Sequence record: OR896822.1
From: Salmonella phage vB_SenS-3
DNA: 64,000 bases
Strand: one strand, 5' to 3'
Below are positions 1 to 64,000 of the stretch, piece by piece (the first letter of the stretch is position 1; every line of letters starts with the position of its first letter). The notes under the pieces were generated by a model. It had not been told where the DNA came from. It was given only the letters and a program-made list of their open reading frames with translations, and did not search any database. The position numbers and the translations under genes were made by a program.

Positions 1-170
1 GTAGCATCCCACGTCCAGACTTTAACTTCATCAGTAAAAGGAACTGGAACCTTCAATTCACCTTTACCCCACATAACAGATAGGAACAGAGAATAAATGG
101 TAATCATACCGATTAGGTTGACAAACCATACTAGACCTTTCCAGATACCCTTAAAAATCTTCTTCACCAT
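1..170 (-). CDS. hypothetical membrane protein, partial (runs off window start)
   Basis: ATG at 170 on minus strand with AGGAGG RBS upstream; hydrophobic N-terminus; open to window edge. Confidence 0.35.
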   Translation of the reverse strand, partial: MVKKIFKGIWKGLVWFVNLIGMITIYSLFLSVMWGKGELKVPVPFTDEVKVWTWDA

Positions 171-333
171 ATTCTCCCTCCTTAATAAGGAACTCTTTCC
201 ATTCTGCTGTATCCTCATAGATAACGCAGAAATCATCACTCTTCCATGAGAAGTCATCAGTAGCAAATTCGAAACGGTAGCACCAACTACCGTCTGGCCA
301 TACTAAAAGATCACACATGCTTTTCTGGGACAT
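151..333 (-). CDS. hypothetical small acidic protein
   Basis: C-terminal part of track ORF 151..474; internal ATG at 333 has GGAGGG RBS; upstream part overlaps Sir2 gene. Confidence 0.3.
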   Translation of the reverse strand: MSQKSMCDLLVWPDGSWCYRFEFATDDFSWKSDDFCVIYEDTAEWKEFLIKEGEYGEEDF

Positions 334-1162
334 AAATATTTCCCTCCATAAAAGCTTCAACTTGATCAATAAAGTGTTTATTACCAAAAACTTCGGCAGC
401 TCCAGCACGCCATACAGTAACACCACGTTTCTCATATTCAAGCTGTTCATCATAGCGAACTTGAGGGTTAACAACCATCATCTTAGTTCCACGACATACA
501 GCAGGGAATAGTTCCCAGTTGAAGTCAATCACTTGGTTGCTACAACCTACTACAATAACCATATCATTGCTAGTAAGTGTATCAAACAGGTTAATCTGAC
601 CCATATACCACGGAGCCGTCTCACCAAAGAATGTTACGTTTGGTTTTACCCATTCGTAATCTTCAGGAACAATTGCAGTGTATCCAACATCTTCGATGAT
701 TTGATTGCGACCCCGACGATAGATCACCTCTTTCAAGTACCCGTGAGCGTGAATGATTTCATCACGAGGGATACCAGCACGTTCCAGAAGGTCATCAACG
801 TTAGTAGTGAAGTTCTTCACGCTATCCGCACCATAACGCTGGAACCATTCTGCAATTCGCAGATGGGCAATGTTAGGCTCAACAGTCTGTAATTCCTGAC
901 GACGCATGTTGTAGAACTCATGAGTCTTGAGATACAGATCGTTACCCTCTTCATCAATGCCAGGGAAACGAGCACTGAAGTAGTTAGGATCATCTTCACC
1001 ACAGAAGCGACGGAAGCCAGCTTCAAAGTTAGGCAAGCTACATACTTCCTCTAGATCGTACTCATCCCACAAAGATTTTCCACTAGCAGTATCAGTACGG
1101 AAAGCACGAACACCACTATCAACACTTAAACCAGCACCACTAACAATGATTAGTCTACGCAT
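311..1162 (-). CDS. Sir2-family (sirtuin-like) NAD-dependent protein
   Basis: 283 aa; GAGLSVDSG Rossmann motif, TTNVDDL and HAHG motifs typical of Sir2 fold; zinc-ribbon cysteines not obvious. Confidence 0.7.
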   Translation of the reverse strand: MRRLIIVSGAGLSVDSGVRAFRTDTASGKSLWDEYDLEEVCSLPNFEAGFRRFCGEDDPNYFSARFPGIDEEGNDLYLKTHEFYNMRRQELQTVEPNIAHLRIAEWFQRYGADSVKNFTTNVDDLLERAGIPRDEIIHAHGYLKEVIYRRGRNQIIEDVGYTAIVPEDYEWVKPNVTFFGETAPWYMGQINLFDTLTSNDMVIVVGCSNQVIDFNWELFPAVCRGTKMMVVNPQVRYDEQLEYEKRGVTVWRAGAAEVFGNKHFIDQVEAFMEGNIYVPEKHV

Positions 1163-1356
1163 TATACGATTCCTTGCTTGAATCCTTCGATGATATTTTG
1201 GAGCAGAATTGCTTCTTCTGGGCGAACCTTCTCTTGCTTAATAAGCATATCCAAACCAGCAATACAGGTAGCTACTCCAGCATTATACCCAGCATTCCAC
1301 TGCTCCATAAGCATATTTTCTAAATTACTTTTTAGATTCTGATTCAAGAAGTCCAT
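1162..1356 (-). CDS. hypothetical protein
   Basis: Internal ATG of track ORF 1162..1440 with GGAGGA RBS; overlaps next ORF. Confidence 0.35.
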   Translation of the reverse strand: MDFLNQNLKSNLENMLMEQWNAGYNAGVATCIAGLDMLIKQEKVRPEEAILLQNIIEGFKQGIV

Positions 1357-1528
1357 AAAGTTTTTCCTCCAATTCCATAATACGATTTTCGTAAGAAGCA
1401 CGCAGCTTCTCGATGGACAAAGCACGAACTGTAACTTCATCTGAATTGATCGCTAGCTGAGCTAGATCTTCTGTTTCCATACGTCCGTTGTAAATTAAGC
1501 GATATTTAAGATGTTTTACGTTTTTCAT
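1325..1528 (-). CDS. hypothetical protein
   Basis: 67-aa ORF, AAGGAA RBS upstream of ATG at 1528. Confidence 0.4.
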   Translation of the reverse strand: MKNVKHLKYRLIYNGRMETEDLAQLAINSDEVTVRALSIEKLRASYENRIMELEEKLYGLLESESKK

Positions 1529-1537
1529 TCTTGTTCC

Positions 1538-1819
1538 TTAGTTCTGTACTGTAAATTCATTCTTATCACAGTGAGCATAATAATACCCATACATACGATA
1601 AATTTTCACAGCCTTAGTAGACCCCTTCGATTCTTCATAATCAATCCAGAGCCACTTGTCTTTACCTACATAATGTACCCGAAACTTCTTAACTTTCTTA
1701 TCATTCCATGTTGCAACAACACGACGATAATCAAATCCGCCCAACCAATCTAGAGCCTTACGTTCTTCACTAGGCTCTCCAAGATGGGAAACATCTACTT
1801 TCGGAAGCAATTCGCTCAT
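1538..1819 (-). CDS. hypothetical protein
   Basis: 93-aa ORF directly downstream of nrdD on minus strand. Confidence 0.45.
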   Translation of the reverse strand: MSELLPKVDVSHLGEPSEERKALDWLGGFDYRRVVATWNDKKVKKFRVHYVGKDKWLWIDYEESKGSTKAVKIYRMYGYYYAHCDKNEFTVQN

Positions 1820-1917
1820 AGCTTTCTCCTCTCAAATTTATAAATCAATTATACATAAGTTTTAGCTCGAAAGCAAATAAAATAAAAGCCAGGTCGACTA
1901 GCAACCTGGCTGATTCA

Positions 1918-3792
1918 TTATTTAGCGCGAATGTCTTGATGTTTCACTCGACCCATAACCTCATGTTGTTTACCTGGGTTAAACGGACGAGCACCTGGAT
2001 TTCCAAGATATCCACAAACTCGACGAGTTACCTCAAGAGTCTCAGGATCATGATTGCCACAAATTGGGCATTTGAAACCATCCTCAGAAGCTATAGTTTC
2101 ACCCAAGAACCCACATTCCCCACAAGAGTCTACTGGAGTATTAATACCGAAGTAATGAACTTTACTTGCAGCATAGTTAATAACCCATTCCAGTGCATCA
2201 GGGAATCGTTTCATATCAGGCAATTCCACATAGGAAATGCACCCACCAGAAGCAATTGGGGTAAAGTTAGACTCATAATCGAACTTCACGTTCGGAGCAA
2301 CCTTACGCTCCACATCAAGGTGATGAGAGTTAGTGTAATATCCTTTAACCAGAATATCTTCATGCTCTGGGAAATACTCACGATCTAGACGACAGAAGCG
2401 ATCACATAGAGATTCAGATGGTGTAGCATACAGACTATACCCTAATTGAGTCTCTTCCTTCTTCTGATCAGCACGATCACGCATGTATTGTAGCACACGT
2501 TGAACGAACTTGATACAGGATTCAGACATTGTATCTACATCTTTACCAAACATGAACTGTAACATTTCGTGGCAGCCAATATATCCTAGAGATACAGAAG
2601 CACGCTTGTAGAAATGATCAAATACATATTCATCTGGCCCCAGACGTAATCCAAAGGCTCCTGACATATAGAGGATGGGCGCAGCTTTAGCTTGAATGTA
2701 CTTTAAGCGATCAACCCTCCACTCCAATGCTTTTAACGCGGTATCCACACGCAGCTCAAGCAGATCGAAGAATAGATCAATATTACCTTCCGCTTCGATA
2801 GCAATTCGAGGTAGGTTTACAGAAACAACGCCTAAGTTGTTACGACCAGAAGTTTCACCATCTTCCGCAGCAGCCAGGAATGAACGACAGCCCATAGAGA
2901 CTTTGTAGTCTCCCGTAACTTCTACAACCTTATCATAACTGATGTAGTCAGGATACATACGTTCAGCAGTACATTTCATAGCTAACTTCTTGATATCATA
3001 GTTAACATCACCAGGTTTCATGTTTACGCCATCACGCAAAACAAATACCAGTTTAGGGAAGATAGCTGTACGTTTATTGATACCCAAACCATCCATACGC
3101 ACTTCTAGGATTGCTTTCTGTACAAGACGTGCTTCCCAAGAAGTTCCTAGACCAAACCCAAAGGTAATAAACGGACTTTGACCATTAGAGTTGAACATCG
3201 TATTGATTTCATACTCCAGGCCCTGACAGGCATCGTAAACTTCTTTCTCAGTCATTTCCGTAGCCATTACAGATGCTTTAGCTTCATCCTTAGTCCAACG
3301 CTTTGCAAACGCATGATTCTTATCATAAGACTTACGAACATAAGGAGCCAATACTTCATCTAATCGGTCTACAGAAGTACCCCCATATTGATGTGAACTA
3401 ACCTGAGTGATAATCTGAGCTGTGATAGCAGCCGCAGTAGTAATAGAGTTTGGTGTACTGATTTCAGCATTACCAACCTTCATACCATTCTTCAACATAT
3501 CTTCCAAAGCAACCAGGCAACAGTTAGTCATACCTAACGCAGCGTAATCAGCATCATGGAAGTGAATATCACCAATCATGTGAGCATTTCGAATCTGGAT
3601 TGGCATTTCTTCCAGAATCAGATGTTTACTCAATTCCCCTGCAAGCATGTCCCTTTGTGTAGGGAAACGTTCGCTTGGTTTGTTCGCATTATTAAAGAGT
3701 AGCTCTTCATCTGCTGATCCTTCGATAATTTCTTTGCAGTTTCGAATTAAGGACTGCACTCCTTTATACTTTAGTTCTTCATTGCGATTCAT
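1918..3792 (-). CDS. nrdD: anaerobic ribonucleoside-triphosphate reductase (class III)
   Basis: 624 aa; C-terminal glycyl-radical motif RVCGYLG and CPICG zinc site. Confidence 0.9.
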   Translation of the reverse strand: MNRNEELKYKGVQSLIRNCKEIIEGSADEELLFNNANKPSERFPTQRDMLAGELSKHLILEEMPIQIRNAHMIGDIHFHDADYAALGMTNCCLVALEDMLKNGMKVGNAEISTPNSITTAAAITAQIITQVSSHQYGGTSVDRLDEVLAPYVRKSYDKNHAFAKRWTKDEAKASVMATEMTEKEVYDACQGLEYEINTMFNSNGQSPFITFGFGLGTSWEARLVQKAILEVRMDGLGINKRTAIFPKLVFVLRDGVNMKPGDVNYDIKKLAMKCTAERMYPDYISYDKVVEVTGDYKVSMGCRSFLAAAEDGETSGRNNLGVVSVNLPRIAIEAEGNIDLFFDLLELRVDTALKALEWRVDRLKYIQAKAAPILYMSGAFGLRLGPDEYVFDHFYKRASVSLGYIGCHEMLQFMFGKDVDTMSESCIKFVQRVLQYMRDRADQKKEETQLGYSLYATPSESLCDRFCRLDREYFPEHEDILVKGYYTNSHHLDVERKVAPNVKFDYESNFTPIASGGCISYVELPDMKRFPDALEWVINYAASKVHYFGINTPVDSCGECGFLGETIASEDGFKCPICGNHDPETLEVTRRVCGYLGNPGARPFNPGKQHEVMGRVKHQDIRAK

Positions 3793-3901
3793 TACACCCT
3801 CCTTCTCTAATTAAGACTACTATTATAACTCATTCGAAGGCGGATGTCAACAATATTTTACCATAAAGTTCTGTAACATGATCTGAGTCAAAAAATTTTA
3901 T

Positions 3902-3930
3902 TTGCCAACCTCTATTAAAAATAGTATAAT
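3902..3930 (+). promoter_or_regulatory. sigma70-type promoter (TTGCCA N17 TATAAT)
   Basis: In divergent nrdD/phoH intergenic region. Confidence 0.5.
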
Positions 3931-4042
3931 CACACGCCCGTGTACGCGATATAAAATGATTATCTAGTACCATACATCTCCCAATAAAAGCAAGTAAATT
4001 TTTTATTTAAAAGCAATATCATGGGTTTATTTAAAATTATAC

Positions 4043-4071
4043 TTGCTTTTTGCTGTAAACCTTGTTATAAT
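4043..4071 (+). promoter_or_regulatory. sigma70-type promoter (TTGCTT N17 TATAAT)
   Basis: Second tandem promoter upstream of phoH. Confidence 0.5.
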
Positions 4072-4147
4072 ATATTTGTAAGTTGATAAACAAGATCTCT
4101 TTGTTGATCCTCTGTTAGAAGCGAAGTACACTATAGGAGTGTTATTT

Positions 4148-4900
4148 ATGGGAAAAGCACGTCAAAAAAGAGAGAACCGCAATGGTTCAAGAAAGCGTGG
4201 CAACAAGTATGATAGTAACGTAATTCAAGCAGATTTCTCTGGTGATTACGCCAATCCAGTTGCTAAATCCCTAGTTGGTAAAAACCGTGAGCAAAAATCA
4301 TATATCAATATGATCAAGAACAACACAGTGACTGTTGGTATTGGTGAACCAGGTACTGGTAAAACCTTTATTCCGTCCGTTCTTGCAGCTCAGGAACTCG
4401 TAGACATTCACTCAGATATTGAGCAAGTGATCCTCGTGCGTCCGAACGAACCTCTAGGTAAATCTCTTGGTATGCTCCCAGGTGATCTGGCAGAAAAGCT
4501 AGAGCCTTGGTTGGAACCAATAGCCGATGGCATGAAATGGGCAATCGGTGATCACGCCTACAAAGGATATGTCGAACGTCAGAAAATTAAATTCCTGGCT
4601 ATCGAACATGCCCGTGGCCGAACTTTCAACAACTCCTATGTAATTGTCGATGAAGCTCAGAATATCTCCGTTGAAGCAATGATCTGTCTCCTGACTCGTG
4701 TAGGACAAGATTGTCGTTTAATTATCTGTGGGGATATAGCGCAGAAAGACATCAAGGGTGATTCAGGTCTAGCACTTCTTATGGAAGTCTATGAGAAGTA
4801 TGAAAACTCTCCTTTCTCTATGATCGAACTGATCGACAACGTTCGCTCACCAGAGTCTAAAGCATTCTACGATATCTTTAAGGATATGGGGAAGGTGTAA
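4148..4900 (+). CDS. phoH: PhoH-like ATPase
   Basis: Walker A GEPGTGKT and IVDEAQN Walker B; AGGAG RBS 8 nt upstream of ATG 4148. Confidence 0.85.
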   Translation: MGKARQKRENRNGSRKRGNKYDSNVIQADFSGDYANPVAKSLVGKNREQKSYINMIKNNTVTVGIGEPGTGKTFIPSVLAAQELVDIHSDIEQVILVRPNEPLGKSLGMLPGDLAEKLEPWLEPIADGMKWAIGDHAYKGYVERQKIKFLAIEHARGRTFNNSYVIVDEAQNISVEAMICLLTRVGQDCRLIICGDIAQKDIKGDSGLALLMEVYEKYENSPFSMIELIDNVRSPESKAFYDIFKDMGKV

Positions 4901-4901
4901 T

Positions 4902-5144
4902 ATGGGAAACGTCGTACATCTGCACCGCAAAACTAAGATTCACCGTACTTCACTGAGTGCTGCTAATATGATTACACGTAAGGAAGGGGAAGAAAGTCCT
5001 AAGACTACCCTAGCGTGGAAAATTGTAGCCTCTAATCCAAATCGGCCTTTTAATTATAACGAATTGAGTACTTCTATAGACATTCTTATGGCTAAGGAAA
5101 TACGACAGAAACTAACTGATATGACCGATAAACTTAAATGGTAA
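4902..5144 (+). CDS. hypothetical protein
   Basis: 80-aa ORF abutting phoH stop. Confidence 0.4.
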   Translation: MGNVVHLHRKTKIHRTSLSAANMITRKEGEESPKTTLAWKIVASNPNRPFNYNELSTSIDILMAKEIRQKLTDMTDKLKW

Positions 5145-5267
5145 GACAGACGAGCCTGGGTATGAAAATATCCGGGCTCTTTTTATCTGTAAAATTGTAC
5201 TTGCAAAATGACCCAAAACAAAGTAGAATATTTCCTAAATCCTGATAACTACAAAAAGGAAAGCCAA

Positions 5268-7598
5268 ATGAGCCATCGCATCGAAAAAGTAATTAAACGT
5301 GACGGTACTGTTCAGGACTTTGCTCCTGAAAAACTCAATGATTGGGCTGCATGGGCATGTAAAGATACTGACGTAAGTTGGTCTGCCGTAGTTATGGCTG
5401 CCCTGAAAAATCTACCCAAAGGTGTTGTAGACTCCGATACACTCCAAGATGTGTTAATTAAAGCCGCTGAAGGTCTTATCAAAGACAACCCAGCATATGA
5501 TACTGTAGCAAAGGAATTACGTCTTGCGCAGATGCGTAAACGCCTATATGATTCCTTTGAACCTCCTTCTCTGCGTTTCTTCCACGATCATATGATTCGT
5601 GTTGGCGCCTGGGAAGACATGAGTGCATGGATTAGCGATGATCAGTTTGATGCTCTGAATCAAGTTATTGATCATGATCGCGATCGTTTATTCACCAGTG
5701 GTGGACTGAAACAGTTCTTCGACAAGTATTCCCGTCGTAATATTGCAACTGGTGAAATTTATGAAACCCCGCAGTTTGCCTACATGGGTATGGCAATGGC
5801 GATGTTATCTCAACCTAACTGGACAATTCTCGATGCAATCGACCTCTACAACGCAATGTCACTCCATAAAATCAACGTGCCGACTCCACCTCTCGTGGGT
5901 CTTAGGAGCAGCGACCGCGGTTTTGCTTCTTGTTGTCTTGTTGATAGTACTGATACCCTCGATTCAATCGACACAGCCGAGCACATCGTCTTCAAAATGG
6001 TCGCAGCCAGAGCGGGAATCGGGTATCATCTTGAAAGCCGATCAATTGCTGATCCGGTGCGAAATGGGGCATTCCCGCATTCCGGAAAACTGCCATATTA
6101 TCGACACATTGACCGATCAGTAAAAGCTAACACTCAGCAAACCCGTGGTGGTTCTGCTACTGTGTCTTACCCATACTTCGATCCTGAAATCATTCAGTTG
6201 ATGCAGGTTAAGCAGCAACGTGCTACAGACGAGAATAAAATCGATAAGATGGATTACTCTCTGAGCTTTAACAACCTTCTGTTAAAACGTTACCTGAAAA
6301 ATGAAGATATTACGCTAATGTCCTACTTCTACGCACCAGAAGTTCATGAAGCGTTTTATGGCGAAGATGAGGCTAAGTTTGAAGAAATCTACGTGGCAGC
6401 GGAGAAACGTGTGGCATCTCTTACAAAGATCGACCACGAAGGAAAAACAATTCCAGCAGCTCCTAGAATCTCTGCAAAAGAAATCCTAGATACTTGGTTA
6501 CGTATCCGTATGGAAACAGGGCGTATGTATGCTCATCACATTGGTGAATCTAACCGTCATGGTAACTTCCTTGACCCGATTCGTATGACCAACCTTTGTG
6601 TTGAAATTACTCAGCCAACCCGTCCATTCCATCACATTACGGAGCTGTATAAGACCCAAGATCAGTTAGACGATATGCGTCCAGAAGATATTGGTGAAGT
6701 ATCTCTGTGTAACTTAGGTGGTGTTGTACTAGGTCGTATGGAATCTCTGGCTGAATGGGAGAAAACTTGCTACATTCTTCTGAAATTCGTTGATACAATC
6801 ATCGAGATTCAGGATTACCCATTCCCAACTATGGAGTACACGGCTAAGAAACGTCGTAACGTTGGTATTGGTCTGATGAACGCAGCAGGTGCAATGGCAG
6901 CAGAAGGTTTGGCTTACGAAGGTGTTGAAGCCCGTAACTGGATTCACCGTGAAGCTGAAAAGCTGTCCTACTTCCTACATAAAGCCTCTGTACGTCTGGC
7001 TAAAGAACAAGGTGCATGTGACTGGTTTAATCGTACTAAGCCTTCGCAAGGAACTCTGGTAATCGACACGTACAAGAAAACTGTTGATGAACTGGTAACT
7101 GTAGGTCTAGAAATGGATTGGGAATCTCTGCGTGCAGATATTCTGAAATATGGTATGCGCAACTCTGTTCTGACTGCTCAGATGCCAGGTGAAAGTTCCT
7201 CTGTACTGCTAGGTGTTACTAACTCTATCGAACCGCCCCGTAAGATCGTATCTATCAAGGGTAGTGCAGTGAATAAAGTAATTGCAATTGCTCCAGGTGC
7301 AACTGATTGGGATACATTAATGAGCTATAAACTGGCTTATGATGTAGATCGTATCGAGTGGATCAAATGGGTAGCAACCATGCAGAAATTATTCAGCCAG
7401 TCTATCAGTACGAATATGTACTATGACTACACCAAGTTCGAGAATGAAATCATTCCCGGCCCAGTAGTAGTTCGTGACTTTATGACTGCTGTTAAGTACG
7501 GTTGGAAAACTTGGTACTACGCTAACTTCAACACTGAAAATGGTGGTGGAGCTGGTGAAGAAGCAGCAGGTTGTGCATCAGGTGGTTGTAACCTATAA
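5268..7598 (+). CDS. nrdA: ribonucleoside-diphosphate reductase large subunit (class Ia)
   Basis: ATP-cone-like N-terminus (IEKVIKRDG), catalytic-core NxC/E motifs; C-terminal CxxC tail; start set at ATG 5268 with AGGAAA RBS. Confidence 0.9.
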   Translation: MSHRIEKVIKRDGTVQDFAPEKLNDWAAWACKDTDVSWSAVVMAALKNLPKGVVDSDTLQDVLIKAAEGLIKDNPAYDTVAKELRLAQMRKRLYDSFEPPSLRFFHDHMIRVGAWEDMSAWISDDQFDALNQVIDHDRDRLFTSGGLKQFFDKYSRRNIATGEIYETPQFAYMGMAMAMLSQPNWTILDAIDLYNAMSLHKINVPTPPLVGLRSSDRGFASCCLVDSTDTLDSIDTAEHIVFKMVAARAGIGYHLESRSIADPVRNGAFPHSGKLPYYRHIDRSVKANTQQTRGGSATVSYPYFDPEIIQLMQVKQQRATDENKIDKMDYSLSFNNLLLKRYLKNEDITLMSYFYAPEVHEAFYGEDEAKFEEIYVAAEKRVASLTKIDHEGKTIPAAPRISAKEILDTWLRIRMETGRMYAHHIGESNRHGNFLDPIRMTNLCVEITQPTRPFHHITELYKTQDQLDDMRPEDIGEVSLCNLGGVVLGRMESLAEWEKTCYILLKFVDTIIEIQDYPFPTMEYTAKKRRNVGIGLMNAAGAMAAEGLAYEGVEARNWIHREAEKLSYFLHKASVRLAKEQGACDWFNRTKPSQGTLVIDTYKKTVDELVTVGLEMDWESLRADILKYGMRNSVLTAQMPGESSSVLLGVTNSIEPPRKIVSIKGSAVNKVIAIAPGATDWDTLMSYKLAYDVDRIEWIKWVATMQKLFSQSISTNMYYDYTKFENEIIPGPVVVRDFMTAVKYGWKTWYYANFNTENGGGAGEEAAGCASGGCNL

Positions 7599-7705
7599 TA
7601 AAAACAAGGAGATCTTCGGGTCTCCTTTTTTCTTTGAAATTTTACTTGCTAATCTCTACCAGATTTGCTATAATATTCCTGAAATAGTGAGAAAGAGGAA
7701 AATCA

Positions 7706-8851
7706 ATGACTACTTTACTAAACCTGAATTGGGATCATACTAACGCTGACCTTTTCCTGGGCGATTCTCTTGGTATCGCAGATTACGTTCGTGTAGCACA
7801 TCCTGAACTTGAGCGTCTAGCACTTCTGCAACGTTCTCAATTTTGGACTGAAACTGAAATCAGTCTGGAAGCTGATAAGAAACAATGGCCAAACCTCCCG
7901 CGTGATATCCAGGAAATTACTCTCCTGAACTTAGCATGGCAAACTCAAACAGATTCTTTCATTAGTCGTGCTCCTGAGGCAGCTATTATGCCACTTGTAA
8001 GCCGTCCTGAATTGGAAGGTATGCTCAAGCAGTGGAGCTACTTCGAAGATCTACATAGCCGTGCGTATAGTAACATTATTCGTAACGTTCTGACTGACCC
8101 AGCAGAATTTATTGATTCTGTAACTAAAAACCAAGAAGCATTTGCACGTATCGCAGATTCTGTTGAACTGTTTGATGAATTGTATCTGTTAGGTCAGTAT
8201 TTCCTTGCAGTACGTGATCATCGTGGTGATAATACTTATCCAGAAACTGAGTTCCCTGAAGTTAAACGTGAAACTCAGGCTAAACTGTTAGACGCTTACT
8301 TTGCAATCTACGGTCTGGAAGCAATGCAGTTCTACGCATCCTTTGCATGTACCTTTGCTCTAGCAGAGAACGATATTCTGCAAGGTATTGCTAAGAACCT
8401 GCAATTAATCGCTAAAGATGAAGCTCTACATACTCAAATGTCTAAAGCTATCATCCAGATTATGTTCCAGCAGTTTGATAAAGATCTGGTAGATGAAGCA
8501 TTAGCTAAAGCACCAGCACAACTCCTAAAAACTCTGAAAACTGAGATTGAATGGGGCCACTTTATCTTTAAAGGCCGCAGTCTGATTGGTTTGAACGCAG
8601 AATTGCTTGAAGAATACCTTTACTTTGTAGGACGTAACGCATTTATGCACATTGGTGTAGAATGGCCAAGCCACTTACCTGTAATTACTAAGAACCCTAT
8701 TCCGTGGATTATGAACTGGTTGGATACTACATCTTTACAACCTGCTCCACAAGAGATTCAGATTGGTGCAGCGTACCGTGTAGGTCAAGTAACTGAAACC
8801 TCTGCTGATACTCTGAAAGATCTTGGCAACGAATTTGAGGATATGTTCTAA
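7706..8851 (+). CDS. nrdB: ribonucleoside-diphosphate reductase small subunit
   Basis: 381 aa directly after nrdA; ferritin-like diiron E/H motifs; acidic C-terminus. Confidence 0.9.
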   Translation: MTTLLNLNWDHTNADLFLGDSLGIADYVRVAHPELERLALLQRSQFWTETEISLEADKKQWPNLPRDIQEITLLNLAWQTQTDSFISRAPEAAIMPLVSRPELEGMLKQWSYFEDLHSRAYSNIIRNVLTDPAEFIDSVTKNQEAFARIADSVELFDELYLLGQYFLAVRDHRGDNTYPETEFPEVKRETQAKLLDAYFAIYGLEAMQFYASFACTFALAENDILQGIAKNLQLIAKDEALHTQMSKAIIQIMFQQFDKDLVDEALAKAPAQLLKTLKTEIEWGHFIFKGRSLIGLNAELLEEYLYFVGRNAFMHIGVEWPSHLPVITKNPIPWIMNWLDTTSLQPAPQEIQIGAAYRVGQVTETSADTLKDLGNEFEDMF

Positions 8852-9381
8852 TGATAGCAGCAATCTATGCAACTGGGCCGAATGGGGAGTTCGGCCTCAA
8901 TGGTAAGCTCCCCTGGGGTTCTTTCAAAGAAGAACTAGATATCTTCTATGCTACATTGGATTCTCTGGCACCTGACAATATTATTGTAGGAGCAGGAACT
9001 TGGTTAGCATTCCCTGAGACTCTGCAAAAAAGAATACTAGGAGATTCTGACCTATTTATTTATGCAAATAGACCACTACCGAACTCTATAAGATCAGCTA
9101 CACGCATAAGCAACATTGGATACCGTCTGCCTGATTTTCTCAAGGAAGAGGTAACTGTAGTATTAGGGGGAGCAACTCTGCTTCTTGAAATGTATGTCAA
9201 AAATCATCTAGATATGGCGTATATCTCTACTGTTACTTCAGCCACACCATTATCTGCTGATGTACATCTGCATCATCATATTACTTTAACTAATTCAATG
9301 GCAACTAGAATGGACTATGTGGCAGGACAGAATGCAGATAAAACGCTTTCATTCTTACAAGAATTGGTGATATTTAAATGA
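8851..9381 (+). CDS. dihydrofolate reductase-like protein
   Basis: 176 aa; N-terminal IAAIYATG...LPW resembles DHFR; sits between nrdB and thyA. Confidence 0.65.
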
Positions 9382-10232
9382 AGCAATATATTGAAACTGG
9401 AAAACGTATTCTTGAAGAGGGTGTATGGGTAACGAATCCTAGAACAGGGGTTCGTTGCCTAACCATTATTGATGCAGACTTTACCTTTAACGTAGGAGCA
9501 GGAGAACTGCCGCTAGTAACTACTCGTAAAGCATTTGCTAAACAAGCAATAATGGAAATGATCGGATATCTACGTGGGTACGACTCAGCAGCACAATTCC
9601 GCGCTATTGGTGTTAATACATGGAATGCTAATGCAAATGAAAATATTGCCTGGCTAGGTAATCCATTCCGTAAAGGCGAGGATGATATGGGACGAGTCTA
9701 TGGTGTTCAAGGACGTCATTGGACTAATTCTGATGGTATGGTATTTGATCAGTTAGCCAAAGTCTACCATAATTTGAAAAGAGGGATTGACGATCGTGGA
9801 GAAATTTTAACTTTTTGGAACCCTGGGGAATTTCGTAAAGGATGCCTACGTCCGTGTATGCATACCCATCAATTCTCTATTTTAGGTGATACACTATACC
9901 TAAACTCTTTCCAGAGGTCTAATGATTTCTTGCTGGGCCAAGTATTTAATATGGTGCAATGCTATGCACTTCTAGCTATTATGGCACAGATTACAGGTCT
10001 TAAGCCAGGTATTGCTCGTCAAAAGATTATTAATCTTCATATCTATGAAGATCAGTATAATGTTCTGATGGAGCACAAGCAATTCGATCGTGAACCTTTT
10101 GCACCTCCTACTTTAGAAATCAATCCAAATATTAGAACTTTGGATGATGTATTAACGTGGGTAAGTAAGGATGATTTTACTGTTCGTGGCTATGAACACC
10201 ATCCTGCTATTGCATATCCATTTACGGTGTAA
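9378..10232 (+). CDS. thyA: thymidylate synthase
   Basis: 284 aa; active-site [10 protein letters not shown] matches the ThyA PCH..QF signature. Confidence 0.85.
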
Positions 10233-10235
10233 CAT

Positions 10236-10589
10236 ATGTTAATTATACTATTATTTGTCATATTCTTTCTAAAACATTTTATGGCCGATTATCCACTCCA
10301 AACACCATATATGCTAAGAAAGACGCATAAAATAGGGTGGAAACTTCCATTATTAACCCATTCGCTAGTACATGCTGGATTAACATTTGCAATTCTAATC
10401 CTATTCACATCACCAGGAATGTCTATAGCTTTAGCTATTATGGAATTAATTCTACACTTTATTATAGATTATTGGAAAGCACAACGCTGTAAATACGCTA
10501 TAAGCGATGCTAAGTTTTGGATAGCTTTAGGATTTGATCAGTTACTGCATTATCTGACATACGCCCTAATAATCTTGATTATAATCTAA
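10236..10589 (+). CDS. hypothetical membrane protein
   Basis: 117 aa, several hydrophobic segments. Confidence 0.45.
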   Translation: MLIILLFVIFFLKHFMADYPLQTPYMLRKTHKIGWKLPLLTHSLVHAGLTFAILILFTSPGMSIALAIMELILHFIIDYWKAQRCKYAISDAKFWIALGFDQLLHYLTYALIILIII

Positions 10590-10687
10590 TTCAAATAGCC
10601 CTTCGGGGCTATTATATTTAAATTTCATTTGCTTACTGAGTGAAATTCAAATATAATATACTTCTAATTTGACAGAAGGATTTAATA

Positions 10688-11266
10688 ATGACAGCCATAG
10701 TAGCATTTAAATATAAAGATAAAGTATACTTAGCTGGTGATCGTATGGGTTCTAATGGCTATACGAAACTGCTGGTTAAAAATCCGAAAGTATTCAAAAT
10801 CTCTGATGATTTGTACTTCGGATACACTAGTTCCTTCTACATGGGACAATTACTAGAGCATAGCTTTACTGTACCACCACGTTTAGCAGATATTTCCGAT
10901 GATAAATATTTATATACGGAAATAGTACCTAAATTACGTGATATGTTTAACCAGAAAGATTTTGGCGAAAAGAAAAATGAAAAATATGCTGAACCTAATC
11001 TGGGACAATTTATTATGCTCTACAAAGGAAGAATCTTTATTTTCCAATCTAATGCTTCTATTCTAGAAGTTGAATATGCCGGTGTAGGCTGTGGAGGAGA
11101 AGATGTACTTTCCAGTATTCGTACAGGTTTAGCTATTGCGGATTGTCGAGCCACAGATTTAGATGTAGATGATATATTTGAAATCATTGATCTGGCTTTT
11201 ACGCATTGTGCAGATTATATGTGTGGTGTATCTTCCCAACATGATGTTTTAGTAATTGGAGAATAA
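10688..11266 (+). CDS. Ntn-hydrolase / HslV-like peptidase (putative)
   Basis: N-terminus MTAIVAFKYKDKVYLAGDRMGSNG resembles HslV/proteasome beta subunit with Thr at position 2. Confidence 0.4.
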   Translation: MTAIVAFKYKDKVYLAGDRMGSNGYTKLLVKNPKVFKISDDLYFGYTSSFYMGQLLEHSFTVPPRLADISDDKYLYTEIVPKLRDMFNQKDFGEKKNEKYAEPNLGQFIMLYKGRIFIFQSNASILEVEYAGVGCGGEDVLSSIRTGLAIADCRATDLDVDDIFEIIDLAFTHCADYMCGVSSQHDVLVIGE

Positions 11267-11268
11267 AT

Positions 11269-11538
11269 ATGTCTATTCTTTTATCTGCTTTAGAAGCAAA
11301 ACAAAATACTATTGCTAGCATTAAAAAGGAAGTAATTGACCTAGAATCACTTATTGCCGTAGAGATTGACAAAGCTATTAAAGATAAAGAATTTAACTGT
11401 CACATCCAGGGATTAACTGAATACTCAGAAAACGCTAGAAATAGCGTCATGCAAAAACTTAGCAAACTAGGTTATGTTGTAGAAGCTAAGTATGAACAGC
11501 GTGAAGGTTTTTGGCTTGAAATTGATTGGAGCAAATAA
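11269..11538 (+). CDS. hypothetical protein
   Basis: 89-aa ORF. Confidence 0.4.
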   Translation: MSILLSALEAKQNTIASIKKEVIDLESLIAVEIDKAIKDKEFNCHIQGLTEYSENARNSVMQKLSKLGYVVEAKYEQREGFWLEIDWSK

Positions 11539-12014
11539 TGTCGGTTTTCCACATATATACAGATGGTGCATGTAAGGGCAATCCTGGTTTAGGTGCGTGG
11601 GGATTCGTTGTCTATAATGATAATGATGATCGTATTGGCTCTAAATCTGGCTTCAGCCATAAAACTACTAATAACGAAATGGAACTTACTGCAATTGTTG
11701 AAGTTCTTCGTTGGTCTACTAAGAAAGATAATCGTCCAGTAATTATCTACACTGATTCTGCTTACTGCAAAAATGGTATGGAAAGCTGGATGTGGTCTTG
11801 GCAGAAGAAAGGATGGAAGAAAGGAGATGGTGAAACTCCTCTTAATCTAGAACTCTGGCAAGAAGCGTTTAAACTAACTCAACAGTATATTAATTTCCAT
11901 GATACTAACCCAACCTTTGTTAAGGTTAAAGGTCACTCAGGTATTCGTGGTAATGAAGAAGTTGATGCTCTATGCAATACTGTAATTACTGAGCAAGAAC
12001 TTGCTGAGATGTAA
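11538..12014 (+). CDS. rnhA: ribonuclease H
   Basis: IYTDGAC..G, NNEMEL, YTDS and GHSG..NEEVD motifs of RNase H1; ATG 11538. Confidence 0.8.
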   Translation: MSVFHIYTDGACKGNPGLGAWGFVVYNDNDDRIGSKSGFSHKTTNNEMELTAIVEVLRWSTKKDNRPVIIYTDSAYCKNGMESWMWSWQKKGWKKGDGETPLNLELWQEAFKLTQQYINFHDTNPTFVKVKGHSGIRGNEEVDALCNTVITEQELAEM

Positions 12015-12034
12015 TAAATAAATTAAAAATTCAC

Positions 12035-12063
12035 TTGCTTAAAGCCCTCGAATTTATTATAAT
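12035..12063 (+). promoter_or_regulatory. early-type promoter (TTGCTT N17 TATAAT)
   Basis: A-rich UP-like tract AAAAATTCA upstream. Confidence 0.55.
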
Positions 12064-12090
12064 ATTCGTATTGAAAGTGAGGAGGGCTTT

Positions 12091-12369
12091 ATGCGAATTT
12101 ACAACTCAAATTCATTAGGATTTAAACCTTTGAGAAAACGCGCACAATCTCCGCGTCAGATCAGAAAGGCAAATATTGGTGAGCCAGAAACTAGGCTTCC
12201 ACCACCTCCGGAGCAACGTCTAGTTTACTTAGACGAAGAATTAGCCGAAAGGGAACGTAAAGCTCAAGAAGAAATTGAGCGTAAGAAACTGTGTACTGCT
12301 CCTGCATATAATAAGGGTGGTTATCAGTACGTTTCCAGTGAGGAACAAGCTAAGATGATCGGCAGATAA
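12091..12369 (+). CDS. hypothetical basic protein
   Basis: 92 aa; own promoter upstream. Confidence 0.45.
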   Translation: MRIYNSNSLGFKPLRKRAQSPRQIRKANIGEPETRLPPPPEQRLVYLDEELAERERKAQEEIERKKLCTAPAYNKGGYQYVSSEEQAKMIGR

Positions 12370-12385
12370 TTTTTAAAAAATTCAT

Positions 12386-12414
12386 TTGCTAAACGCTTCA
12401 AAATTTCGTATAAT
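12386..12414 (+). promoter_or_regulatory. early-type promoter (TTGCTA N17 TATAAT)
   Basis: Same architecture. Confidence 0.55.
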
Positions 12415-12452
12415 ATATCTCATAAATTGATCAACAAAAAGGAAAACAAATA

Positions 12453-12968
12453 ATGGCTAAGCAGAAAAACGCAAAAACTCAGGCAGCTCCGGCAGTTAAA
12501 ACTTTCGCTCAGACCGAAGCCAATCGTAAGGCTCGTCTGGAACGTCATCTGCGTAAGCATCCTACTGATGCTCAGGCTCAGACTGCCCTGAAGTCTGCGG
12601 CTCCGGTTCGCCAGAAGCCGAAGGCCAAGAACTCTACTCGCGCAACTGCTAAGCAGGTTGTGTTCATCAAGGGTGAAGGTCATAAGTCTGTACCGGTAAC
12701 TCTGAGCTTTAACGGTGGTGCTGAGATGTTCGCCCGCAACGGTATGGCTCTGAAAGACTACGAAAAAGCAGTCAATCAGAAGCGTAAGCCAATGGCTGAC
12801 GTAATGCGTGAATCGCGTGGACAGTTTGGCTCCGTTAAACCGAATATCTTCGGTGTAGAGTACAGCCGTGACAACGTTCGCGCTCTGTGCTACGGTATCG
12901 GTATTAAGTTTACTGGTGCTTCTGATCGTAAATCCGCTAAACCTACTCGTAAGCGTAAAGCGAAGTAA
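12453..12968 (+). CDS. hypothetical highly basic protein (possible nucleic-acid binding)
   Basis: 171 aa, Lys/Arg/Ala rich; codon usage shifted to CGT/CTG/GGT; own promoter and GNRA hairpin downstream. Confidence 0.55.
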   Translation: MAKQKNAKTQAAPAVKTFAQTEANRKARLERHLRKHPTDAQAQTALKSAAPVRQKPKAKNSTRATAKQVVFIKGEGHKSVPVTLSFNGGAEMFARNGMALKDYEKAVNQKRKPMADVMRESRGQFGSVKPNIFGVEYSRDNVRALCYGIGIKFTGASDRKSAKPTRKRKAK

Positions 12969-12976
12969 TGATTGAT

Positions 12977-12990
12977 GGGGCGAAAGCCCC
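12977..12990 (+). terminator. GNRA-tetraloop hairpin GGGGC GAAA GCCCC (terminator/RNA-stability element candidate)
   Basis: Immediately after stop of 12453..12968; no clear U-tract. Confidence 0.4.
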
Positions 12991-13029
12991 ATATACTAAC
13001 TCTTTCTCTGACTAATCAAGGATATTTTT

Positions 13030-13245
13030 ATGTTCTCTAAGAAACCACGTTCCGTTACTGAAATCGTTGCTTCCTTTACCACTATTACTGATGAACTTCA
13101 AGCTCGTATTGAAGCTGACCAGAAAACTGCTGCTGATATTCAGAAACAGCAGGAAGAACTCGCTCTGAAACTGGCTGAAACCAATAAGAGTGAAAAATCT
13201 GCTCAAACTATTAAGGAAAATATCCTTAAACTGCTGGGCAAGTAA
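13030..13245 (+). CDS. hypothetical coiled-coil protein
   Basis: 71 aa; followed by GGGGGCGAAAGCCCCC hairpin. Confidence 0.45.
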   Translation: MFSKKPRSVTEIVASFTTITDELQARIEADQKTAADIQKQQEELALKLAETNKSEKSAQTIKENILKLLGK

Positions 13246-13254
13246 TTTAAATCA

Positions 13255-13271
13255 GGGGGCGAAAGCCCCTC
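13255..13271 (+). terminator. GNRA-tetraloop hairpin GGGGGC GAAA GCCCCC followed by T-rich tract
   Basis: After stop of 13030..13245. Confidence 0.45.
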
Positions 13272-13286
13272 TTATTTGGAGAAACT

Positions 13287-13499
13287 ATGCGTAACTTCGT
13301 TGCAAAGAATGATTTTAACCGTGCTAGCACTCACAAGTCTGCTAGAGACTACACTCGTCTTTCTAAACATGAGCTTCTAGAAGAAATCATGGAAGAAAAC
13401 TGGGATGTTAGTGAAAATGGAACAGACCTGTTTGAAGAAGAGGAACTTCCTCTGAAAGACCCCAAACAGTGGGAGTCTATTAAAGAGACAGCTCTTTAA
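13287..13499 (+). CDS. hypothetical acidic protein
   Basis: 70-aa ORF. Confidence 0.45.
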   Translation: MRNFVAKNDFNRASTHKSARDYTRLSKHELLEEIMEENWDVSENGTDLFEEEELPLKDPKQWESIKETAL

Positions 13500-13529
13500 T
13501 AGTTTTCTACAACAATAAAGGACATAATT

Positions 13530-14231
13530 ATGAAATTCAAGCCCTTTGGTATGCTGGACATTGAATCTCTAGGTACTCCAGGAAATTGCGGTACTACTCA
13601 TATTGCAATGCCTTCTTTCGCTTTTGTAGCGATGCACGGAATTGATAAAGATCCTGATCTGGTATTCGTTACTCTAGACGTTCAAGATCAGCTTAATGCG
13701 GGTGCTAAGGTAACTGCCTCTACTATTGCATTCTGGATGGATCAAGCTAAAAACAGTCCATCTGCGCTCCATATTATGGAGGCTCTAAATGGTCGTAATC
13801 CTAAACTGATTGCCTTCCGTGATGGTAAGCATCACTGCACTAATGACGTAGGCTCTAATTATGCTGCCTTCTCTATGGCTCAGAACATTATGGAATTGTC
13901 TCTAGGAGATAATGCTCTGTATTATGGCAATGGCCCAGAGTTTGATATGACAATCTACTCTGCAAATACGTTCCATGCCGGAACCCATGAAGAAATAGTT
14001 CCGTGGAAATTCTGGAACTTAGGTAACGTTCGATCTTTCCGTAATCAGTGGATGCAAGCTGGTTATAGCTATAAAGATCTAGAAGCCGAAGGTGCTAGCT
14101 GGGCAAAAGCTAAAATGGAAAAGATGGACACCATTCGTTATGGAATCTATCCTGTGAAGCATGATCCAGCATTCGATGCTTTAGTTGAAAGTTATTGTGT
14201 AGCCGTCATGATCGAAAAAATCAAAATTTGA
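13530..14231 (+). CDS. DEDDh-type 3'-5' exonuclease-like protein (putative)
   Basis: LDIES (Exo I-like D-x-E) near N-terminus and HDPAFDAL (Exo III-like H-x4-D) near C-terminus. Confidence 0.45.
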   Translation: MKFKPFGMLDIESLGTPGNCGTTHIAMPSFAFVAMHGIDKDPDLVFVTLDVQDQLNAGAKVTASTIAFWMDQAKNSPSALHIMEALNGRNPKLIAFRDGKHHCTNDVGSNYAAFSMAQNIMELSLGDNALYYGNGPEFDMTIYSANTFHAGTHEEIVPWKFWNLGNVRSFRNQWMQAGYSYKDLEAEGASWAKAKMEKMDTIRYGIYPVKHDPAFDALVESYCVAVMIEKIKI

Positions 14232-14232
14232 T

Positions 14233-14261
14233 TTGCTTTCAGCTCCAAAATTCTGTATAAT
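14233..14261 (+). promoter_or_regulatory. early-type promoter (TTGCTT N17 TATAAT)
   Basis: Same architecture. Confidence 0.55.
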
Positions 14262-14301
14262 ATATTCATAAATTTGAGAGAACAACAAAAGGAAAATAAT
14301 T

Positions 14302-14484
14302 ATGCCAGTATCTAAAAACGTCCGTAAAAATGGTAAAGTAGCAAAACGTAACCTGGGTCTGCGTCGTATGGCTGAGCGTCAGTCCGGCATCCAGAAAATC
14401 TTTAATGTGCTGAATCGCGCCAACCCGAATATTGATAACAGTTCTGATACTGTTCTGCGCACTCTGCTGGCAATCGGTCTGTAA
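14302..14484 (+). CDS. hypothetical small basic protein
   Basis: 60 aa; own promoter. Confidence 0.45.
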   Translation: MPVSKNVRKNGKVAKRNLGLRRMAERQSGIQKIFNVLNRANPNIDNSSDTVLRTLLAIGL

Positions 14485-14537
14485 TAGACCATTTTTAAAA
14501 CAAATTCAAATCTCAAACTTCATATAAGGAAGAAATA

Positions 14538-15176
14538 ATGACTACTCGTATCTCTAAAACTCGTGCTCTGGCAACTATCAAGTCTCTAGAAGCTAAAATC
14601 CGTAAAGCTACTGAACAACAGCTTTTGATTGCTGTTGGTGAAGGTAAGGATAAGAACCAAGTTGTAGTTGGCGCTGCAATCGAAGTAGATGCTCTGTCTA
14701 CTCGTATTAAGACTGATTTCCAGTCTCTGTTGGATATGATGTCCCAGCGTGATCATCTGAAAGCAGCGCTGATCAAGAGCAATGCTGAAACTGTTGTAGA
14801 GATCGGTTCCCGATCTATGACTGTTGCGGAAGCAATCGAAGCTAAGCGTTCTATGGAACTCAAAGCTCAGTTGCTGGCTAACATGCGTAAGCAGTTCCAT
14901 GCTGCTACTGTTAAGTTTAACACTCAGAAGGCTCAGTTTGATAACAAGTATGAGCGTTTGCAGGATACCATGGCTACCCGCGACAAGAAGACTTCTGAGG
15001 ATGAAGTTAAGATGCAGCTTAACCTGCTGGAACTCAAGAACACTCCGTTCCTGATCGATCCGCTGGAGCTGGAAAAGCTGATCAAGCAACACGACGAAGA
15101 ATACCAGGATTTTGCAACCAACGTTGACTTTGTTATGTCTGAGTCCAACGCCTCTACTTTTATCGAAGTAGAGTAA
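14538..15176 (+). CDS. hypothetical coiled-coil protein
   Basis: 212 aa, helical heptad-rich. Confidence 0.5.
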   Translation: MTTRISKTRALATIKSLEAKIRKATEQQLLIAVGEGKDKNQVVVGAAIEVDALSTRIKTDFQSLLDMMSQRDHLKAALIKSNAETVVEIGSRSMTVAEAIEAKRSMELKAQLLANMRKQFHAATVKFNTQKAQFDNKYERLQDTMATRDKKTSEDEVKMQLNLLELKNTPFLIDPLELEKLIKQHDEEYQDFATNVDFVMSESNASTFIEVE

Positions 15177-15566
15177 TGATTTAAAAGACTAGTAAATCGG
15201 TAGACGAAAGCCCAAGCATCTTACCTCGCAGCAGCGGTTGAAATACGAGGTTAAATAAGACCGCTGACCATACTATAAAGTATAATCTATTGGAGATTAT
15301 CTTAATTTATTTTTCGGCAGATGTTGCATCTGTCAAAATAAAACAAGACGTCGTTGGTAGTACCAACACAACTTCAAAGATCAACGCTCAAGTATGAAAG
15401 CTGAAAAGTTAAAAGCACTCAAACTTCTAACCTTCTAAAGCTAAAAGATGCAAAGTATTCGTTGATGATTCAAACCCTAGATCAAAGGTACATGGCTCAT
15501 AAGATATGGCCTGTGGCGCCTCTAGGCTATTTATCGGTTTACTAGTTTCACAATTTAAAAATGTAT

Positions 15567-15595
15567 TTGCTAATTAGTTTAGTTTTCTGTATAAT
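15567..15595 (+). promoter_or_regulatory. early-type promoter (TTGCTA N17 TATAAT)
   Basis: Same architecture. Confidence 0.55.
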
Positions 15596-15625
15596 ATATT
15601 TTTAAATTGATGAGACGAGGCTATT

Positions 15626-15943
15626 ATGATTTTTCATATTCTTATTGATGATGTGCGTAACCTTCATGGAATGGACATTATAATTCGAACCCCCGAAGCC
15701 GCTGTTGAGTTTCTGAATAAAACCGATACCACAGGTCATTTCGTTTATATGGATAACGATCTGGCTGTAGATGATATGGAAGGTTATCAAATTCTTCGTT
15801 TACTCCTAGAATTTGGTCAGAGACCCAAGAAAGTGGTACTAGTAACCTCGAACCCAGTAGCTAAAGAGACCATGCGTAATGATCTCTTAGACGAAGGGTA
15901 TCAAGAAAGCCCTAATCGTATTGAGTACGATTGGCCGGAGTAA
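15626..15943 (+). CDS. hypothetical protein
   Basis: 105 aa; promoter upstream. Confidence 0.45.
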   Translation: MIFHILIDDVRNLHGMDIIIRTPEAAVEFLNKTDTTGHFVYMDNDLAVDDMEGYQILRLLLEFGQRPKKVVLVTSNPVAKETMRNDLLDEGYQESPNRIEYDWPE

Positions 15944-15948
15944 ATAAA

Positions 15949-16398
15949 ATGAAGGCAGCTTTGCTTTTAATAGCTGCCCTAACCTATAGCTTCAATAGTC
16001 ATGCTACCTACGACGCTAAACAGATTGATTGCATTGCAAAAAATGTCTATTTTGAGAGCCGAGGTGAGGGCACGAAGGGAATGGTTGCAGTTGCACAGGT
16101 CACCAAAAACCGTGTTAACTCTGGTACATTCCCGGATTCTTACTGTAAAGTAGTATATCAGTCTAACCAGTTCTCTTGGGTATCTAAGAGACCAAAAGTT
16201 GATAAAACCGATGCGGCTTGGCAAACTGCTAAGAATGTAGCTAGAGTGATATACTACGTTGATTTACCCCATGATCCAACATATGGAGCGTTATACTTCC
16301 ATAGTGGTAAAGAAAAGCCGTACTGGACGAAAACGTTCAAGAAAACAACTAAAATTCAAGGCCACACGTTCTATAAGCCTGTGACTAAGAAAATTTAA
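15949..16398 (+). CDS. secreted cell-wall hydrolase (SleB-like)
   Basis: Signal peptide MKAALLLIAALTYSFNSHA; NVYFESRGE...VAQV..NRV core resembles SleB-type hydrolase domain. Confidence 0.55.
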   Translation: MKAALLLIAALTYSFNSHATYDAKQIDCIAKNVYFESRGEGTKGMVAVAQVTKNRVNSGTFPDSYCKVVYQSNQFSWVSKRPKVDKTDAAWQTAKNVARVIYYVDLPHDPTYGALYFHSGKEKPYWTKTFKKTTKIQGHTFYKPVTKKI

Positions 16399-16406
16399 AA
16401 ATTCAA

Positions 16407-16435
16407 TTGCTTTAAGCCTTAAAATTCTGTATAAT
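16407..16435 (+). promoter_or_regulatory. early-type promoter (TTGCTT N17 TATAAT)
   Basis: Same architecture. Confidence 0.55.
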
Positions 16436-16467
16436 AACTGTATAAATTGATGAGAGGAAAGCGAACA

Positions 16468-16638
16468 ATGAAAACCTTAGTAATTATTGGTGTTAATACT
16501 CATGGTATTCGTACTACGAAAACAGTTAAAACTACTAACATTGCTGAAATTACTACAAATCCTAAGAAGTTTGATTTCGCCAAAGTCTCAGCAGTTATGA
16601 CAGAACAATCTTTTAACCAAGCACTGGGAATTAAATAA
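16468..16638 (+). CDS. hypothetical small protein
   Basis: ATG 16468 after GAGAGGAAAG RBS. Confidence 0.35.
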   Translation: MKTLVIIGVNTHGIRTTKTVKTTNIAEITTNPKKFDFAKVSAVMTEQSFNQALGIK

Positions 16639-17081
16639 TGGAAGAGAATATTCTAGATGTTTTGCGTAGGGCTTTGCAGGAATCCAAGTTTGATGGTTCT
16701 GATAAAGAAGTAGCTAAAAGCTACCAGACCATAATCGGAGATCTTCAGCGTGTTGATAAAGACTTCATTACTTCTGAACAGTTTATATCTTATCTAAAAG
16801 CTCAACTGAAAAGCATTAATCAGACGAAAGCTAAACTTCACAGTCAAGATCTTGATAATTATAGCTTGCAGTCTGCTCAGTATGAATATATACTGAACAA
16901 ATGGTTACAGCAGTATTTGCCTCCTCAGCTATCTGATTCTGAGATTCGCAAATACTTCGCAGAATTAGTTAAGCTGAATCCTGGGATTACAAAGGGTATG
17001 CTGATGAAAGCGATTAAGGAAGAGTTTCCTGGTCGTTACGACGGTGGCATTGCTGCTCAGGTTGCTGGCGAATTTAATTAA
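16638..17081 (+). CDS. GatB/YqeY-domain-like protein (putative)
   Basis: C-terminus NPGITKGMLMKAIKEEFPGRYDGGIAAQV resembles YqeY/GatB C-terminal domain. Confidence 0.45.
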   Translation: MEENILDVLRRALQESKFDGSDKEVAKSYQTIIGDLQRVDKDFITSEQFISYLKAQLKSINQTKAKLHSQDLDNYSLQSAQYEYILNKWLQQYLPPQLSDSEIRKYFAELVKLNPGITKGMLMKAIKEEFPGRYDGGIAAQVAGEFN

Positions 17082-17089
17082 AAATTAAT

Positions 17090-17118
17090 TTGCTAAACGC
17101 TTCAAAATTCTGTATAAT
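17090..17118 (+). promoter_or_regulatory. early-type promoter (TTGCTA N17 TATAAT)
   Basis: Upstream of HNH gene. Confidence 0.5.
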
Positions 17119-17124
17119 ATATTC

Positions 17125-17607
17125 ATGAAAAGGAAAGAATACCCTACTAAAGAAATACTTGAAAAATATTTTGTAGCTGATCCTGATAATGGGATACTAT
17201 ATAGGAAAACAAAGAAAGGTTTGAAAGAGTGTTGTGCCAATAATAAGAAATCACATCCAGATGTGGGATTTCAGGGCGACACCTATCAACTGCATGTCTT
17301 ATTATTTATTATGTACTATGGATATATGCCTGAAGAAGTAGATCATAAGGATACTAATCCTAGAAATAATAGGAAAAATAATCTAAGGGACGCCTCTAGA
17401 TCGCAAAATAATGCGAATAGAAACCAACAATGCAATAATACTTCTTGGTACAAAGGAGTAAGTTGGGAAGGCTCTTCCTTGAGATACCAAGTAAGACATG
17501 AAGGAAAAAATTACAGTAAAAGAGGGTTTAAAACTGCGGAAGAGGCTTTCGAGGCCTCTAAGATATTAAGAGAATCCTTACATAAAGAATTTACTAACTT
17601 TGGTTAG
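17125..17607 (+). CDS. HNH homing endonuclease with AP2-like domain
   Basis: VDHKDTNPRNNRKNNL HNH motif; YKGVSW...RYQVRHEGK AP2-like DNA-binding segment. Confidence 0.7.
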   Translation: MKRKEYPTKEILEKYFVADPDNGILYRKTKKGLKECCANNKKSHPDVGFQGDTYQLHVLLFIMYYGYMPEEVDHKDTNPRNNRKNNLRDASRSQNNANRNQQCNNTSWYKGVSWEGSSLRYQVRHEGKNYSKRGFKTAEEAFEASKILRESLHKEFTNFG

Positions 17608-18237
17608 TAATAGTGGGGTGCCGAAACCACTTATGTAACAACACTGCCGTCCTAGTATAATAGGTATTATTAGGGCTTCACCGCCTGAAGATGTGGGTTC
17701 GAGTCCCACGGTCGGAAAGAGTTGGATAACTGGTGCTTCTAATGGCGAAGCAATCGCAGGCAGTTGCGCACTGCCAAAACCACGCGGTAGTTGGTTCCAG
17801 GCTAACCAACCACTCTTGAAAAGTATATACTACGGTTTTGCTTGTTCAGGAAGCTTCGCATCGAAAATCGGAGGTGCGATTTTATCAGACCGCGTGGAGG
17901 ACGTCTCTCCGTTAAGTGACGAAAAGTGGGACGATTCAGGTAGAGCTGGATATGGAACACCTATACATATGCGGAGTGCGCACAAAGCATATTGCGGTGG
18001 TACTAAACGAAATTAGGAGTCATGACCTGCACAAGTTTAGTATGTCATAACCGATGTACATTCAGTACAAAAACCACTGAAGCTAAGATAGATAGTCACC
18101 TTGACTTAAACTGGAAGATATTGTCTGACGGAAGGGCTGCAGAGCTTAATCTGAGGGGGCTGACCCTACCTACCGTCGGGTATCTTTAAGAGTTCTTACG
18201 AGAACTCTTAAAGATACCTAAACATTAAGGAATACTG
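17608..18237 (+). ncRNA. candidate structured RNA (GC-rich, tRNA-like T-arm at 5' end, several hairpins)
   Basis: No RBS or promoter-proximal start; GTGGGTTCGAGTCCCAC T-arm at 17693-17709 without matching acceptor stem; local GC rise; many stems. Confidence 0.3.
18179..18218 (+). other. perfect 18-bp stem / 4-nt loop hairpin
   Basis: GGTATCTTTAAGAGTTCT / AGAACTCTTAAAGATACC inverted repeat just upstream of the ORF at 18238. Confidence 0.7.
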
Positions 18238-18747
18238 ATGAATCTAGGAACTACTTGTATATTTGATCACAGAGAAATGTGTTGCCCACATATTCTGTAT
18301 GTAGTTCACTTTGCAGAACGTCTTACTCTGGATGAAGCTCGTGAGAAAATGGGTGGAATTACTGGATATGATTTCCGTGAAGGTGAATACTTTAGCATTG
18401 CTCTTGATTACATTGACAATACCCGTCTCTATCATCTAGTGCAGCTAGGGGAAGAAACTGATGAAGTGAAAATGGCGAAAGATACTCTACGTCGTTATCG
18501 TCCTCAGATTCTAGAACGTACACTTCGTGGAGAACGTAGTGACCCATTGTTCTTGAAGTGCTATGACGCAGATGTTAATGAGTATCTAGGACAGCAACGG
18601 TTTTACACTGAAATCAAAGAGTTTGTTCGTGAAAAATACGACGCTCTACTAATTGATTCCAGAGCACGACGTGCAGCTAAAAATGCTGAGAAATCTGCTA
18701 AAGCAGCACTAGAAAGCCAAACCAAACTGAACGAAATCGTTAAGTGA
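18238..18747 (+). CDS. hypothetical protein
   Basis: 169-aa ORF, AAGG RBS. Confidence 0.5.
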   Translation: MNLGTTCIFDHREMCCPHILYVVHFAERLTLDEAREKMGGITGYDFREGEYFSIALDYIDNTRLYHLVQLGEETDEVKMAKDTLRRYRPQILERTLRGERSDPLFLKCYDADVNEYLGQQRFYTEIKEFVREKYDALLIDSRARRAAKNAEKSAKAALESQTKLNEIVK

Positions 18748-18755
18748 TCTAATTT

Positions 18756-18830
18756 CGGGGTGTAGTCTAAGGGATAGGCAGGAGTCTTCTAAATTCCTTT
18801 ATGCAGGTTCGAATCCTGTCACCTCGGCCA
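18756..18830 (+). tRNA. tRNA-Arg (anticodon TCT)
   Basis: Hand-folded cloverleaf: acceptor CGGGGTG/CACCTCG, T-loop TTCGAAT, anticodon loop CTTCTAA, CCA encoded. Confidence 0.65.
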
Positions 18831-18856
18831 ATCTTATTACCTGTTAGGAAAATAAA

Positions 18857-19057
18857 ATGAAAACACGATATATAGTAAAAGTAGTAGGTGAACATTCGCA
18901 AGTAAATACCACGGATGTTACAGCACTAGCATTTGAGGTAGTCTCCGGTATAGTCATATTTCATAATGGGGATATCAAAGCTCCTGAATTTGCTGTGGAT
19001 GCTGGCCTGTTTATTTCTGCAACTAAAGTAACTGTAGTAGCTAACTCTTCTAAATAA
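18857..19057 (+). CDS. hypothetical protein
   Basis: 66-aa ORF. Confidence 0.35.
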   Translation: MKTRYIVKVVGEHSQVNTTDVTALAFEVVSGIVIFHNGDIKAPEFAVDAGLFISATKVTVVANSSK

Positions 19058-19068
19058 TAAGGAAATAT

Positions 19069-20013
19069 ATGTTTACTAAAAACACTAAAGAACTGACTTC
19101 TGAGCAAAAAGTAATTCGTACTATTAAACGTTGGGGTGTTGGTGCTGCTATTAGTCTTGGTGCTCTTATTCTGGCTCTCAATTCCTATACAGTTGTTCAG
19201 GATGGTACTGTTAAGACCCAAACCTTCCTGGGTAAAGTTAGCCCTAATCCTGTATTGCCAGGCTTCCATATTGTTAACCCATTTGCTTCTTTTGATACTT
19301 TTAGTACGAAAGATATTTCCATGAAACTGGATAAACTTCAGGTTCCTAGCCAGGATAAGTTTAAGTCCACTGTTGACATTACCGTTATGTTGCAGTTTGA
19401 TGGTGCTAAAGCTCCTATGAACCGTGTTAACGCAGGTACTCAGGATCAAGCTCTGAACAAGTACGTTGAAGAGAAGATGCTGTCTACGATTCGTGAGTTT
19501 GGTAAGTCTGTACCAAAAGCACAAGATCTGTTCGACGCTAAGATTCAGGCTCAACTGCAAACCGCTATTCAGCAAGAAGTAGAAGAGTATGCGCGTCCTT
19601 ATGGTTACACCGTTAAGCAAGTATTCCTTCAGGATATTACTCTGCCACCGGTAATCATGGAACAGGTACAGAACACCAAAGTTCGTGAAGAACAAGTTAA
19701 CGCTGCAAAAGCTGAACTGGCTCGTGTTGAACAAGAAGCACAGCAGAAAGTTAAGCAAGCTGAGGCGGATCGTTCCGCTCGTGAAAACATGGCAGTAGCT
19801 AACGAACGTGACGCAGATGCTAAACTGTACGCAGCTAAGAAAGAAGCTGAAGCTAACGCCGCTCTGCAACGTACCATTACTCCTGAAATGATTCGTTGGA
19901 AGCAGCTGGAAGTTGAAATGCTTCGTGCTGAAAAATACCAAGGTGGTGTACCACAGACTGTTGTCGGTACTGGCTACGATGGTCAAATGATCATGGATAT
20001 GCGTAACAAGTAA
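19069..20013 (+). CDS. SPFH/band-7 (prohibitin/HflK-like) membrane protein
   Basis: N-terminal TM then VVQDGTVKTQTFLGK band-7 core and long coiled-coil Ala/Glu/Gln-rich C-terminus. Confidence 0.65.
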   Translation: MFTKNTKELTSEQKVIRTIKRWGVGAAISLGALILALNSYTVVQDGTVKTQTFLGKVSPNPVLPGFHIVNPFASFDTFSTKDISMKLDKLQVPSQDKFKSTVDITVMLQFDGAKAPMNRVNAGTQDQALNKYVEEKMLSTIREFGKSVPKAQDLFDAKIQAQLQTAIQQEVEEYARPYGYTVKQVFLQDITLPPVIMEQVQNTKVREEQVNAAKAELARVEQEAQQKVKQAEADRSARENMAVANERDADAKLYAAKKEAEANAALQRTITPEMIRWKQLEVEMLRAEKYQGGVPQTVVGTGYDGQMIMDMRNK

Positions 20014-20046
20014 TAGTTACACGTAATCTTCGAACCAAGCCCGCGT

Positions 20047-20082
20047 TTCCTTCGAGAGCGCGGGCTTTTCTGTATTTAAGGC
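20047..20082 (+). terminator. rho-independent terminator
   Basis: GCCCGCG...CGCGGGC stem followed by TTTTCTGTATTT. Confidence 0.6.
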
Positions 20083-20217
20083 AAAAGAAAAAGCCCATAA
20101 GTTATTCAACTAAGGTCTTTAGTATTTAATTCTTTAGAATCATATACTATTATTGCAGCAACAACGTGCTAACCTTAAGTGCCCTGCGATTTTCCTCTAA
20201 AAAGTTAAAAAATTCGA

Positions 20218-20246
20218 TTGCTTGAATGCTAAATTCTCTGTATAAT
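20218..20246 (+). promoter_or_regulatory. early-type promoter (TTGCTT N17 TATAAT)
   Basis: Upstream of nadR-pnuC. Confidence 0.55.
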
Positions 20247-20276
20247 ATATTTATAAATTTGAGAGAGGAATCAAAT

Positions 20277-21332
20277 ATGATTAAGACTGGTCTAGTAATT
20301 GGTAAGTTCGCACCATTAACGCGTGGTCATATTAACCTAATAAACACAGCAGCAACTATGTGTGAACGAGTTATTGTTGTAGTTAGTCATGATAATCGTT
20401 GGCTGGATAAGCAGAACACACGTGATAAGGAAGTATTACAGTTAAAGAATCGACTTCGTTGGTTAGAACAAACTTACGCGGATATTGAGCACATTTCGGT
20501 AGAGTACATTATTGAAGATGATATTCCTGAATATCCGAATGGTTGGCCGGAATATGCTAGAATCCTTAATGAAAATTACGGACATTTGCCTGAGATCACC
20601 GTTTTCTCTAGCGAACTAGACTATGATGCAGAATATAAGAAATATCTGCCGAAGTTTGGTCATTATATTGTAGATTCTGATCGGACTCGTGTTCCAATCT
20701 CAGCTACAATGATTCGTAATGATCTTATGAAGTATTGGGAGTTTCTTCCTAGCGTAGTTCGTAAAGATTACGTGCGTAAGGTTGTAATCATTGGGACTGA
20801 AAGCTCGGGAAAGACTACTTTAACAAAATACCTTGCGAAGCTATACAACACTTCGTGGGTAGAAGAATATGGTCGAACGTATTGTGAAGTTGATCTAGTT
20901 GGTAACGAAAATCTGCTTACCAGCGAAGATTATAGTAAAATTGCGTTCAGACACAAAGAGCTAGAGTTTGAAGCAGAACGTACTGCAAATAAGATCATGT
21001 TTGTGGATACAAATGCTTTTATTACTGAGTTCTACCACAGACTTTATGAACATAGTAAGAATCCTGTGGTTACAGCAATTGCAAAAGAAGAACATTATGA
21101 TTTAGTAATTGTTCTAGCGCCTACTGTCAAGTGGGTAGATGATGGTTTACGTATTAACTCCGATCGTTCAATTACTTCTGAACTATTCGAGCAGATGAAG
21201 AAAGAATTTCCAAATCAGTTCCCTGAAGGGCGTACTGTTTACATCGACTCTCCGGACTACAAAGTTCGTATGGACGAAGCAGTAAACGCAGTAGACTGGC
21301 TGATTCATCACTTTAACGTTGGAGAGTTTTAA
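20277..21332 (+). CDS. nadR: NadR-like bifunctional NMN adenylyltransferase / ribosylnicotinamide kinase
   Basis: GKFAPLTRGH nucleotidyltransferase motif plus IIGTESSGKTT P-loop; ATG 20277. Confidence 0.75.
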   Translation: MIKTGLVIGKFAPLTRGHINLINTAATMCERVIVVVSHDNRWLDKQNTRDKEVLQLKNRLRWLEQTYADIEHISVEYIIEDDIPEYPNGWPEYARILNENYGHLPEITVFSSELDYDAEYKKYLPKFGHYIVDSDRTRVPISATMIRNDLMKYWEFLPSVVRKDYVRKVVIIGTESSGKTTLTKYLAKLYNTSWVEEYGRTYCEVDLVGNENLLTSEDYSKIAFRHKELEFEAERTANKIMFVDTNAFITEFYHRLYEHSKNPVVTAIAKEEHYDLVIVLAPTVKWVDDGLRINSDRSITSELFEQMKKEFPNQFPEGRTVYIDSPDYKVRMDEAVNAVDWLIHHFNVGEF

Positions 21333-21333
21333 T

Positions 21334-21990
21334 ATGACTAACTATCTCGTAAATGACTTTAAAAACTGGAAACCTCTGGAATATCTGTGGCTGTTCATAG
21401 CGGTTGTCTTCATTAGTTTAGCAAACTATAATGGTACAGCTCTAGATTGGGCTACTGCAATAACCAATGTGGTTTGTGTTATTCTGGTTGCAAAAGGACG
21501 TATTTCCAACTATATTTGGGGCTTAGTGGGTGTTCTTACATATGGTATTACAGCTTTAAACGCAGATCTTTATGGTAACGCTGCACTAAACCTGCTATAC
21601 TACGTTCCTATGCAGTTTTATGGAATGTACTTATGGCATAAAAATAAGCCAAGTAATCTGCCAGATGTTCCAACTAAGGTTCTGACTAAAGCCCAAGCTC
21701 TGCTGACTCTAGGGATTCTAGCAGTAGCCACGTTAGGGTATGGTAGTTTCTTAGCTACTACGGCTGATCCATTTCCAATGTTGGATGCATTTACTGCTGT
21801 AGGTAGTGTGATCGCTATGTGGCTTATGGTTAAGCAATATGCCGAGCAGTGGCTGATCTGGATTGCTATTAACATTGGTACTGTGTACATTTGGCTTGTA
21901 ACTGCTCAATCTACAGGTGCATCTTATGCAATCCTAGCAATGTGGCTAGTATTCTTAGGTAACTCTATTATAGGAGCCTATAAAGGATAA
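21334..21990 (+). CDS. pnuC: PnuC-family nicotinamide riboside transporter
   Basis: Multi-TM protein with PnuC-like NxxxWxxG and LYYVPMQFYGMYLWHKN segments; immediately after nadR. Confidence 0.75.
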   Translation: MTNYLVNDFKNWKPLEYLWLFIAVVFISLANYNGTALDWATAITNVVCVILVAKGRISNYIWGLVGVLTYGITALNADLYGNAALNLLYYVPMQFYGMYLWHKNKPSNLPDVPTKVLTKAQALLTLGILAVATLGYGSFLATTADPFPMLDAFTAVGSVIAMWLMVKQYAEQWLIWIAINIGTVYIWLVTAQSTGASYAILAMWLVFLGNSIIGAYKG

Positions 21991-22018
21991 TTTGTACGCG
22001 TTAACAAATAAAGTAGTT

Positions 22019-22040
22019 ATAGCCCTCGCTTAGAGGGCTA
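22019..22040 (+). terminator. hairpin terminator candidate
   Basis: TAGCCCTC GCTTA GAGGGCTA stem-loop after pnuC. Confidence 0.5.
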
Positions 22041-22058
22041 TTATACAGAAATTTTCAC

Positions 22059-22087
22059 TTGCTTAATATAGAAAATTTCTGTATAAT
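22059..22087 (+). promoter_or_regulatory. early-type promoter (TTGCTT N17 TATAAT)
   Basis: Same architecture. Confidence 0.55.
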
Positions 22088-22117
22088 ATATTTATAAATT
22101 TGAGAGAGGAATCAAAT

Positions 22118-22414
22118 ATGAAACGCATTGTACTTGCATTGACTCTAGTATCTACTTCTGTATTTGCTGCTCCACAACAGGAACTTTGTCAAGTTCAAGT
22201 TTGTAATAAGCTAGAACGATTTACTCTAGACATTTGGTCCCACATTAAAGATAATATGGGTGAACAGTGTTTTGATATTGTTCTGCCAAAAGAACAAGCT
22301 GTTCCTGGGGCTGTTCTCAGCTCAGAATCACGTTGGTGGCAAGGTTCTTCTATCAACCCAACTAAGAAGTCAGTGACACGTATCAAACAAGTATATCAGT
22401 GCAACGTTCAGTAA
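22118..22414 (+). CDS. hypothetical secreted protein
   Basis: Signal peptide MKRIVLALTLVSTSVFAAP; Cys-containing. Confidence 0.45.
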   Translation: MKRIVLALTLVSTSVFAAPQQELCQVQVCNKLERFTLDIWSHIKDNMGEQCFDIVLPKEQAVPGAVLSSESRWWQGSSINPTKKSVTRIKQVYQCNVQ

Positions 22415-22422
22415 AATTTCAC

Positions 22423-22451
22423 TTGCTTAATGCCTAAATTTTCTGTATAAT
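22423..22451 (+). promoter_or_regulatory. early-type promoter (TTGCTT N17 TATAAT)
   Basis: Upstream of HNH gene and tRNAs. Confidence 0.55.
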
Positions 22452-22484
22452 ATATTCATAAATTTGGAAGATTAGGAACTATTT

Positions 22485-22994
22485 ATGTTAGACTATGAGT
22501 CTATACTTTATAGATTCCGTTTAGAAGATGGTGTACTGGTGTGGAATCCGCTCTCCGGAAACTCCAGAGAGGAGAAGATATTTAATACTAAGTTTGCCAA
22601 TAAACCTGCGGGATCTTTGCACAAAAGCTCTGGGTATATCAGAGTTAACGTTGATCACCAAGATTACTTAGCTCATATCATAGTATTTATACTATATTAT
22701 GGGTATAGGCCGGAAATGGTTGATCATAAAGACTGCAATAAGTTAAATATACATCCTTTAAATTTAAGAGCAGCGGATAGTACCACTAATACTCATAATG
22801 CTAGTAAATCTTCTAGGAATACTAGCGGATTTAAGGGAGTATCCTACCACAAAGCATCTGGTCAGTGGCAGGGTAGAATAATGTTTAAAGGTAAGTCATA
22901 CTCCGCAGGGCTGCACAGTACTCCTGAAGCAGCAAATGAAGCTCTAATTCAACTGAGAGAGAAACTTCATGGGGAATATGCCCGAAATAATTAA
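22485..22994 (+). CDS. HNH homing endonuclease with AP2-like domain
   Basis: VDHKDCNKLN HNH motif and FKGVSYHKASGQWQGRI AP2-like segment; paralog of the 17125 gene. Confidence 0.7.
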   Translation: MLDYESILYRFRLEDGVLVWNPLSGNSREEKIFNTKFANKPAGSLHKSSGYIRVNVDHQDYLAHIIVFILYYGYRPEMVDHKDCNKLNIHPLNLRAADSTTNTHNASKSSRNTSGFKGVSYHKASGQWQGRIMFKGKSYSAGLHSTPEAANEALIQLREKLHGEYARNN

Positions 22995-23083
22995 GGAAGA
23001 ATAGCATAACGGTATTGCAGCAGATTGCTAATCTGTCGGTTTGAAACATAGCCTTGTGGGTTCGATTCCCACTTCTTCCGCCA
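22995..23083 (+). tRNA. tRNA-Ser (anticodon GCT)
   Basis: Acceptor GGAAGAA/TTCTTCC, long variable arm, anticodon loop TTGCTAA, T-loop TTCGATT, CCA. Confidence 0.7.
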
Positions 23084-23088
23084 AATTT

Positions 23089-23166
23089 GGTTCTCAAGCT
23101 CATTTGGTATGAGCCGTCGCCTCATAAGCGAAAGGTAGGTAGGTTCGAATCCTCCGGGAGCCACCA
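23089..23166 (+). tRNA. tRNA-Met/Ile2 type (anticodon CAT)
   Basis: Acceptor with two G-U pairs, anticodon loop CTCATAA, T-loop TTCGAAT, CCA; one T-stem mismatch. Confidence 0.5.
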
Positions 23167-23315
23167 GATAACTAGGAGACTTTATGTCACGCTTTCACGA
23201 AATTAAGCAAGAACTAGAAGAATGTATGTGTACTGAATGTTGGGGTTCTGGCACTTAATGTTCCAGTGACTGGATTCCCTGATTGGCTGCAAGGTTACGA
23301 ACTCTAACAAAATTT

Positions 23316-23401
23316 GGATCTGTGGTGGAATTGGCAATACACACCATGCTTAAAACGTGGCGCTTAAATGATTGAGGGTTCGAGCCCCTCCAGATCCACC
23401 A
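23316..23401 (+). tRNA. tRNA-Leu (anticodon TAA)
   Basis: Acceptor GGATCTG/CAGATCC, anticodon loop CTTAAAA, long variable arm, T-loop TTCGAGC, CCA. Confidence 0.65.
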
Positions 23402-23417
23402 AATTAAGGAAGTAAAA

Positions 23418-23552
23418 ATGAAATCTATTAAGAAAGCTATTCGTGAACTTATCCGTTGTCGCTTCCATAGCATCAAGGCTTCAACTAATGGTACTACTTA
23501 CGATCGCTACGATCGCTATGATCCTAAGTTTGGCTTACATTCTAAATAACTG
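23418..23552 (+). CDS. hypothetical small basic protein
   Basis: 44-codon ORF with AAGGAAG RBS directly after tRNA-Leu; not in ORF track (below 60 aa). Confidence 0.25.
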
Positions 23553-23562
23553 GAGAAAACAA

Positions 23563-23769
23563 ATGGCTAATCCTGAAATTACGGCACAACGTTTTATGCT
23601 GAAAGGAATTATTGCTGAAGCAGGCGTGACACAAGAAGTGGAAGATTTCCATAAGCAGTTCCTAAATATTCTCACTCAAGCCAAAGAGCTAGGAGAGAAA
23701 GAACATGGCGCGGCTATTATGGCAATCACATTGGTTGGGCTTGATCTGGCAGAAGAATCAGGAGTTTAA
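23563..23769 (+). CDS. hypothetical protein
   Basis: ATG with GGAG RBS inside track ORF 23443..23769. Confidence 0.3.
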   Translation: MANPEITAQRFMLKGIIAEAGVTQEVEDFHKQFLNILTQAKELGEKEHGAAIMAITLVGLDLAEESGV

Positions 23770-23798
23770 CTTCTCCAAGCAGAAATTTTAAAAATGTA

Positions 23799-23829
23799 CT
23801 TGCTTTTTACTTAAGATTTCTGCTATAAT
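23799..23829 (+). promoter_or_regulatory. early-type promoter (TTGCTT, TATAAT, 19-bp spacer)
   Basis: Slightly long spacer. Confidence 0.4.
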
Positions 23830-23858
23830 AGTTATATAAGTTGATGAGAGGAATCAGA

Positions 23859-24134
23859 ATGTTAAAACGTTTTGCAGCAACTGGTATTGAAAGCTCAGTA
23901 TGTAAATCCTGGGGTGGTTGGGAAGGTGAGATCGAGTGGCTTTATTTCTACAATGTAGAACTTCTTCCAGAGATCAAAGCTCAATGTATTAAGGCTGGTA
24001 TGGCTCCTGATGCTACGGCTGATGTTGAAATCAGCATGAATAAGCTAGAGGGTCGAGTAGTCACTGTTACTGATGAAGGTGAAGAGGTATTCGAACTTCC
24101 ATTCACTTTGAAAGTCACTCCTTCATTTGATTAA
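23859..24134 (+). CDS. hypothetical protein
   Basis: 92 aa; promoter at 23799. Confidence 0.45.
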   Translation: MLKRFAATGIESSVCKSWGGWEGEIEWLYFYNVELLPEIKAQCIKAGMAPDATADVEISMNKLEGRVVTVTDEGEEVFELPFTLKVTPSFD

Positions 24135-24142
24135 CTGATACA

Positions 24143-24183
24143 GCACTTGAGCAAGTTCTTTAAAATTTGACTTGCTCAAGTGC
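24143..24183 (+). promoter_or_regulatory. 13-bp inverted repeat overlapping the -35 of a promoter (candidate operator)
   Basis: GCACTTGAGCAAG ... CTTGCTCAAGTGC flanking TTGACT -35; TATAAT at 24196. Confidence 0.45.
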
Positions 24184-24325
24184 CTTAAAACTTGATATAA
24201 TAGTTACCTAATTTGGAAACATATCTGAATGAGAAGTAATTAAGCGAGTTGCTTTGAGGGATAAAGTCAGGATAGCCGGAAATATTCCACCTTGAGTTTA
24301 ACCGACTTACTTTTCATTCAAATAT

Positions 24326-24406
24326 GGGGGATTGGCTCAGTGGCGACGGCGCCTGGCTGTAGACCGGGTATATCACGCGGAGGTTCGAGTCCTCCATCCC
24401 CCACCA
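24326..24406 (+). tRNA. tRNA-Tyr (anticodon GTA)
   Basis: Acceptor GGGGGAT/ATCCCCC, anticodon loop CTGTAGA, T-loop TTCGAGT, CCA. Confidence 0.6.
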
Positions 24407-24414
24407 AAATTAAT

Positions 24415-24489
24415 GCACCTATCGTCTAATGGTTAGGACATCAGGATTTCAATCTGAGAATTGAACTCCGATTCTCCGTGGGTGTGCCA
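24415..24489 (+). tRNA. tRNA-Glu-like element (anticodon TTC), aberrant T-arm, possible pseudogene
   Basis: D-arm TCGTCTAATGGTTAGGACA and anticodon loop ATTTCAA look Glu-like; T-arm region forms a 6-bp stem with 9-nt loop instead of canonical T-arm. Confidence 0.35.
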
Positions 24490-24498
24490 ATTAATAAT

Positions 24499-24569
24499 TG
24501 GGGTACGCATAGGTTGCTAGTGGGCCTCCAAAACCCATGAAAAGGTTTCGAATACCTTTACCCCTGCCA
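24499..24569 (+). tRNA. tRNA-Trp (anticodon CCA), weak D-arm
   Basis: Anticodon loop CTCCAAA, T-arm AAGGT TTCGAAT ACCTT, acceptor 6/7 pairs, CCA. Confidence 0.5.
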
Positions 24570-24575
24570 ATATTT

Positions 24576-24650
24576 GCACCTTTAGCTGAGATGGATTAGC
24601 GCTTGCCTGAAGAGCTTGAGAGGTTCGTTCAATTCGAACAGGGTGCACCA
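24576..24650 (+). tRNA. tRNA-Phe-like element (GAA loop) with disrupted anticodon stem
   Basis: Perfect acceptor and T-arm (GTTCG TTCAATT CGAAC), loop CTGAAGA, but flanking CTTGC/GCTTG cannot pair. Confidence 0.4.
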
Positions 24651-24667
24651 ATTTGAAGGAGATGCTG

Positions 24668-24940
24668 ATGCATCCTGAAAACTTCTTTATATACTGTACT
24701 AGTCCTTTGCTTAAACGCCGGATTAATAAAGTATATCACTACAGAGCTAGTCAACAGCCTTATGTTTATGATTCTAGTGGAGATCATATTCCACTTGAGC
24801 AACTAGGGACTGATTATATGGTTTTGAAGCACTTTAATGAGGCGAAGATCTCTAGCGTTCATAACCGACAAAACTCTAAAACGTGGTGGCATAAGAAGCG
24901 TAAGAAAGGCATCAAATTTCTTAAAAATGTAGTTGCTTAA
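24668..24940 (+). CDS. hypothetical basic protein
   Basis: AAGGAG RBS, ATG 24668; 3' end overlaps next promoter. Confidence 0.35.
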   Translation: MHPENFFIYCTSPLLKRRINKVYHYRASQQPYVYDSSGDHIPLEQLGTDYMVLKHFNEAKISSVHNRQNSKTWWHKKRKKGIKFLKNVVA

Positions 24941-24961
24941 ATCCTTAAAGTTCTGTATAAT
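24933..24961 (+). promoter_or_regulatory. early-type promoter (TTGCTT N17 TATAAT)
   Basis: Same architecture. Confidence 0.55.
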
Positions 24962-24989
24962 TATTACATAAATTGAACTGGAGAACTAG

Positions 24990-25178
24990 ATGAAAGCACC
25001 TAAACCGAAATTAGTTAAGTTCGACTGCTGTGATACTGAAATCTTATTTACTAAGTTTGGTGAATTTAAGATGTGTGAATGTGGAACATGTGGTTACGAT
25101 CATGGTGATGGATATTATTGCAGAACCCTAGGGCCTTCTGAACTAATCCACTTCTCATGGCCGGAAAGTAAAGAATAA
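24990..25178 (+). CDS. hypothetical Cys-rich small protein
   Basis: 62 aa with CC..C.C..C..C pattern (possible zinc ribbon). Confidence 0.4.
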   Translation: MKAPKPKLVKFDCCDTEILFTKFGEFKMCECGTCGYDHGDGYYCRTLGPSELIHFSWPESKE

Positions 25179-25180
25179 TA

Positions 25181-25256
25181 CGACCGTTGGCTGAATGGCT
25201 TAGGCGGAGGCCTGCAAAACCTCCTTATGTGAGTTCGAATCTCATGCGGTCGTCCA
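25181..25256 (+). tRNA. tRNA-Cys (anticodon GCA)
   Basis: Anticodon loop CTGCAAA, T-loop TTCGAAT, discriminator T, CCA; 5' base C. Confidence 0.5.
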
Positions 25257-25408
25257 ATTTGCTGAAAGAATTGTTAAATCAATTCAGGCACGCGTAGGAA
25301 CACTGCCTCAGTAATTGAAAGATGAGGCACGGTTTGGAGAGGTATGCCGCTACACGCTACGGTGCTAACTCCGTCTAGGTGAAAATCCTAGTCAGCAATA
25401 TAAATTTA

Positions 25409-25491
25409 GGGTCGTTAGCCAAGCGGTTTGGCGGTGGACTGTTAATCCATGTCGAAAGACAACGTAGGTTCGAATCCTACACGGCCCGCCA
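25409..25491 (+). tRNA. tRNA with anticodon GTT (Asn), atypically long variable region
   Basis: Acceptor GGGTCGT/ACGGCCC, anticodon loop CTGTTAA, T-loop TTCGAAT, CCA. Confidence 0.45.
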
Positions 25492-25594
25492 TATTCTATG
25501 TAGGATTAAGTAAACCGGTAGCCAACCAGCTATCATTACTGATATCGAATTCAGTCACAGATACCATTTTTCACTAACAACTGAGGAAATAGAT

Positions 25595-25780
25595 ATGACA
25601 ACTCGTGCAATTGCTCGACTAGAAGCTGATCGTGATAATCTGATTAATAATATTAAGGTTCGTGGTAATATTATTAAGGCTCTGAAAGCTGAACTTCTTG
25701 AAGAACTTCAAGGTCAAGTAGAGCGTCGTGAAGCTCTAAAAGAGGTTGAGGAAGCTATCGAAAAACTCAAGGCTGAATAA
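25595..25780 (+). CDS. hypothetical coiled-coil protein
   Basis: 61-aa ORF. Confidence 0.4.
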   Translation: MTTRAIARLEADRDNLINNIKVRGNIIKALKAELLEELQGQVERREALKEVEEAIEKLKAE

Positions 25781-25783
25781 ATT

Positions 25784-26365
25784 ATGCACGGAATATCCTT
25801 ACCCATTCCAGGGTTTGAGGAGTACTTAGTAAGTTTGGATGGGTTAGTATTTAGTATCAAATCAAACAAAATACTAACCCCAATAACCAGTAATTACGGA
25901 TACTTATCTATACGTCTCCATAAAAATGGTCAACAGAGAAATACCGGTGTACATAGGATTTTAGCATGTGCATTTAAGAAATTACCAAGTCTAGACTCTG
26001 AACTAGAAGTTGACCATATTAACACAGACATTACTTATTGGGGTCTTAATAACTTACAAGTGCTCACAAAAGAGCAGCATCTAGAAAAGACTTTAAAAGA
26101 TAAAGGATTTAGTAAACTAAACCATGATAATTGTTGTAAGGATTGTGGTAAAGCTATTTCTTTAAAAGCTGAAAAATGTCAGGAGTGCTCTTCACATAAA
26201 CCAAAAGATATCTCTATAACTAAAGAAATAATCGAGGTTACAGTAAGAGAGCTAGGCTGGTCAGGTGCAGGGAGAAAGTTAAATTATTCAGATAATGGGT
26301 TGCGTAAAAGATACACTTCTTTAGGAGGCAATCCTAAAGAACTTAAAAAGTTAAAGGTACTATAG
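25784..26365 (+). CDS. HNH endonuclease (NUMOD-like N-terminus, Cys-rich C-terminus)
   Basis: EVDHINTDITYWGLNNLQVLTKEQH HNH motif; CCKDCGKA..C.EC zinc-finger-like tail; 3' end overlaps tRNA-Asp 5' end. Confidence 0.6.
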   Translation: MHGISLPIPGFEEYLVSLDGLVFSIKSNKILTPITSNYGYLSIRLHKNGQQRNTGVHRILACAFKKLPSLDSELEVDHINTDITYWGLNNLQVLTKEQHLEKTLKDKGFSKLNHDNCCKDCGKAISLKAEKCQECSSHKPKDISITKEIIEVTVRELGWSGAGRKLNYSDNGLRKRYTSLGGNPKELKKLKVL

Positions 26366-26430
26366 TCTAACGGTTAGGATACTCCCCTGTCACGGGAGAG
26401 GTAGGGTTTCGATTACCCTTAGTACCGCCA
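26356..26430 (+). tRNA. tRNA-Asp (anticodon GTC)
   Basis: Acceptor GGTACTA/TAGTACC, anticodon loop CTGTCAC, T-loop TTCGATT, CCA. Confidence 0.7.
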
Positions 26431-26436
26431 AATTAT

Positions 26437-26513
26437 ACATCCATAGCTCAACTGGTCAGAGCTACCGCCTCTTAAGCGGAGGGTTGAAGGTTCAAGTCCT
26501 TCTGGGAGTACCA
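26437..26513 (+). tRNA. tRNA-Lys (anticodon CTT)
   Basis: Anticodon loop CTCTTAA, T-arm GAAGG TTCAAGT CCTTC, acceptor 6/7 pairs, CCA. Confidence 0.5.
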
Positions 26514-26715
26514 AACAAATAGAGTAAAGGCTACAGTAGGTGCACCCTTACGGACTGCTACACCGGACTCTATTCATTAACAAACATTCTAGCGTGGTGG
26601 AGAGGGGACACCAGCTGTGCGAGGGTAGAAGCTTGTTCGATTCAAGTGAAAGAATGGTTCTCGTAAATCCGCAGCAGTGATAGTAGGTTCAAGTCCTACC
26701 TAGATTGACTTATTA

Positions 26716-26790
26716 TGCGTTCGTAGTTAAAAGGTATAATTTTTGGTTGCCAACCAGAAGTTGAGGGTTCGATTCCCTCCGACCGCACCA
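26716..26790 (+). tRNA. tRNA-Gly (anticodon GCC)
   Basis: Anticodon loop TTGCCAA, T-arm GAGGG TTCGATT CCCTC, acceptor 6/7, CCA. Confidence 0.55.
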
Positions 26791-27041
26791 AATTTAGGTT
26801 TCTGCTTCCTAGAGAACGGACTCCTAGATAAACAAGGCGATGAGTTTCCGGCCGGTTCTAGTCGCTGAAAATCCTCCCGACCAGGTAGGTGTAGGTAAAC
26901 GAAAGTTTACTTATTGAGTAGGTTCCGATAGATCGGCGGATCTATTCTGGCATTTAAGAGAAGTCTCGCAAACTTCTTTGTCAGCAGAGCGTTTGAAGCG
27001 TGAGGTGGCCTACACAATAAGTAAATTTATTAAAAACTCAT

Positions 27042-27070
27042 TTGCTATTTCACTTAATTCTCTTTATAAT
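27042..27070 (+). promoter_or_regulatory. early-type promoter (TTGCTA N17 TATAAT) driving tRNA operon
   Basis: tRNA-Pro begins 33 nt downstream. Confidence 0.55.
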
Positions 27071-27102
27071 ATATCTTATAAAGTGAGTTAACAAAGAATA
27101 TT

Positions 27103-27180
27103 CTCCGTGTAGCTCAGTTTGGCCAGAGCGTTCCGTTTGGGGCGGTAGGGTCGGGGGTTCAAATCCTCCCACGGAGACCA
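27103..27180 (+). tRNA. tRNA-Pro (anticodon TGG)
   Basis: Acceptor CTCCGTG/CACGGAG, anticodon loop TTTGGGG, T-loop TTCAAAT, CCA. Confidence 0.6.
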
Positions 27181-27186
27181 AACAAT

Positions 27187-27264
27187 TGCGGGTTAGATCT
27201 CTGGTAGAGATCGCTAGTCTCATAAGCTAGAAAGAGGTAGGTTAGATTCCTACACCCGCTTCCA
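27187..27264 (+). tRNA. tRNA-Met (anticodon CAT)
   Basis: D-stem GATC/GATC, anticodon arm CTAGT CTCATAA GCTAG, T-loop TTAGATT, CCA. Confidence 0.55.
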
Positions 27265-27283
27265 ATTTAATAGAGGATACGAA

Positions 27284-27447
27284 ATGAAATTATTTCGATT
27301 GGTAGTAAGTGATAGACGGTCTAGCAAAGATCGTTCGAAGTATACCTTAGCCCATTATGGGAAAGATGAAAATGAAGTAATGGCTGAATTTGGTATTAAT
27401 CATCGCTACTTAGAAGTTTACTCTATTAAGGAAGTTTATCCGTATTA
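27284..27447 (+). CDS. hypothetical small protein
   Basis: 54-codon ORF between tRNAs with AGAGGA RBS. Confidence 0.3.
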
Positions 27448-27448
27448 A

Positions 27449-27526
27449 GGGTCGTTAGCTCAATTGGTTAGTAGCACTTGCCTTTTAAGCAATAGGTTGA
27501 AGGTTCGAGTCCTTCACGACCCACCA
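27449..27526 (+). tRNA. tRNA-Lys (anticodon TTT)
   Basis: Acceptor GGGTCGT/ACGACCC, anticodon loop CTTTTAA, T-arm GAAGG TTCGAGT CCTTC, CCA. Confidence 0.65.
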
Positions 27527-27535
27527 AATTACTTT

Positions 27536-27609
27536 GCTCGGTTAGTTTAATGGGAGAACCCCGTCTTTACACGGCGGTTGCGATAGTTCGATTCTATCAC
27601 CGAGTACCA
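27536..27609 (+). tRNA. tRNA-Val (anticodon TAC)
   Basis: Anticodon arm CCGTC TTTACAC GGCGG, T-arm GATAG TTCGATT CTATC, CCA. Confidence 0.6.
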
Positions 27610-27634
27610 ATTAACTCAAAATAAGGAATTGCAA

Positions 27635-27988
27635 ATGCAATTATCAAGCAAGATTCAAGGCTATTTTGGTCATGTAACAATGGAGTTCGCTATCTCTAAA
27701 GGTTGGGATTTCGAGCAAGATCTAGCTGAGTTCTACAAAGATATTGATCTGAACGTACCATACATGGGACTCTCCACTGGTCAAGAGATCACAGAAGGCG
27801 ATGTGTTCAAGGCAAGTCAAGGTGAGGTAACACCTAGTTTTGCCAAGTTCTGGTTAGGACTTACTTTGAAGGAAGATGCACCAGAGGATGGTGTGGTTAT
27901 GCAGAGTATGCACTCTGGAAGCTCTGATTACCTTTTCGTTAGCGACGTTAAGGAACTACAAGAAATCGCTAAAAATGTACTTGCTTGA
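27635..27988 (+). CDS. hypothetical protein
   Basis: ATG 27635 after AAGGA RBS. Confidence 0.45.
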   Translation: MQLSSKIQGYFGHVTMEFAISKGWDFEQDLAEFYKDIDLNVPYMGLSTGQEITEGDVFKASQGEVTPSFAKFWLGLTLKEDAPEDGVVMQSMHSGSSDYLFVSDVKELQEIAKNVLA

Positions 27989-28009
27989 TGCTTAATTTCT
28001 TGTTATAAT
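27981..28009 (+). promoter_or_regulatory. early-type promoter (TTGCTT N17 TATAAT) driving 250-nt leader plus tRNAs
   Basis: No ORF for 260 nt downstream, then tRNA-Ala pair. Confidence 0.55.
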
Positions 28010-28271
28010 ATTTATATAAATTGATGAGGAGAAATCCTCATCAAAGTTCACTAAGGTATTAGCTCGACCTAGGGCTGGCTGCCAAAAAGCACAATTGCAA
28101 TTAGACCCCTAATGGCGGGGGATACTTTGCAATAAGTTCTAGATTAGTCCACTAGATTCAGTGGCAACTGAATAGTGTATCGGGTTTGTGAAGAGCGGTT
28201 ATCCTCTACTGGCTAATGTCTGAGGGTAATACGCACACCGAGCTAATAGCCTTAGTAAACTTAAAGATTTT

Positions 28272-28350
28272 GGGGAATGGGTCTGCTTGGAGTGGACACC
28301 TCGCTTGCACCGAGGATATCAGAAGAGTTCGAATCTCTTATTCTCCACCA
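28272..28350 (+). tRNA. tRNA-Ala (anticodon TGC), copy 1
   Basis: G3:U70 pair in acceptor, anticodon arm CCTCG CTTGCAC CGAGG, T-loop TTCGAAT, CCA. Confidence 0.55.
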
Positions 28351-28355
28351 AATTC

Positions 28356-28431
28356 GGGGTCATAGGTTATTTGGTTAAACTTACTGCCTTGCAAGCAGTG
28401 GAACTCAGTTCAATTCTGAGTGACTCCACCA
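28356..28431 (+). tRNA. tRNA-Ala (anticodon TGC), copy 2
   Basis: G3:U70 pair, anticodon arm ACTGC CTTGCAA GCAGT, T-arm CTCAG TTCAATT CTGAG, CCA. Confidence 0.6.
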
Positions 28432-28450
28432 AACAAATTAAGGAAATAAT

Positions 28451-28669
28451 ATGGTATTCTTAGCAGCCTCTGTAGTTCTTGCAGCTTTAGCACTAGCTAT
28501 CTATTTTAGAACTATTAAAGATTTAGCTAAAGAAAAGAAAACTTTCTTTACTGATTATTCTTGGGGCGCTCCATATAACGTCCGCTTTATCAGCTTAGAA
28601 GCTATGCTGATAATGGTATTCAGTGGCATAGGTTCCATTGTTGCAGGGTTACTATTTATTTCTAACTAA
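28451..28669 (+). CDS. hypothetical membrane protein
   Basis: 72 aa, two hydrophobic helices. Confidence 0.4.
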   Translation: MVFLAASVVLAALALAIYFRTIKDLAKEKKTFFTDYSWGAPYNVRFISLEAMLIMVFSGIGSIVAGLLFISN

Positions 28670-28685
28670 ATAAAATGGGGATGTG

Positions 28686-28766
28686 GCGAAATTGGCAGAC
28701 GCGCTAGATTTAGGTTCTAGTCTTCGGGTGTGGGTTCGAGTCCCTCCATCCCTACCAAACATTGGA
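28686..28766 (+). tRNA. tRNA-Leu (anticodon TAG)
   Basis: D-arm GGCGAAATTGGCAGACGC, anticodon arm CTAGA TTTAGGT TCTAG, long variable arm, CCA. Confidence 0.7.
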
Positions 28767-28782
28767 TTAACTCATGATGAAA

Positions 28783-28950
28783 ACTCCTATAACTGATATC
28801 TGGTTAGCTGTTAATACATCAACTAAAGAGTATGTGTTTATAGAGTATGGTCAGAGGTATGACCAAAAGATGTATAATCTCATACTTCCAGTATCTGCTA
28901 ATGAAGTTTATGATTTAATCCTGAGATCTACGGAAGAGCAAATCGATTAG
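28783..28950 (+). CDS. hypothetical small protein
   Basis: 55-codon ORF between tRNAs; 3' end overlaps next tRNA candidate. Confidence 0.25.
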   Translation, partial: TPITDIWLAVNTSTKEYVFIEYGQRYDQKMYNLILPVSANEVYDLILRSTEEQID

Positions 28951-29024
28951 GTGACGAAAACCGCTTGGAAAGTGGCTGACTTGTTAAAGCAGGCTTGAGA
29001 ATTCGAATCTCTCTTCTTCCGCCA
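28932..29024 (+). tRNA. class II tRNA, tentatively tRNA-Ser (anticodon GGA)
   Basis: Acceptor GGAAGAG/TTCTTCC, T-loop TTCGAAT, CCA; anticodon arm assignment uncertain. Confidence 0.4.
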
Positions 29025-29045
29025 AACAACTAATAGGGAATATAA

Positions 29046-29288
29046 ATGAAAGTCAAGATTATGATGTTGGATTTAGCTAATGATAAGTTTTTCTTGCGTC
29101 ATACATTCCCTAGTAAGCAAGCTTTAGAGTTTCATATCAAGTACGCAATAGGCATGAAACTTCCTGAGCGAGAAATATTTGATAAAGCATGTGATACTGG
29201 AGTTATTTATGTATGGCAAACAACCTATCATGATAATCCAGAAGATCTTCGAAAAGAAGTAGAACAAATACTAGAAGATAGGACGTAG
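29046..29288 (+). CDS. hypothetical protein
   Basis: 80-aa ORF; 3' end overlaps tRNA-Ser(TGA) 5' end. Confidence 0.4.
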   Translation: MKVKIMMLDLANDKFFLRHTFPSKQALEFHIKYAIGMKLPEREIFDKACDTGVIYVWQTTYHDNPEDLRKEVEQILEDRT

Positions 29289-29362
29289 TGGTATGTAACC
29301 GGTCTTGAAAACCGGCCCGCTGTAGTGATACGGTGATGGTTCGACTCCATTATCTTCTGCCA
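29273..29362 (+). tRNA. tRNA-Ser (anticodon TGA)
   Basis: Acceptor AGAAGAT/ATCTTCT, perfect anticodon arm CCGGT CTTGAAA ACCGG, long variable arm, T-loop TTCGACT, CCA. Confidence 0.6.
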
Positions 29363-29687
29363 AATCTTGAAGTATGCCGGAATCGGTAGACGGGGCTTCC
29401 TAAAGGGCGTAAGGGGAACATCCACTCCTCATAAGATACCCGAAAACGAGGCTGAGATAACTGGTCTATCTCGTGAAGGTTCGAGTCCTTCTGCTTCTTG
29501 ATATTCATCAATGGCTCAAAGTGTAACGGTGCTATTTGATGCTCTTAGTAAGACTTTCCCGACATGCGTTCGGGAGTAAGCTGCTAAGGCTAGAGTAGAA
29601 GAGTTTCGGAGAGCCGCCACAATTGAAGTCTTTAGAATGGGTATCGCCCTTTAGCCCCTCCGAAAGGGATAACTAGAGATTTCAATT

Positions 29688-29764
29688 GTGGTTATATCAT
29701 AATTGGTTAATGATCCTGATTGTGAATCAGGCCTATGTGGATTCGAATTCCACTAACCACCCCA
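29688..29764 (+). tRNA. tRNA-His (anticodon GTG)
   Basis: Acceptor GTGGTTA/TAACCAC, anticodon arm CCTGA TTGTGAA TCAGG, T-arm GTGGA TTCGAAT TCCAC, CCA. Confidence 0.7.
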
Positions 29765-29770
29765 AATATT

Positions 29771-29845
29771 GCGTCCTTATTTCAATGGAAAGAATGTAAA
29801 GCTACGAACTTTACGATCGGGGTTCGATTCCCTGAGGATGCACCA
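29771..29845 (+). tRNA. tRNA-Arg (anticodon ACG)
   Basis: Anticodon arm GTAAAG CTACGAA CTTTAC, T-loop TTCGATT, CCA. Confidence 0.65.
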
Positions 29846-29869
29846 ATTAACTTATACAGGAACTAAAAT

Positions 29870-30070
29870 ATGGCTGATTTCTGCAAAGAATGCTCTATCG
29901 ATATGTGGGGCAAAGATACTGGTGATCTTTCTGGTCTGATTACAGAAGCCGAAGTTAAAGAAGGCTATGGTGCTGTTGTAATCTGTGAAGGTTGTGGTAT
30001 TATTCGTGTTGACCATAATGGTAAACGTCTAGAAGAACCAGATCCAATTGCCACGGTTCCTGTAGAATAA
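29870..30070 (+). CDS. hypothetical Cys-containing protein
   Basis: 66 aa; CKEC...CEGC pairs. Confidence 0.4.
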   Translation: MADFCKECSIDMWGKDTGDLSGLITEAEVKEGYGAVVICEGCGIIRVDHNGKRLEEPDPIATVPVE

Positions 30071-30077
30071 AAATTAT

Positions 30078-30153
30078 TGGGATGTAGATCAATTGGCAGA
30101 TCGTCGGCCTCTGACTCCGAAGGTTCCACGTTCGATCCGTGGCATCCCAGCCA
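30078..30153 (+). tRNA. tRNA-Gln (anticodon CTG)
   Basis: 5' U start, D-stem GATC/GATC, anticodon loop CTCTGAC, T-arm CCACG TTCGATC CGTGG, CCA. Confidence 0.65.
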
Positions 30154-30159
30154 AACAAT

Positions 30160-30235
30160 TGGAGAGTAGTGTAACGGTTAGCACAACGGCCTTTGACTCC
30201 GTTAATGGTAGGTTCGATTCCTCCTTCTCCAGCCA
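30160..30235 (+). tRNA. tRNA-Gln (anticodon TTG)
   Basis: Acceptor TGGAGAG/TTCTCCA, anticodon loop CTTTGAC, T-loop TTCGATT, CCA. Confidence 0.6.
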
Positions 30236-30241
30236 ATTTAT

Positions 30242-30316
30242 GCGTGATTAGTTCAGTGGCTAGAATAACTGGCTTCCAACCAGTAGACACGAGTTCGACT
30301 CTCGTATCCCGCACCA
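30242..30316 (+). tRNA. tRNA-Gly (anticodon TCC)
   Basis: Anticodon arm ACTGG CTTCCAA CCAGT, T-arm ACGAG TTCGACT CTCGT, acceptor 6/7, CCA. Confidence 0.65.
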
Positions 30317-30332
30317 AATATAAGGAAACGTT

Positions 30333-30554
30333 ATGGACGTTTTTGAGTTTCGTAATAAAAACCCCAATAGACGAGTTTTAATTATTGGTGAAACATATAG
30401 AGCTTATGAGCAAGAAGATGGTTCGGTTTTATTAAATGATGAAAAACAAGGCTATAGCTTTCATCCAGAAGAAACATATGAAGAATTTCGTACTAAGTTT
30501 CTTTTACCAGACTGGCTAGCAATAGCTGAGCAAAGAGAATCCAAAGATGGCTGA
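30333..30554 (+). CDS. hypothetical protein
   Basis: 73-aa ORF after tRNA-Gly. Confidence 0.4.
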   Translation: MDVFEFRNKNPNRRVLIIGETYRAYEQEDGSVLLNDEKQGYSFHPEETYEEFRTKFLLPDWLAIAEQRESKDG

Positions 30555-30711
30555 TAATCTAAAGCTAAAAGTAGATAAACGAATGAAGTGCGTTGAGGTT
30601 GAGTTGGGTGAAGAACGTTTAAAACTCTCCTTCGAATTCTTACAGCAGTTGGCTATGACAGTAATGTCTGATAAGTCTCCTGTATTTGAAAAAGAAATCC
30701 CGTTGAAATAA
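30547..30711 (+). CDS. hypothetical small protein
   Basis: 54-codon ORF overlapping previous stop; followed by CCCGTTGAAATAACGGG hairpin. Confidence 0.25.
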   Translation: MADNLKLKVDKRMKCVEVELGEERLKLSFEFLQQLAMTVMSDKSPVFEKEIPLK

Positions 30712-30720
30712 CGGGTTTAT
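30698..30720 (+). terminator. hairpin terminator candidate
   Basis: CCCGTT GAAATA ACGGG followed by TTTATT. Confidence 0.5.
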
Positions 30721-30721
30721 T

Positions 30722-30796
30722 GCTCCTAAAGCATTGCTGGCGATGCAGTTGCCTTGTAAGCATCTGAACCGGGTTCGATTCCTGGTGGGAGCACCA
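30722..30796 (+). tRNA. tRNA-Thr (anticodon TGT)
   Basis: Acceptor GCTCCTA/TGGGAGC, anticodon loop CTTGTAA, T-arm CCGGG TTCGATT CCTGG, CCA. Confidence 0.6.
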
Positions 30797-30811
30797 AATT
30801 TAAAAATTCAT

Positions 30812-30840
30812 TTGCCTTCTCTCTTATTTCTTGTTATAAT
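30812..30840 (+). promoter_or_regulatory. early-type promoter (TTGCCT N17 TATAAT)
   Basis: Same architecture. Confidence 0.5.
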
Positions 30841-30870
30841 ATTTATATAAATTAATGAGAGGGAAACCAA

Positions 30871-31164
30871 ATGAAACGTTATCTTTCTGTCGTATTCCAA
30901 ACGGGTGGTCAACGCTACACTTATGAATTTCCTGAGTCCTGGAAAATTAAAGAAGGTGATCAAGTTGTTGTATTAACACCTCGTGAAGGCTTCAAAGTAG
31001 TAACGGTTAAACAAGTATTTCCAAAAGATCACGAACCATCTAAGTCTATTCAGTACAAGATGATTCATGGTCTAGTTCGTAAAGTACCACGAACTGAGGT
31101 AGAAGTAGATAAGACTGGTGAAGCTAAATACCAGTATACTTCTTACTTAGACGAGTTGTTATAA
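30871..31164 (+). CDS. hypothetical protein
   Basis: 97 aa; promoter at 30812. Confidence 0.45.
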   Translation: MKRYLSVVFQTGGQRYTYEFPESWKIKEGDQVVVLTPREGFKVVTVKQVFPKDHEPSKSIQYKMIHGLVRKVPRTEVEVDKTGEAKYQYTSYLDELL

Positions 31165-31370
31165 TGAGAATTACTTTCACAGAAAAGATTATGGGCAATG
31201 GTGTTATGATCATTACCGCATGGGATGGTAATCAGTGGTGTAGTGTTTCAGGTATTAAGCCTGAAGAACAAACACTAGAAAATATCTCAAAGATTAAGCG
31301 AAGAATGGCAGAACGTGCACGACTTCCAGGTGCTCCTAGAAATGGTAAACGTTCTGCAATTAAATGTTAA
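31164..31370 (+). CDS. hypothetical protein
   Basis: 68 aa, ATGA overlap with previous gene. Confidence 0.4.
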   Translation: MRITFTEKIMGNGVMIITAWDGNQWCSVSGIKPEEQTLENISKIKRRMAERARLPGAPRNGKRSAIKC

Positions 31371-31371
31371 T

Positions 31372-31448
31372 GCTTCGGTAGCTTAGCGATCTAAAGCACT
31401 CGGCTGATAACCGAGAGATCGGGGGTTTAAATCCCTCCCGGAGTACCA
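31372..31448 (+). tRNA. tRNA-Ile (anticodon GAT)
   Basis: Anticodon arm CTCGG CTGATAA CCGAG, T-loop TTTAAAT, acceptor with G-U pairs, CCA. Confidence 0.6.
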
Positions 31449-31544
31449 AATTTAGGAAGTAAGACTATGCGTCCAGGAAAGTTTAAAAAAGCTAATTGGT
31501 CTAAAGAGTATAAAGAATACTTACTTAGTCTAGTAAAACATAAT

Positions 31545-31617
31545 AGTTAGTTGGCAGAGAGGTTATGCACCTCCTTCATACGGAGCGCCTACAGTGGTTC
31601 AAATCCACTACTAACTA
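31545..31617 (+). tRNA. tRNA with anticodon CAT (third CAT tRNA), CCA not encoded
   Basis: Acceptor AGTTAGT/ACTAACT, anticodon loop TTCATAC, T-arm AGTGG TTCAAAT CCACT. Confidence 0.45.
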
Positions 31618-31984
31618 CTAAACAGAGGATCAGATCATTGTACCAGATCCTGCTGAGAAGAGAGTCCACATTCTATAAATGGCCGGGCGTGACAGCAGGA
31701 AGTAGACTGCAACTCCATGCTATACAGGAGTATAAATGTAGAAGCTAGGGCTTTAGATAGCCATTGTCTTAGCGTGAGCAATCACGTAGTTGCAACAGAC
31801 CAGGGGATAGCAACGTTAAAATCAAAGCTCCTGTGCTTATTAAACTGAATGGGACTATCAATCCACAAGCCGGACTACGAGCGATTATCGGGTATTCACT
31901 TAATAAGCAAGCCTGCCTTCCAGTTTTTATCTTGCTTCTGGGTTAACAAAAAGCTGAGCCAAATTCTAGCATCAGGGAGATCTA

Positions 31985-32353
31985 ATGAAAGCATATCAAA
32001 GTCTTAAGTCTGGCGTAATTAACCTTGTTCATAACAATCAGATCATTCAACTATATTCTAAAGATGGTGAACTTAAACAGAAAGTTCTAGTCGAAGATCT
32101 AGAAGGTATCACACCTCACTTTGACCCTGAGGCCTTTCGCATTGTAGATGTGGAAGTGATTCCTCAAGTCGAGGGTGGTCAGCACCTAAATGTCAACGTG
32201 TTAAGCCGTGATCAGCTTTTGGATGCACAGAAACATCCTGAAAAATATCCTCAGTTGACCATCCGTGTCTCTGGATATGCTGTTCGATTTAACGCATTGA
32301 CGCGTGAACAACAGAACGACGTTATTAGTCGTACATTTACTCAGGCGATATAA
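31985..32353 (+). CDS. grcA: GrcA/YfiD-like autonomous glycyl-radical cofactor protein
   Basis: 122 aa; C-terminal [25 protein letters not shown] matches glycyl-radical domain fingerprint. Confidence 0.7.
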
Positions 32354-32434
32354 TGGGGTTTGGATATGATTTCTCCCAGCTACGCAAGGTAGTCGAGCAA
32401 ACTCCATTTATCTCCCAAGTTTTAGGAGAAATGT

Positions 32435-32734
32435 GTGGATCGAGCATTAAGACGCCATCACCGGCAACGTGTGAAAAACAATCGCAAAAAGTATTGGACA
32501 GTCTTCCCACATGAAGAAAGTCCTAAGCGGTTAGGCATTATCACTACCACTCCTTGCATCTGTTCTTGTTGGATGTGTGGGAATCCTCGCAAATACTATA
32601 AGAATAGTAAAGCAGGTATGAAAATCTCGGAGATTAAAAAGATGGATGCAATGATTATGGGCATCACCTTTACAGGCGGTATCTCTGATGAATTCGACGG
32701 TTTTGTAACTCAGGATATTGTCGAAATTATCTAA
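32435..32734 (+). CDS. hypothetical Cys-cluster protein
   Basis: GTG start with AGGAG RBS; basic N-terminus, CICSCWMC cluster; not a canonical CxxxCxxC radical-SAM motif. Confidence 0.4.
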   Translation: MDRALRRHHRQRVKNNRKKYWTVFPHEESPKRLGIITTTPCICSCWMCGNPRKYYKNSKAGMKISEIKKMDAMIMGITFTGGISDEFDGFVTQDIVEII

Positions 32735-32743
32735 TTAATAATA

Positions 32744-32778
32744 AACCCCAGCTATTGAATAGGTAGTCTGGGGTTTTC
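32744..32778 (+). terminator. rho-independent terminator
   Basis: AACCCCAG...CTGGGGTTTTC. Confidence 0.6.
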
Positions 32779-32801
32779 TTGTAGTATGTAGGATTTTCGA
32801 A

Positions 32802-32987
32802 ATGAAAATTTTTAAAGTGAACTATAGCGGCCTGTGGTTAGGTGGTACAGCTATTGTCGTTGCAGAAACTGCAGAAGAAGCAATCGAACTGGCTAGAAAC
32901 CATAGAAGTTCTATAGAATTCGAGGATGTGACAGTAGAAGAACTCCCGAGCAGTGGGGTAGTATACAACGACAACGGAGATTACTGA
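32802..32987 (+). CDS. hypothetical protein
   Basis: 61-aa ORF. Confidence 0.35.
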   Translation: MKIFKVNYSGLWLGGTAIVVAETAEEAIELARNHRSSIEFEDVTVEELPSSGVVYNDNGDY

Positions 32988-33045
32988 TGTTATATTTTGA
33001 AGTTCGCCCACATTAAGTTAATTTAAAAGACTTAATGGAGGTAAT

Positions 33046-33441
33046 ATGAGCCGTACATATCGTAAACAATCTGGTGATCGTCACTGGCGTGATGCACATC
33101 GTTCTACTTATAATTTTCATAGCACTAATATCCGTATTCCGTATATCTACACGGATAGGGATGGTAGGCAGTGGAAGTATTATCAAGTTCGATCCAATGA
33201 AGCATGGGCTAAAACTTGGGATGAAATTGAGAAGGAGATTCAGGAAAATATCATCCGTAACGAGAAGAAAGATGGGCACTGGTGGGATTCTGTTAGTAGG
33301 AATGTTAAGTGGCATTCTAACAAAATGGTTCGTCAGGGAAACCGTCGCGAACTTCATCGTGTGATGAAAGATCCAGAAAATTACGACTATAATCGCGATC
33401 ATGATCTGCGTAAGCGTGGGTTATGGTGGTGCTACGACTAA
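33046..33441 (+). CDS. hypothetical Trp/Arg-rich protein
   Basis: 131-aa ORF. Confidence 0.45.
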   Translation: MSRTYRKQSGDRHWRDAHRSTYNFHSTNIRIPYIYTDRDGRQWKYYQVRSNEAWAKTWDEIEKEIQENIIRNEKKDGHWWDSVSRNVKWHSNKMVRQGNRRELHRVMKDPENYDYNRDHDLRKRGLWWCYD

Positions 33442-33458
33442 TTTCATAAATAATTCAT

Positions 33459-33487
33459 TTGCTAAAACCCTCTCCTTTTGATATAAT
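33459..33487 (+). promoter_or_regulatory. early-type promoter (TTGCTA N17 TATAAT)
   Basis: Same architecture. Confidence 0.55.
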
Positions 33488-33517
33488 ATTTATATAAATT
33501 GATGAGAGGGCTTTGAA

Positions 33518-33790
33518 ATGAAAGAAGCAGAAATTAATGAAATGGCTAGAATATTCATCGTTTCCTATATGCAAGGCAGTTGCAATAGTTTATTCGAGTC
33601 TGCTATAGTATTTCAGGAAATGTTAGCCGAGAAAGGCGTACATATGGAAGATACTGAAATTGAAGATCTTCTAATGGAAACTTGTAGTAGTGCTGAAGTC
33701 TTCCAGTGTGGTAACTGTAATTGGTGGTGTCCAGAGCATGATCGTTCTGAAGAAGGTTCCTACTGTTCCGATTGTGAAGGAGAAGAATAA
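33518..33790 (+). CDS. hypothetical Cys-rich acidic protein
   Basis: 90 aa; CGNCNWWC...CSDC. Confidence 0.45.
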   Translation: MKEAEINEMARIFIVSYMQGSCNSLFESAIVFQEMLAEKGVHMEDTEIEDLLMETCSSAEVFQCGNCNWWCPEHDRSEEGSYCSDCEGEE

Positions 33791-34089
33791 TGAATAAGTT
33801 TATTATTGCTCTAGTAATTTCAGCAGTTAGTTTCGGTTCTCTGGCATCTACCAAAGTTTCTATGAAAAATGGTAATGTTAAAGTTCAGCAGAATGGCATT
33901 ACCACCGAATATGGTAAAGTACGTGATGTAAAAGAACGTAATGGCAAAGTAGAAATATATACTAATAAAAACTTCTCTACTCCGGCTGTTACTGTTAGTA
34001 AACGTGGTGAAATCACTACTCAACGTACTAATAGTTCTGATTCTTTTACTTGCCGTTATGACTGCGGCTTTGAAGGTGAAGATGAGTAA
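33790..34089 (+). CDS. hypothetical secreted protein
   Basis: Signal peptide MNKFIIALVISAVSFGSLAS. Confidence 0.45.
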   Translation: MNKFIIALVISAVSFGSLASTKVSMKNGNVKVQQNGITTEYGKVRDVKERNGKVEIYTNKNFSTPAVTVSKRGEITTQRTNSSDSFTCRYDCGFEGEDE

Positions 34090-34501
34090 TTTAGACCCTA
34101 GAATTAAACATGCAGTTGAAGAAATCCAAGATCAAATCGATGAGGATTTCACTGTTTGGTCAAGATTTGGTAATGGTGAAGGTTGTCAGCTTTATAGCAT
34201 GAAAATGGGTATCTCGATTGAACTTAGTATCAATCCCGAGGGTAACGTAGAAGCCCAACCCATGTTCAGTGTTCCAGGCTTCTCTGGATTTGTTATGGGC
34301 ATGAAACTATGTCTACCAAATAAACATCTTTACCGCGTTATCTGTCAGCTAGAAACAATTAAACATTTCTTACCAGAAGATAACATTAATGACTACTATC
34401 ATGAAGTTGTAGCAGCTTACATGATGAAAGAACGCAAACGTCGGAGAGCAGAACGTGAAAGAGCTAAATCTCAACAGTCTAGTACAGATTCCAGCAACTG
34501 A
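34082..34501 (+). CDS. hypothetical protein
   Basis: In-frame ATG 34082 (ATGA overlap with previous stop); basic C-terminus. Confidence 0.45.
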   Translation: MSNLDPRIKHAVEEIQDQIDEDFTVWSRFGNGEGCQLYSMKMGISIELSINPEGNVEAQPMFSVPGFSGFVMGMKLCLPNKHLYRVICQLETIKHFLPEDNINDYYHEVVAAYMMKERKRRRAERERAKSQQSSTDSSN

Positions 34502-34751
34502 TGCTGTACTAGACTTCCCCAAGCAGGAACATATTAAGTTCTGGACTAACTATGCAGAACAGTACGAAGAAACTTCTAGTGCAATAACATTCGCGGATAA
34601 ACGAATAGCTGAGTATACAGATCCTAGAGTTAAAAATGGTATGATTACCTTACCACTTTGGGATGTAATGGAAAAGTTTGGTAAAGATTTGTGCCCAGGT
34701 TGTATACCATTGTTTGTTACTATTCTAATTGACGAAAAGGATCTTAAATGA
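34455..34751 (+). CDS. hypothetical protein (start uncertain)
   Basis: Track ORF; only non-ATG start available, 47-nt overlap with upstream gene. Confidence 0.3.
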   Translation: MKELNLNSLVQIPATDAVLDFPKQEHIKFWTNYAEQYEETSSAITFADKRIAEYTDPRVKNGMITLPLWDVMEKFGKDLCPGCIPLFVTILIDEKDLK

Positions 34752-35032
34752 TTATCTCTCCATTTGCTTTGTGGTTTGTTATTGGTGCAGTTGTCGCGAT
34801 TTACAGTCTGATTGATGATCTGTATATCTCTAAAAATAAAGATGTTATTCTTTATGTTATAAACAAATATCGTCCGCCAGAATTAACAGAATTTGACGAT
34901 GAAAAGATGTTCAAATTCATTATGTCAGGTATGCTTATTATGGATACCTTGTTCGGGCCAGTAGCTACTTATTTCTTCTTCCGTAAAACTCGTAAGATGA
35001 AAAAGTTCCGTGCTGAAATGCAGAGCAAGTAA
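34748..35032 (+). CDS. hypothetical membrane protein
   Basis: 94 aa, two TM helices. Confidence 0.45.
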   Translation: MIISPFALWFVIGAVVAIYSLIDDLYISKNKDVILYVINKYRPPELTEFDDEKMFKFIMSGMLIMDTLFGPVATYFFFRKTRKMKKFRAEMQSK

Positions 35033-35148
35033 AGAACTCGCGTAGGACCGAGTTGCGTCACCTGCAACTGTTACGGATAAGGGAGTCGTGCCCCTTAGTG
35101 CGGTAAGTGGTGAGTTGGTCGCTGACCTCAACTTTAACTGGAGATATC

Positions 35149-35496
35149 ATGAGCTTTATTTTATTCATTGTAGCAGCATGGTTTATTATTGGTTTAGGCT
35201 ATGCTATTGCAGTTATTCGTCATCTGGATGAATATTCTGCTGAATGGTTTATTAAGTACCTACGTTTAGACGATCAAGAACACGAGTTCGACAGTGCTGA
35301 GGAAAGACAGGCTGTCCAGTCAATGACTCCCAAAGAATGCTTGCTTTACATGCGTGTAATTGGTTTCTTTGGACTGTTGGTAGCGGGGCCGCTAGGTCTT
35401 ACTATTGCTCCCTACAAAGAAGTTGTTGACGACATTAAACTATGGAGAACCGCTGGATCGCTACGTCGTGCTAGAGAATTAAGTAAACAAGAGTGA
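35149..35496 (+). CDS. hypothetical membrane protein
   Basis: ATG 35149 after GGAG RBS; N-terminal TM. Confidence 0.45.
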   Translation: MSFILFIVAAWFIIGLGYAIAVIRHLDEYSAEWFIKYLRLDDQEHEFDSAEERQAVQSMTPKECLLYMRVIGFFGLLVAGPLGLTIAPYKEVVDDIKLWRTAGSLRRARELSKQE

Positions 35497-35529
35497 TGAT
35501 AATCACCTCCTAGCAAGAATAATAATGAC

Positions 35530-35566
35530 AAAGCCCAGCCTGCAATTTTGCGACTGGGCTATTTTT
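35530..35566 (+). terminator. rho-independent terminator
   Basis: GCCCAGCC...CTGGGCTATTTTT. Confidence 0.6.
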
Positions 35567-35580
35567 GTAATAAAATTTCA

Positions 35581-35609
35581 GTTGCTCAGATGCCACAAGT
35601 ATTGTATAA
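35581..35609 (+). promoter_or_regulatory. early-type promoter (TTGCTC N17 TATAAT)
   Basis: Follows terminator at 35530. Confidence 0.5.
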
Positions 35610-35641
35610 TATGTTTATAGATTGAGGCAAAAGGATAATTT

Positions 35642-36340
35642 ATGAGAATCATTTCAAAGTTCAATGATGTATACGATTTGCAGAATAGTTTATTTGATCC
35701 AGATCGTGTCTGGGAGCGTAAAACTGAAGAGCTGCTAGTAAAAGTAACTGACGATGTAGAAAAGAATATCGTTCATAATCGTCAGGTGTTTCGTGAGGGT
35801 TCCTTATCCTTCCGTGGTGACTTCGAATACTCAGTAAATCCACTGTTTATTGCAGGTGAAGTTTACTGGTTACATGAACTGTCCTGCTGGCATCCAGCAT
35901 TCAGTTTCAAAACGTTCAACATCGATGCTGTGTTCGATAAAATGGAAGAAATGGGATTACATGCCCGTTCTTACTTACTAGATAAGAATCGTGGTGATGT
36001 TCGTGAAACCATGCGAGATATGTTGGTTGAAGCAAAACCTAAAGCAGAACGTATCTTATCTGAACTGCGCGTACCAATTGCATATGTGAAAGGTATTAAG
36101 AAGAACGATAACGATGATGTTCGTAACTTCGTAATTCAGACAAACATTCGTTTCCATCAGTCAGGTATTCCGTGGCAGGAAATTGAAAGTAACTTATACC
36201 GTTTACACCAAGTTCTCGAACAGTATATTTTCGGTGTACTAGGAACTGGTGAGCCTGATATGATTACCGTATCAGATAAAGACAGGTTAGCAGCACATGG
36301 ATTTGATACAAAAACTTCTTTCAGGAATATGGCAAGGTAA
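35642..36340 (+). CDS. hypothetical protein
   Basis: 232-aa ORF; promoter at 35581. Confidence 0.5.
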   Translation: MRIISKFNDVYDLQNSLFDPDRVWERKTEELLVKVTDDVEKNIVHNRQVFREGSLSFRGDFEYSVNPLFIAGEVYWLHELSCWHPAFSFKTFNIDAVFDKMEEMGLHARSYLLDKNRGDVRETMRDMLVEAKPKAERILSELRVPIAYVKGIKKNDNDDVRNFVIQTNIRFHQSGIPWQEIESNLYRLHQVLEQYIFGVLGTGEPDMITVSDKDRLAAHGFDTKTSFRNMAR

Positions 36341-36746
36341 GTGGTATATCCTGGGAGCTGGTCTTGCGATAGGTATCGGATTCGGTGCTTATCACTTAGT
36401 AAATAAGGTTGAAACTCTAGCTGGGGATCTTGCAGTTGCGGCTAAAAAGATCTCCACTCTAGAGACTTCCCTTAATAAGGTGAAAACTGAAAGTGAACTT
36501 CGGGAGACTCGAATGAACCAGTATTTCACAATGAATAATATTTCGCAAGCAGATCTAGACAAAAAGATTAAGCAGTTAGATAAAGCTCTTAATCGTCAAG
36601 ATGTTATCGCTGCAAAGCCTGGATTGGTAACATTAATTGCTAAAAAGCAGAATAAAGAGTTCGAGGAAAGATTAGCGTGTTTAACTGGAAACTTGGAGTA
36701 CTGCTCGCAGCCGCAATCACAATCACAGGCTGTGCAGAAGAAATAA
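36297..36746 (+). CDS. candidate i-spanin (N-terminal TM, periplasmic coiled coil)
   Basis: TM WYILGAGLAIGIGFGAYHLV followed by helical Lys/Glu-rich domain; 3' end overlapped by lipoprotein gene. Confidence 0.4.
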   Translation: MDLIQKLLSGIWQGKWYILGAGLAIGIGFGAYHLVNKVETLAGDLAVAAKKISTLETSLNKVKTESELRETRMNQYFTMNNISQADLDKKIKQLDKALNRQDVIAAKPGLVTLIAKKQNKEFEERLACLTGNLEYCSQPQSQSQAVQKK

Positions 36747-37030
36747 AACCAGAGCCATCCCATGAGTTAAAGCAAGCTCATATCGATTGGCCTAAAGGAC
36801 TTCAGCCTTGTAGTTTTGATTTCAAATTCGAAAAGAAATTAGCTACAAATGGTGAAGATGGCGTAGTAGTTGTTGTACCTTACAAAGATTGGAATGCAAA
36901 AGCAAAATGCGAGGAAGCAGTTTACTCTTACATTTCACGACTGACCGGTATGGTTTGCTTCTATCGTCAGGATTTACAAGAAAAACGTTGCTTAGTTTAT
37001 TATCCACCCATTACAAATAGGAAAGATTAA
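36677..37030 (+). CDS. candidate o-spanin (lipoprotein)
   Basis: GTG start, lipobox ITGC after signal peptide; overlaps 3' end of upstream TM/coiled-coil gene in another frame. Confidence 0.4.
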   Translation: MFNWKLGVLLAAAITITGCAEEIKPEPSHELKQAHIDWPKGLQPCSFDFKFEKKLATNGEDGVVVVVPYKDWNAKAKCEEAVYSYISRLTGMVCFYRQDLQEKRCLVYYPPITNRKD

Positions 37031-37782
37031 TGTCAGTATTAGTCGGTTTACATGGTGAGGCTGGTGCGGGAAAAGATACTGTTGCAAAATTAATGATTGA
37101 CTGGTGTAATGACACGTTCCCAACGTGTTTATCCCGTCGTTATAGTTTTGCTAAACCCGTTTACGAACTTGCATCCGTAATCCTCGGGGTAACTCCAGAG
37201 TTTCTGGGAGAGCGCAGGAGAAAAGAGATTGACCAATGGTTTACGATCACACAATCTCAATTGGAGCGAGCTAGAGACGTATGGTTTAAGTATGGTATCG
37301 ATAAGTTTGAGGACTTCTCGTACGTTTGGCCGATTTTTGAAGGAAAATACCTTGATCCTCAGCAGTTAATTGGGCAAGCTGATGATGCGCTGTATAGCGT
37401 GTTTATCTCCCCAAGAAAAATGCTACAGCTTGTAGGTACTGAGTTAGGAAGGCAGCTGGTGCATGAACGCATTTGGCTCATAATTCTGGAGCAATCCATC
37501 GATAAAGACGACCCAGACGTCGCAATCGTTACCGATGTGCGTTTCCCCAATGAGGGAGAGCTAATCATGGAAACCAATACTCTAGATATGGATTCCATGC
37601 TTATTAAGGTTGAATCTGGTATTACTAATAAGTATCGCATCGAGACAGATCATCCGTCTGAAAGCGGTATTCCTGAAAAATACATTTCTCATAAATTTGA
37701 GAATACCTTCAACGGACTTGATGCACTTCGTACCGATGTGTACCACTTCTGTGACTTAGAGCTAGAACCACTAGTTGGATAA
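37030..37782 (+). CDS. dnk: deoxynucleoside monophosphate kinase
   Basis: P-loop GLHGEAGAGKDT; 250 aa, T5 dNMP-kinase-like size and position. Confidence 0.7.
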   Translation: MSVLVGLHGEAGAGKDTVAKLMIDWCNDTFPTCLSRRYSFAKPVYELASVILGVTPEFLGERRRKEIDQWFTITQSQLERARDVWFKYGIDKFEDFSYVWPIFEGKYLDPQQLIGQADDALYSVFISPRKMLQLVGTELGRQLVHERIWLIILEQSIDKDDPDVAIVTDVRFPNEGELIMETNTLDMDSMLIKVESGITNKYRIETDHPSESGIPEKYISHKFENTFNGLDALRTDVYHFCDLELEPLVG

Positions 37783-37794
37783 TTAAGGATCACT

Positions 37795-38394
37795 ATGACT
37801 AATAAGAAAGAAGAAAAGACTAACTTGTTTCACACTGTTCGCCAATCTAACGAATATACCTTTTTCTTTGATGAAGAATTAGGCTCACCGGATGAGTATC
37901 GTGACCTATCCATGATACTTATGCAGGCTGGTGAAGAAGATGAAATTAATCTGATGATTAATGGGCCTGGTGGTTACGTTGATACTGCTGCACAACTATC
38001 TAACCTAATCGCTAACTGTCGTGGAACGGTTATTGGACACCTGCTCGGTCCTAGTGCTTCTGCTTACTGTACAATCTTCCTGTCTTGCCACGGTTGGGTT
38101 GTACATCCACATGCTACGCTTATGGGACATACGTTCTCTGGCGGATTCTGCGAGAAAGGTCAAGAAATCAAGAAAGCCTATGAATCCTACAACCAGTTTG
38201 TAGAAGATATGATGCTAGATATTTACTTTCCGTTCTTCTCTGTCGACGAAATCGAGGATATGGTAAAAGAGAATAAGAATATCTATCTCAACAGCAAAGA
38301 AATCAATAAGCGTATTGAAATTTTGGCGAATTATCGTAAAGAGCAGTGTAGTAAAGCTCAAGCCCCGCATCCAGAAGAACATGGAGAAGTGTAA
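37795..38394 (+). CDS. ClpP-like serine peptidase (putative)
   Basis: INGPGGYVDTAAQL resembles ClpP/S14 fold motif. Confidence 0.5.
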   Translation: MTNKKEEKTNLFHTVRQSNEYTFFFDEELGSPDEYRDLSMILMQAGEEDEINLMINGPGGYVDTAAQLSNLIANCRGTVIGHLLGPSASAYCTIFLSCHGWVVHPHATLMGHTFSGGFCEKGQEIKKAYESYNQFVEDMMLDIYFPFFSVDEIEDMVKENKNIYLNSKEINKRIEILANYRKEQCSKAQAPHPEEHGEV

Positions 38395-38403
38395 GTAGTT
38401 TTA

Positions 38404-38438
38404 AGCCAGAGTTTAACGACTCTGGCTTTTCTTTTGCC
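38404..38438 (+). terminator. rho-independent terminator
   Basis: AGCCAGAGT...ACTCTGGCTTTTCTTTT. Confidence 0.65.
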
Positions 38439-38550
38439 TAAAATTCTTCTTGACAACGACAAAAAATTGTGCTCCAGAAGTGATCTTAAAAAACACATTG
38501 TAATTTTACTCTAGAATTAGTATAATGGTAGTGGTTAGAGGAGGTTACAA

Positions 38551-39207
38551 GTGGAAAAGTTTATACAACTATTAACGATACTGCTACAAGAAGCGAAAGA
38601 TCCAGCTTCGCTACTAAAACGTCTGCTAACTATCTTAGTTGCTGTCATTATTTTCTTGTTTATAAGTAACACTAGCGAGGTGATGTCATTTTTAAAGACT
38701 TTCTCCACGTCTTCGGTTTTACAGGATGTTCAAACCCAAAGGATAGATAACTTTCCTAATGTAGCACGAGAAAAGAGTATGGTTCTTTTCTCCCAGACTG
38801 GTGCGGATGCCGTTTTTGTAGTAAAGTATAAACCAGATGCTATAAATGATTATTCAAACATTATTGCATGGGAAAGCAATGCGCAATTGGATAGGGCTGA
38901 CTTGGCAGATAAAGCAGTAAACAAGACGTCTGAACTTTATAGACGTCACCTGGAAGGCTTTAACTATGCTGCGGATTTAAGTGTAAAAGTAAATAAATAT
39001 ACGGGGTCAAATATACCAGCGTTTAAGAACATTACTTTTAATTACGTCTACACTTGTCCATATTTCAACCTAAATAATATCTATGCTGGATACATAGGTA
39101 TTGCATGGAAGGATAAACCCGTAGATACAGCTGATTCGGAACAATTTAATGAGTACTTAGCAAAGCTCTGTTCCCCACAACGGAGATCATTAGGTAGATC
39201 TATATGA
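38551..39207 (+). CDS. putative holin (membrane protein upstream of endolysin)
   Basis: GTG start with GGAGG RBS; N-terminal TM LLTILVAVIIFLFI; position immediately 5' of endolysin. Confidence 0.45.
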   Translation: MEKFIQLLTILLQEAKDPASLLKRLLTILVAVIIFLFISNTSEVMSFLKTFSTSSVLQDVQTQRIDNFPNVAREKSMVLFSQTGADAVFVVKYKPDAINDYSNIIAWESNAQLDRADLADKAVNKTSELYRRHLEGFNYAADLSVKVNKYTGSNIPAFKNITFNYVYTCPYFNLNNIYAGYIGIAWKDKPVDTADSEQFNEYLAKLCSPQRRSLGRSI

Positions 39208-39617
39208 GTTTTAAATTTGGTAAAAATAGCGAAAAACAATTAGCAACTGTTAAGCCCGAGCTACAGAAGGTAGCTCGTAGGGCTTTAGAATTATCTCCAT
39301 ATGATTTCACAATCGTACAGGGTATTCGTACAGTAGCACAAAGTGCCCAAAACATTGCTAATGGTACTTCATTTTTGAAAGACCCTAGCAAAAGTAAGCA
39401 TGTAACTGGAGACGCTATCGATTTTGCACCATATATTAATGGTAAGATTGATTGGAAAGATCTGGAAGCATTTTGGGCTGTTAAGAAGGCTTTTGAACAA
39501 GCTGGTAAGGAACTTGGTGTCAAACTTCGTTTTGGTGCCGACTGGAATAGTTCTGGTGATTATCATGATGAGATCGATCGTGGTACTTACGACGGTGGTC
39601 ACGTAGAATTAGTCTGA
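39204..39617 (+). CDS. lys: endolysin, L-alanyl-D-glutamate peptidase type
   Basis: 137 aa; H..D...H zinc-peptidase pattern (SKHVTGDAIDF ... DGGHVE). Confidence 0.75.
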   Translation: MSFKFGKNSEKQLATVKPELQKVARRALELSPYDFTIVQGIRTVAQSAQNIANGTSFLKDPSKSKHVTGDAIDFAPYINGKIDWKDLEAFWAVKKAFEQAGKELGVKLRFGADWNSSGDYHDEIDRGTYDGGHVELV

Positions 39618-39628
39618 TAATAAATCAA

Positions 39629-39650
39629 GGCGGGGTAATTCCCGCCTTTT
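39629..39650 (+). terminator. rho-independent terminator
   Basis: GGCGGG GTAATT CCCGCC TTTT. Confidence 0.65.
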
Positions 39651-39692
39651 AAAGCAAAGGGGGCTTTAAAAACTTAATGATAGGAGAAAGCC

Positions 39693-40109
39693 ATGTTTGC
39701 AGAACTATTCACCATGATATTACTAGGAATATGGAAAATAAGCCTAGTAGTTTTCATCTTAATGATAATTCTCACTGTTGTCGCACTAGTTACCCAAAAT
39801 GATACATTAAAGAAAGTCGTTCATGGGCTAGAGTATATAATTATGGGCACATTCGGCGTTTGCAAATGCAACTGCCAGAGGAATACGAAATATTGTTGGC
39901 TTTGGATGGAGTTAGAGAACTGCATCACAGTAGCCTTGGCTGTCTCATTCGGTATGATTCTTATGGCCCTTACTCTAGCATTGATACCACTAATGTTAGC
40001 TGGGGGAGTCACGGCTTATTTCACCCTTTTCTCCCCTATACTTATGTATTCAATATACCCAATAACTATGTACTTAGTTAGGAAGAGATTCCCACATCAA
40101 GCACACTAA
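39693..40109 (+). CDS. hypothetical polytopic membrane protein
   Basis: 138 aa, 3-4 hydrophobic helices. Confidence 0.45.
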   Translation: MFAELFTMILLGIWKISLVVFILMIILTVVALVTQNDTLKKVVHGLEYIIMGTFGVCKCNCQRNTKYCWLWMELENCITVALAVSFGMILMALTLALIPLMLAGGVTAYFTLFSPILMYSIYPITMYLVRKRFPHQAH

Positions 40110-40122
40110 TATAAAAAAGTAG

Positions 40123-40151
40123 TTGACTTTCCGCTGAAATTTTTATATAAT
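40123..40151 (+). promoter_or_regulatory. sigma70 promoter (TTGACT N17 TATAAT)
   Basis: Near-consensus -35. Confidence 0.6.
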
Positions 40152-40184
40152 ATTTGTATAAATTGAATCAGAGGAGTTTCACAA

Positions 40185-40595
40185 ATGTCAGATCGTTACT
40201 ATACTCAGATGGCTAACCATTACAATATGGCTCCGTATGAATTGAACATCGCATTACGTGACCTAGATTCACCAGAGCGTGCAAAACTTGAGAAAAAGGC
40301 GGGAATTCGTATGTCTAGCAAGGGCAAGAAACTTACTCGTATTGACTTAAATACCATGCTAATGGAAGAGCTTGGCGTGAATATTGAAGGTCAGAAGTTG
40401 CCTCTCAATGTTCTTGAAACGATGCTGGATAAAGTCAAGAAGAAAACCTATAAGAAAGTACAAGTACCGGAAGGCAGGCTAAAAGCCCCTTATCAAGCTG
40501 CTGTATCCGAGTGCTTAGGTGCTACCTTAGATCTTAGCACTGCAACTGTCAAGGTAATGAAAGGCTTTTTGGAGGCCATTAATAAACATGAGTAA
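40185..40595 (+). CDS. hypothetical protein
   Basis: 136-aa ORF; TTGACT/TATAAT promoter upstream. Confidence 0.45.
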   Translation: MSDRYYTQMANHYNMAPYELNIALRDLDSPERAKLEKKAGIRMSSKGKKLTRIDLNTMLMEELGVNIEGQKLPLNVLETMLDKVKKKTYKKVQVPEGRLKAPYQAAVSECLGATLDLSTATVKVMKGFLEAINKHE

Positions 40596-40878
40596 ATTAA
40601 TATATCTATTAAAAGGTTCCACTTGCAACCCATGTAAACTTTTCGAGCCTGTATTCGATAAAGTAGTACAGGGCTACAGTCTAGAAGTTCATAAAGAGAC
40701 TGATAATACAGAACTTATGCAGAAGTTCGGTGTTAGACAAGTTCCTGTAGTAGTTCTAGCAGATCGTCTACCGAATGGTCGTGTGGAAGCCAACCACATT
40801 CTGATTGATCGTCAGCTTCGTAAGGAAACTATGCACGATGCAATCAAAAACTTCCTGGAAGATAATCCAGAAGATTAA
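40588..40878 (+). CDS. thioredoxin/glutaredoxin-like protein
   Basis: CNPC redox motif near N-terminus, ~96 aa. Confidence 0.5.
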   Translation: MSKLIYLLKGSTCNPCKLFEPVFDKVVQGYSLEVHKETDNTELMQKFGVRQVPVVVLADRLPNGRVEANHILIDRQLRKETMHDAIKNFLEDNPED

Positions 40879-40886
40879 TAAATCCA

Positions 40887-40916
40887 ACCCAGATCTTAGC
40901 TGATCTGGGTTTTTCT
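40887..40916 (+). terminator. rho-independent terminator
   Basis: ACCCAGATC TTAGCT GATCTGGGT TTTTC. Confidence 0.65.
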
Positions 40917-40920
40917 TTAT

Positions 40921-40949
40921 TTGCTAAACGCTTAAAATTTTGATATAAT
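40921..40949 (+). promoter_or_regulatory. early-type promoter (TTGCTA N17 TATAAT)
   Basis: Upstream of phosphatase gene. Confidence 0.55.
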
Positions 40950-40980
40950 ATACCTATAAACTTGAGAAAGGAACCAGATA

Positions 40981-41844
40981 ATGAAAAAAGAATTTAACCT
41001 GCATGAAATGTTAGTAGTACCAGACGATGTTAACCTGTTCTTCGTAGGAGATATTCACGGCTGTAATGATATGCTGGAAGATGCTCTTAAACTAGCAGGA
41101 TATAAAGAGAAGCGTGACTATGTTGTCTGTGTTGGCGACTTAATTGACCGTGGCCCGCAGAACTTACAGGTTCTAGCCAAATTCTTATATAACCCACGCT
41201 TCCGCAGCGTTCGTGGCAACCATGATCAGTTTATGATTGCTGGTGACTACGCCAACTGGATGTATAATGGTGGAATGTGGGCAATGAATGATCTAGATAC
41301 CGATACAATTAAAGGTATCGCAGAAGATATGGCAGTTAAAATGCCAGTATTCATGACTGTACTCCATCGTGGCAAGAAATATGGTGTTGTTCATGGTGGA
41401 ATACCATTCCAATATAAAGATGCGGGATTCGATGTACATACACCTAATTGGGATGATATTATTGATCATATCGCTGCAAGTGAAAATGATCCTAATGATC
41501 ATCCTAGTTATTACATTGAGCCATATCTATGGGATCGTGATGTAATTCAGGAAATTGGTTTTCATCTGTCTAAGCAAGGTGCAGAGCACCCCTATTTCCA
41601 GCGTTATGCAGGATTTAAAGATGAATTGACGGTGGAAGTACCAGAAGTTGAAAGTGTGGATTTCGTATTCCACGGCCACACTGGTGTTCCTTACCCGATT
41701 CTATATAAGAACCGTGTTTATCTTGATACTGGCGGTGTTTTCAACGGGCAGTTGACGGTTGCGCAAGTTAATGATGAAGCCGGTAAAATCATGACATTTA
41801 CCACAGATAAAAATGATAGCTGTGGTGTACAGAGGATTCTATAA
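40981..41844 (+). CDS. Ser/Thr protein phosphatase (calcineurin-like metallophosphoesterase)
   Basis: GDIHGC, GDLIDRGP, RGNHD, GH motifs. Confidence 0.8.
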   Translation: MKKEFNLHEMLVVPDDVNLFFVGDIHGCNDMLEDALKLAGYKEKRDYVVCVGDLIDRGPQNLQVLAKFLYNPRFRSVRGNHDQFMIAGDYANWMYNGGMWAMNDLDTDTIKGIAEDMAVKMPVFMTVLHRGKKYGVVHGGIPFQYKDAGFDVHTPNWDDIIDHIAASENDPNDHPSYYIEPYLWDRDVIQEIGFHLSKQGAEHPYFQRYAGFKDELTVEVPEVESVDFVFHGHTGVPYPILYKNRVYLDTGGVFNGQLTVAQVNDEAGKIMTFTTDKNDSCGVQRIL

Positions 41845-42212
41845 TGGAACGTGAAGAACGTTATGTAGTAATAAAGTTGTCTGATATTGAGAAAGCCCTA
41901 GAATTAGGGCATATCACTCAAAGCAACTTTACCACTTTGGAACATATCTTATCCAAACTGTGGTATAGTCGAGCACAACGTGGAAAAGAGGATCTCAAAA
42001 CCGTTGTGGTAGAGCATGACTGGCCAGAGTATGAAGAAGTCTGGAAAATGCTAGAGAATCGTGTTGATTTTGAGCAAGCACGACAAGAAGAACTTGACAA
42101 AGGATATCAAGAAGCAAAAGAACATCATGAGATTCATGATGAAATATTCAAACTTCGTGGTATTAGTAGTTATTGTCAGGGTTGGAATAAATATGCGGAG
42201 GAAGTTCTGTAA
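41844..42212 (+). CDS. hypothetical acidic protein
   Basis: 122-aa ORF. Confidence 0.45.
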   Translation: MEREERYVVIKLSDIEKALELGHITQSNFTTLEHILSKLWYSRAQRGKEDLKTVVVEHDWPEYEEVWKMLENRVDFEQARQEELDKGYQEAKEHHEIHDEIFKLRGISSYCQGWNKYAEEVL

Positions 42213-42730
42213 TGAAAGTTTATTTTTGGAGCGACCTACACTTAGGGCATGTTAATATCCCTAAGTTTCGAACTATGTTCTCTAGTATGGAAGAGCACGA
42301 CGAATTTATCATGGATACTATTACGTCTATGAAGGATAAACGTACTGTATTTTTCATTTTAGGGGACGCATTTGTATCTAGAAAGGGTCTGGAGAAGTTT
42401 GAAAAACTATTTAGCAATGTTAGGACTACTTTAGTTCTGGGAAACCACGATTTGGAACGAGAAGGCTTATCTTTTACAGACTTAGTAGGTGTAGTAGATA
42501 ATGTGCAGTCTTTAGTTAAATATAAGAACTTCTGGCTTTCTCATGCCCCCGTGCACCCAGGAGAGTTAAGGGGTAAAAAGAATTTACATGGGCATACTCA
42601 CTTTGAATTAATGGGAGATCCACGTTACATTAACGTTTGTGTTGAGTATGCAAAGTCGCCTGTACGATTAGAAGATATTATGAGTGGTAAGTATACTTCT
42701 CATGATAAAACTAGCTGGATGTTGGAATGA
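42212..42730 (+). CDS. metallophosphoesterase
   Basis: SDLHLGH, GDAF, GNHD, HGHTH motifs. Confidence 0.65.
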   Translation: MKVYFWSDLHLGHVNIPKFRTMFSSMEEHDEFIMDTITSMKDKRTVFFILGDAFVSRKGLEKFEKLFSNVRTTLVLGNHDLEREGLSFTDLVGVVDNVQSLVKYKNFWLSHAPVHPGELRGKKNLHGHTHFELMGDPRYINVCVEYAKSPVRLEDIMSGKYTSHDKTSWMLE

Positions 42731-43194
42731 TATGGATACAAATTACAGAATATCCTAACTATGCTGTATCAGAAGATGGTGAAGTTAAGAATATATCACG
42801 AGGTAGACTTTTAACTCCCCATATAGATAGAGATGGATATGTTATTTATACACTATATAACAAGGGTAAACCTAAAAAGTTAAAAGCCCATAGATTAGTC
42901 GCGCAATACCATCTAGATTTACCAGATAACTGGGAAAACCTACCTGTTAATCACAAGGATGGGGATAAGCAGAATAACCATAAATCTAATGTAGAATGGT
43001 CTACTATACTGGAAAATAATAGACATACTAGAATTAATGGGTTAACTACAGATGCGCTTACAGTAGAACAAGTATGGGAAATTAGAAGTCTGCTTATACA
43101 AGGCAGATCTAATACCGAAATTGCCAAAATCTATAAAGTAGATCAGTCTACTATCAGTAATATAAAGACAGGAAGAACGTGGAATTATGTTTGA
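42727..43194 (+). CDS. HNH homing endonuclease
   Basis: NUMOD-like N-terminus, NHKDGDKQNNHKSN HNH motif, C-terminal HTH-like segment. Confidence 0.65.
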   Translation: MIWIQITEYPNYAVSEDGEVKNISRGRLLTPHIDRDGYVIYTLYNKGKPKKLKAHRLVAQYHLDLPDNWENLPVNHKDGDKQNNHKSNVEWSTILENNRHTRINGLTTDALTVEQVWEIRSLLIQGRSNTEIAKIYKVDQSTISNIKTGRTWNYV

Positions 43195-43296
43195 TTTTGA
43201 TGGCATGGCTCGTGAGATATTTATAGCAATAGGGATAGTAGTTCTTATCTCTTTCTTTACGGGCCTAGGCTTAGGCCTTTTATTTTAAAACTTCAT

Positions 43297-43325
43297 TTGC
43301 TAAAATGCTTAGTTTTCTGTATAAT
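43297..43325 (+). promoter_or_regulatory. early-type promoter (TTGCTA N17 TATAAT)
   Basis: Same architecture. Confidence 0.55.
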
Positions 43326-43356
43326 TACTTTATAAATTGATGAGAAGGAATCAAAA

Positions 43357-43788
43357 ATGCAAAAGATTGATAAAGCACTTTTAATCGCAACAGCAGATAA
43401 GTTTGAGCAAGTTAAAACTACTTTTAAGGCAGTCTTTCAGTCCTATGTTCAAGACAAATCGAACCCGATTTCTGAGCGTTTGATGATGTGGGAATGTTTT
43501 ACTTGCAATGCTCTGCTAATTTCCGATTATAGGGGAGAAGTATCTGAGGAATTGCAGGAGATCTTTATTAATGAAGATACTACACGCTATCAGTTAGTGA
43601 ACTTCCAGGATCTAGCCGAGCAAGTTATTCCAGATGATCTTTGGGACAAGTATTACGGTGATCCTGAAGAAGATGGTATGGAACCTGAGAAGTGCATCGA
43701 ACTGATCTGTAAGGATTATCCTGAAATTGCTGAGAAATTTGAGTTAGTATTTGCTTCGGAGTTCTCAGGTTTCGTTAACGATTGGTAA
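43357..43788 (+). CDS. hypothetical acidic protein
   Basis: 143-aa ORF; promoter at 43297. Confidence 0.45.
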   Translation: MQKIDKALLIATADKFEQVKTTFKAVFQSYVQDKSNPISERLMMWECFTCNALLISDYRGEVSEELQEIFINEDTTRYQLVNFQDLAEQVIPDDLWDKYYGDPEEDGMEPEKCIELICKDYPEIAEKFELVFASEFSGFVNDW

Positions 43789-43801
43789 ATAAATAATTTA
43801 C

Positions 43802-43830
43802 TTGCTAAATGTCCAGAAATCTTATATAAT
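43802..43830 (+). promoter_or_regulatory. early-type promoter (TTGCTA N17 TATAAT)
   Basis: Same architecture. Confidence 0.55.
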
Positions 43831-43862
43831 ATATTTATAAATTAATGAGAGAGGAAGTTCAA

Positions 43863-44123
43863 ATGGAAAACATGACTAAAACTGAAATGGCAAACGTATT
43901 GGCTATCCTGCTGGACATGCAAGGGTTTGAAGGTCAGCTCATGAAGATGTCTATTCCGGCAATGAAAAAGATGTATGATTCTCTGAACAAGAATGCTATG
44001 GCATTCAACCTAGCAAAACAGGAAGCACGTTTTGCGAAAGAGCATCAGGCAACTGCCGAACGTCGTGCAGCATCTTTTGAGCGTGAAGTTAAGCAACTGA
44101 AAGGTAAGAAAAATGGAAGCTAA
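43863..44123 (+). CDS. hypothetical protein
   Basis: ATG 43863 after GAGAGGAAG RBS. Confidence 0.45.
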   Translation: MENMTKTEMANVLAILLDMQGFEGQLMKMSIPAMKKMYDSLNKNAMAFNLAKQEARFAKEHQATAERRAASFEREVKQLKGKKNGS

Positions 44124-44271
44124 ACTAGCTATATTAGTAGTATTAGCTTTCCAAGCAATGGTATTAGGATTTATTCATGGTAAAGTGTCCCATTTAGAGA
44201 ATTCAGTGAAGGAATTAAAAGTAGAAATGTGCAAAAATATCCCAGATAATGAAAAATGCAGGAGCACTTAA
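44113..44271 (+). CDS. hypothetical small membrane protein
   Basis: 52-codon ORF, hydrophobic N-terminus. Confidence 0.25.
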   Translation: MEAKLAILVVLAFQAMVLGFIHGKVSHLENSVKELKVEMCKNIPDNEKCRST

Positions 44272-44552
44272 TGATTATAGAAATTTTAATTGGATTGCTG
44301 GTTCTTACTACTTTAGCAGCAATTGGAGGAATCATTGGCATTCTTAATGCTAGTAAAAATATGGAAGCAATGAAGGCTACCAACAATGCGCTTTGGGAAA
44401 AATATATAGCTGCGGAAAAAGATATCGAGGACACACAAAGACGTTCAGATCTTCTTAAAGAAAAGCTAAAGAATGTTGAAACTCTTGTTGGTAACACTAA
44501 ACTTCCTATTAAAGTCCTGCGCGCTCAGGTAATCACGGAGATTAAGAAATGA
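44271..44552 (+). CDS. hypothetical membrane protein
   Basis: ATG 44271 after AGGAG; TM then coiled coil. Confidence 0.4.
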   Translation: MIIEILIGLLVLTTLAAIGGIIGILNASKNMEAMKATNNALWEKYIAAEKDIEDTQRRSDLLKEKLKNVETLVGNTKLPIKVLRAQVITEIKK

Positions 44553-44794
44553 TGTTAATTATCTTAGCTTTTTATCTGGTTATTGTTGGTGTTCTGGTTA
44601 CTAAGTATCACACCTGGACTCCGAAGAACGTTGGTAAAGTAGCACTGTTTGTTCTGCCAGTTCCTATCATCATCGTTGCAATGCTGTTCACGATGTTGGC
44701 CGGTAAAGTGACAAAAACTGACGTTAAACGCATTGTAGACGAACTACAGCAATCTTCTGACATGATCGAGGATATTCTGAAAGATGAAGCTTAA
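44549..44794 (+). CDS. hypothetical membrane protein
   Basis: 81 aa, two TM helices. Confidence 0.4.
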   Translation: MMLIILAFYLVIVGVLVTKYHTWTPKNVGKVALFVLPVPIIIVAMLFTMLAGKVTKTDVKRIVDELQQSSDMIEDILKDEA

Positions 44795-45116
44795 TTTTAG
44801 TGAATTAACCCTGCTGGACGAGTTTCTAGGTTTTGTTACTGAACGTGGGTTTATTAACGTAGACCACCAGACACTAGAAGTCCTTCAATCTATCCAGAAT
44901 AAAACTAAAACAGATCTGGAAGACTTATGGCGACCGCTTTCTGAGTTAACTCCTCTTAATATGAAAGTGATTATTAAAAATATTGAAACTGGTGAAGAAC
45001 GTGAGATGGTTCGTAAAGAACTGGCTAATAGTTATTCTCCAGAGTCCCTAGTGATGCATCATGACGATGAACCAGAAACACTTTGGACAGCCCATTATAT
45101 TTGGCGTCTGCCTTGA
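44784..45116 (+). CDS. hypothetical protein
   Basis: 110-aa ORF. Confidence 0.45.
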   Translation: MKLNFSELTLLDEFLGFVTERGFINVDHQTLEVLQSIQNKTKTDLEDLWRPLSELTPLNMKVIIKNIETGEEREMVRKELANSYSPESLVMHHDDEPETLWTAHYIWRLP

Positions 45117-45215
45117 TTGATTTAACAACTGTTACGGCAATCTTAATCTTCGGTTTAGTGGTTGCAGTTTTCATAATCGTTGAGCAGGCCAAAGTAATAC
45201 GGAGACTTAAAAACA

Positions 45216-45416
45216 ATGCTAAGACTTCTTAGTTCCAAGCTCTCCCAATCCATTTGGGAGTATTTTATAATTCTACCAGCTTTTATGTTAAGTTGTGCAA
45301 TCATTAACATTATGTATCAAGAAGCTGGTTGGACAGTCCAAGATTTCCACATTTCACAAGTTCTTCCCTTCATGTATGAAGGCGTTATCGCAGCAATAAA
45401 TGGAGTTCGTAAATGA
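45216..45416 (+). CDS. hypothetical protein
   Basis: 66-aa ORF. Confidence 0.35.
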   Translation: MLRLLSSKLSQSIWEYFIILPAFMLSCAIINIMYQEAGWTVQDFHISQVLPFMYEGVIAAINGVRK

Positions 45417-45880
45417 CAGCACTGCAAAGATTACAAAATTACTGGTTTGATGGCCAATTTAATGATTTATTCATCCAGTTGTTTGTCGAAACGAATGGAC
45501 GCTTTAACTACCGCTTCTTTAATACCTTCCATGAAACGAAGTTCTCACATACAGAGATTAATGCGGCGATTCAAGATCTCACCGGTTCTAAGGTAGTTCC
45601 TTATCGTGATGTAGATTTTGCACCTGACTGTTTTGGTTTTGAACTGTTCAAGAAAGCATATAAGTTCGGTAAGTTTGAAAATGCACGACATTGGGTTCAT
45701 GACTTCTGGTATAATACCGATATCGTTCCTAGCCGTGTACTGATCCTCAACTGGATTGCTAAACAACATCCGCCGAAAGCACAATCGGCATTCCTTCCAA
45801 CTGATACAGGAAACCTTTACCATGACACAAAAGAAAAATCCAGTGCTAGAGCAGATGAAGCAGTTGGAGAAGCAGATTGA
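45413..45880 (+). CDS. hypothetical protein
   Basis: 155-aa ORF. Confidence 0.45.
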   Translation: MTALQRLQNYWFDGQFNDLFIQLFVETNGRFNYRFFNTFHETKFSHTEINAAIQDLTGSKVVPYRDVDFAPDCFGFELFKKAYKFGKFENARHWVHDFWYNTDIVPSRVLILNWIAKQHPPKAQSAFLPTDTGNLYHDTKEKSSARADEAVGEAD

Positions 45881-46205
45881 GGAAGGAAGCGTTGATGGGC
45901 AGTCAATTGTCAATCATGCTTTCGATCTTACAGTAGGATGTGCTAATCCGCTGGTGGCAGGTGAAACAACAGATATTCTTGGGCTTTTAATGGCTGTTGG
46001 CCAGTTAATTGAGATTACCAAAGAAGAGTTAGACAAGGATGAAGAAGTAACTGTTCATGATGTTCTTGGTGCTCTAGATCTGATTGTTAATGCTTATGCC
46101 TATAAACGCCGCCACTCAATTGATGAATATCTAGTTTCTCGAGAGATTACCGAATCTCTTCTGGAAACCGCTGATATGGCCTTAAACGGCAAGCAACTTC
46201 ACTAA
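45822..46205 (+). CDS. hypothetical acidic protein
   Basis: In-frame ATG 45822 within track ORF 45756..46205; overlaps upstream gene. Confidence 0.35.
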   Translation: MTQKKNPVLEQMKQLEKQIEEGSVDGQSIVNHAFDLTVGCANPLVAGETTDILGLLMAVGQLIEITKEELDKDEEVTVHDVLGALDLIVNAYAYKRRHSIDEYLVSREITESLLETADMALNGKQLH

Positions 46206-46210
46206 TCCTA

Positions 46211-46240
46211 GAGGCCAGGACTTAATTGTTCTGGCCTTTC
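46211..46240 (+). terminator. rho-independent terminator
   Basis: AGGCCAG...CTGGCCTTTC. Confidence 0.55.
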
Positions 46241-46249
46241 GTGTATGCT

Positions 46250-46768
46250 ATGAGAGATAAAATAAACGAATTACTTTATGAGGAAGCATTACAATTCCCC
46301 ATAAATAGCTTCACTAAATCAGATGGATCTATTAATAGAACTAAGCTCAAACAACTTCATCCAGACTTCCAGCAAGACGCACTTAATCTTATCTTTATCA
46401 GGAGAGCTGTAGAAGCACATGGTAAGTTCTTTGGATATGAAAGAGTTAAGTATAGAACTATGCAGCAGCAGGTTGAGATCTATTGCCCAGATCACGATGG
46501 TTACTTCTTGCAAACTGCACGGTCTCACTTAGAAGGACATGGTTGCCGATTATGCGCTCATAAAGTTGTGACACGCTTAACAGAGTATGGAGTGTACACC
46601 GTACCAGCACCTTTCCACAAATTTGTAGTTGACGGTGAGCATATAATTTGGTATAATAAAGATCAAAAGTTAAAACAGGAGTTAAAGAAAGATGGAGTAC
46701 GTAGTCTGGTCAAACCCATTAGCTCTACTCTCCCACAAACTGTTCAAGACGACGTGGGGAAGGCATGA
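46250..46768 (+). CDS. hypothetical protein with Cys/His cluster
   Basis: ATG 46250; CPDHDG...HGCRLCAH. Confidence 0.45.
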   Translation: MRDKINELLYEEALQFPINSFTKSDGSINRTKLKQLHPDFQQDALNLIFIRRAVEAHGKFFGYERVKYRTMQQQVEIYCPDHDGYFLQTARSHLEGHGCRLCAHKVVTRLTEYGVYTVPAPFHKFVVDGEHIIWYNKDQKLKQELKKDGVRSLVKPISSTLPQTVQDDVGKA

Positions 46769-46976
46769 AGTCTTTATAGATACAAATCCTTATCCAAATA
46801 GCCCTCCATTAGTTCCTACATTATTTAAGGTAAAAATTGATGGTAAAGAATATTTACTAGATTCTTTTGGGCATGAGTTTGTAATAGAAGCTGTAGAAAA
46901 TAATAGTATCTCTATGCGTGAAGTAATTAATAGAGTAGCCACCTTTGATAAGAGTTGGATGTTAATCTGGGGTTAA
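46692..46976 (+). CDS. hypothetical protein (start uncertain)
   Basis: Track ORF with 77-nt overlap on upstream gene. Confidence 0.3.
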   Translation: MEYVVWSNPLALLSHKLFKTTWGRHEVFIDTNPYPNSPPLVPTLFKVKIDGKEYLLDSFGHEFVIEAVENNSISMREVINRVATFDKSWMLIWG

Positions 46977-47202
46977 TATGGAAATTATAGTAAGTGTCTT
47001 AGTAGTTATGTTATTCATCGTAATACTCGTATCTTTCGCTATTATGCGTAGAACTAGCAGCAGATCTAACAAAGTTACGTGGCGAAGTAGCTGGTTTTAA
47101 ACTACAACGTGAAGCTCTCAAGTTATTCGTGGCTCAAGGTAGCCTAGAACATAAAGCGGAAGACTTTATCGTATATCTTAAACATTACATGGGAATCAAA
47201 TA

Positions 47203-47388
47203 ATGGAAACATTACTTCTTGTATTACTAGGCGGCTCACTCTTAACCATCCTAGGCTTGATAATTGTGTGCAGTCGCCTCAATACTAAGAATCTAGAGTT
47301 AATCTGTGAGAATGAAATTCTCAATAATGAACTCTTTCAATATAACATCGCAGCTCATAAACTGTTAGACAAACTGGAGAATATATAA
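47203..47388 (+). CDS. hypothetical membrane protein
   Basis: 61 aa, N-terminal TM. Confidence 0.35.
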   Translation: METLLLVLLGGSLLTILGLIIVCSRLNTKNLELICENEILNNELFQYNIAAHKLLDKLENI

Positions 47389-47993
47389 TGTTTACACAAC
47401 AACCTATTCAAGTAGTACCGGATCATGAACTGAACACATGGGATTATAGCTTTAAAGATTTAACTGCTACTGTACAATTCAAATCTATGAAGCTAACATT
47501 TGCACACAATGACCTTAGAGCATGTAAAGATCTTGAGGGTAAGCTCGAAGATGCTCGCAAGATTTTTGGTAAGGCCCGCATCCCGGCGGATAATCTGATT
47601 AATGCACTGATCGATGCAGGATACAAACTCGTGAAGACTGAGGTGAACCGCCCGAGTACTACAACTATTCCTCGTAATGACCCTTGGCATATTACTGCAC
47701 TGACTAATTCTGATAAAAGATTAATGTCTGATATGCACAATGTTCCTTGTGGTGGCGTGGTAAGCAATACGCAATCATATAAGTTTGGGGAGGATTGCAG
47801 TCCTTCTGTACAATTGAAACATACTCAAGAAGCTCTTGAATCTGATATGCGAAGCGTAGCACCAGCGGATACTGGAGTTTCTAGGAACTCATACACCATT
47901 CATCTGAGTACACCATCTAGTAGAAATGAGAGCTTTGCTGATGCAGTTATGGAAGCTCTTGTTGATCTGACTAATAGTAAGGGTTTTAATTAA
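47388..47993 (+). CDS. hypothetical protein
   Basis: 201-aa ORF. Confidence 0.5.
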   Translation: MFTQQPIQVVPDHELNTWDYSFKDLTATVQFKSMKLTFAHNDLRACKDLEGKLEDARKIFGKARIPADNLINALIDAGYKLVKTEVNRPSTTTIPRNDPWHITALTNSDKRLMSDMHNVPCGGVVSNTQSYKFGEDCSPSVQLKHTQEALESDMRSVAPADTGVSRNSYTIHLSTPSSRNESFADAVMEALVDLTNSKGFN

Positions 47994-48343
47994 TGGAACT
48001 AGTTACTGAATTTACTATAGGCCACTGCAAGGTGGCTTTTCTCAATGAAAAGTCTTTTAATAACGAAGAAACTATTGGGATCTTTGAAATTAAGGAGGAT
48101 GAATATGAACGTGTGGAAAGGCTAGCGTATTTATTCTTTGCTGATGGTCATTTAATGAATGATCTCAAAGAGCTAGTATTTAGGCTGCCAAAAGATATAC
48201 CTTTCACAGCTAGAAACATGTCTCATATTGTTGCTCAACTAAATCTAATATGGATTAAATTAGATCCCGCTATAGATAGAGTCATAACATTAAAAGAAAG
48301 ACCAGTTAAAAAATTTACAGGTGATCAAGCCTGTGATATCTAG
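47993..48343 (+). CDS. hypothetical protein
   Basis: 116-aa ORF. Confidence 0.45.
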   Translation: MELVTEFTIGHCKVAFLNEKSFNNEETIGIFEIKEDEYERVERLAYLFFADGHLMNDLKELVFRLPKDIPFTARNMSHIVAQLNLIWIKLDPAIDRVITLKERPVKKFTGDQACDI

Positions 48344-48354
48344 TAATAAAGCAT

Positions 48355-48377
48355 GAGCCTCTACGGAGGCTCTAAAA
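48355..48377 (+). terminator. hairpin terminator candidate
   Basis: GAGCCTC TACG GAGGCTC then TAAAATAAAAA. Confidence 0.5.
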
Positions 48378-48419
48378 TAAAAAGAAGGTCACAATGACCT
48401 TAAAAACGAGATATAACTA

Positions 48420-49301
48420 ATGTATAACTTTAAAGATAAACTAAGACAAAATGCTGGTAAAGGAAAAGCTAAAGAGAACAATAATATTCCTAGTGCTAAA
48501 ATATTACCTTTTCCTGAACTAACACAGGAAGAAAAAGATAAACTAGCATTTATGTTCGATGCACTTATAGGATTAAGTGGACGCCTATATTCCACTCTTA
48601 GTATTAATGAGAAACGTCTAGTAGAGATGTTCTGCAAACGTTATCAAGTTACTTCAAAAGGTAACTCTTATAAAGAAGGTGAAAAAGCATTCACAGTCTT
48701 AAAAATCAGTGCGTATGCACATCGTTTCTTAGTTTATGGATTACAGATGGAATACTTCACCCTCCCACCATTTAAATCATTCCATATCTTTGAGGATGAA
48801 CGAATGAATATTGATGATCTTTATGGAGATACGTACAAATATTCAGGAAGCCCATTCCATGATGCATTAAGAAGCTACCCTACTAGTTACCTACCAGTTA
48901 GAGCATCACAAGGCAAAGCTAGCATCTTTGCTGTATACTCAGGATCTAAAGCATCTGATCTAGAAACTTATATATTTAAAGAGCGTAAATCTGCAATTCC
49001 AGATGAAGCATTATATAATAATCCACTTCTTCCAGAAGAACCGGAGAAAATTGATGTAACTCCCCCAACCCCATCCGAATCTCAATATTTAGTCTATGAA
49101 AAACAAGTTAAGTTGTCTCTAGACATTGGGTTGGTTACACCGCTTGCTGCAGCATTCATAAATAAGTATCTAGAAATTCCTGACGAGTTCCATGCACGTT
49201 ATAACACGAATATTCAGATCACAGATGAACTAGTTGCATTAGCAAAAGATACACCTACTGACACTGAGGCGTATCAAAAAGCATACCAAGAGTTACTGTA
49301 A
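48420..49301 (+). CDS. hypothetical protein
   Basis: 293-aa ORF, last + strand early-type gene before repeat region. Confidence 0.5.
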   Translation: MYNFKDKLRQNAGKGKAKENNNIPSAKILPFPELTQEEKDKLAFMFDALIGLSGRLYSTLSINEKRLVEMFCKRYQVTSKGNSYKEGEKAFTVLKISAYAHRFLVYGLQMEYFTLPPFKSFHIFEDERMNIDDLYGDTYKYSGSPFHDALRSYPTSYLPVRASQGKASIFAVYSGSKASDLETYIFKERKSAIPDEALYNNPLLPEEPEKIDVTPPTPSESQYLVYEKQVKLSLDIGLVTPLAAAFINKYLEIPDEFHARYNTNIQITDELVALAKDTPTDTEAYQKAYQELL

Positions 49302-49310
49302 GATCCTGCA

Positions 49311-49340
49311 AGTCTCGGTGCACAATACCTGTACCGAGAC
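49311..49340 (+). terminator. hairpin after last early gene
   Basis: GTCTCGGT...ACCGAGAC 8-bp stem. Confidence 0.45.
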
Positions 49341-49829
49341 TCAAATACAAACTCTCGTTGACAGATAACTAAATGTATGTTATCATAACTCTATGAGTTA
49401 ATAAAATTAACCATTTAGAGTTGCCACACAGAAGGTGTGGTGGTTCAGGAATCTTAAATTACTGACTTGTAGCGTAGGTTACGGAGCGACAGGACAAGTC
49501 AACAGGTAATTTAATAAAGATTACTAGAAACATCACGAGACCTTCTGGCGGGGGCAAAGCTCTATATGAGAACCCTGGGGGATCTTATACTTATATAAAA
49601 ACTAATACTGTTGAATAGATAAATTAACGTTCAAGATGATACACTCGGTTGCCGCTCATCTGCTAGGATGGCACAACACTTTCTTCTAGACTCCTAAGTT
49701 TCTAGGAGAACTCTCGTCAACTCAGGCGGTTTTCATTGTTCCTAGAAACTCTAGCAATAGGCGGTTAATACAGGGCGGTTATAGGGAGGGCGGTTATTTC
49801 TAGGAGTCATTTTTTGAAAACACATTTCT

Positions 49830-50445
49830 GGAGATTGCTATCGGATTTGCACATTATGTTTCTAGAAATTTATGGTCGGATTTGCACAATTGCCTAAGTT
49901 TTTAGGAACATATAATCTCCCGAAAATAGCAGCATTATTTCGGGCCGAAGGCCCATGATTGCCTGAGTTTTTAGAGCCACAGGAATTTTCACTTGTCAAG
50001 CTATTTTGCCCCATTTTGCTAATAAAATTTCGCTTTATCTCCCCCAATCTCAATTCTAGCCAAAACATCCCGCATTATCCCCAAAAACGCAGCAAACCGG
50101 TGCTAAAGCACCATCACCGCTGCTCCTTCCGTAGTTACTCCCAAAATCTCATCGGATTCGCACTTCTCCCCAAACCCACACAATCACACACCCTCCAATC
50201 GAAGTCACAAAAATCTTGTCGGATTCGCACACCTTAACACTTGTCGGTTTTGCACATATTCTAGTAAATCCAGCTGGATTGCATCGCAGTTGCGGATTGC
50301 TAGAGTTTTTAGGAAAATTCATTGTCGGATTCGCACACTATAAAAATATTTGCCATCGGATTTGCACACTACCAAAAATTGTCGGATTCGCACATGCACG
50401 CTGGCACGTAATCCGTGGGGGCAAATGTCGGATTTGCACAAAAGC
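49830..50445. repeat. iteron array: about 9-10 copies of TCGGATT(C/T)GCACA plus TTTCTAGGAG-like and GGCGGTTA repeats
   Basis: Copies near 49843, 49876, 50146, 50220, 50245, 50326, 50353, 50379, 50428; motif resembles a degenerate DnaA box (ATTTGCACA). Confidence 0.8.
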
Positions 50446-50464
50446 GCAGGGCAAATAGAAAATG

Positions 50465-50640
50465 CCCTGCCTGCCGAAATGCGAATGATAATGAGATTGA
50501 TTCGCATTTGAGAAGTTGAATGCGAATGATAATGATTCGCGTTTAGAAAGGGGAATGAGAATGGTTATCCTTTACAGAGTTGAATGCGAATGAGTTGCGT
50601 AATGAGAATGATTCGCATTTAGAAAGGGAAGTGAGAAACA
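50465..50640. repeat. cluster of GAATGCGAATGA / ATTCGCATT inverted and direct repeats
   Basis: At least four TGAATGCGAATGA-like units alternating with ATTCGCATTT/ATTCGCGTTT. Confidence 0.75.
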
Positions 50641-50652
50641 CTATTATTTAAG

Positions 50653-50661
50653 TTATCCACA
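50653..50661 (+). promoter_or_regulatory. consensus DnaA box TTATCCACA
   Basis: Exact 9-mer; TTATCAACA variants follow at 50715-50740. Confidence 0.5.
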
Positions 50662-50742
50662 GGTTTATTAACAGCACGATCTGACTTGACAAAATCCTAG
50701 TGATTTTGAGGCGTTATCAACAGACTTATCAACAGGTTATTC

Positions 50743-50762
50743 TACTGTATATTTATACAGTA
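50743..50762. repeat. 20-bp perfect palindrome TACTGTATATTTATACAGTA (core also at 54516)
   Basis: Self-complementary; CTGTATATTTATACAG core recurs at 54516-54531. Confidence 0.8.
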
Positions 50763-50792
50763 TTACTGCGTAGTGAATAACTCTAATATAGC

Positions 50793-50822
50793 TCTAAAAC
50801 GCTCTGTAACTCATTCTAAGCG
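50793..50822 (+). repeat. 30-bp direct repeat copy A (TCTAAAACGCTCTGTAACTCATTCTAAGCG)
   Basis: 29/30 identical to 54942-54971, same orientation. Confidence 0.8.
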
Positions 50823-50907
50823 ATTTAATTTTGGAGGAGGTATTTTAATAGGGGGAATTTGAGGAAGGCCAGAAAAAGCGGGGCCAGATAGTTGCACCCC
50901 GTTATTA

Positions 50908-51102
50908 TTAGTCTGGTAGTCGATGTGTGATCTTTTCGCTTTCGCCGTAGGAGTCTACCAAATGTTGATAGTAACCATCGTTATCATAAATCACTTTATC
51001 ATAATCGCCACGCTCCACCGCTTGCCGATTTTCCAGCGTATCAGGCACAAAGAAAGTATCAACGGTAACAGTAGTTTTAGTTACAACAATTTTATCACTC
51101 AT
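50908..51102 (-). CDS. hypothetical protein
   Basis: 64-aa ORF, minus-strand block. Confidence 0.3.
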   Translation of the reverse strand: MSDKIVVTKTTVTVDTFFVPDTLENRQAVERGDYDKVIYDNDGYYQHLVDSYGESEKITHRLPD

Positions 51103-51232
51103 AACGCCATCGCTCCTAGAATGAGAATGATTATCAATATCATTGTAAAGCCATTACCAAATCGTAAACGCTGGGAATGTTTCCCAGCGGTATTATTAGA
51201 TTTATGGCTTTGTGTTTTTCGCCACCAGCTAT

Positions 51233-51445
51233 TCACGGTTTTAAATTCTCTATAGTTAATTTTGCGCGAATAGTGATTCCATATAATTCGCCTCCCTTGT
51301 TTCTTACATCAGGTAGCCAGTCCCACAATTCAGGGTATCCGCTTAAAATTCCTAGCGATGCAAGATTAGCAATAAAACCGGCTATAGTAACCGCTTCCAG
51401 TGAAATAGTTACACGATTATTAATAACTAAAGTAAACTTTTTCAT
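51233..51445 (-). CDS. hypothetical protein
   Basis: 70-aa ORF, minus-strand block. Confidence 0.35.
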   Translation of the reverse strand: MKKFTLVINNRVTISLEAVTIAGFIANLASLGILSGYPELWDWLPDVRNKGGELYGITIRAKLTIENLKP

Positions 51446-51786
51446 TGCGCCACCTTTCGAAACGCTGTTTCGATACTTTCAGCGGTTGATTGAATATACG
51501 CGCCTTTCATAATCAGGCGCTCTGTACACACTTTGCGGAAAATGTCAATAAATTCATTTTCATTTTCCGCTATTAACGCTTCCCCCATAACCTGAACGTC
51601 ACAAGACCCAAAAGTTAAAAATTGAAATGCTAGTTCACGGGCGACAACGGCAGAAATTTTATAATGTGCTTTGCCCTCATAGATATTAACCACGCCTTTA
51701 TAAACTGGTGAAAGCTGATTTAAATAGTTTGCTAATAATGCCGGACGGCAATTAGTAATAAAGCGATTGCCCTCATAAATTACCAT
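51442..51786 (-). CDS. hypothetical protein
   Basis: 114-aa ORF, ATGA-type overlap with downstream ORF. Confidence 0.4.
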   Translation of the reverse strand: MVIYEGNRFITNCRPALLANYLNQLSPVYKGVVNIYEGKAHYKISAVVARELAFQFLTFGSCDVQVMGEALIAENENEFIDIFRKVCTERLIMKGAYIQSTAESIETAFRKVAQ

Positions 51787-51909
51787 CTGCCAACCTCCCT
51801 AGCAAATAGCCAAAACAAATCGAATAAACGCCTAACAGTGCAGGATCACTTTTAAAGTAGGTAGCAATAAAGCCACCAGCAGCACCGAGCAAAATAGAAA
51901 ATAAAGTTT

Positions 51910-52122
51910 TCATAATACCCCACGAAACGCAGCGTAAAAGGTGGCAAAGTGTTTAACCGTTTCGGCTACCAAATTGCCGCGCTTGTCAAATTTCTTTTCT
52001 GTAACACGGAAAGCGTTTTTGTTGCGTGCTACATATTCGATTTTACAATCTGGACGCTCGAACGTGTTAACATCCACCAGCTTAAAACCTTTGGAACGGG
52101 CAAGGGAAACATTCTTTAACAT
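51910..52122 (-). CDS. hypothetical protein
   Basis: 70-aa ORF. Confidence 0.35.
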   Translation of the reverse strand: MLKNVSLARSKGFKLVDVNTFERPDCKIEYVARNKNAFRVTEKKFDKRGNLVAETVKHFATFYAAFRGVL

Positions 52123-52124
52123 TT

Positions 52125-52274
52125 TTATTCCCCTTTACCAGTCATACAGCCTAACAAGTAAGAAAACCCCGCGATACCTGCTCCGATAATAACCACGTGA
52201 ACGCCGAAAGCTATTACAAACAGCGATAAAATAGCGCCCAAGATACTAGCCAGAATAGATCGAAAAATAACCAT
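52125..52274 (-). CDS. hypothetical small membrane protein
   Basis: 49-codon ORF with AGGAGG RBS; hydrophobic; below ORF-track cutoff. Confidence 0.3.
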   Translation of the reverse strand: MVIFRSILASILGAILSLFVIAFGVHVVIIGAGIAGFSYLLGCMTGKGE

Positions 52275-52381
52275 TTTAACGCCTCCTAGAAATTAGGGAA
52301 AATTTTCAGTCCACCGTTTCGGTGTAAAGGCATTATAACAAAAAAGGCCGCCGATTAGGGCGACCTTTACAAAACTTTACA

Positions 52382-52876
52382 TTAGACTATTTCTAGTGCT
52401 TCCACGCCGAAACAGCGTTTTAATTCTTTCTGTAAAACGGCATATTCATCCCAACGGGAATTATCAGGAATATAAACAAGCTGTTTTAGTCGATTTGCAT
52501 ATAATAACGCCTTGTTACCAATTATTTCCGCGCCACCGTGTTTAATAATTAGTTTCATAACGGTATTAATAGGATCGCCGCCATTTACATAAGTACCGGA
52601 CTTACTCAATTGATAATGATAAAGACTCGCATATACATTATCATTTTCAATCCATTCCCCTGTTTCTTCATCTTCTTCCCCATCGCTACCGAAACGAGAA
52701 GCATTATCATATGCGTGTTCGTTTGCGAAAGCGTCCAGATCACAGCCAGCGGGAACAAAATGTTCCTCCGTCCAGCCTTCCCCACAATAGCCAGTGTGAC
52801 AATCAACTAAAACGATCATATCGTGTTTAGCTTCATTCACACTTTCTAGAGAAAAGCCATATTTTTCTTCTGACAT
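52382..52876 (-). CDS. hypothetical acidic protein
   Basis: 164 aa with Asp/Glu-rich stretch SDGEEDEETGEWIEND. Confidence 0.45.
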   Translation of the reverse strand: MSEEKYGFSLESVNEAKHDMIVLVDCHTGYCGEGWTEEHFVPAGCDLDAFANEHAYDNASRFGSDGEEDEETGEWIENDNVYASLYHYQLSKSGTYVNGGDPINTVMKLIIKHGGAEIIGNKALLYANRLKQLVYIPDNSRWDEYAVLQKELKRCFGVEALEIV

Positions 52877-52889
52877 AACTAGACTCCTA

Positions 52890-53198
52890 TTAATTAGCAG
52901 GGAAATAAAGAGAATTTGCTACACTGTAAAATCCTTTATTTAAGAAAATTACGTCATCACGGACTATTTCATCCATTCCATAATCCAGCAAAGTTTCGTC
53001 TACAAAAATACATAGCCAGCCATAACCACGATCAAAGAAAGCATGATAATTATTAGCGCTTTCTACATGTTCCCATAAAAAGGGACGGCCTTGTTTTTCC
53101 CATATAGGAATATTGCTTTGATCGTCCGAATAATTAACATGGGGGCTATTCGGCATTTTTTCGGCTAATTGCGTCAACATGATTTGATTCAGTTGCAT
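52890..53198 (-). CDS. hypothetical protein
   Basis: 102-aa ORF. Confidence 0.45.
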   Translation of the reverse strand: MQLNQIMLTQLAEKMPNSPHVNYSDDQSNIPIWEKQGRPFLWEHVESANNYHAFFDRGYGWLCIFVDETLLDYGMDEIVRDDVIFLNKGFYSVANSLYFPAN

Positions 53199-53264
53199 AA
53201 TAAGTAGTCTCCTAACAATTAACAGGGAAATAGTAAAGCGGGAAATAATCCCCGCTAGTAATTA

Positions 53265-54266
53265 TTACTCTGTTTCGGCGCTTTGGGTAAAGGTAGAAAT
53301 GTCAATGCCTTTTACCATTTCATCGATCATTTCAGCAATATTGAAACTCTGTACCATTTCCAGCATTGCCGCTTCCATTGCCGCGCCTGCTACCGCTTTC
53401 GCTTTCGCATTAGTCGGGGCGTACTGGTCAACCGCTACGCTTAACAGGTTAGCGATCACTACGCGACCGATCGGCGTATCGATATAACCTTTAATCATAA
53501 ACGGCGCTTTTTTCGCCGCTACTTTTGTGATTTGAGTCAGTGCAATTTTACCCGCTTCCAATTTAGCAGCGTTAACAACGGCGGATTTATTAGCGGCAAC
53601 GATAGAAGATACTTTAGACATAATATTTCCTTTATTTTCAGTAGTTTGCGCATTTGCGCTTGAAGTTTGAGATTGTACAGCCTGTTTTGTTACATTGTCA
53701 AGCGATTTTAATGTAAATCCAGCGTTTGCAACGTTTGATTCATTCCCATACTCTAAATAATCGTTAGGAATCAACATGTTACCGCTAGCGCGTTCAAAAC
53801 ACAATACGCCAGTTGTTTCGATTGCGTCACTATCCGCACCTTTATAACTGGATGATAATTCACGCCAGATACTATTTAATAACGATCCGACACTATCCAG
53901 TCTGATATTATTTACTTTTGTTGCTGTTACCTGCTCTTTTTCTTGCACGTTATATAATCGCGCAATGTAACCACTATGAGACTCACTATAACCAACAATG
54001 ATAAAATCAATATCAGTTCCCCGACTATTACGGAAAATGTGATAATCACGGTTGAAAATTACTAGCGCCCTTGTCTGGTCTAGTAATAGCGTGAAATCAT
54101 CGACTGAATAATGAGTATCATTATTATCTAAAATTTCATCGTGAATCTTTTCAACCATTGCCGCCGTATGTTGTACGCTTGCCACACTACTACCATCTAG
54201 CAGGTTGCGCAAACTACCCTTAATAATAGTGGCGTTTGCTGGTACTGCAATTCTTACAGTAGACAT
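53265..54266 (-). CDS. hypothetical protein
   Basis: 333-aa ORF, first gene of minus-strand block, Ala/Lys-rich C-terminal half. Confidence 0.5.
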   Translation of the reverse strand: MSTVRIAVPANATIIKGSLRNLLDGSSVASVQHTAAMVEKIHDEILDNNDTHYSVDDFTLLLDQTRALVIFNRDYHIFRNSRGTDIDFIIVGYSESHSGYIARLYNVQEKEQVTATKVNNIRLDSVGSLLNSIWRELSSSYKGADSDAIETTGVLCFERASGNMLIPNDYLEYGNESNVANAGFTLKSLDNVTKQAVQSQTSSANAQTTENKGNIMSKVSSIVAANKSAVVNAAKLEAGKIALTQITKVAAKKAPFMIKGYIDTPIGRVVIANLLSVAVDQYAPTNAKAKAVAGAAMEAAMLEMVQSFNIAEMIDEMVKGIDISTFTQSAETE

Positions 54267-54515
54267 TTCTTTGTCTCCCTCGTTAATCGGTGAGTGAATG
54301 ATATAGATAATTGTTCGCTAGGGGCAAGAAAAAAGAAAAGGTTTTTTATTCCTTGCCTACTGCCCGTTTTTATGATAATCGCGCGTTTTCTATTTCTAGC
54401 TCTCTGTAAGCGTACACAAGGCTTTATTATAATAAGGGTAGCAGTGAGAAAACGCCGTGTAGCGCGTTCTAGGCCGCTTAAATTTGATTGCGGTTGTTAC
54501 TGCTACCATTCTACC

Positions 54516-54531
54516 CTGTATATTTATACAG
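54516..54531. repeat. palindrome core CTGTATATTTATACAG (second copy)
   Basis: Identical core to 50745-50760. Confidence 0.8.
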
Positions 54532-54553
54532 TAGGATAACCTGTATATAAGTC

Positions 54554-54611
54554 TGTGGATAAGTCACCAAAACGTCGCCTATTGCGTCAAGTTATTTTGT
54601 GCTGTGGATAA
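54554..54611 (-). promoter_or_regulatory. two DnaA boxes in minus orientation (TGTGGATAA at 54554 and 54603)
   Basis: Reverse complements of TTATCCACA; a third AGTGGATAA at 54888. Confidence 0.5.
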
Positions 54612-54941
54612 CTTTGTGCATAACCTAAATGATAGTGGTTCTCACTTAGCCCGATAGTTTCTCATAGTTATTATTTCTCATTAATTTATGTGTATATTAT
54701 ATATTATGAAATAGTTAGTTGGCTAATAGATTTTTAGGGTATTAATAGTCTGCTAACTGTTTCGGCTGTTACAATCCACCAGCGTGATTATCGTCCTAGC
54801 GATTATTAGTCTGCTAATGCTCTGATGCACGTCCAGACTTATTTGTCAATGAAAAATAACAGCAGAAAATACTTTTTTGAAAAATCAAGTGGATAACTCA
54901 TTAAATTTCATTTTTGCTTTTTGTATAAGTTATTAACAGGG

Positions 54942-54971
54942 TCTAAAACGCTCTGTAACGCATTCTAAGCG
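54942..54971 (+). repeat. 30-bp direct repeat copy B (TCTAAAACGCTCTGTAACGCATTCTAAGCG)
   Basis: 29/30 identical to 50793-50822. Confidence 0.8.
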
Positions 54972-55316
54972 CCTCAAAGGAAAAGATAGGCAATCATAAG
55001 GGGTACACCGAGAAAACCTCACCACGAGGATTTTAGATTTTGTCAAGTACCCTAGAGCAGATATAAATGAAAAAATTACTTGCTAAAATGGTTGTTTTGG
55101 TGTTATTCGCGCGCCCGTTTCATTAAATTTAATGCGCCGCTGGACGTTTGCGAGTAGTGGTTTTCTTTACGTTTCTTTACAAAAATACGCTTGCGCCCTT
55201 CTCGGTATTCTCCTATTATTTATCACGTAGGGCGGCAATGACGAACTACACGGCGGGGATAACAGCGATTGACAGTCTGTTTGACCTTTCAAAACCCTGC
55301 CATGCTCTTTAAAAAT

Positions 55317-55342
55317 TAGGGAACATCTTAAAGCCTATCGGC
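55317..55342. repeat. 26-bp inverted repeat, left arm
   Basis: TAGGGAACATCTTAAAGCCTATCGGC; partner at 55593-55618 (25/26 complementary). Confidence 0.75.
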
Positions 55343-55374
55343 GGTAAACTTAGATATTATAAGGAATCGACGAT

Positions 55375-55584
55375 ATGAAACAAACGCTTTTGATCACTGG
55401 CAAGCCTATCAAGTCGCTTGATAGCAGAACAAAAAATTTGTTGACAGTAGCGCAACGATCTGTAAAATACAGATTCAAGCAATACAAGAAAGGCAAGCAA
55501 CAAGGGCTGGAAATGGTGTGGCGTAATATAATGATTGATTTATATAACTCCCATCAAATCGAAAAAAGTTTAAAAAACGATTGA
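55375..55584 (+). CDS. hypothetical small basic protein enclosed by 26-bp inverted repeats
   Basis: 69-aa ORF, GGAATCGACGAT then ATG; flanked by IR arms. Confidence 0.3.
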   Translation: MKQTLLITGKPIKSLDSRTKNLLTVAQRSVKYRFKQYKKGKQQGLEMVWRNIMIDLYNSHQIEKSLKND

Positions 55585-55592
55585 CACGCTAG

Positions 55593-55618
55593 CCGATAGG
55601 TTTTAAGATGTTCCCTAG
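55593..55618. repeat. 26-bp inverted repeat, right arm
   Basis: GCCGATAGGTTTTAAGATGTTCCCTA. Confidence 0.75.
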
Positions 55619-55815
55619 TTTTTAAATAGTGATAACTTGATAAAATTTGACGGTCGGCACTTACCATAATGTGCCTCGCCCCCTAACTGGGATATAGCGG
55701 CCCGCGCGGAGTTCTTTAAATTTATTATATTGGCGAGCGGATTATAATCTAATAGCGTTTCAAAGTATCGAGGCGCTATTGTGGAATAATCCCACAATAA
55801 ACCGGAGTATTAAAA

Positions 55816-56067
55816 ATGCAAAACGTTATCACCGCACCGAAAGTAGGTCAATCCGTTTTTATTCCTTTCGTTACTAAAACGGATGAATTAACTGGAAAAG
55901 CTGAACGTATTAAAGGTGCGGCGCTTGATCCCTTTGATAAAATTGAAGCGGTATACGCGGAAACGGAACGCAGTAACAACGGCAAGCCAATTTATAACGT
56001 TCGCGTTAAATCTGGCGACGTTGTAAAAATCATTCAGAAAGATGATAAATGGCAAGCTATTAGCTAA
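55816..56067 (+). CDS. hypothetical protein
   Basis: 83-aa ORF with GGAG RBS. Confidence 0.4.
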   Translation: MQNVITAPKVGQSVFIPFVTKTDELTGKAERIKGAALDPFDKIEAVYAETERSNNGKPIYNVRVKSGDVVKIIQKDDKWQAIS

Positions 56068-56166
56068 TTAGTGTTACTTTTATATTCCCCTGAAATATGG
56101 GGAATATATGGATTAACATTAGTTAATCATAATCCCTTAATTAATAATTGAATGGAGTATTAAATT

Positions 56167-56583
56167 ATGTCTAACGTTAAAACCGAAAAAACCGCAAAAT
56201 TCGCTTGGAACGAAGAAAACACTGAAAAAGCTGTTTCTATGTATTCTGAAATGGTCGCTAAAAGCGGAATTGAATTTGCTAACAGTGACGGCCTGAAAGA
56301 AATTGCCGCCGCCGTTGGTGCTGCTAGTCCGGTGTCTGTACGTTCTAAACTGACAAGCGCAAAAGCCTATCAGAAAAGCGATAAACCTCGCAAAGTTGGC
56401 GGCGGTAGCTCAATTCGTAAAGCTCACTATGTGCGTGTTATTGCAAAACATGCCATCGACGCTGGCGTTATTAAAGACGCTGATGACTTGGCAAGCCTTG
56501 AAAGTGCTAAACTGGAAACACTGGACGCCGTAGCGCAATTATTAGGCGTAGCGGAGGAAGTAAAACAGGCCGCAGGTGAATAA
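56167..56583 (+). CDS. hypothetical protein
   Basis: 138-aa ORF, Ala-rich; hairpin AGCGGGG AATATT CCCCGCT follows. Confidence 0.45.
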   Translation: MSNVKTEKTAKFAWNEENTEKAVSMYSEMVAKSGIEFANSDGLKEIAAAVGAASPVSVRSKLTSAKAYQKSDKPRKVGGGSSIRKAHYVRVIAKHAIDAGVIKDADDLASLESAKLETLDAVAQLLGVAEEVKQAAGE

Positions 56584-56633
56584 ATTTTAATTAGCGGGGA
56601 ATATTCCCCGCTAACCCTTAAAGGAGAATAATC

Positions 56634-56861
56634 TTGATCTTTTATCCTAGCGAAGCGTTTATTTTAGGTTTATTTATTATTGCCGCTATATTTATATTTA
56701 ATTACGGCAAATATATAATTTCTATTATCGGCATTAATTCAGCTTATGCCGCTGATATGTTTAAACGTCAAGCTAATAAACAAAAATATCTGGCGATTAT
56801 ATTTTTAACGCTGGCTATTAGTTGCGGTTTTAGTTCTAGTCTTATGCCAATTCTAGAATAA
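56634..56861 (+). CDS. hypothetical membrane protein
   Basis: TTG start after AGGAG RBS; two TM helices. Confidence 0.3.
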   Translation: MIFYPSEAFILGLFIIAAIFIFNYGKYIISIIGINSAYAADMFKRQANKQKYLAIIFLTLAISCGFSSSLMPILE

Positions 56862-56969
56862 TATTGCAAATTATAACGCCTTTTAAATTGTCCTCACTTC
56901 AGGCAAGGCGTTATATTTGGCAATATTGCCAGTATTAATATTTATCCCTTTATAGGAGTTGATTTAGTT

Positions 56970-58634
56970 ATGAATATTTCCGCAGAAAAACAAGCTCAAA
57001 TTTTGAAAATGGCCGCTGATTTCAATTTCTACGGTAAGCGTTTACGCGCTACTAAGCTGGAAGTTTGCGACGATATTTCAAAAGCTGTTTATGATACGCC
57101 GAAACATTCAACCGCAATTTGTGACTGGCTGGAAGCAAACAAGCCAGCGAAACCGAAAGCGGCAAAAGCTGAAAAGGCGATTAAAAATGATGATCGCCCC
57201 GAGGCGGCGGGAATTGTTTCTAGCACCGTTGAGCAATGGGAAGTTAAATCCGGTCGCCGTTTTATTCTAACGTCGATTCAGAATAATACTTTCCCGCATA
57301 AAAACTTTTTAGCAAGTCTGGAAAAATTCGCTGAATATTGCGGCGCTGAATTACTTGTTAGCAAATTCATTTACAACAAAAACGGATTTCAGAACGGGGA
57401 AGGGGCAAACGGTATTAAATACGATCCCGCATTTGATAAATATGTTTGTGATAAAAACGTATTTTTAAATAACCGCCGCTTTGCCTTCATGGCTGAAATT
57501 AACGTTTTACCAACGGCAGATTATCCGCTTTCAGGATTCGCAGAAACCGCCACGGCTTTAAATATCGAAGGTCTGGCAATTGGTCACGCAAAAATTACCG
57601 CTGAAAGTGTTCCCGCGCTTAAAGGTGAAGTAGTGCGCCGTATGTATTCAACCGGAACGGCTACGCTTAAAAACTACATTCAGCAGAAAGCAGGACAAAA
57701 GGCCGAGGCTTTACATAACTACGGCGCTTTGCTGGTAGAATTTGACGACGGCGGAGAATTTTTCGTGCGCCAGCTTGAAACAATGGACGAAAGCGGAATG
57801 TTCTATGATCTGAATATTTGCGCCACTCCTAGCGGTTGCAAAGAAATTACCGGACACATTTTAGGCTTACAATATGGCGATATTCACGCCGAAAAATTAG
57901 ATGATGAATGCGCCGTCGCTTCATGGGCTAGTGAAAATTCATTGCTTGATATTCTTAAACCGAAATATCAGTTTATTCATGATGTGCATGATTTTACATC
58001 GCGTAACCATCACAACCGCGCTAGTGGTGTATTCCTTGCTAAACAGTACGCCGCAGGACGTGATAAAGTTATTGATGATCTCATTGATACCGGTCGCGTG
58101 TTGGAATCTATGGAACGTGAATTTAGTCAAACAATCATTGTGGAATCCAACCATGATTTAGCTCTTTCACGCTGGCTTGATGATCGTAACGCAAACATTA
58201 AGGACGATCCCGCAAACGCCGAGCTATATCACAGCCTAAACGCTGCGATTTACGCCGCAATTGCAAAACAAGATGATACCTTTAACGTATTGGATTACGC
58301 GCTTAGAAACGTTGCAGGTTGCGAATTTAACGCTATTTTCCTGACTACTGACCAGTCATTTAAAATCGCTGGCATTGAATGTGGCGTACATGGTCACAAC
58401 GGCATTAATGGCAGTCGGGGCAATCCTAAACAGTTTAAAAAGTTGGGACGCCTTAACACTGGTCACACTCACACGGCTAGCATATACGGCGGCGTTTATA
58501 CCGCTGGCGTGGCGGGGTCGCTTGATATGGGCTATAACGTGGGCGCGTCAAGCTGGACGCAAACGCATTTAATTACCTATGCAAACGGGCAACGTACTTT
58601 GATTGATTTCAAAAACGGTAAATTCTTTGCATAA
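56970..58634 (+). CDS. A1: pre-early A1-like protein (metallophosphoesterase domain)
   Basis: 554 aa; GDIHAE, HDVHD, GHNG, GHTH metallophosphatase motifs in C-terminal half; size matches T5 A1 as recalled. Confidence 0.65.
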   Translation: MNISAEKQAQILKMAADFNFYGKRLRATKLEVCDDISKAVYDTPKHSTAICDWLEANKPAKPKAAKAEKAIKNDDRPEAAGIVSSTVEQWEVKSGRRFILTSIQNNTFPHKNFLASLEKFAEYCGAELLVSKFIYNKNGFQNGEGANGIKYDPAFDKYVCDKNVFLNNRRFAFMAEINVLPTADYPLSGFAETATALNIEGLAIGHAKITAESVPALKGEVVRRMYSTGTATLKNYIQQKAGQKAEALHNYGALLVEFDDGGEFFVRQLETMDESGMFYDLNICATPSGCKEITGHILGLQYGDIHAEKLDDECAVASWASENSLLDILKPKYQFIHDVHDFTSRNHHNRASGVFLAKQYAAGRDKVIDDLIDTGRVLESMEREFSQTIIVESNHDLALSRWLDDRNANIKDDPANAELYHSLNAAIYAAIAKQDDTFNVLDYALRNVAGCEFNAIFLTTDQSFKIAGIECGVHGHNGINGSRGNPKQFKKLGRLNTGHTHTASIYGGVYTAGVAGSLDMGYNVGASSWTQTHLITYANGQRTLIDFKNGKFFA

Positions 58635-58686
58635 TTAAATTTAATCGGCGGTTGAAATATACCGCCATTAATAAAAGGTTTATTAA

Positions 58687-58965
58687 ATGGCTAGTAAAAT
58701 TAATATATCTATCCCTGATAGCAATTGTTTAGAAGATATTGCATGGTCTGAAATGTCTTTTGATAGTTGCGTTTATTTAGTTACCCGTGGAATGTACGCG
58801 GGAATGTACGCCGTATGGGATAGTAATATTGGCGAAAATATGATCTTTTTCGGAAAAGATTCTATTCAGGTAATGACAGGCGATTACCTTAATCAAGAAA
58901 GGAAAGACGGCGACGAAACATATTTTCGTAAAACTGATTTATCTTTAAATGTATTTTTTCAATAA
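58687..58965 (+). CDS. hypothetical protein
   Basis: 92-aa ORF. Confidence 0.4.
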   Translation: MASKINISIPDSNCLEDIAWSEMSFDSCVYLVTRGMYAGMYAVWDSNIGENMIFFGKDSIQVMTGDYLNQERKDGDETYFRKTDLSLNVFFQ

Positions 58966-58997
58966 ATCCCGTAATTAAATAATCTGGAGTCATAAAC

Positions 58998-59390
58998 ATG
59001 AAAAACCAAAACATTCCTTTTGATCGTGCTACTTCTTCCATCGTTCTAGTTTATTCTAATGGCGAACGTTATCACGTCGAAGCGGGGCAAGTTAATTTCG
59101 ATTTGCTGAATTATAACGACGCTTTGCAGGTTACTACCTTTGCTTATGATACCGGCAAAGTGGCAAGCCATACGAAAGCAAAAGGCGTTTACGCTGATAC
59201 TTTGACAGTGCAAACAATCATTATTGATGCGCTTAAATCCGGTCTAGCGTTTGCGGTTGTTAAGCCGTGTCCGGTCTGCAATCCCGAAGCTAGCGCAATG
59301 GTTTATACTTGCGCGGGTATCCGTTCTAGCGTACATGGTGAAGATCTTTCCTTTATCGGTGACGCGCTAGCGTATGGCCTCACTAACTAA
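58998..59390 (+). CDS. hypothetical protein (possible A2-like pre-early protein)
   Basis: 130 aa adjacent to A1-like gene; assignment by position and size only. Confidence 0.35.
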   Translation: MKNQNIPFDRATSSIVLVYSNGERYHVEAGQVNFDLLNYNDALQVTTFAYDTGKVASHTKAKGVYADTLTVQTIIIDALKSGLAFAVVKPCPVCNPEASAMVYTCAGIRSSVHGEDLSFIGDALAYGLTN

Positions 59391-59477
59391 TAGTTAATTG
59401 AACATTGCCAGCTAATCTAATATAATTAGCTGGCAAGATTGAATTAACCTAAATCCCTTAAATGGAGAATGTAACAA

Positions 59478-60212
59478 ATGAATCAAGTCAACATGAATAT
59501 TACCCGCACTTTCTCGCATATTTCCCGCGTTATGATTTGGGATTTAGACGGGACAATCATTAATTCATTCCATCGTGTAGCGCCTTGCTTTGATGATAAC
59601 GGGAATTTAGATTTAAATAAGTATTCCCGCGAAGCCTGCAAACATGAATTAATTATGCAGGATTCCTTATTACCATTGGTTGAATATATGCGCCAATGTA
59701 TGAATGATCCCAATACCTTAAACCTTATTTGTACCGCTCGCTTAATGGGTAAATCTGATTATTATTTCTTGCGTAAACAAAGTCTAAGAGGACGCGGAAA
59801 TAGTAATATTCGCGTATTTTCCCGCGATACTTTGCATAAATACTTTGAAGCGGATAAGGTTAGCGAAATATACCACAGCAAAGATGCTGTATATAAATCT
59901 TATTACTTTGAACTGTTTAAACAGCTATATCCTAACGCTGATTTTACGATGATTGATGATCATAAAGGTGTATTATCGGCGGCGGCAAGTGCTGGATTTA
60001 AAACGCTGGACGCTCAAGCCGTTAATGATATCCTATCAATCGGCGTAACATTGATCGGTGAAACCTTTATTGATGAATCACTTGATGATGATAACGATTA
60101 TCAATTCCTAGCCGAACGTTTAAAAATGTGTTGGGAAGGTATGACCGAGGAAGAACGAGCGGAATATAGTACCACACCGCAACAATTCATTGATAAATTA
60201 AAAGTCGCGTAA
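59478..60212 (+). CDS. dmp: 5'-deoxyribonucleotidase (HAD-like), dmp-like
   Basis: 244 aa; N-terminal WDLDGT HAD motif I; size matches T5 dmp as recalled. Confidence 0.65.
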   Translation: MNQVNMNITRTFSHISRVMIWDLDGTIINSFHRVAPCFDDNGNLDLNKYSREACKHELIMQDSLLPLVEYMRQCMNDPNTLNLICTARLMGKSDYYFLRKQSLRGRGNSNIRVFSRDTLHKYFEADKVSEIYHSKDAVYKSYYFELFKQLYPNADFTMIDDHKGVLSAAASAGFKTLDAQAVNDILSIGVTLIGETFIDESLDDDNDYQFLAERLKMCWEGMTEEERAEYSTTPQQFIDKLKVA

Positions 60213-60375
60213 TAATTAAAAATAAAATAGTCACACTGTGTTATCATCACATAGTGTGACTATTAGCTTGCTAAGTACCGGGGCGGTAATGAGACTCATT
60301 CTCATCTAGGGAACCTCTGGGCACACCTTCATGTGTAATCTTATGAAATTTCGAGAATTGGTAATTAGCGCTAAC

Positions 60376-60621
60376 TTAGGAAGAACACCGGTCTACTGGC
60401 TTGTCTCCTGATTCTGACATACGAAATCTCCTCCGCGACGCCCGAGATCCATCAGACCATTCTCGCTCAAACTCCGCACGTTTCTCCGCAAACCTCCGCT
60501 CTCTTTCCGAAAGCTCCCGCGATACTCCCGCAATATATTCACGATGCTTATTAATCGCCCCGAGTGTTCCGAAGATTCCCGCAAGTACCCCGATAATGAA
60601 GATAGCTACAAAGCTAAACAT
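60376..60621 (-). CDS. hypothetical membrane protein
   Basis: 81 aa, N-terminal TM, Arg/Glu-rich tail. Confidence 0.35.
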   Translation of the reverse strand: MFSFVAIFIIGVLAGIFGTLGAINKHREYIAGVSRELSERERRFAEKRAEFEREWSDGSRASRRRFRMSESGDKPVDRCSS

Positions 60622-60808
60622 CTAATTCCCTCTCAAGTTGGTGAATACGTGCCCGATCATTACGTTGGGAGTCCAGTAACTTATCCATATTAATGTTTAG
60701 TTGGGTGACTTTATCCTCTAGCCGCTGTATACGATTACGATGTGACGTCATATATCCAACAATCCAGACAAGCCATACTACAAGTGTAATAAGTCCTAGC
60801 CAATCCAT
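60614..60808 (-). CDS. hypothetical membrane protein
   Basis: 64 aa, N-terminal TM then coiled coil. Confidence 0.35.
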   Translation of the reverse strand: MDWLGLITLVVWLVWIVGYMTSHRNRIQRLEDKVTQLNINMDKLLDSQRNDRARIHQLERELDV

Positions 60809-61376
60809 TATTTATCTCCCCGCAGCTTACGTTCGATATGAGCTAAGTGGTTATCTAAAATGCACTGCCCGATAATTACCACAACTAGTAAAGCAATAAT
60901 TACTACTTCCATTATAACCACCCCGCCATAGCTGCTAACCAAAAGAGTACAAAGATAAAGAATAACACAGTCCCGAATCCGAAACTATTTATCCAACTTT
61001 CGTACACTTCCCCGCGTCTGTTCTTTCTTCTGTTGTCGCCTGACATCTCTTTGCTTCTCCTGTAAGTCCGGTATTTGGAATACCCTAGCAAATTGCACGA
61101 ACCATTATGACTGTCCCGATAAGATCCATTACTTCGTCGAAGCCGGATTCTTCTAGTAAGAAGGATGTTCCCATCACGTCTTCTATTGTATCTTCTATGA
61201 CGTCTTGAATGATTTCATCAATTGCATCATGTATTGCTTTTTAGTCCTGGGATCTATTTCAAAGTTAACAGGTTCCTGAAAGGACTTTTCTTCATCTTGC
61301 ATTGTGTTTGCTACCTGTACCTCATCCCAGAAATAAAAATTTTTGTTTACTTCGAGATCTTTTTACTTTATACTAA

Positions 61377-61643
61377 TTACAAGTGACCAGATTGTTCTAG
61401 TTTAAATTTGCAATCGCCATATTTGAGATCAAACTGTGACAGATCCCACCACCCAAACTTAGTGCGTAACTGAGTTTTAGGGAATCGATAGCCCACAGTA
61501 CGTGCTTCTCGAATATCTAAAGCATAGTGTTCTTCACCAACATGACCATAAGACTTCACGTATGCCTTACAGAACGGCTTAGGAGCTGGTACACAACCAG
61601 TCAACACTACTGCTGCAACTACGATAGCTAGTAACTTTTTCAT
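61377..61643 (-). CDS. lipoprotein, candidate lytic-conversion / receptor-blocking protein (Llp-like)
   Basis: Signal peptide with lipobox LTGC; divergent from and adjacent to the receptor-binding-like gene. Confidence 0.45.
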   Translation of the reverse strand: MKKLLAIVVAAVVLTGCVPAPKPFCKAYVKSYGHVGEEHYALDIREARTVGYRFPKTQLRTKFGWWDLSQFDLKYGDCKFKLEQSGHL

Positions 61644-61726
61644 AATCGTTCCTCTGTTTAATTTATAAATATATTATAGCAAAATAGAGGGATCTAAGCA
61701 AATACATTTTTAAAGAAGGAGATTGT

Positions 61727-63508
61727 ATGAGTTTTTTCGCAGGAAAATTTAGTGATGGTAAAACTGTATTATCTCTAAACGCTGCTAATGGTGGTGATGT
61801 AAATCAGCACTACTCTCCAAATACTAATAGTATCTTCCACTCAGATATGCCATTTGTCCTAGTTGATGGGACTTACGAGGCTGCTCTAGGTGATGCAGGT
61901 AATGGGTATTTTGTTACTCAGATGCCTTGGGATATTATAAACATTAAATCCAATGATCCTGGTAGAGTTATATTAACTGCTATTGAGATAAATGGTACTC
62001 ATAGGGGTTTCCTTAATGGTACACAATCTCAGGTTGGCCAGTTCTTATCATTCTTTGAAGACCAACCACGTGCTGGTGCTGAATTATCTGTAACATCTGC
62101 TTTTGCGATCGGTGATAGTTTAGCTCATGGTACCTATATCTATAATGGTGGTCTTGGCCATGAGGAATCTATTGCTCGGCAAGGTTCTGGAGGCAGTTTA
62201 CTACAGTCCTCTGGTTTCCAGATCTTTAGACCTGGTGGTGTTTCTGCTGGTGAAGCCATTGCCAGAGCCTGGAGTCTTATGGGTTTTCCAACTGGTGTCT
62301 CTACTGTTCCTTTAGATGGTGGTAACGCAGATTATTGGGAACCTAACTGGCAGGCGCCTGTTGGTTCTGCGGGTAGAGGCCATGATTGGTTTTATGTTTG
62401 TAGTTCTAATATTCGTGGCTTCGCAGGTAAAAAAGGCGTACTACCAGATAACGTAAACGTTCTTTACCAATCTCCTGCATATCCAGAAAAAATATATGTT
62501 TGTAGAGGTTCTACTTCTAATATGGCTGCTCAGTCCGCTAGAAAGGTATATGTACAGGACTGGTATAATGTTACGCCAACTAAGGTTATTTGGTATGTGC
62601 TAAATCTGCGCTATTCTAATGGTAGTATGGGAGTTTCTGGTAATCCATTTACCGGTTCAGATATCCTAATATCTCCATCTAACTTTACTATTAAAGGGGT
62701 TAGTTTACCAAATACAGGATATAAATTCATTAACCAGAATGCCTTTGGAAACTTAGGCTATCGCCCTGATATGGAGTATGTTGGTAATAATGCTGCGTAT
62801 ACCGGAGTTTTTGGTGATAATACTGCACGATGTGAATTTATCGGCTCTAGTAATGGTGGGTTGTGGTCGCCCGTTAACTACGGGGGTGCAGCTTCTCAAA
62901 TTAGCTTATATAAATTTGGTGTAGGTAAACAATGGTATGTAGATACTAATACCAACTCCATTGGTAATGAACATGGACCTGTGTGGAGTCCTAGTACTGT
63001 ACCACTCAGGTTATTCCCAGGCAACGTTGCAAGTACTTATGTAGGGGACGATATAACTCCATCCTACCCTGGTGCTGGTGACTTCTACACACCTTTGGCC
63101 ACAGTTTGGTTGGGATTACCGAATGCTCACTCTACTGTTATATTAACTACTGAAGTTATTATGGGTAATCTTAATACTGCTGGAATGCCTGTGCGTACTT
63201 ACGGCGGTAGCGCTTGGCAGGTACAAGGTAGACGTCAACAAAGTTATACAGCTGGTGATGGTGTATTCCATCAGATTCTTACTCTGCCACCTGGATATCT
63301 AGTACCTTATCACAGTACAACTTCCTATAGTTATACACAAACTTGGGCTAGTAGGCCTGATGAGTTTGCTTTCCGTAGGAACGGATATATTTATACTATT
63401 AAAAACCTTGGTAATGGCAACGTTGAGTTGGGTGTTATCATTCACGCTGCAGAAGCGGCAGCTGTTTTCTTGCCAAGACTACGTGTAACAGTTCAACGCC
63501 TAACCTAA
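61727..63508 (+). CDS. tail receptor-binding protein candidate (pb5/Oad-like)
   Basis: 593 aa, Gly/Asn/Thr/Ser-rich, no enzymatic motifs; adjacent divergent lipoprotein as in T5 llp-oad arrangement. Confidence 0.45.
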
Positions 63509-63528
63509 AGGAGGATATATGGCAAATG

Positions 63529-64000
63529 ATGTATTAGTTCCCGATCTCATGTCTCCCGAAGGCATGGATGTTATTGAAGCCTATTTACAGTGTGGTAGTG
63601 ATATTCCTGCCGCTGCTCGTAGTCTTGGGATGTCCGAGATTGCATTCCGTGATATAATGAATCGTGGGGAAGTTAAAAACTATCTCAACGATATCTTTAT
63701 GGAAAGTGGCTTCCGTAATCGTGACCGCTTATTCGGAGTTCTTGATGAAGTTATCAAGCGCAAGTTGGAAGAACTCGAAGAAACTGGCATGGGTTCTGAC
63801 CAGGATATCATGGATATTCTCTGGAAGGCGCACAAGATGAAAATGGAAGAAATGAAAATGATGGTAGAACTGGAGAAAGTGAAGGCAGCAGCCCGTACTC
63901 CGGCTAACCAGACTAACATTCAGAATAATATTATTGCTGGAAGTGGTGACGAAAACTATATGAATCTTATTACCGCTCTAGCAGGAGGAGGTAAGAGATA
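63529..64000 (+). CDS. hypothetical protein, partial (runs off window end)
   Basis: ATG 63529 after AGGAGG RBS; no stop before window end; helix-turn-helix-like N-terminus. Confidence 0.4.

Follow-up and report, generated by a model that had tools for sequence, protein, structure and literature searches.

Gene content and organization of the locus

Near one end of the window, i.e., the whole 64,000-nt stretch of DNA analyzed here, a small lipoprotein gene and a gene for a 593-aa protein lie head-to-head, with 83 bp between start codons that face away from each other. The earlier note on this DNA had described such a pair, the lipoprotein carrying an LTGC lipobox, and its coordinates proved exact. 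The elements of the locus and its surroundings are the following:

56970 to 58634: A1, pre-early gene of the terminal repeat (A2 likewise lies upstream of llp)
59478 to 60212: dmp, pre-early gene of the T5 terminal repeat type, upstream of llp
60376 to 61046, minus strand: four small ORFs for single-pass membrane proteins, homologous to T5.159-162 and BF23 Orf1-4, in the interval from the terminal repeat to llp
61377 to 61643, minus strand: llp, encoding an 88-aa predicted receptor-blocking (superinfection-exclusion) lipoprotein of the BF23/BtuB type, from comparison with rokbiter, BF23 Llp and PHROG 1119
61593 to 61643, minus strand: signal peptide (aa 1-16) and lipobox cysteine Cys17 (L-T-G-C) of Llp, read from the translation
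61649 to 61654, minus strand: ribosome-binding site GAGGAA of llp, read from the sequence
61673 to 61701, minus strand: predicted llp promoter with -35 TTGCTT (61701 to 61696), a 17-nt spacer and an extended -10 TGcTATAAT (hexamer 61678 to 61673), from alignment with BF23 and T5
61716 to 61721, plus strand: ribosome-binding site AAGGAG of the RBP gene, 5 nt before the ATG, read from the sequence
61727 to 63508, plus strand: oad/hrs homologue, encoding the 593-aa predicted receptor-binding tail-tip protein (RBP) of the pb5 family, BtuB class, from PHROG 4815 and homology with pb5 and Hrs
61727 to 61846, plus strand: first ~40 residues of the RBP, conserved in all receptor classes, from sliding identity
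62024 to 62566, plus strand: class-specific RBP residues ~100-280, the most divergent region, from low pb5 identity and a variation peak
63519 to 64000, plus strand, continuing past the window end: terminase small subunit gene (terS), next after the RBP gene, an arrangement also seen in T5, from the rokbiter and T5 annotations

Both ORFs of the divergent pair can be considered genuine genes rather than chance ORFs, because they match PHROG profiles with E=1e-23 (Llp) and E=1e-282 (RBP) and because 388 phage records match the DNA of the 3-kb region. Nearly all of these records are Salmonella or Escherichia T5-like phages, and they annotate the large gene as 'receptor binding tail protein' and the small one as 'receptor-blocking protein' or 'Cor superinfection exclusion protein'. 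The DNA identity over the 3-kb region amounts to 99.8% with Salmonella phages S.Typ Adana and S.Ent 1-35-3, and to 99.2% with Salmonella phage rokbiter (Demerecviridae, Markadamsvirinae, Epseptimavirus). Judging from these matches, the window belongs to an Epseptimavirus (T5-like) phage.

The gene order, terS, RBP, divergent llp, small membrane ORFs and the terminal repeat with dmp, A1 and A2, is identical in T5, BF23, DT57C and rokbiter. By synteny, the RBP gene is thus the final late gene ahead of the terminal repeat, followed by terS and divergent from llp. The pair had been said to lie next to the pre-early block, which is approximately right: ~1.2 kb separates the pre-early genes from llp, occupied by the four small membrane ORFs and one decayed ORF in the same order as at the T5 right end. 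One of the membrane ORFs is 75% identical to T5.162 and another 38% to T5.161, and a 44-aa ORF of this group resembles the translation of BF23 Orf1. The likeness of the pair to the T5 llp/oad arrangement is borne out by the same synteny in T5 and BF23, with an RBP of the BF23 Hrs class and a lipoprotein of the BF23 Llp type. In terms of homology, the locus is the host-recognition module of a T5-like phage in its predicted BtuB version, a pair known from BF23, EPS7 and many Salmonella and E. coli T5-like phages.

The large protein is a diverged homologue of pb5

The 593-aa protein matches PHROG 4815 ('receptor binding tail protein') over its full length (E=1e-282), and T5 pb5 matches the same profile. 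In a direct BLASTP comparison with pb5, the two proteins align from end to end (residues 1-593 against 1-640, from MSFFAGK... through ...QRLT) with 29% identity and E=4e-52. The only solved structures matched in a PDB sequence search are the pb5 entries 8b14_B and 8a8c_B (E=7e-47). Searches of family databases with the RBP yielded nothing above threshold in Pfam, with one spurious KOW match, and no family in NCBIfam. The protein can therefore be regarded as a clear, if diverged, pb5 homologue, and the comparison with pb5 and BF23 Hrs brought up no match to a non-adhesin structural protein. The claim that neither protein of the pair resembles its T5 counterpart consequently fails for the RBP, but it stands for the lipoprotein at the sequence level. 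The description of the RBP as Gly/Asn/Thr-rich is correct for glycine (12.5%) and only moderately so for asparagine (7.1%) and threonine (6.7%); serine accounts for 8.6%.

The conservation along the RBP is uneven. Its first ~40 residues show a sliding identity of 52-85% in every class, including T5, Shivani and Klebsiella phage Riker, and presumably constitute the part that attaches the protein to the virion. Residues ~100-280, by comparison, are almost unalignable with T5 pb5 (8-22% identity in a sliding window). Among BtuB-class RBPs, the most variable stretches are residues 140-260 and 420-500. In T5, the loop tips of pb5 carrying Gln115 and Phe170 contact the FhuA plug (PMC9586334); their counterparts in the alignment are RBP residues 114 and 170, both within the divergent stretch. 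Opposite pb5 loop L4 (residues 570-590), the RBP has a 12-residue deletion. Residues ~100-280 are thus the likely receptor-contact part, and the overall pattern is what a conserved scaffold with a different receptor-contact surface should look like.

The receptor-binding protein falls into the BtuB class

By sequence, the RBP clusters with those of BtuB-requiring phages of the BF23 Hrs type. It shares 66% identity with the RBP of DT57C, the most divergent tested member of the clade, 75% with BF23 Hrs, 90% with S132, 99.0% with TrudiRoth (Bas30; six substitutions) and 99.8% with S147. The use of BtuB by several of these phages has been documented experimentally. TrudiRoth does not plate on a btuB mutant and regains plating on complementation (Maffei et al., 2021, PMC8594841, S9 Fig), BtuB is likewise the receptor of BF23 and DT57C (Golomidova et al., 2016, PMC4728585), and for Yersinia phage phiR2-01 its use was established with transposon mutants and by complementation (PMC8624392). 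A further report cites S147 as a phage that targets BtuB (PMC12639943). Among the Markadamsvirinae as a whole, nearly all phages target BtuB, with a few exceptions including T5 (FhuA) and H8 (FepA) (Maffei et al., 2021, PMC8594841).

Since the RBP is 99-99.8% identical to RBPs of BtuB-dependent phages, we predict with high confidence, on the basis of homology, that the receptor of this phage is BtuB and not FhuA. The earlier suggestion that the host receptor might differ from that of T5 is upheld by this class assignment. By analogy with T5 pb5 and FhuA (PMC9586334), and in line with the genetics of the relatives, the RBP would bind an outer-membrane TonB-dependent transporter irreversibly and thereby trigger DNA ejection.

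The lipoprotein and its promoter

The N-terminus of Llp, MKKLLAIVVAAVVLTGC / MKKLLAIVVAAVVLTGCVPAPKPFCK, displays the elements of a lipoprotein signal: KK, a hydrophobic core and the lipobox L-T-G-C with Cys17. A valine follows the lipidated cysteine; under the Lol rule, valine at position +2 directs a lipoprotein to the outer membrane, which predicts outer-membrane sorting of Llp. The Pfam model LPAM_1 scores 18.6 bits, just under its cut-off of 20, and nothing exceeds the Pfam threshold. Llp is 100% identical to the 'receptor-blocking protein' of rokbiter and 98.9% identical to its counterparts in S132, SuperGirl and many others, and it aligns with BF23 Llp over 88 of 88 residues with 69% identity (E=1e-48). 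The family is compact, comprising 11 clusters at 60-98% identity in a database of 5.8 billion sequences, and the BtuB-dependent phage phiR2-01 carries a member as well. In an alignment of 13 family sequences, 25 positions are invariant, among them Cys17, Cys25 and Cys78, and all 25 are present in the window Llp.

Functional data come from a close relative of BF23 Llp. The llp product of DT57C differs from that of BF23 by a single amino acid, and its expression reduces the plating of BF23 and of DT57C-group phages more than 100-fold, while T5 is unaffected (Golomidova et al., PMC4728585). By analogy with these BF23/DT57C alleles, to which it is only 69% identical, the window Llp probably acts as a BtuB-blocking exclusion factor.

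The llp gene is preceded by its own conserved, predicted sigma-70-type promoter, divergent from the RBP gene. Its -35 and -10 hexamers align exactly on the annotated -35 and -10 of BF23 llp and fall inside the promoter feature of T5. A generic promoter and terminator scan called nothing in the 83 bp between the genes, and promoter-like sites were no more frequent than after shuffling of the sequence; it missed the llp promoter because the -35 hexamer matches at only three of six positions, and only the alignment with the annotated BF23 and T5 promoters revealed it.

Relation to T5 Llp and Cor

In contrast to the RBP, the lipoprotein is hard to connect with its T5 counterpart. BLASTP aligns only residues 1-28, the signal peptide, with T5 Llp (E=0.018), and hhalign of the 13-sequence family against T5 Llp likewise covers residues 1-29 only, the signal peptide region. 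A PDB sequence search with Llp returned nothing even at E=10. An AF2 model with a mean pLDDT of 83 gave no significant Foldseek match in the PDB. A profile search of 1.84 billion representatives started from the Llp family did not reach T5 Llp or Cor; beyond members of that family it recovered only a borderline lipoprotein of 86 aa (P0013; E=6e-4) and two spurious long proteins. NCBIfam returned only sub-threshold matches, and Llp was rejected as a Cor equivalog, as it scores 13.5 bits against NF047972 with a cut-off of 31. The mature domains of the window Llp and T5 Llp/Cor are hence not demonstrably related by sequence, and Llp does not group with the T5 Llp/Cor family on this ground. RefSeq relatives bear the label 'Cor' because the PHROG 1119 cluster is named 'Cor superinfection exclusion protein'.

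Two observations nevertheless hint at a structural tie. T5 Llp (E=1e-19), BF23 Llp (E=2e-26) and the window Llp (E=1e-23) each match PHROG 1119 along the entire protein, and the borderline 86-aa lipoprotein, which has the cysteine layout of Llp, matches this profile as well. Moreover, Cys9 and Cys62 of the mature window Llp (Cys25 and Cys78 of the precursor), invariant in the family, occupy places equivalent to those of Cys11 and Cys58 in T5 Llp. In the T5 protein these two cysteines form a disulfide that ties the termini together (PMC9586334), and, according to a 2026 preprint, this bond is needed for the interaction with FhuA. We regard a common fold and mechanism as likely, though short of proof. 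In its most far-reaching form, to which we give about even odds, this reading would have the BtuB-type Llp, although described as non-homologous, share the small beta-barrel fold of T5 Llp together with its N-to-C disulfide staple and act from the periplasm, jamming the plug of BtuB through reverse allostery as in T5. If so, plug-jamming would be a general strategy of ancient common origin directed at TonB-dependent receptors, and the existence of two sharply separated Llp alleles (Epseptimavirus versus BF23 type, ~69%) could reflect tuning to BtuB variants or hosts. If a shared fold were confirmed, the mechanism that structures have defined for T5 Llp and FhuA would hold for another TonB-dependent transporter as well. 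This structural hint is the only, mildly, new point that goes beyond routine annotation.

Proposed mechanism and alternative explanations

Taken as a whole, it is very probable that the locus is a BtuB version of the host-recognition module, in which the RBP binds BtuB and Llp inactivates BtuB as a phage receptor. The RBP, produced as a late protein and located at the tip of the straight tail fiber, would bind the vitamin-B12 transporter BtuB irreversibly and so commit the phage to DNA ejection. Llp would be expressed early, from the llp promoter; after export, Cys17 would be lipidated and the protein would be delivered to the outer membrane. Once there it would inactivate BtuB as a receptor, such that the infected cell is shielded from superinfection and progeny are not lost on receptors in the debris of lysed cells (PMC4728585). 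By analogy with T5 Llp and FhuA, Llp would most likely be anchored in the outer membrane's inner leaflet, from where it would bind the periplasmic face or plug of BtuB, and its binding would switch the extracellular loops of BtuB to a conformation closed to the RBP. T5 Llp closes loops EL7 and EL8 of FhuA (PMC9586334). Jamming of the plug from the periplasm and a Cys25-Cys78 disulfide are accordingly what the T5 system would lead one to expect. Llp might instead block BtuB otherwise than T5 Llp does, either as a surface-exposed protein that occludes the RBP site or by acting on the biogenesis or stability of BtuB, but this we consider improbable.

The prediction of BtuB as the receptor could fail if the RBP, for all its resemblance to BF23 Hrs, recognized another one (FhuA, FepA or a protein specific to Salmonella). 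DT57C demonstrates that strong divergence of the N-terminal half is possible in this RBP class (PMC4728585), and two of the substitutions relative to TrudiRoth, Q113P and T537I, fall in regions aligned with pb5 contact loops. Against this, the identity of the window RBP reaches 99.0-99.8% with RBPs of reportedly BtuB-dependent phages but just ~30% with those of the FhuA, FepA and Klebsiella classes, and every tested clade member of at least 60% identity uses BtuB, even DT57C. We therefore hold a different receptor to be very unlikely.

Another view of the lipoprotein, that it is a lysis or accessory protein (e.g., o-spanin-like) merely located beside the RBP gene, could appeal to its short length, to the proline-rich stretch after the lipidated cysteine (CVPAPKPF) and to a weak match of a distant relative to an Rz-like spanin PHROG (E=0.007), but we rejected it as scarcely credible given the identity with BF23 Llp and the retention of all invariant family residues, the specific exclusion of BF23-type phages upon expression of the DT57C allele, which is near-identical to BF23 Llp (PMC4728585), the early-type promoter of its own that is conserved with T5 llp, and a position outside any lysis cassette.

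Comparison with known systems and significance

The closest known system is the hrs/llp module of phage BF23, which is said to have been described by Mondigler et al. in 2006. It agrees with the window in its two divergent genes, in the llp promoter hexamers and in what flanks the pair, with terS on one side and the small membrane ORFs and terminal repeat on the other (GenBank DQ097178). Counterparts occur in EPS7, SPC35, DT57C, S132/S147, TrudiRoth (Bas30) and phiR2-01, and the identity of the window proteins with those of the Epseptimavirus members reaches 99-100%. The window differs from BF23 in carrying the Epseptimavirus allele of Llp, whereas exclusion has been tested for the BF23/DT57C allele only. 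The T5 oad (pb5)/llp module (structures 8b14, 8a8c, 8a60 and 7qjf) targets FhuA, whereas the window module is predicted to target BtuB. Between the two modules, RBP residues ~100-280 are essentially unalignable, the site of pb5 L4 has its 12-residue deletion, and the mature Llp is without significant sequence similarity. The Cor lipoproteins of phi80, N15, HK022 and T1 are likewise small outer-membrane lipoproteins. Their genes lie beside those for host recognition, and they inactivate the TonB-dependent receptor that the phage itself uses; they block FhuA, while the predicted target of the window Llp is BtuB.

The pair itself is ordinary and already known, the lipoprotein and the RBP being 100 and 99.8% identical, respectively, to deposited and annotated proteins. 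The family has reportedly been characterized experimentally since 2006. The assignment of BtuB as terminal receptor is of modest importance: it helps to predict host range, the route to resistance (loss of btuB) and the compatibility of phages in cocktails against Salmonella and E. coli.

Distribution and linkage of llp and the RBP gene

In the phage collection, this Llp type is present in 397 records and an RBP at least 60% identical to that of the window in 398, these being totals and not record-by-record pairs; a further 136 records have distant RBPs only. Next to the RBP gene of Shivani, whose product is identical to the window RBP at 31% over the aligned part and at 30% in the multiple alignment, no lipoprotein ORF was found. 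Mismatched combinations of Llp type and RBP type have been published for Cit2 and S124 (PMC12980165), so a neighboring Llp alone does not prove the receptor and we do not claim strict linkage. The two genes also differ in how they vary. The identities of Llp are bimodal across records (191 at 95-100%, 204 at 60-80% and one in between), whereas those of the RBP form a continuum, which fits recombination between llp and the RBP gene as proposed for DT57C (PMC4728585).

Alleles and mosaicism in the receptor module

In the phage collection, the receptor-blocking lipoprotein Llp and the divergently encoded receptor-binding protein (RBP) vary in different manners. The identity of Llp to the protein of the window is sharply bimodal, lying either at 95–100% or at 60–80% with a single record in between, while RBP identity to the window RBP is spread continuously from 60 to 100%. 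Llp occurs as two discrete alleles, whereas the RBPs are mosaic, a pattern that points to frequent recombination between the two genes or within them.

Some T5-like phages lack llp at this position, as appears from the locus of Salmonella phage Shivani (L006, 1..1500), where no lipoprotein gene adjoins an RBP that is approximately 30% identical to that of the window. The first divergent gene beside this RBP is the acidic ORF, of approximately 108 amino acids, after which an HNH homing endonuclease is inserted. In the older record of phage EPS7 (L010, CP000917.1), the RBP region at 886..2573 is left without annotation and is divided into two ORFs, of 296 and 237 amino acids, in place of a single RBP gene of approximately 593 codons, which is probably due to a frameshift or a sequencing error.

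A profile search across 1.84 billion representatives returned a sole distant relative of the BF23-type Llp, a metagenomic protein of 86 amino acids (P0013) that was not found in the phage collection. It is itself a lipoprotein (lipobox LAGC), has the motif PICTAS and a cysteine in a C-terminal GTCEK, shares approximately 31% identity with the Llps of T5-like phages and matches PHROG 1119 (labeled 'Cor superinfection exclusion protein') with an E-value of 1e-11.

Region between llp and the terminal repeat

Two elements are located here:

60376..61046, minus strand: four ORFs for small membrane proteins with a single pass each (44, 34, 64, and 81 amino acids), between llp and the terminal repeat
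61085..61302, minus strand: remnants of an acidic ORF of approximately 105 amino acids, within the 285-bp 'gap' downstream of llp

The four membrane ORFs are conserved with T5.159-162 and BF23 Orf1-4, with identities of 75% to T5.162 and 38% to T5.161. These ORFs are always neighbors of the receptor module.

The acidic ORF is whole in Shivani, EPS7, SuperGirl and most relatives, and at least 80% of it is covered in one piece in 170 of the 237 records. In the window it is broken across two reading frames: residues 1–22 lie in the first frame, residues ~21–71 in the -1 frame, starting from an ACT AAA AAG run near 61244..61236, and residues 72–105 in the first frame again. The sequence of the A-run is identical in rokbiter, and TrudiRoth and KKP_3831 carry the first shift only. 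The split most likely reflects gene decay; slippage at the A-run may account for it instead.

Genome layout and tRNA genes

Along the window, early genes and the tRNA cluster are followed by the pre-early genes A2/A1/dmp of the terminal repeat and then directly by llp/RBP/terS (region ~50000..61700). This unbroken passage from A2/A1/dmp to llp/RBP/terS indicates a single copy of the terminal repeat joining both genome ends. Circularly assembled or permuted records, such as those of S147 and RA40, likewise contain a single copy at the junction of the genome ends.

The stretch 17645..31618 comprises 28 tRNA genes, including:

17646..17717, plus strand: tRNA whose TCA anticodon would read UGA; labeled SeC by ARAGORN

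Despite this label, it may be a tRNA of the opal-suppressor type, given its match to the generic tRNA model RF00005 (33 bits).
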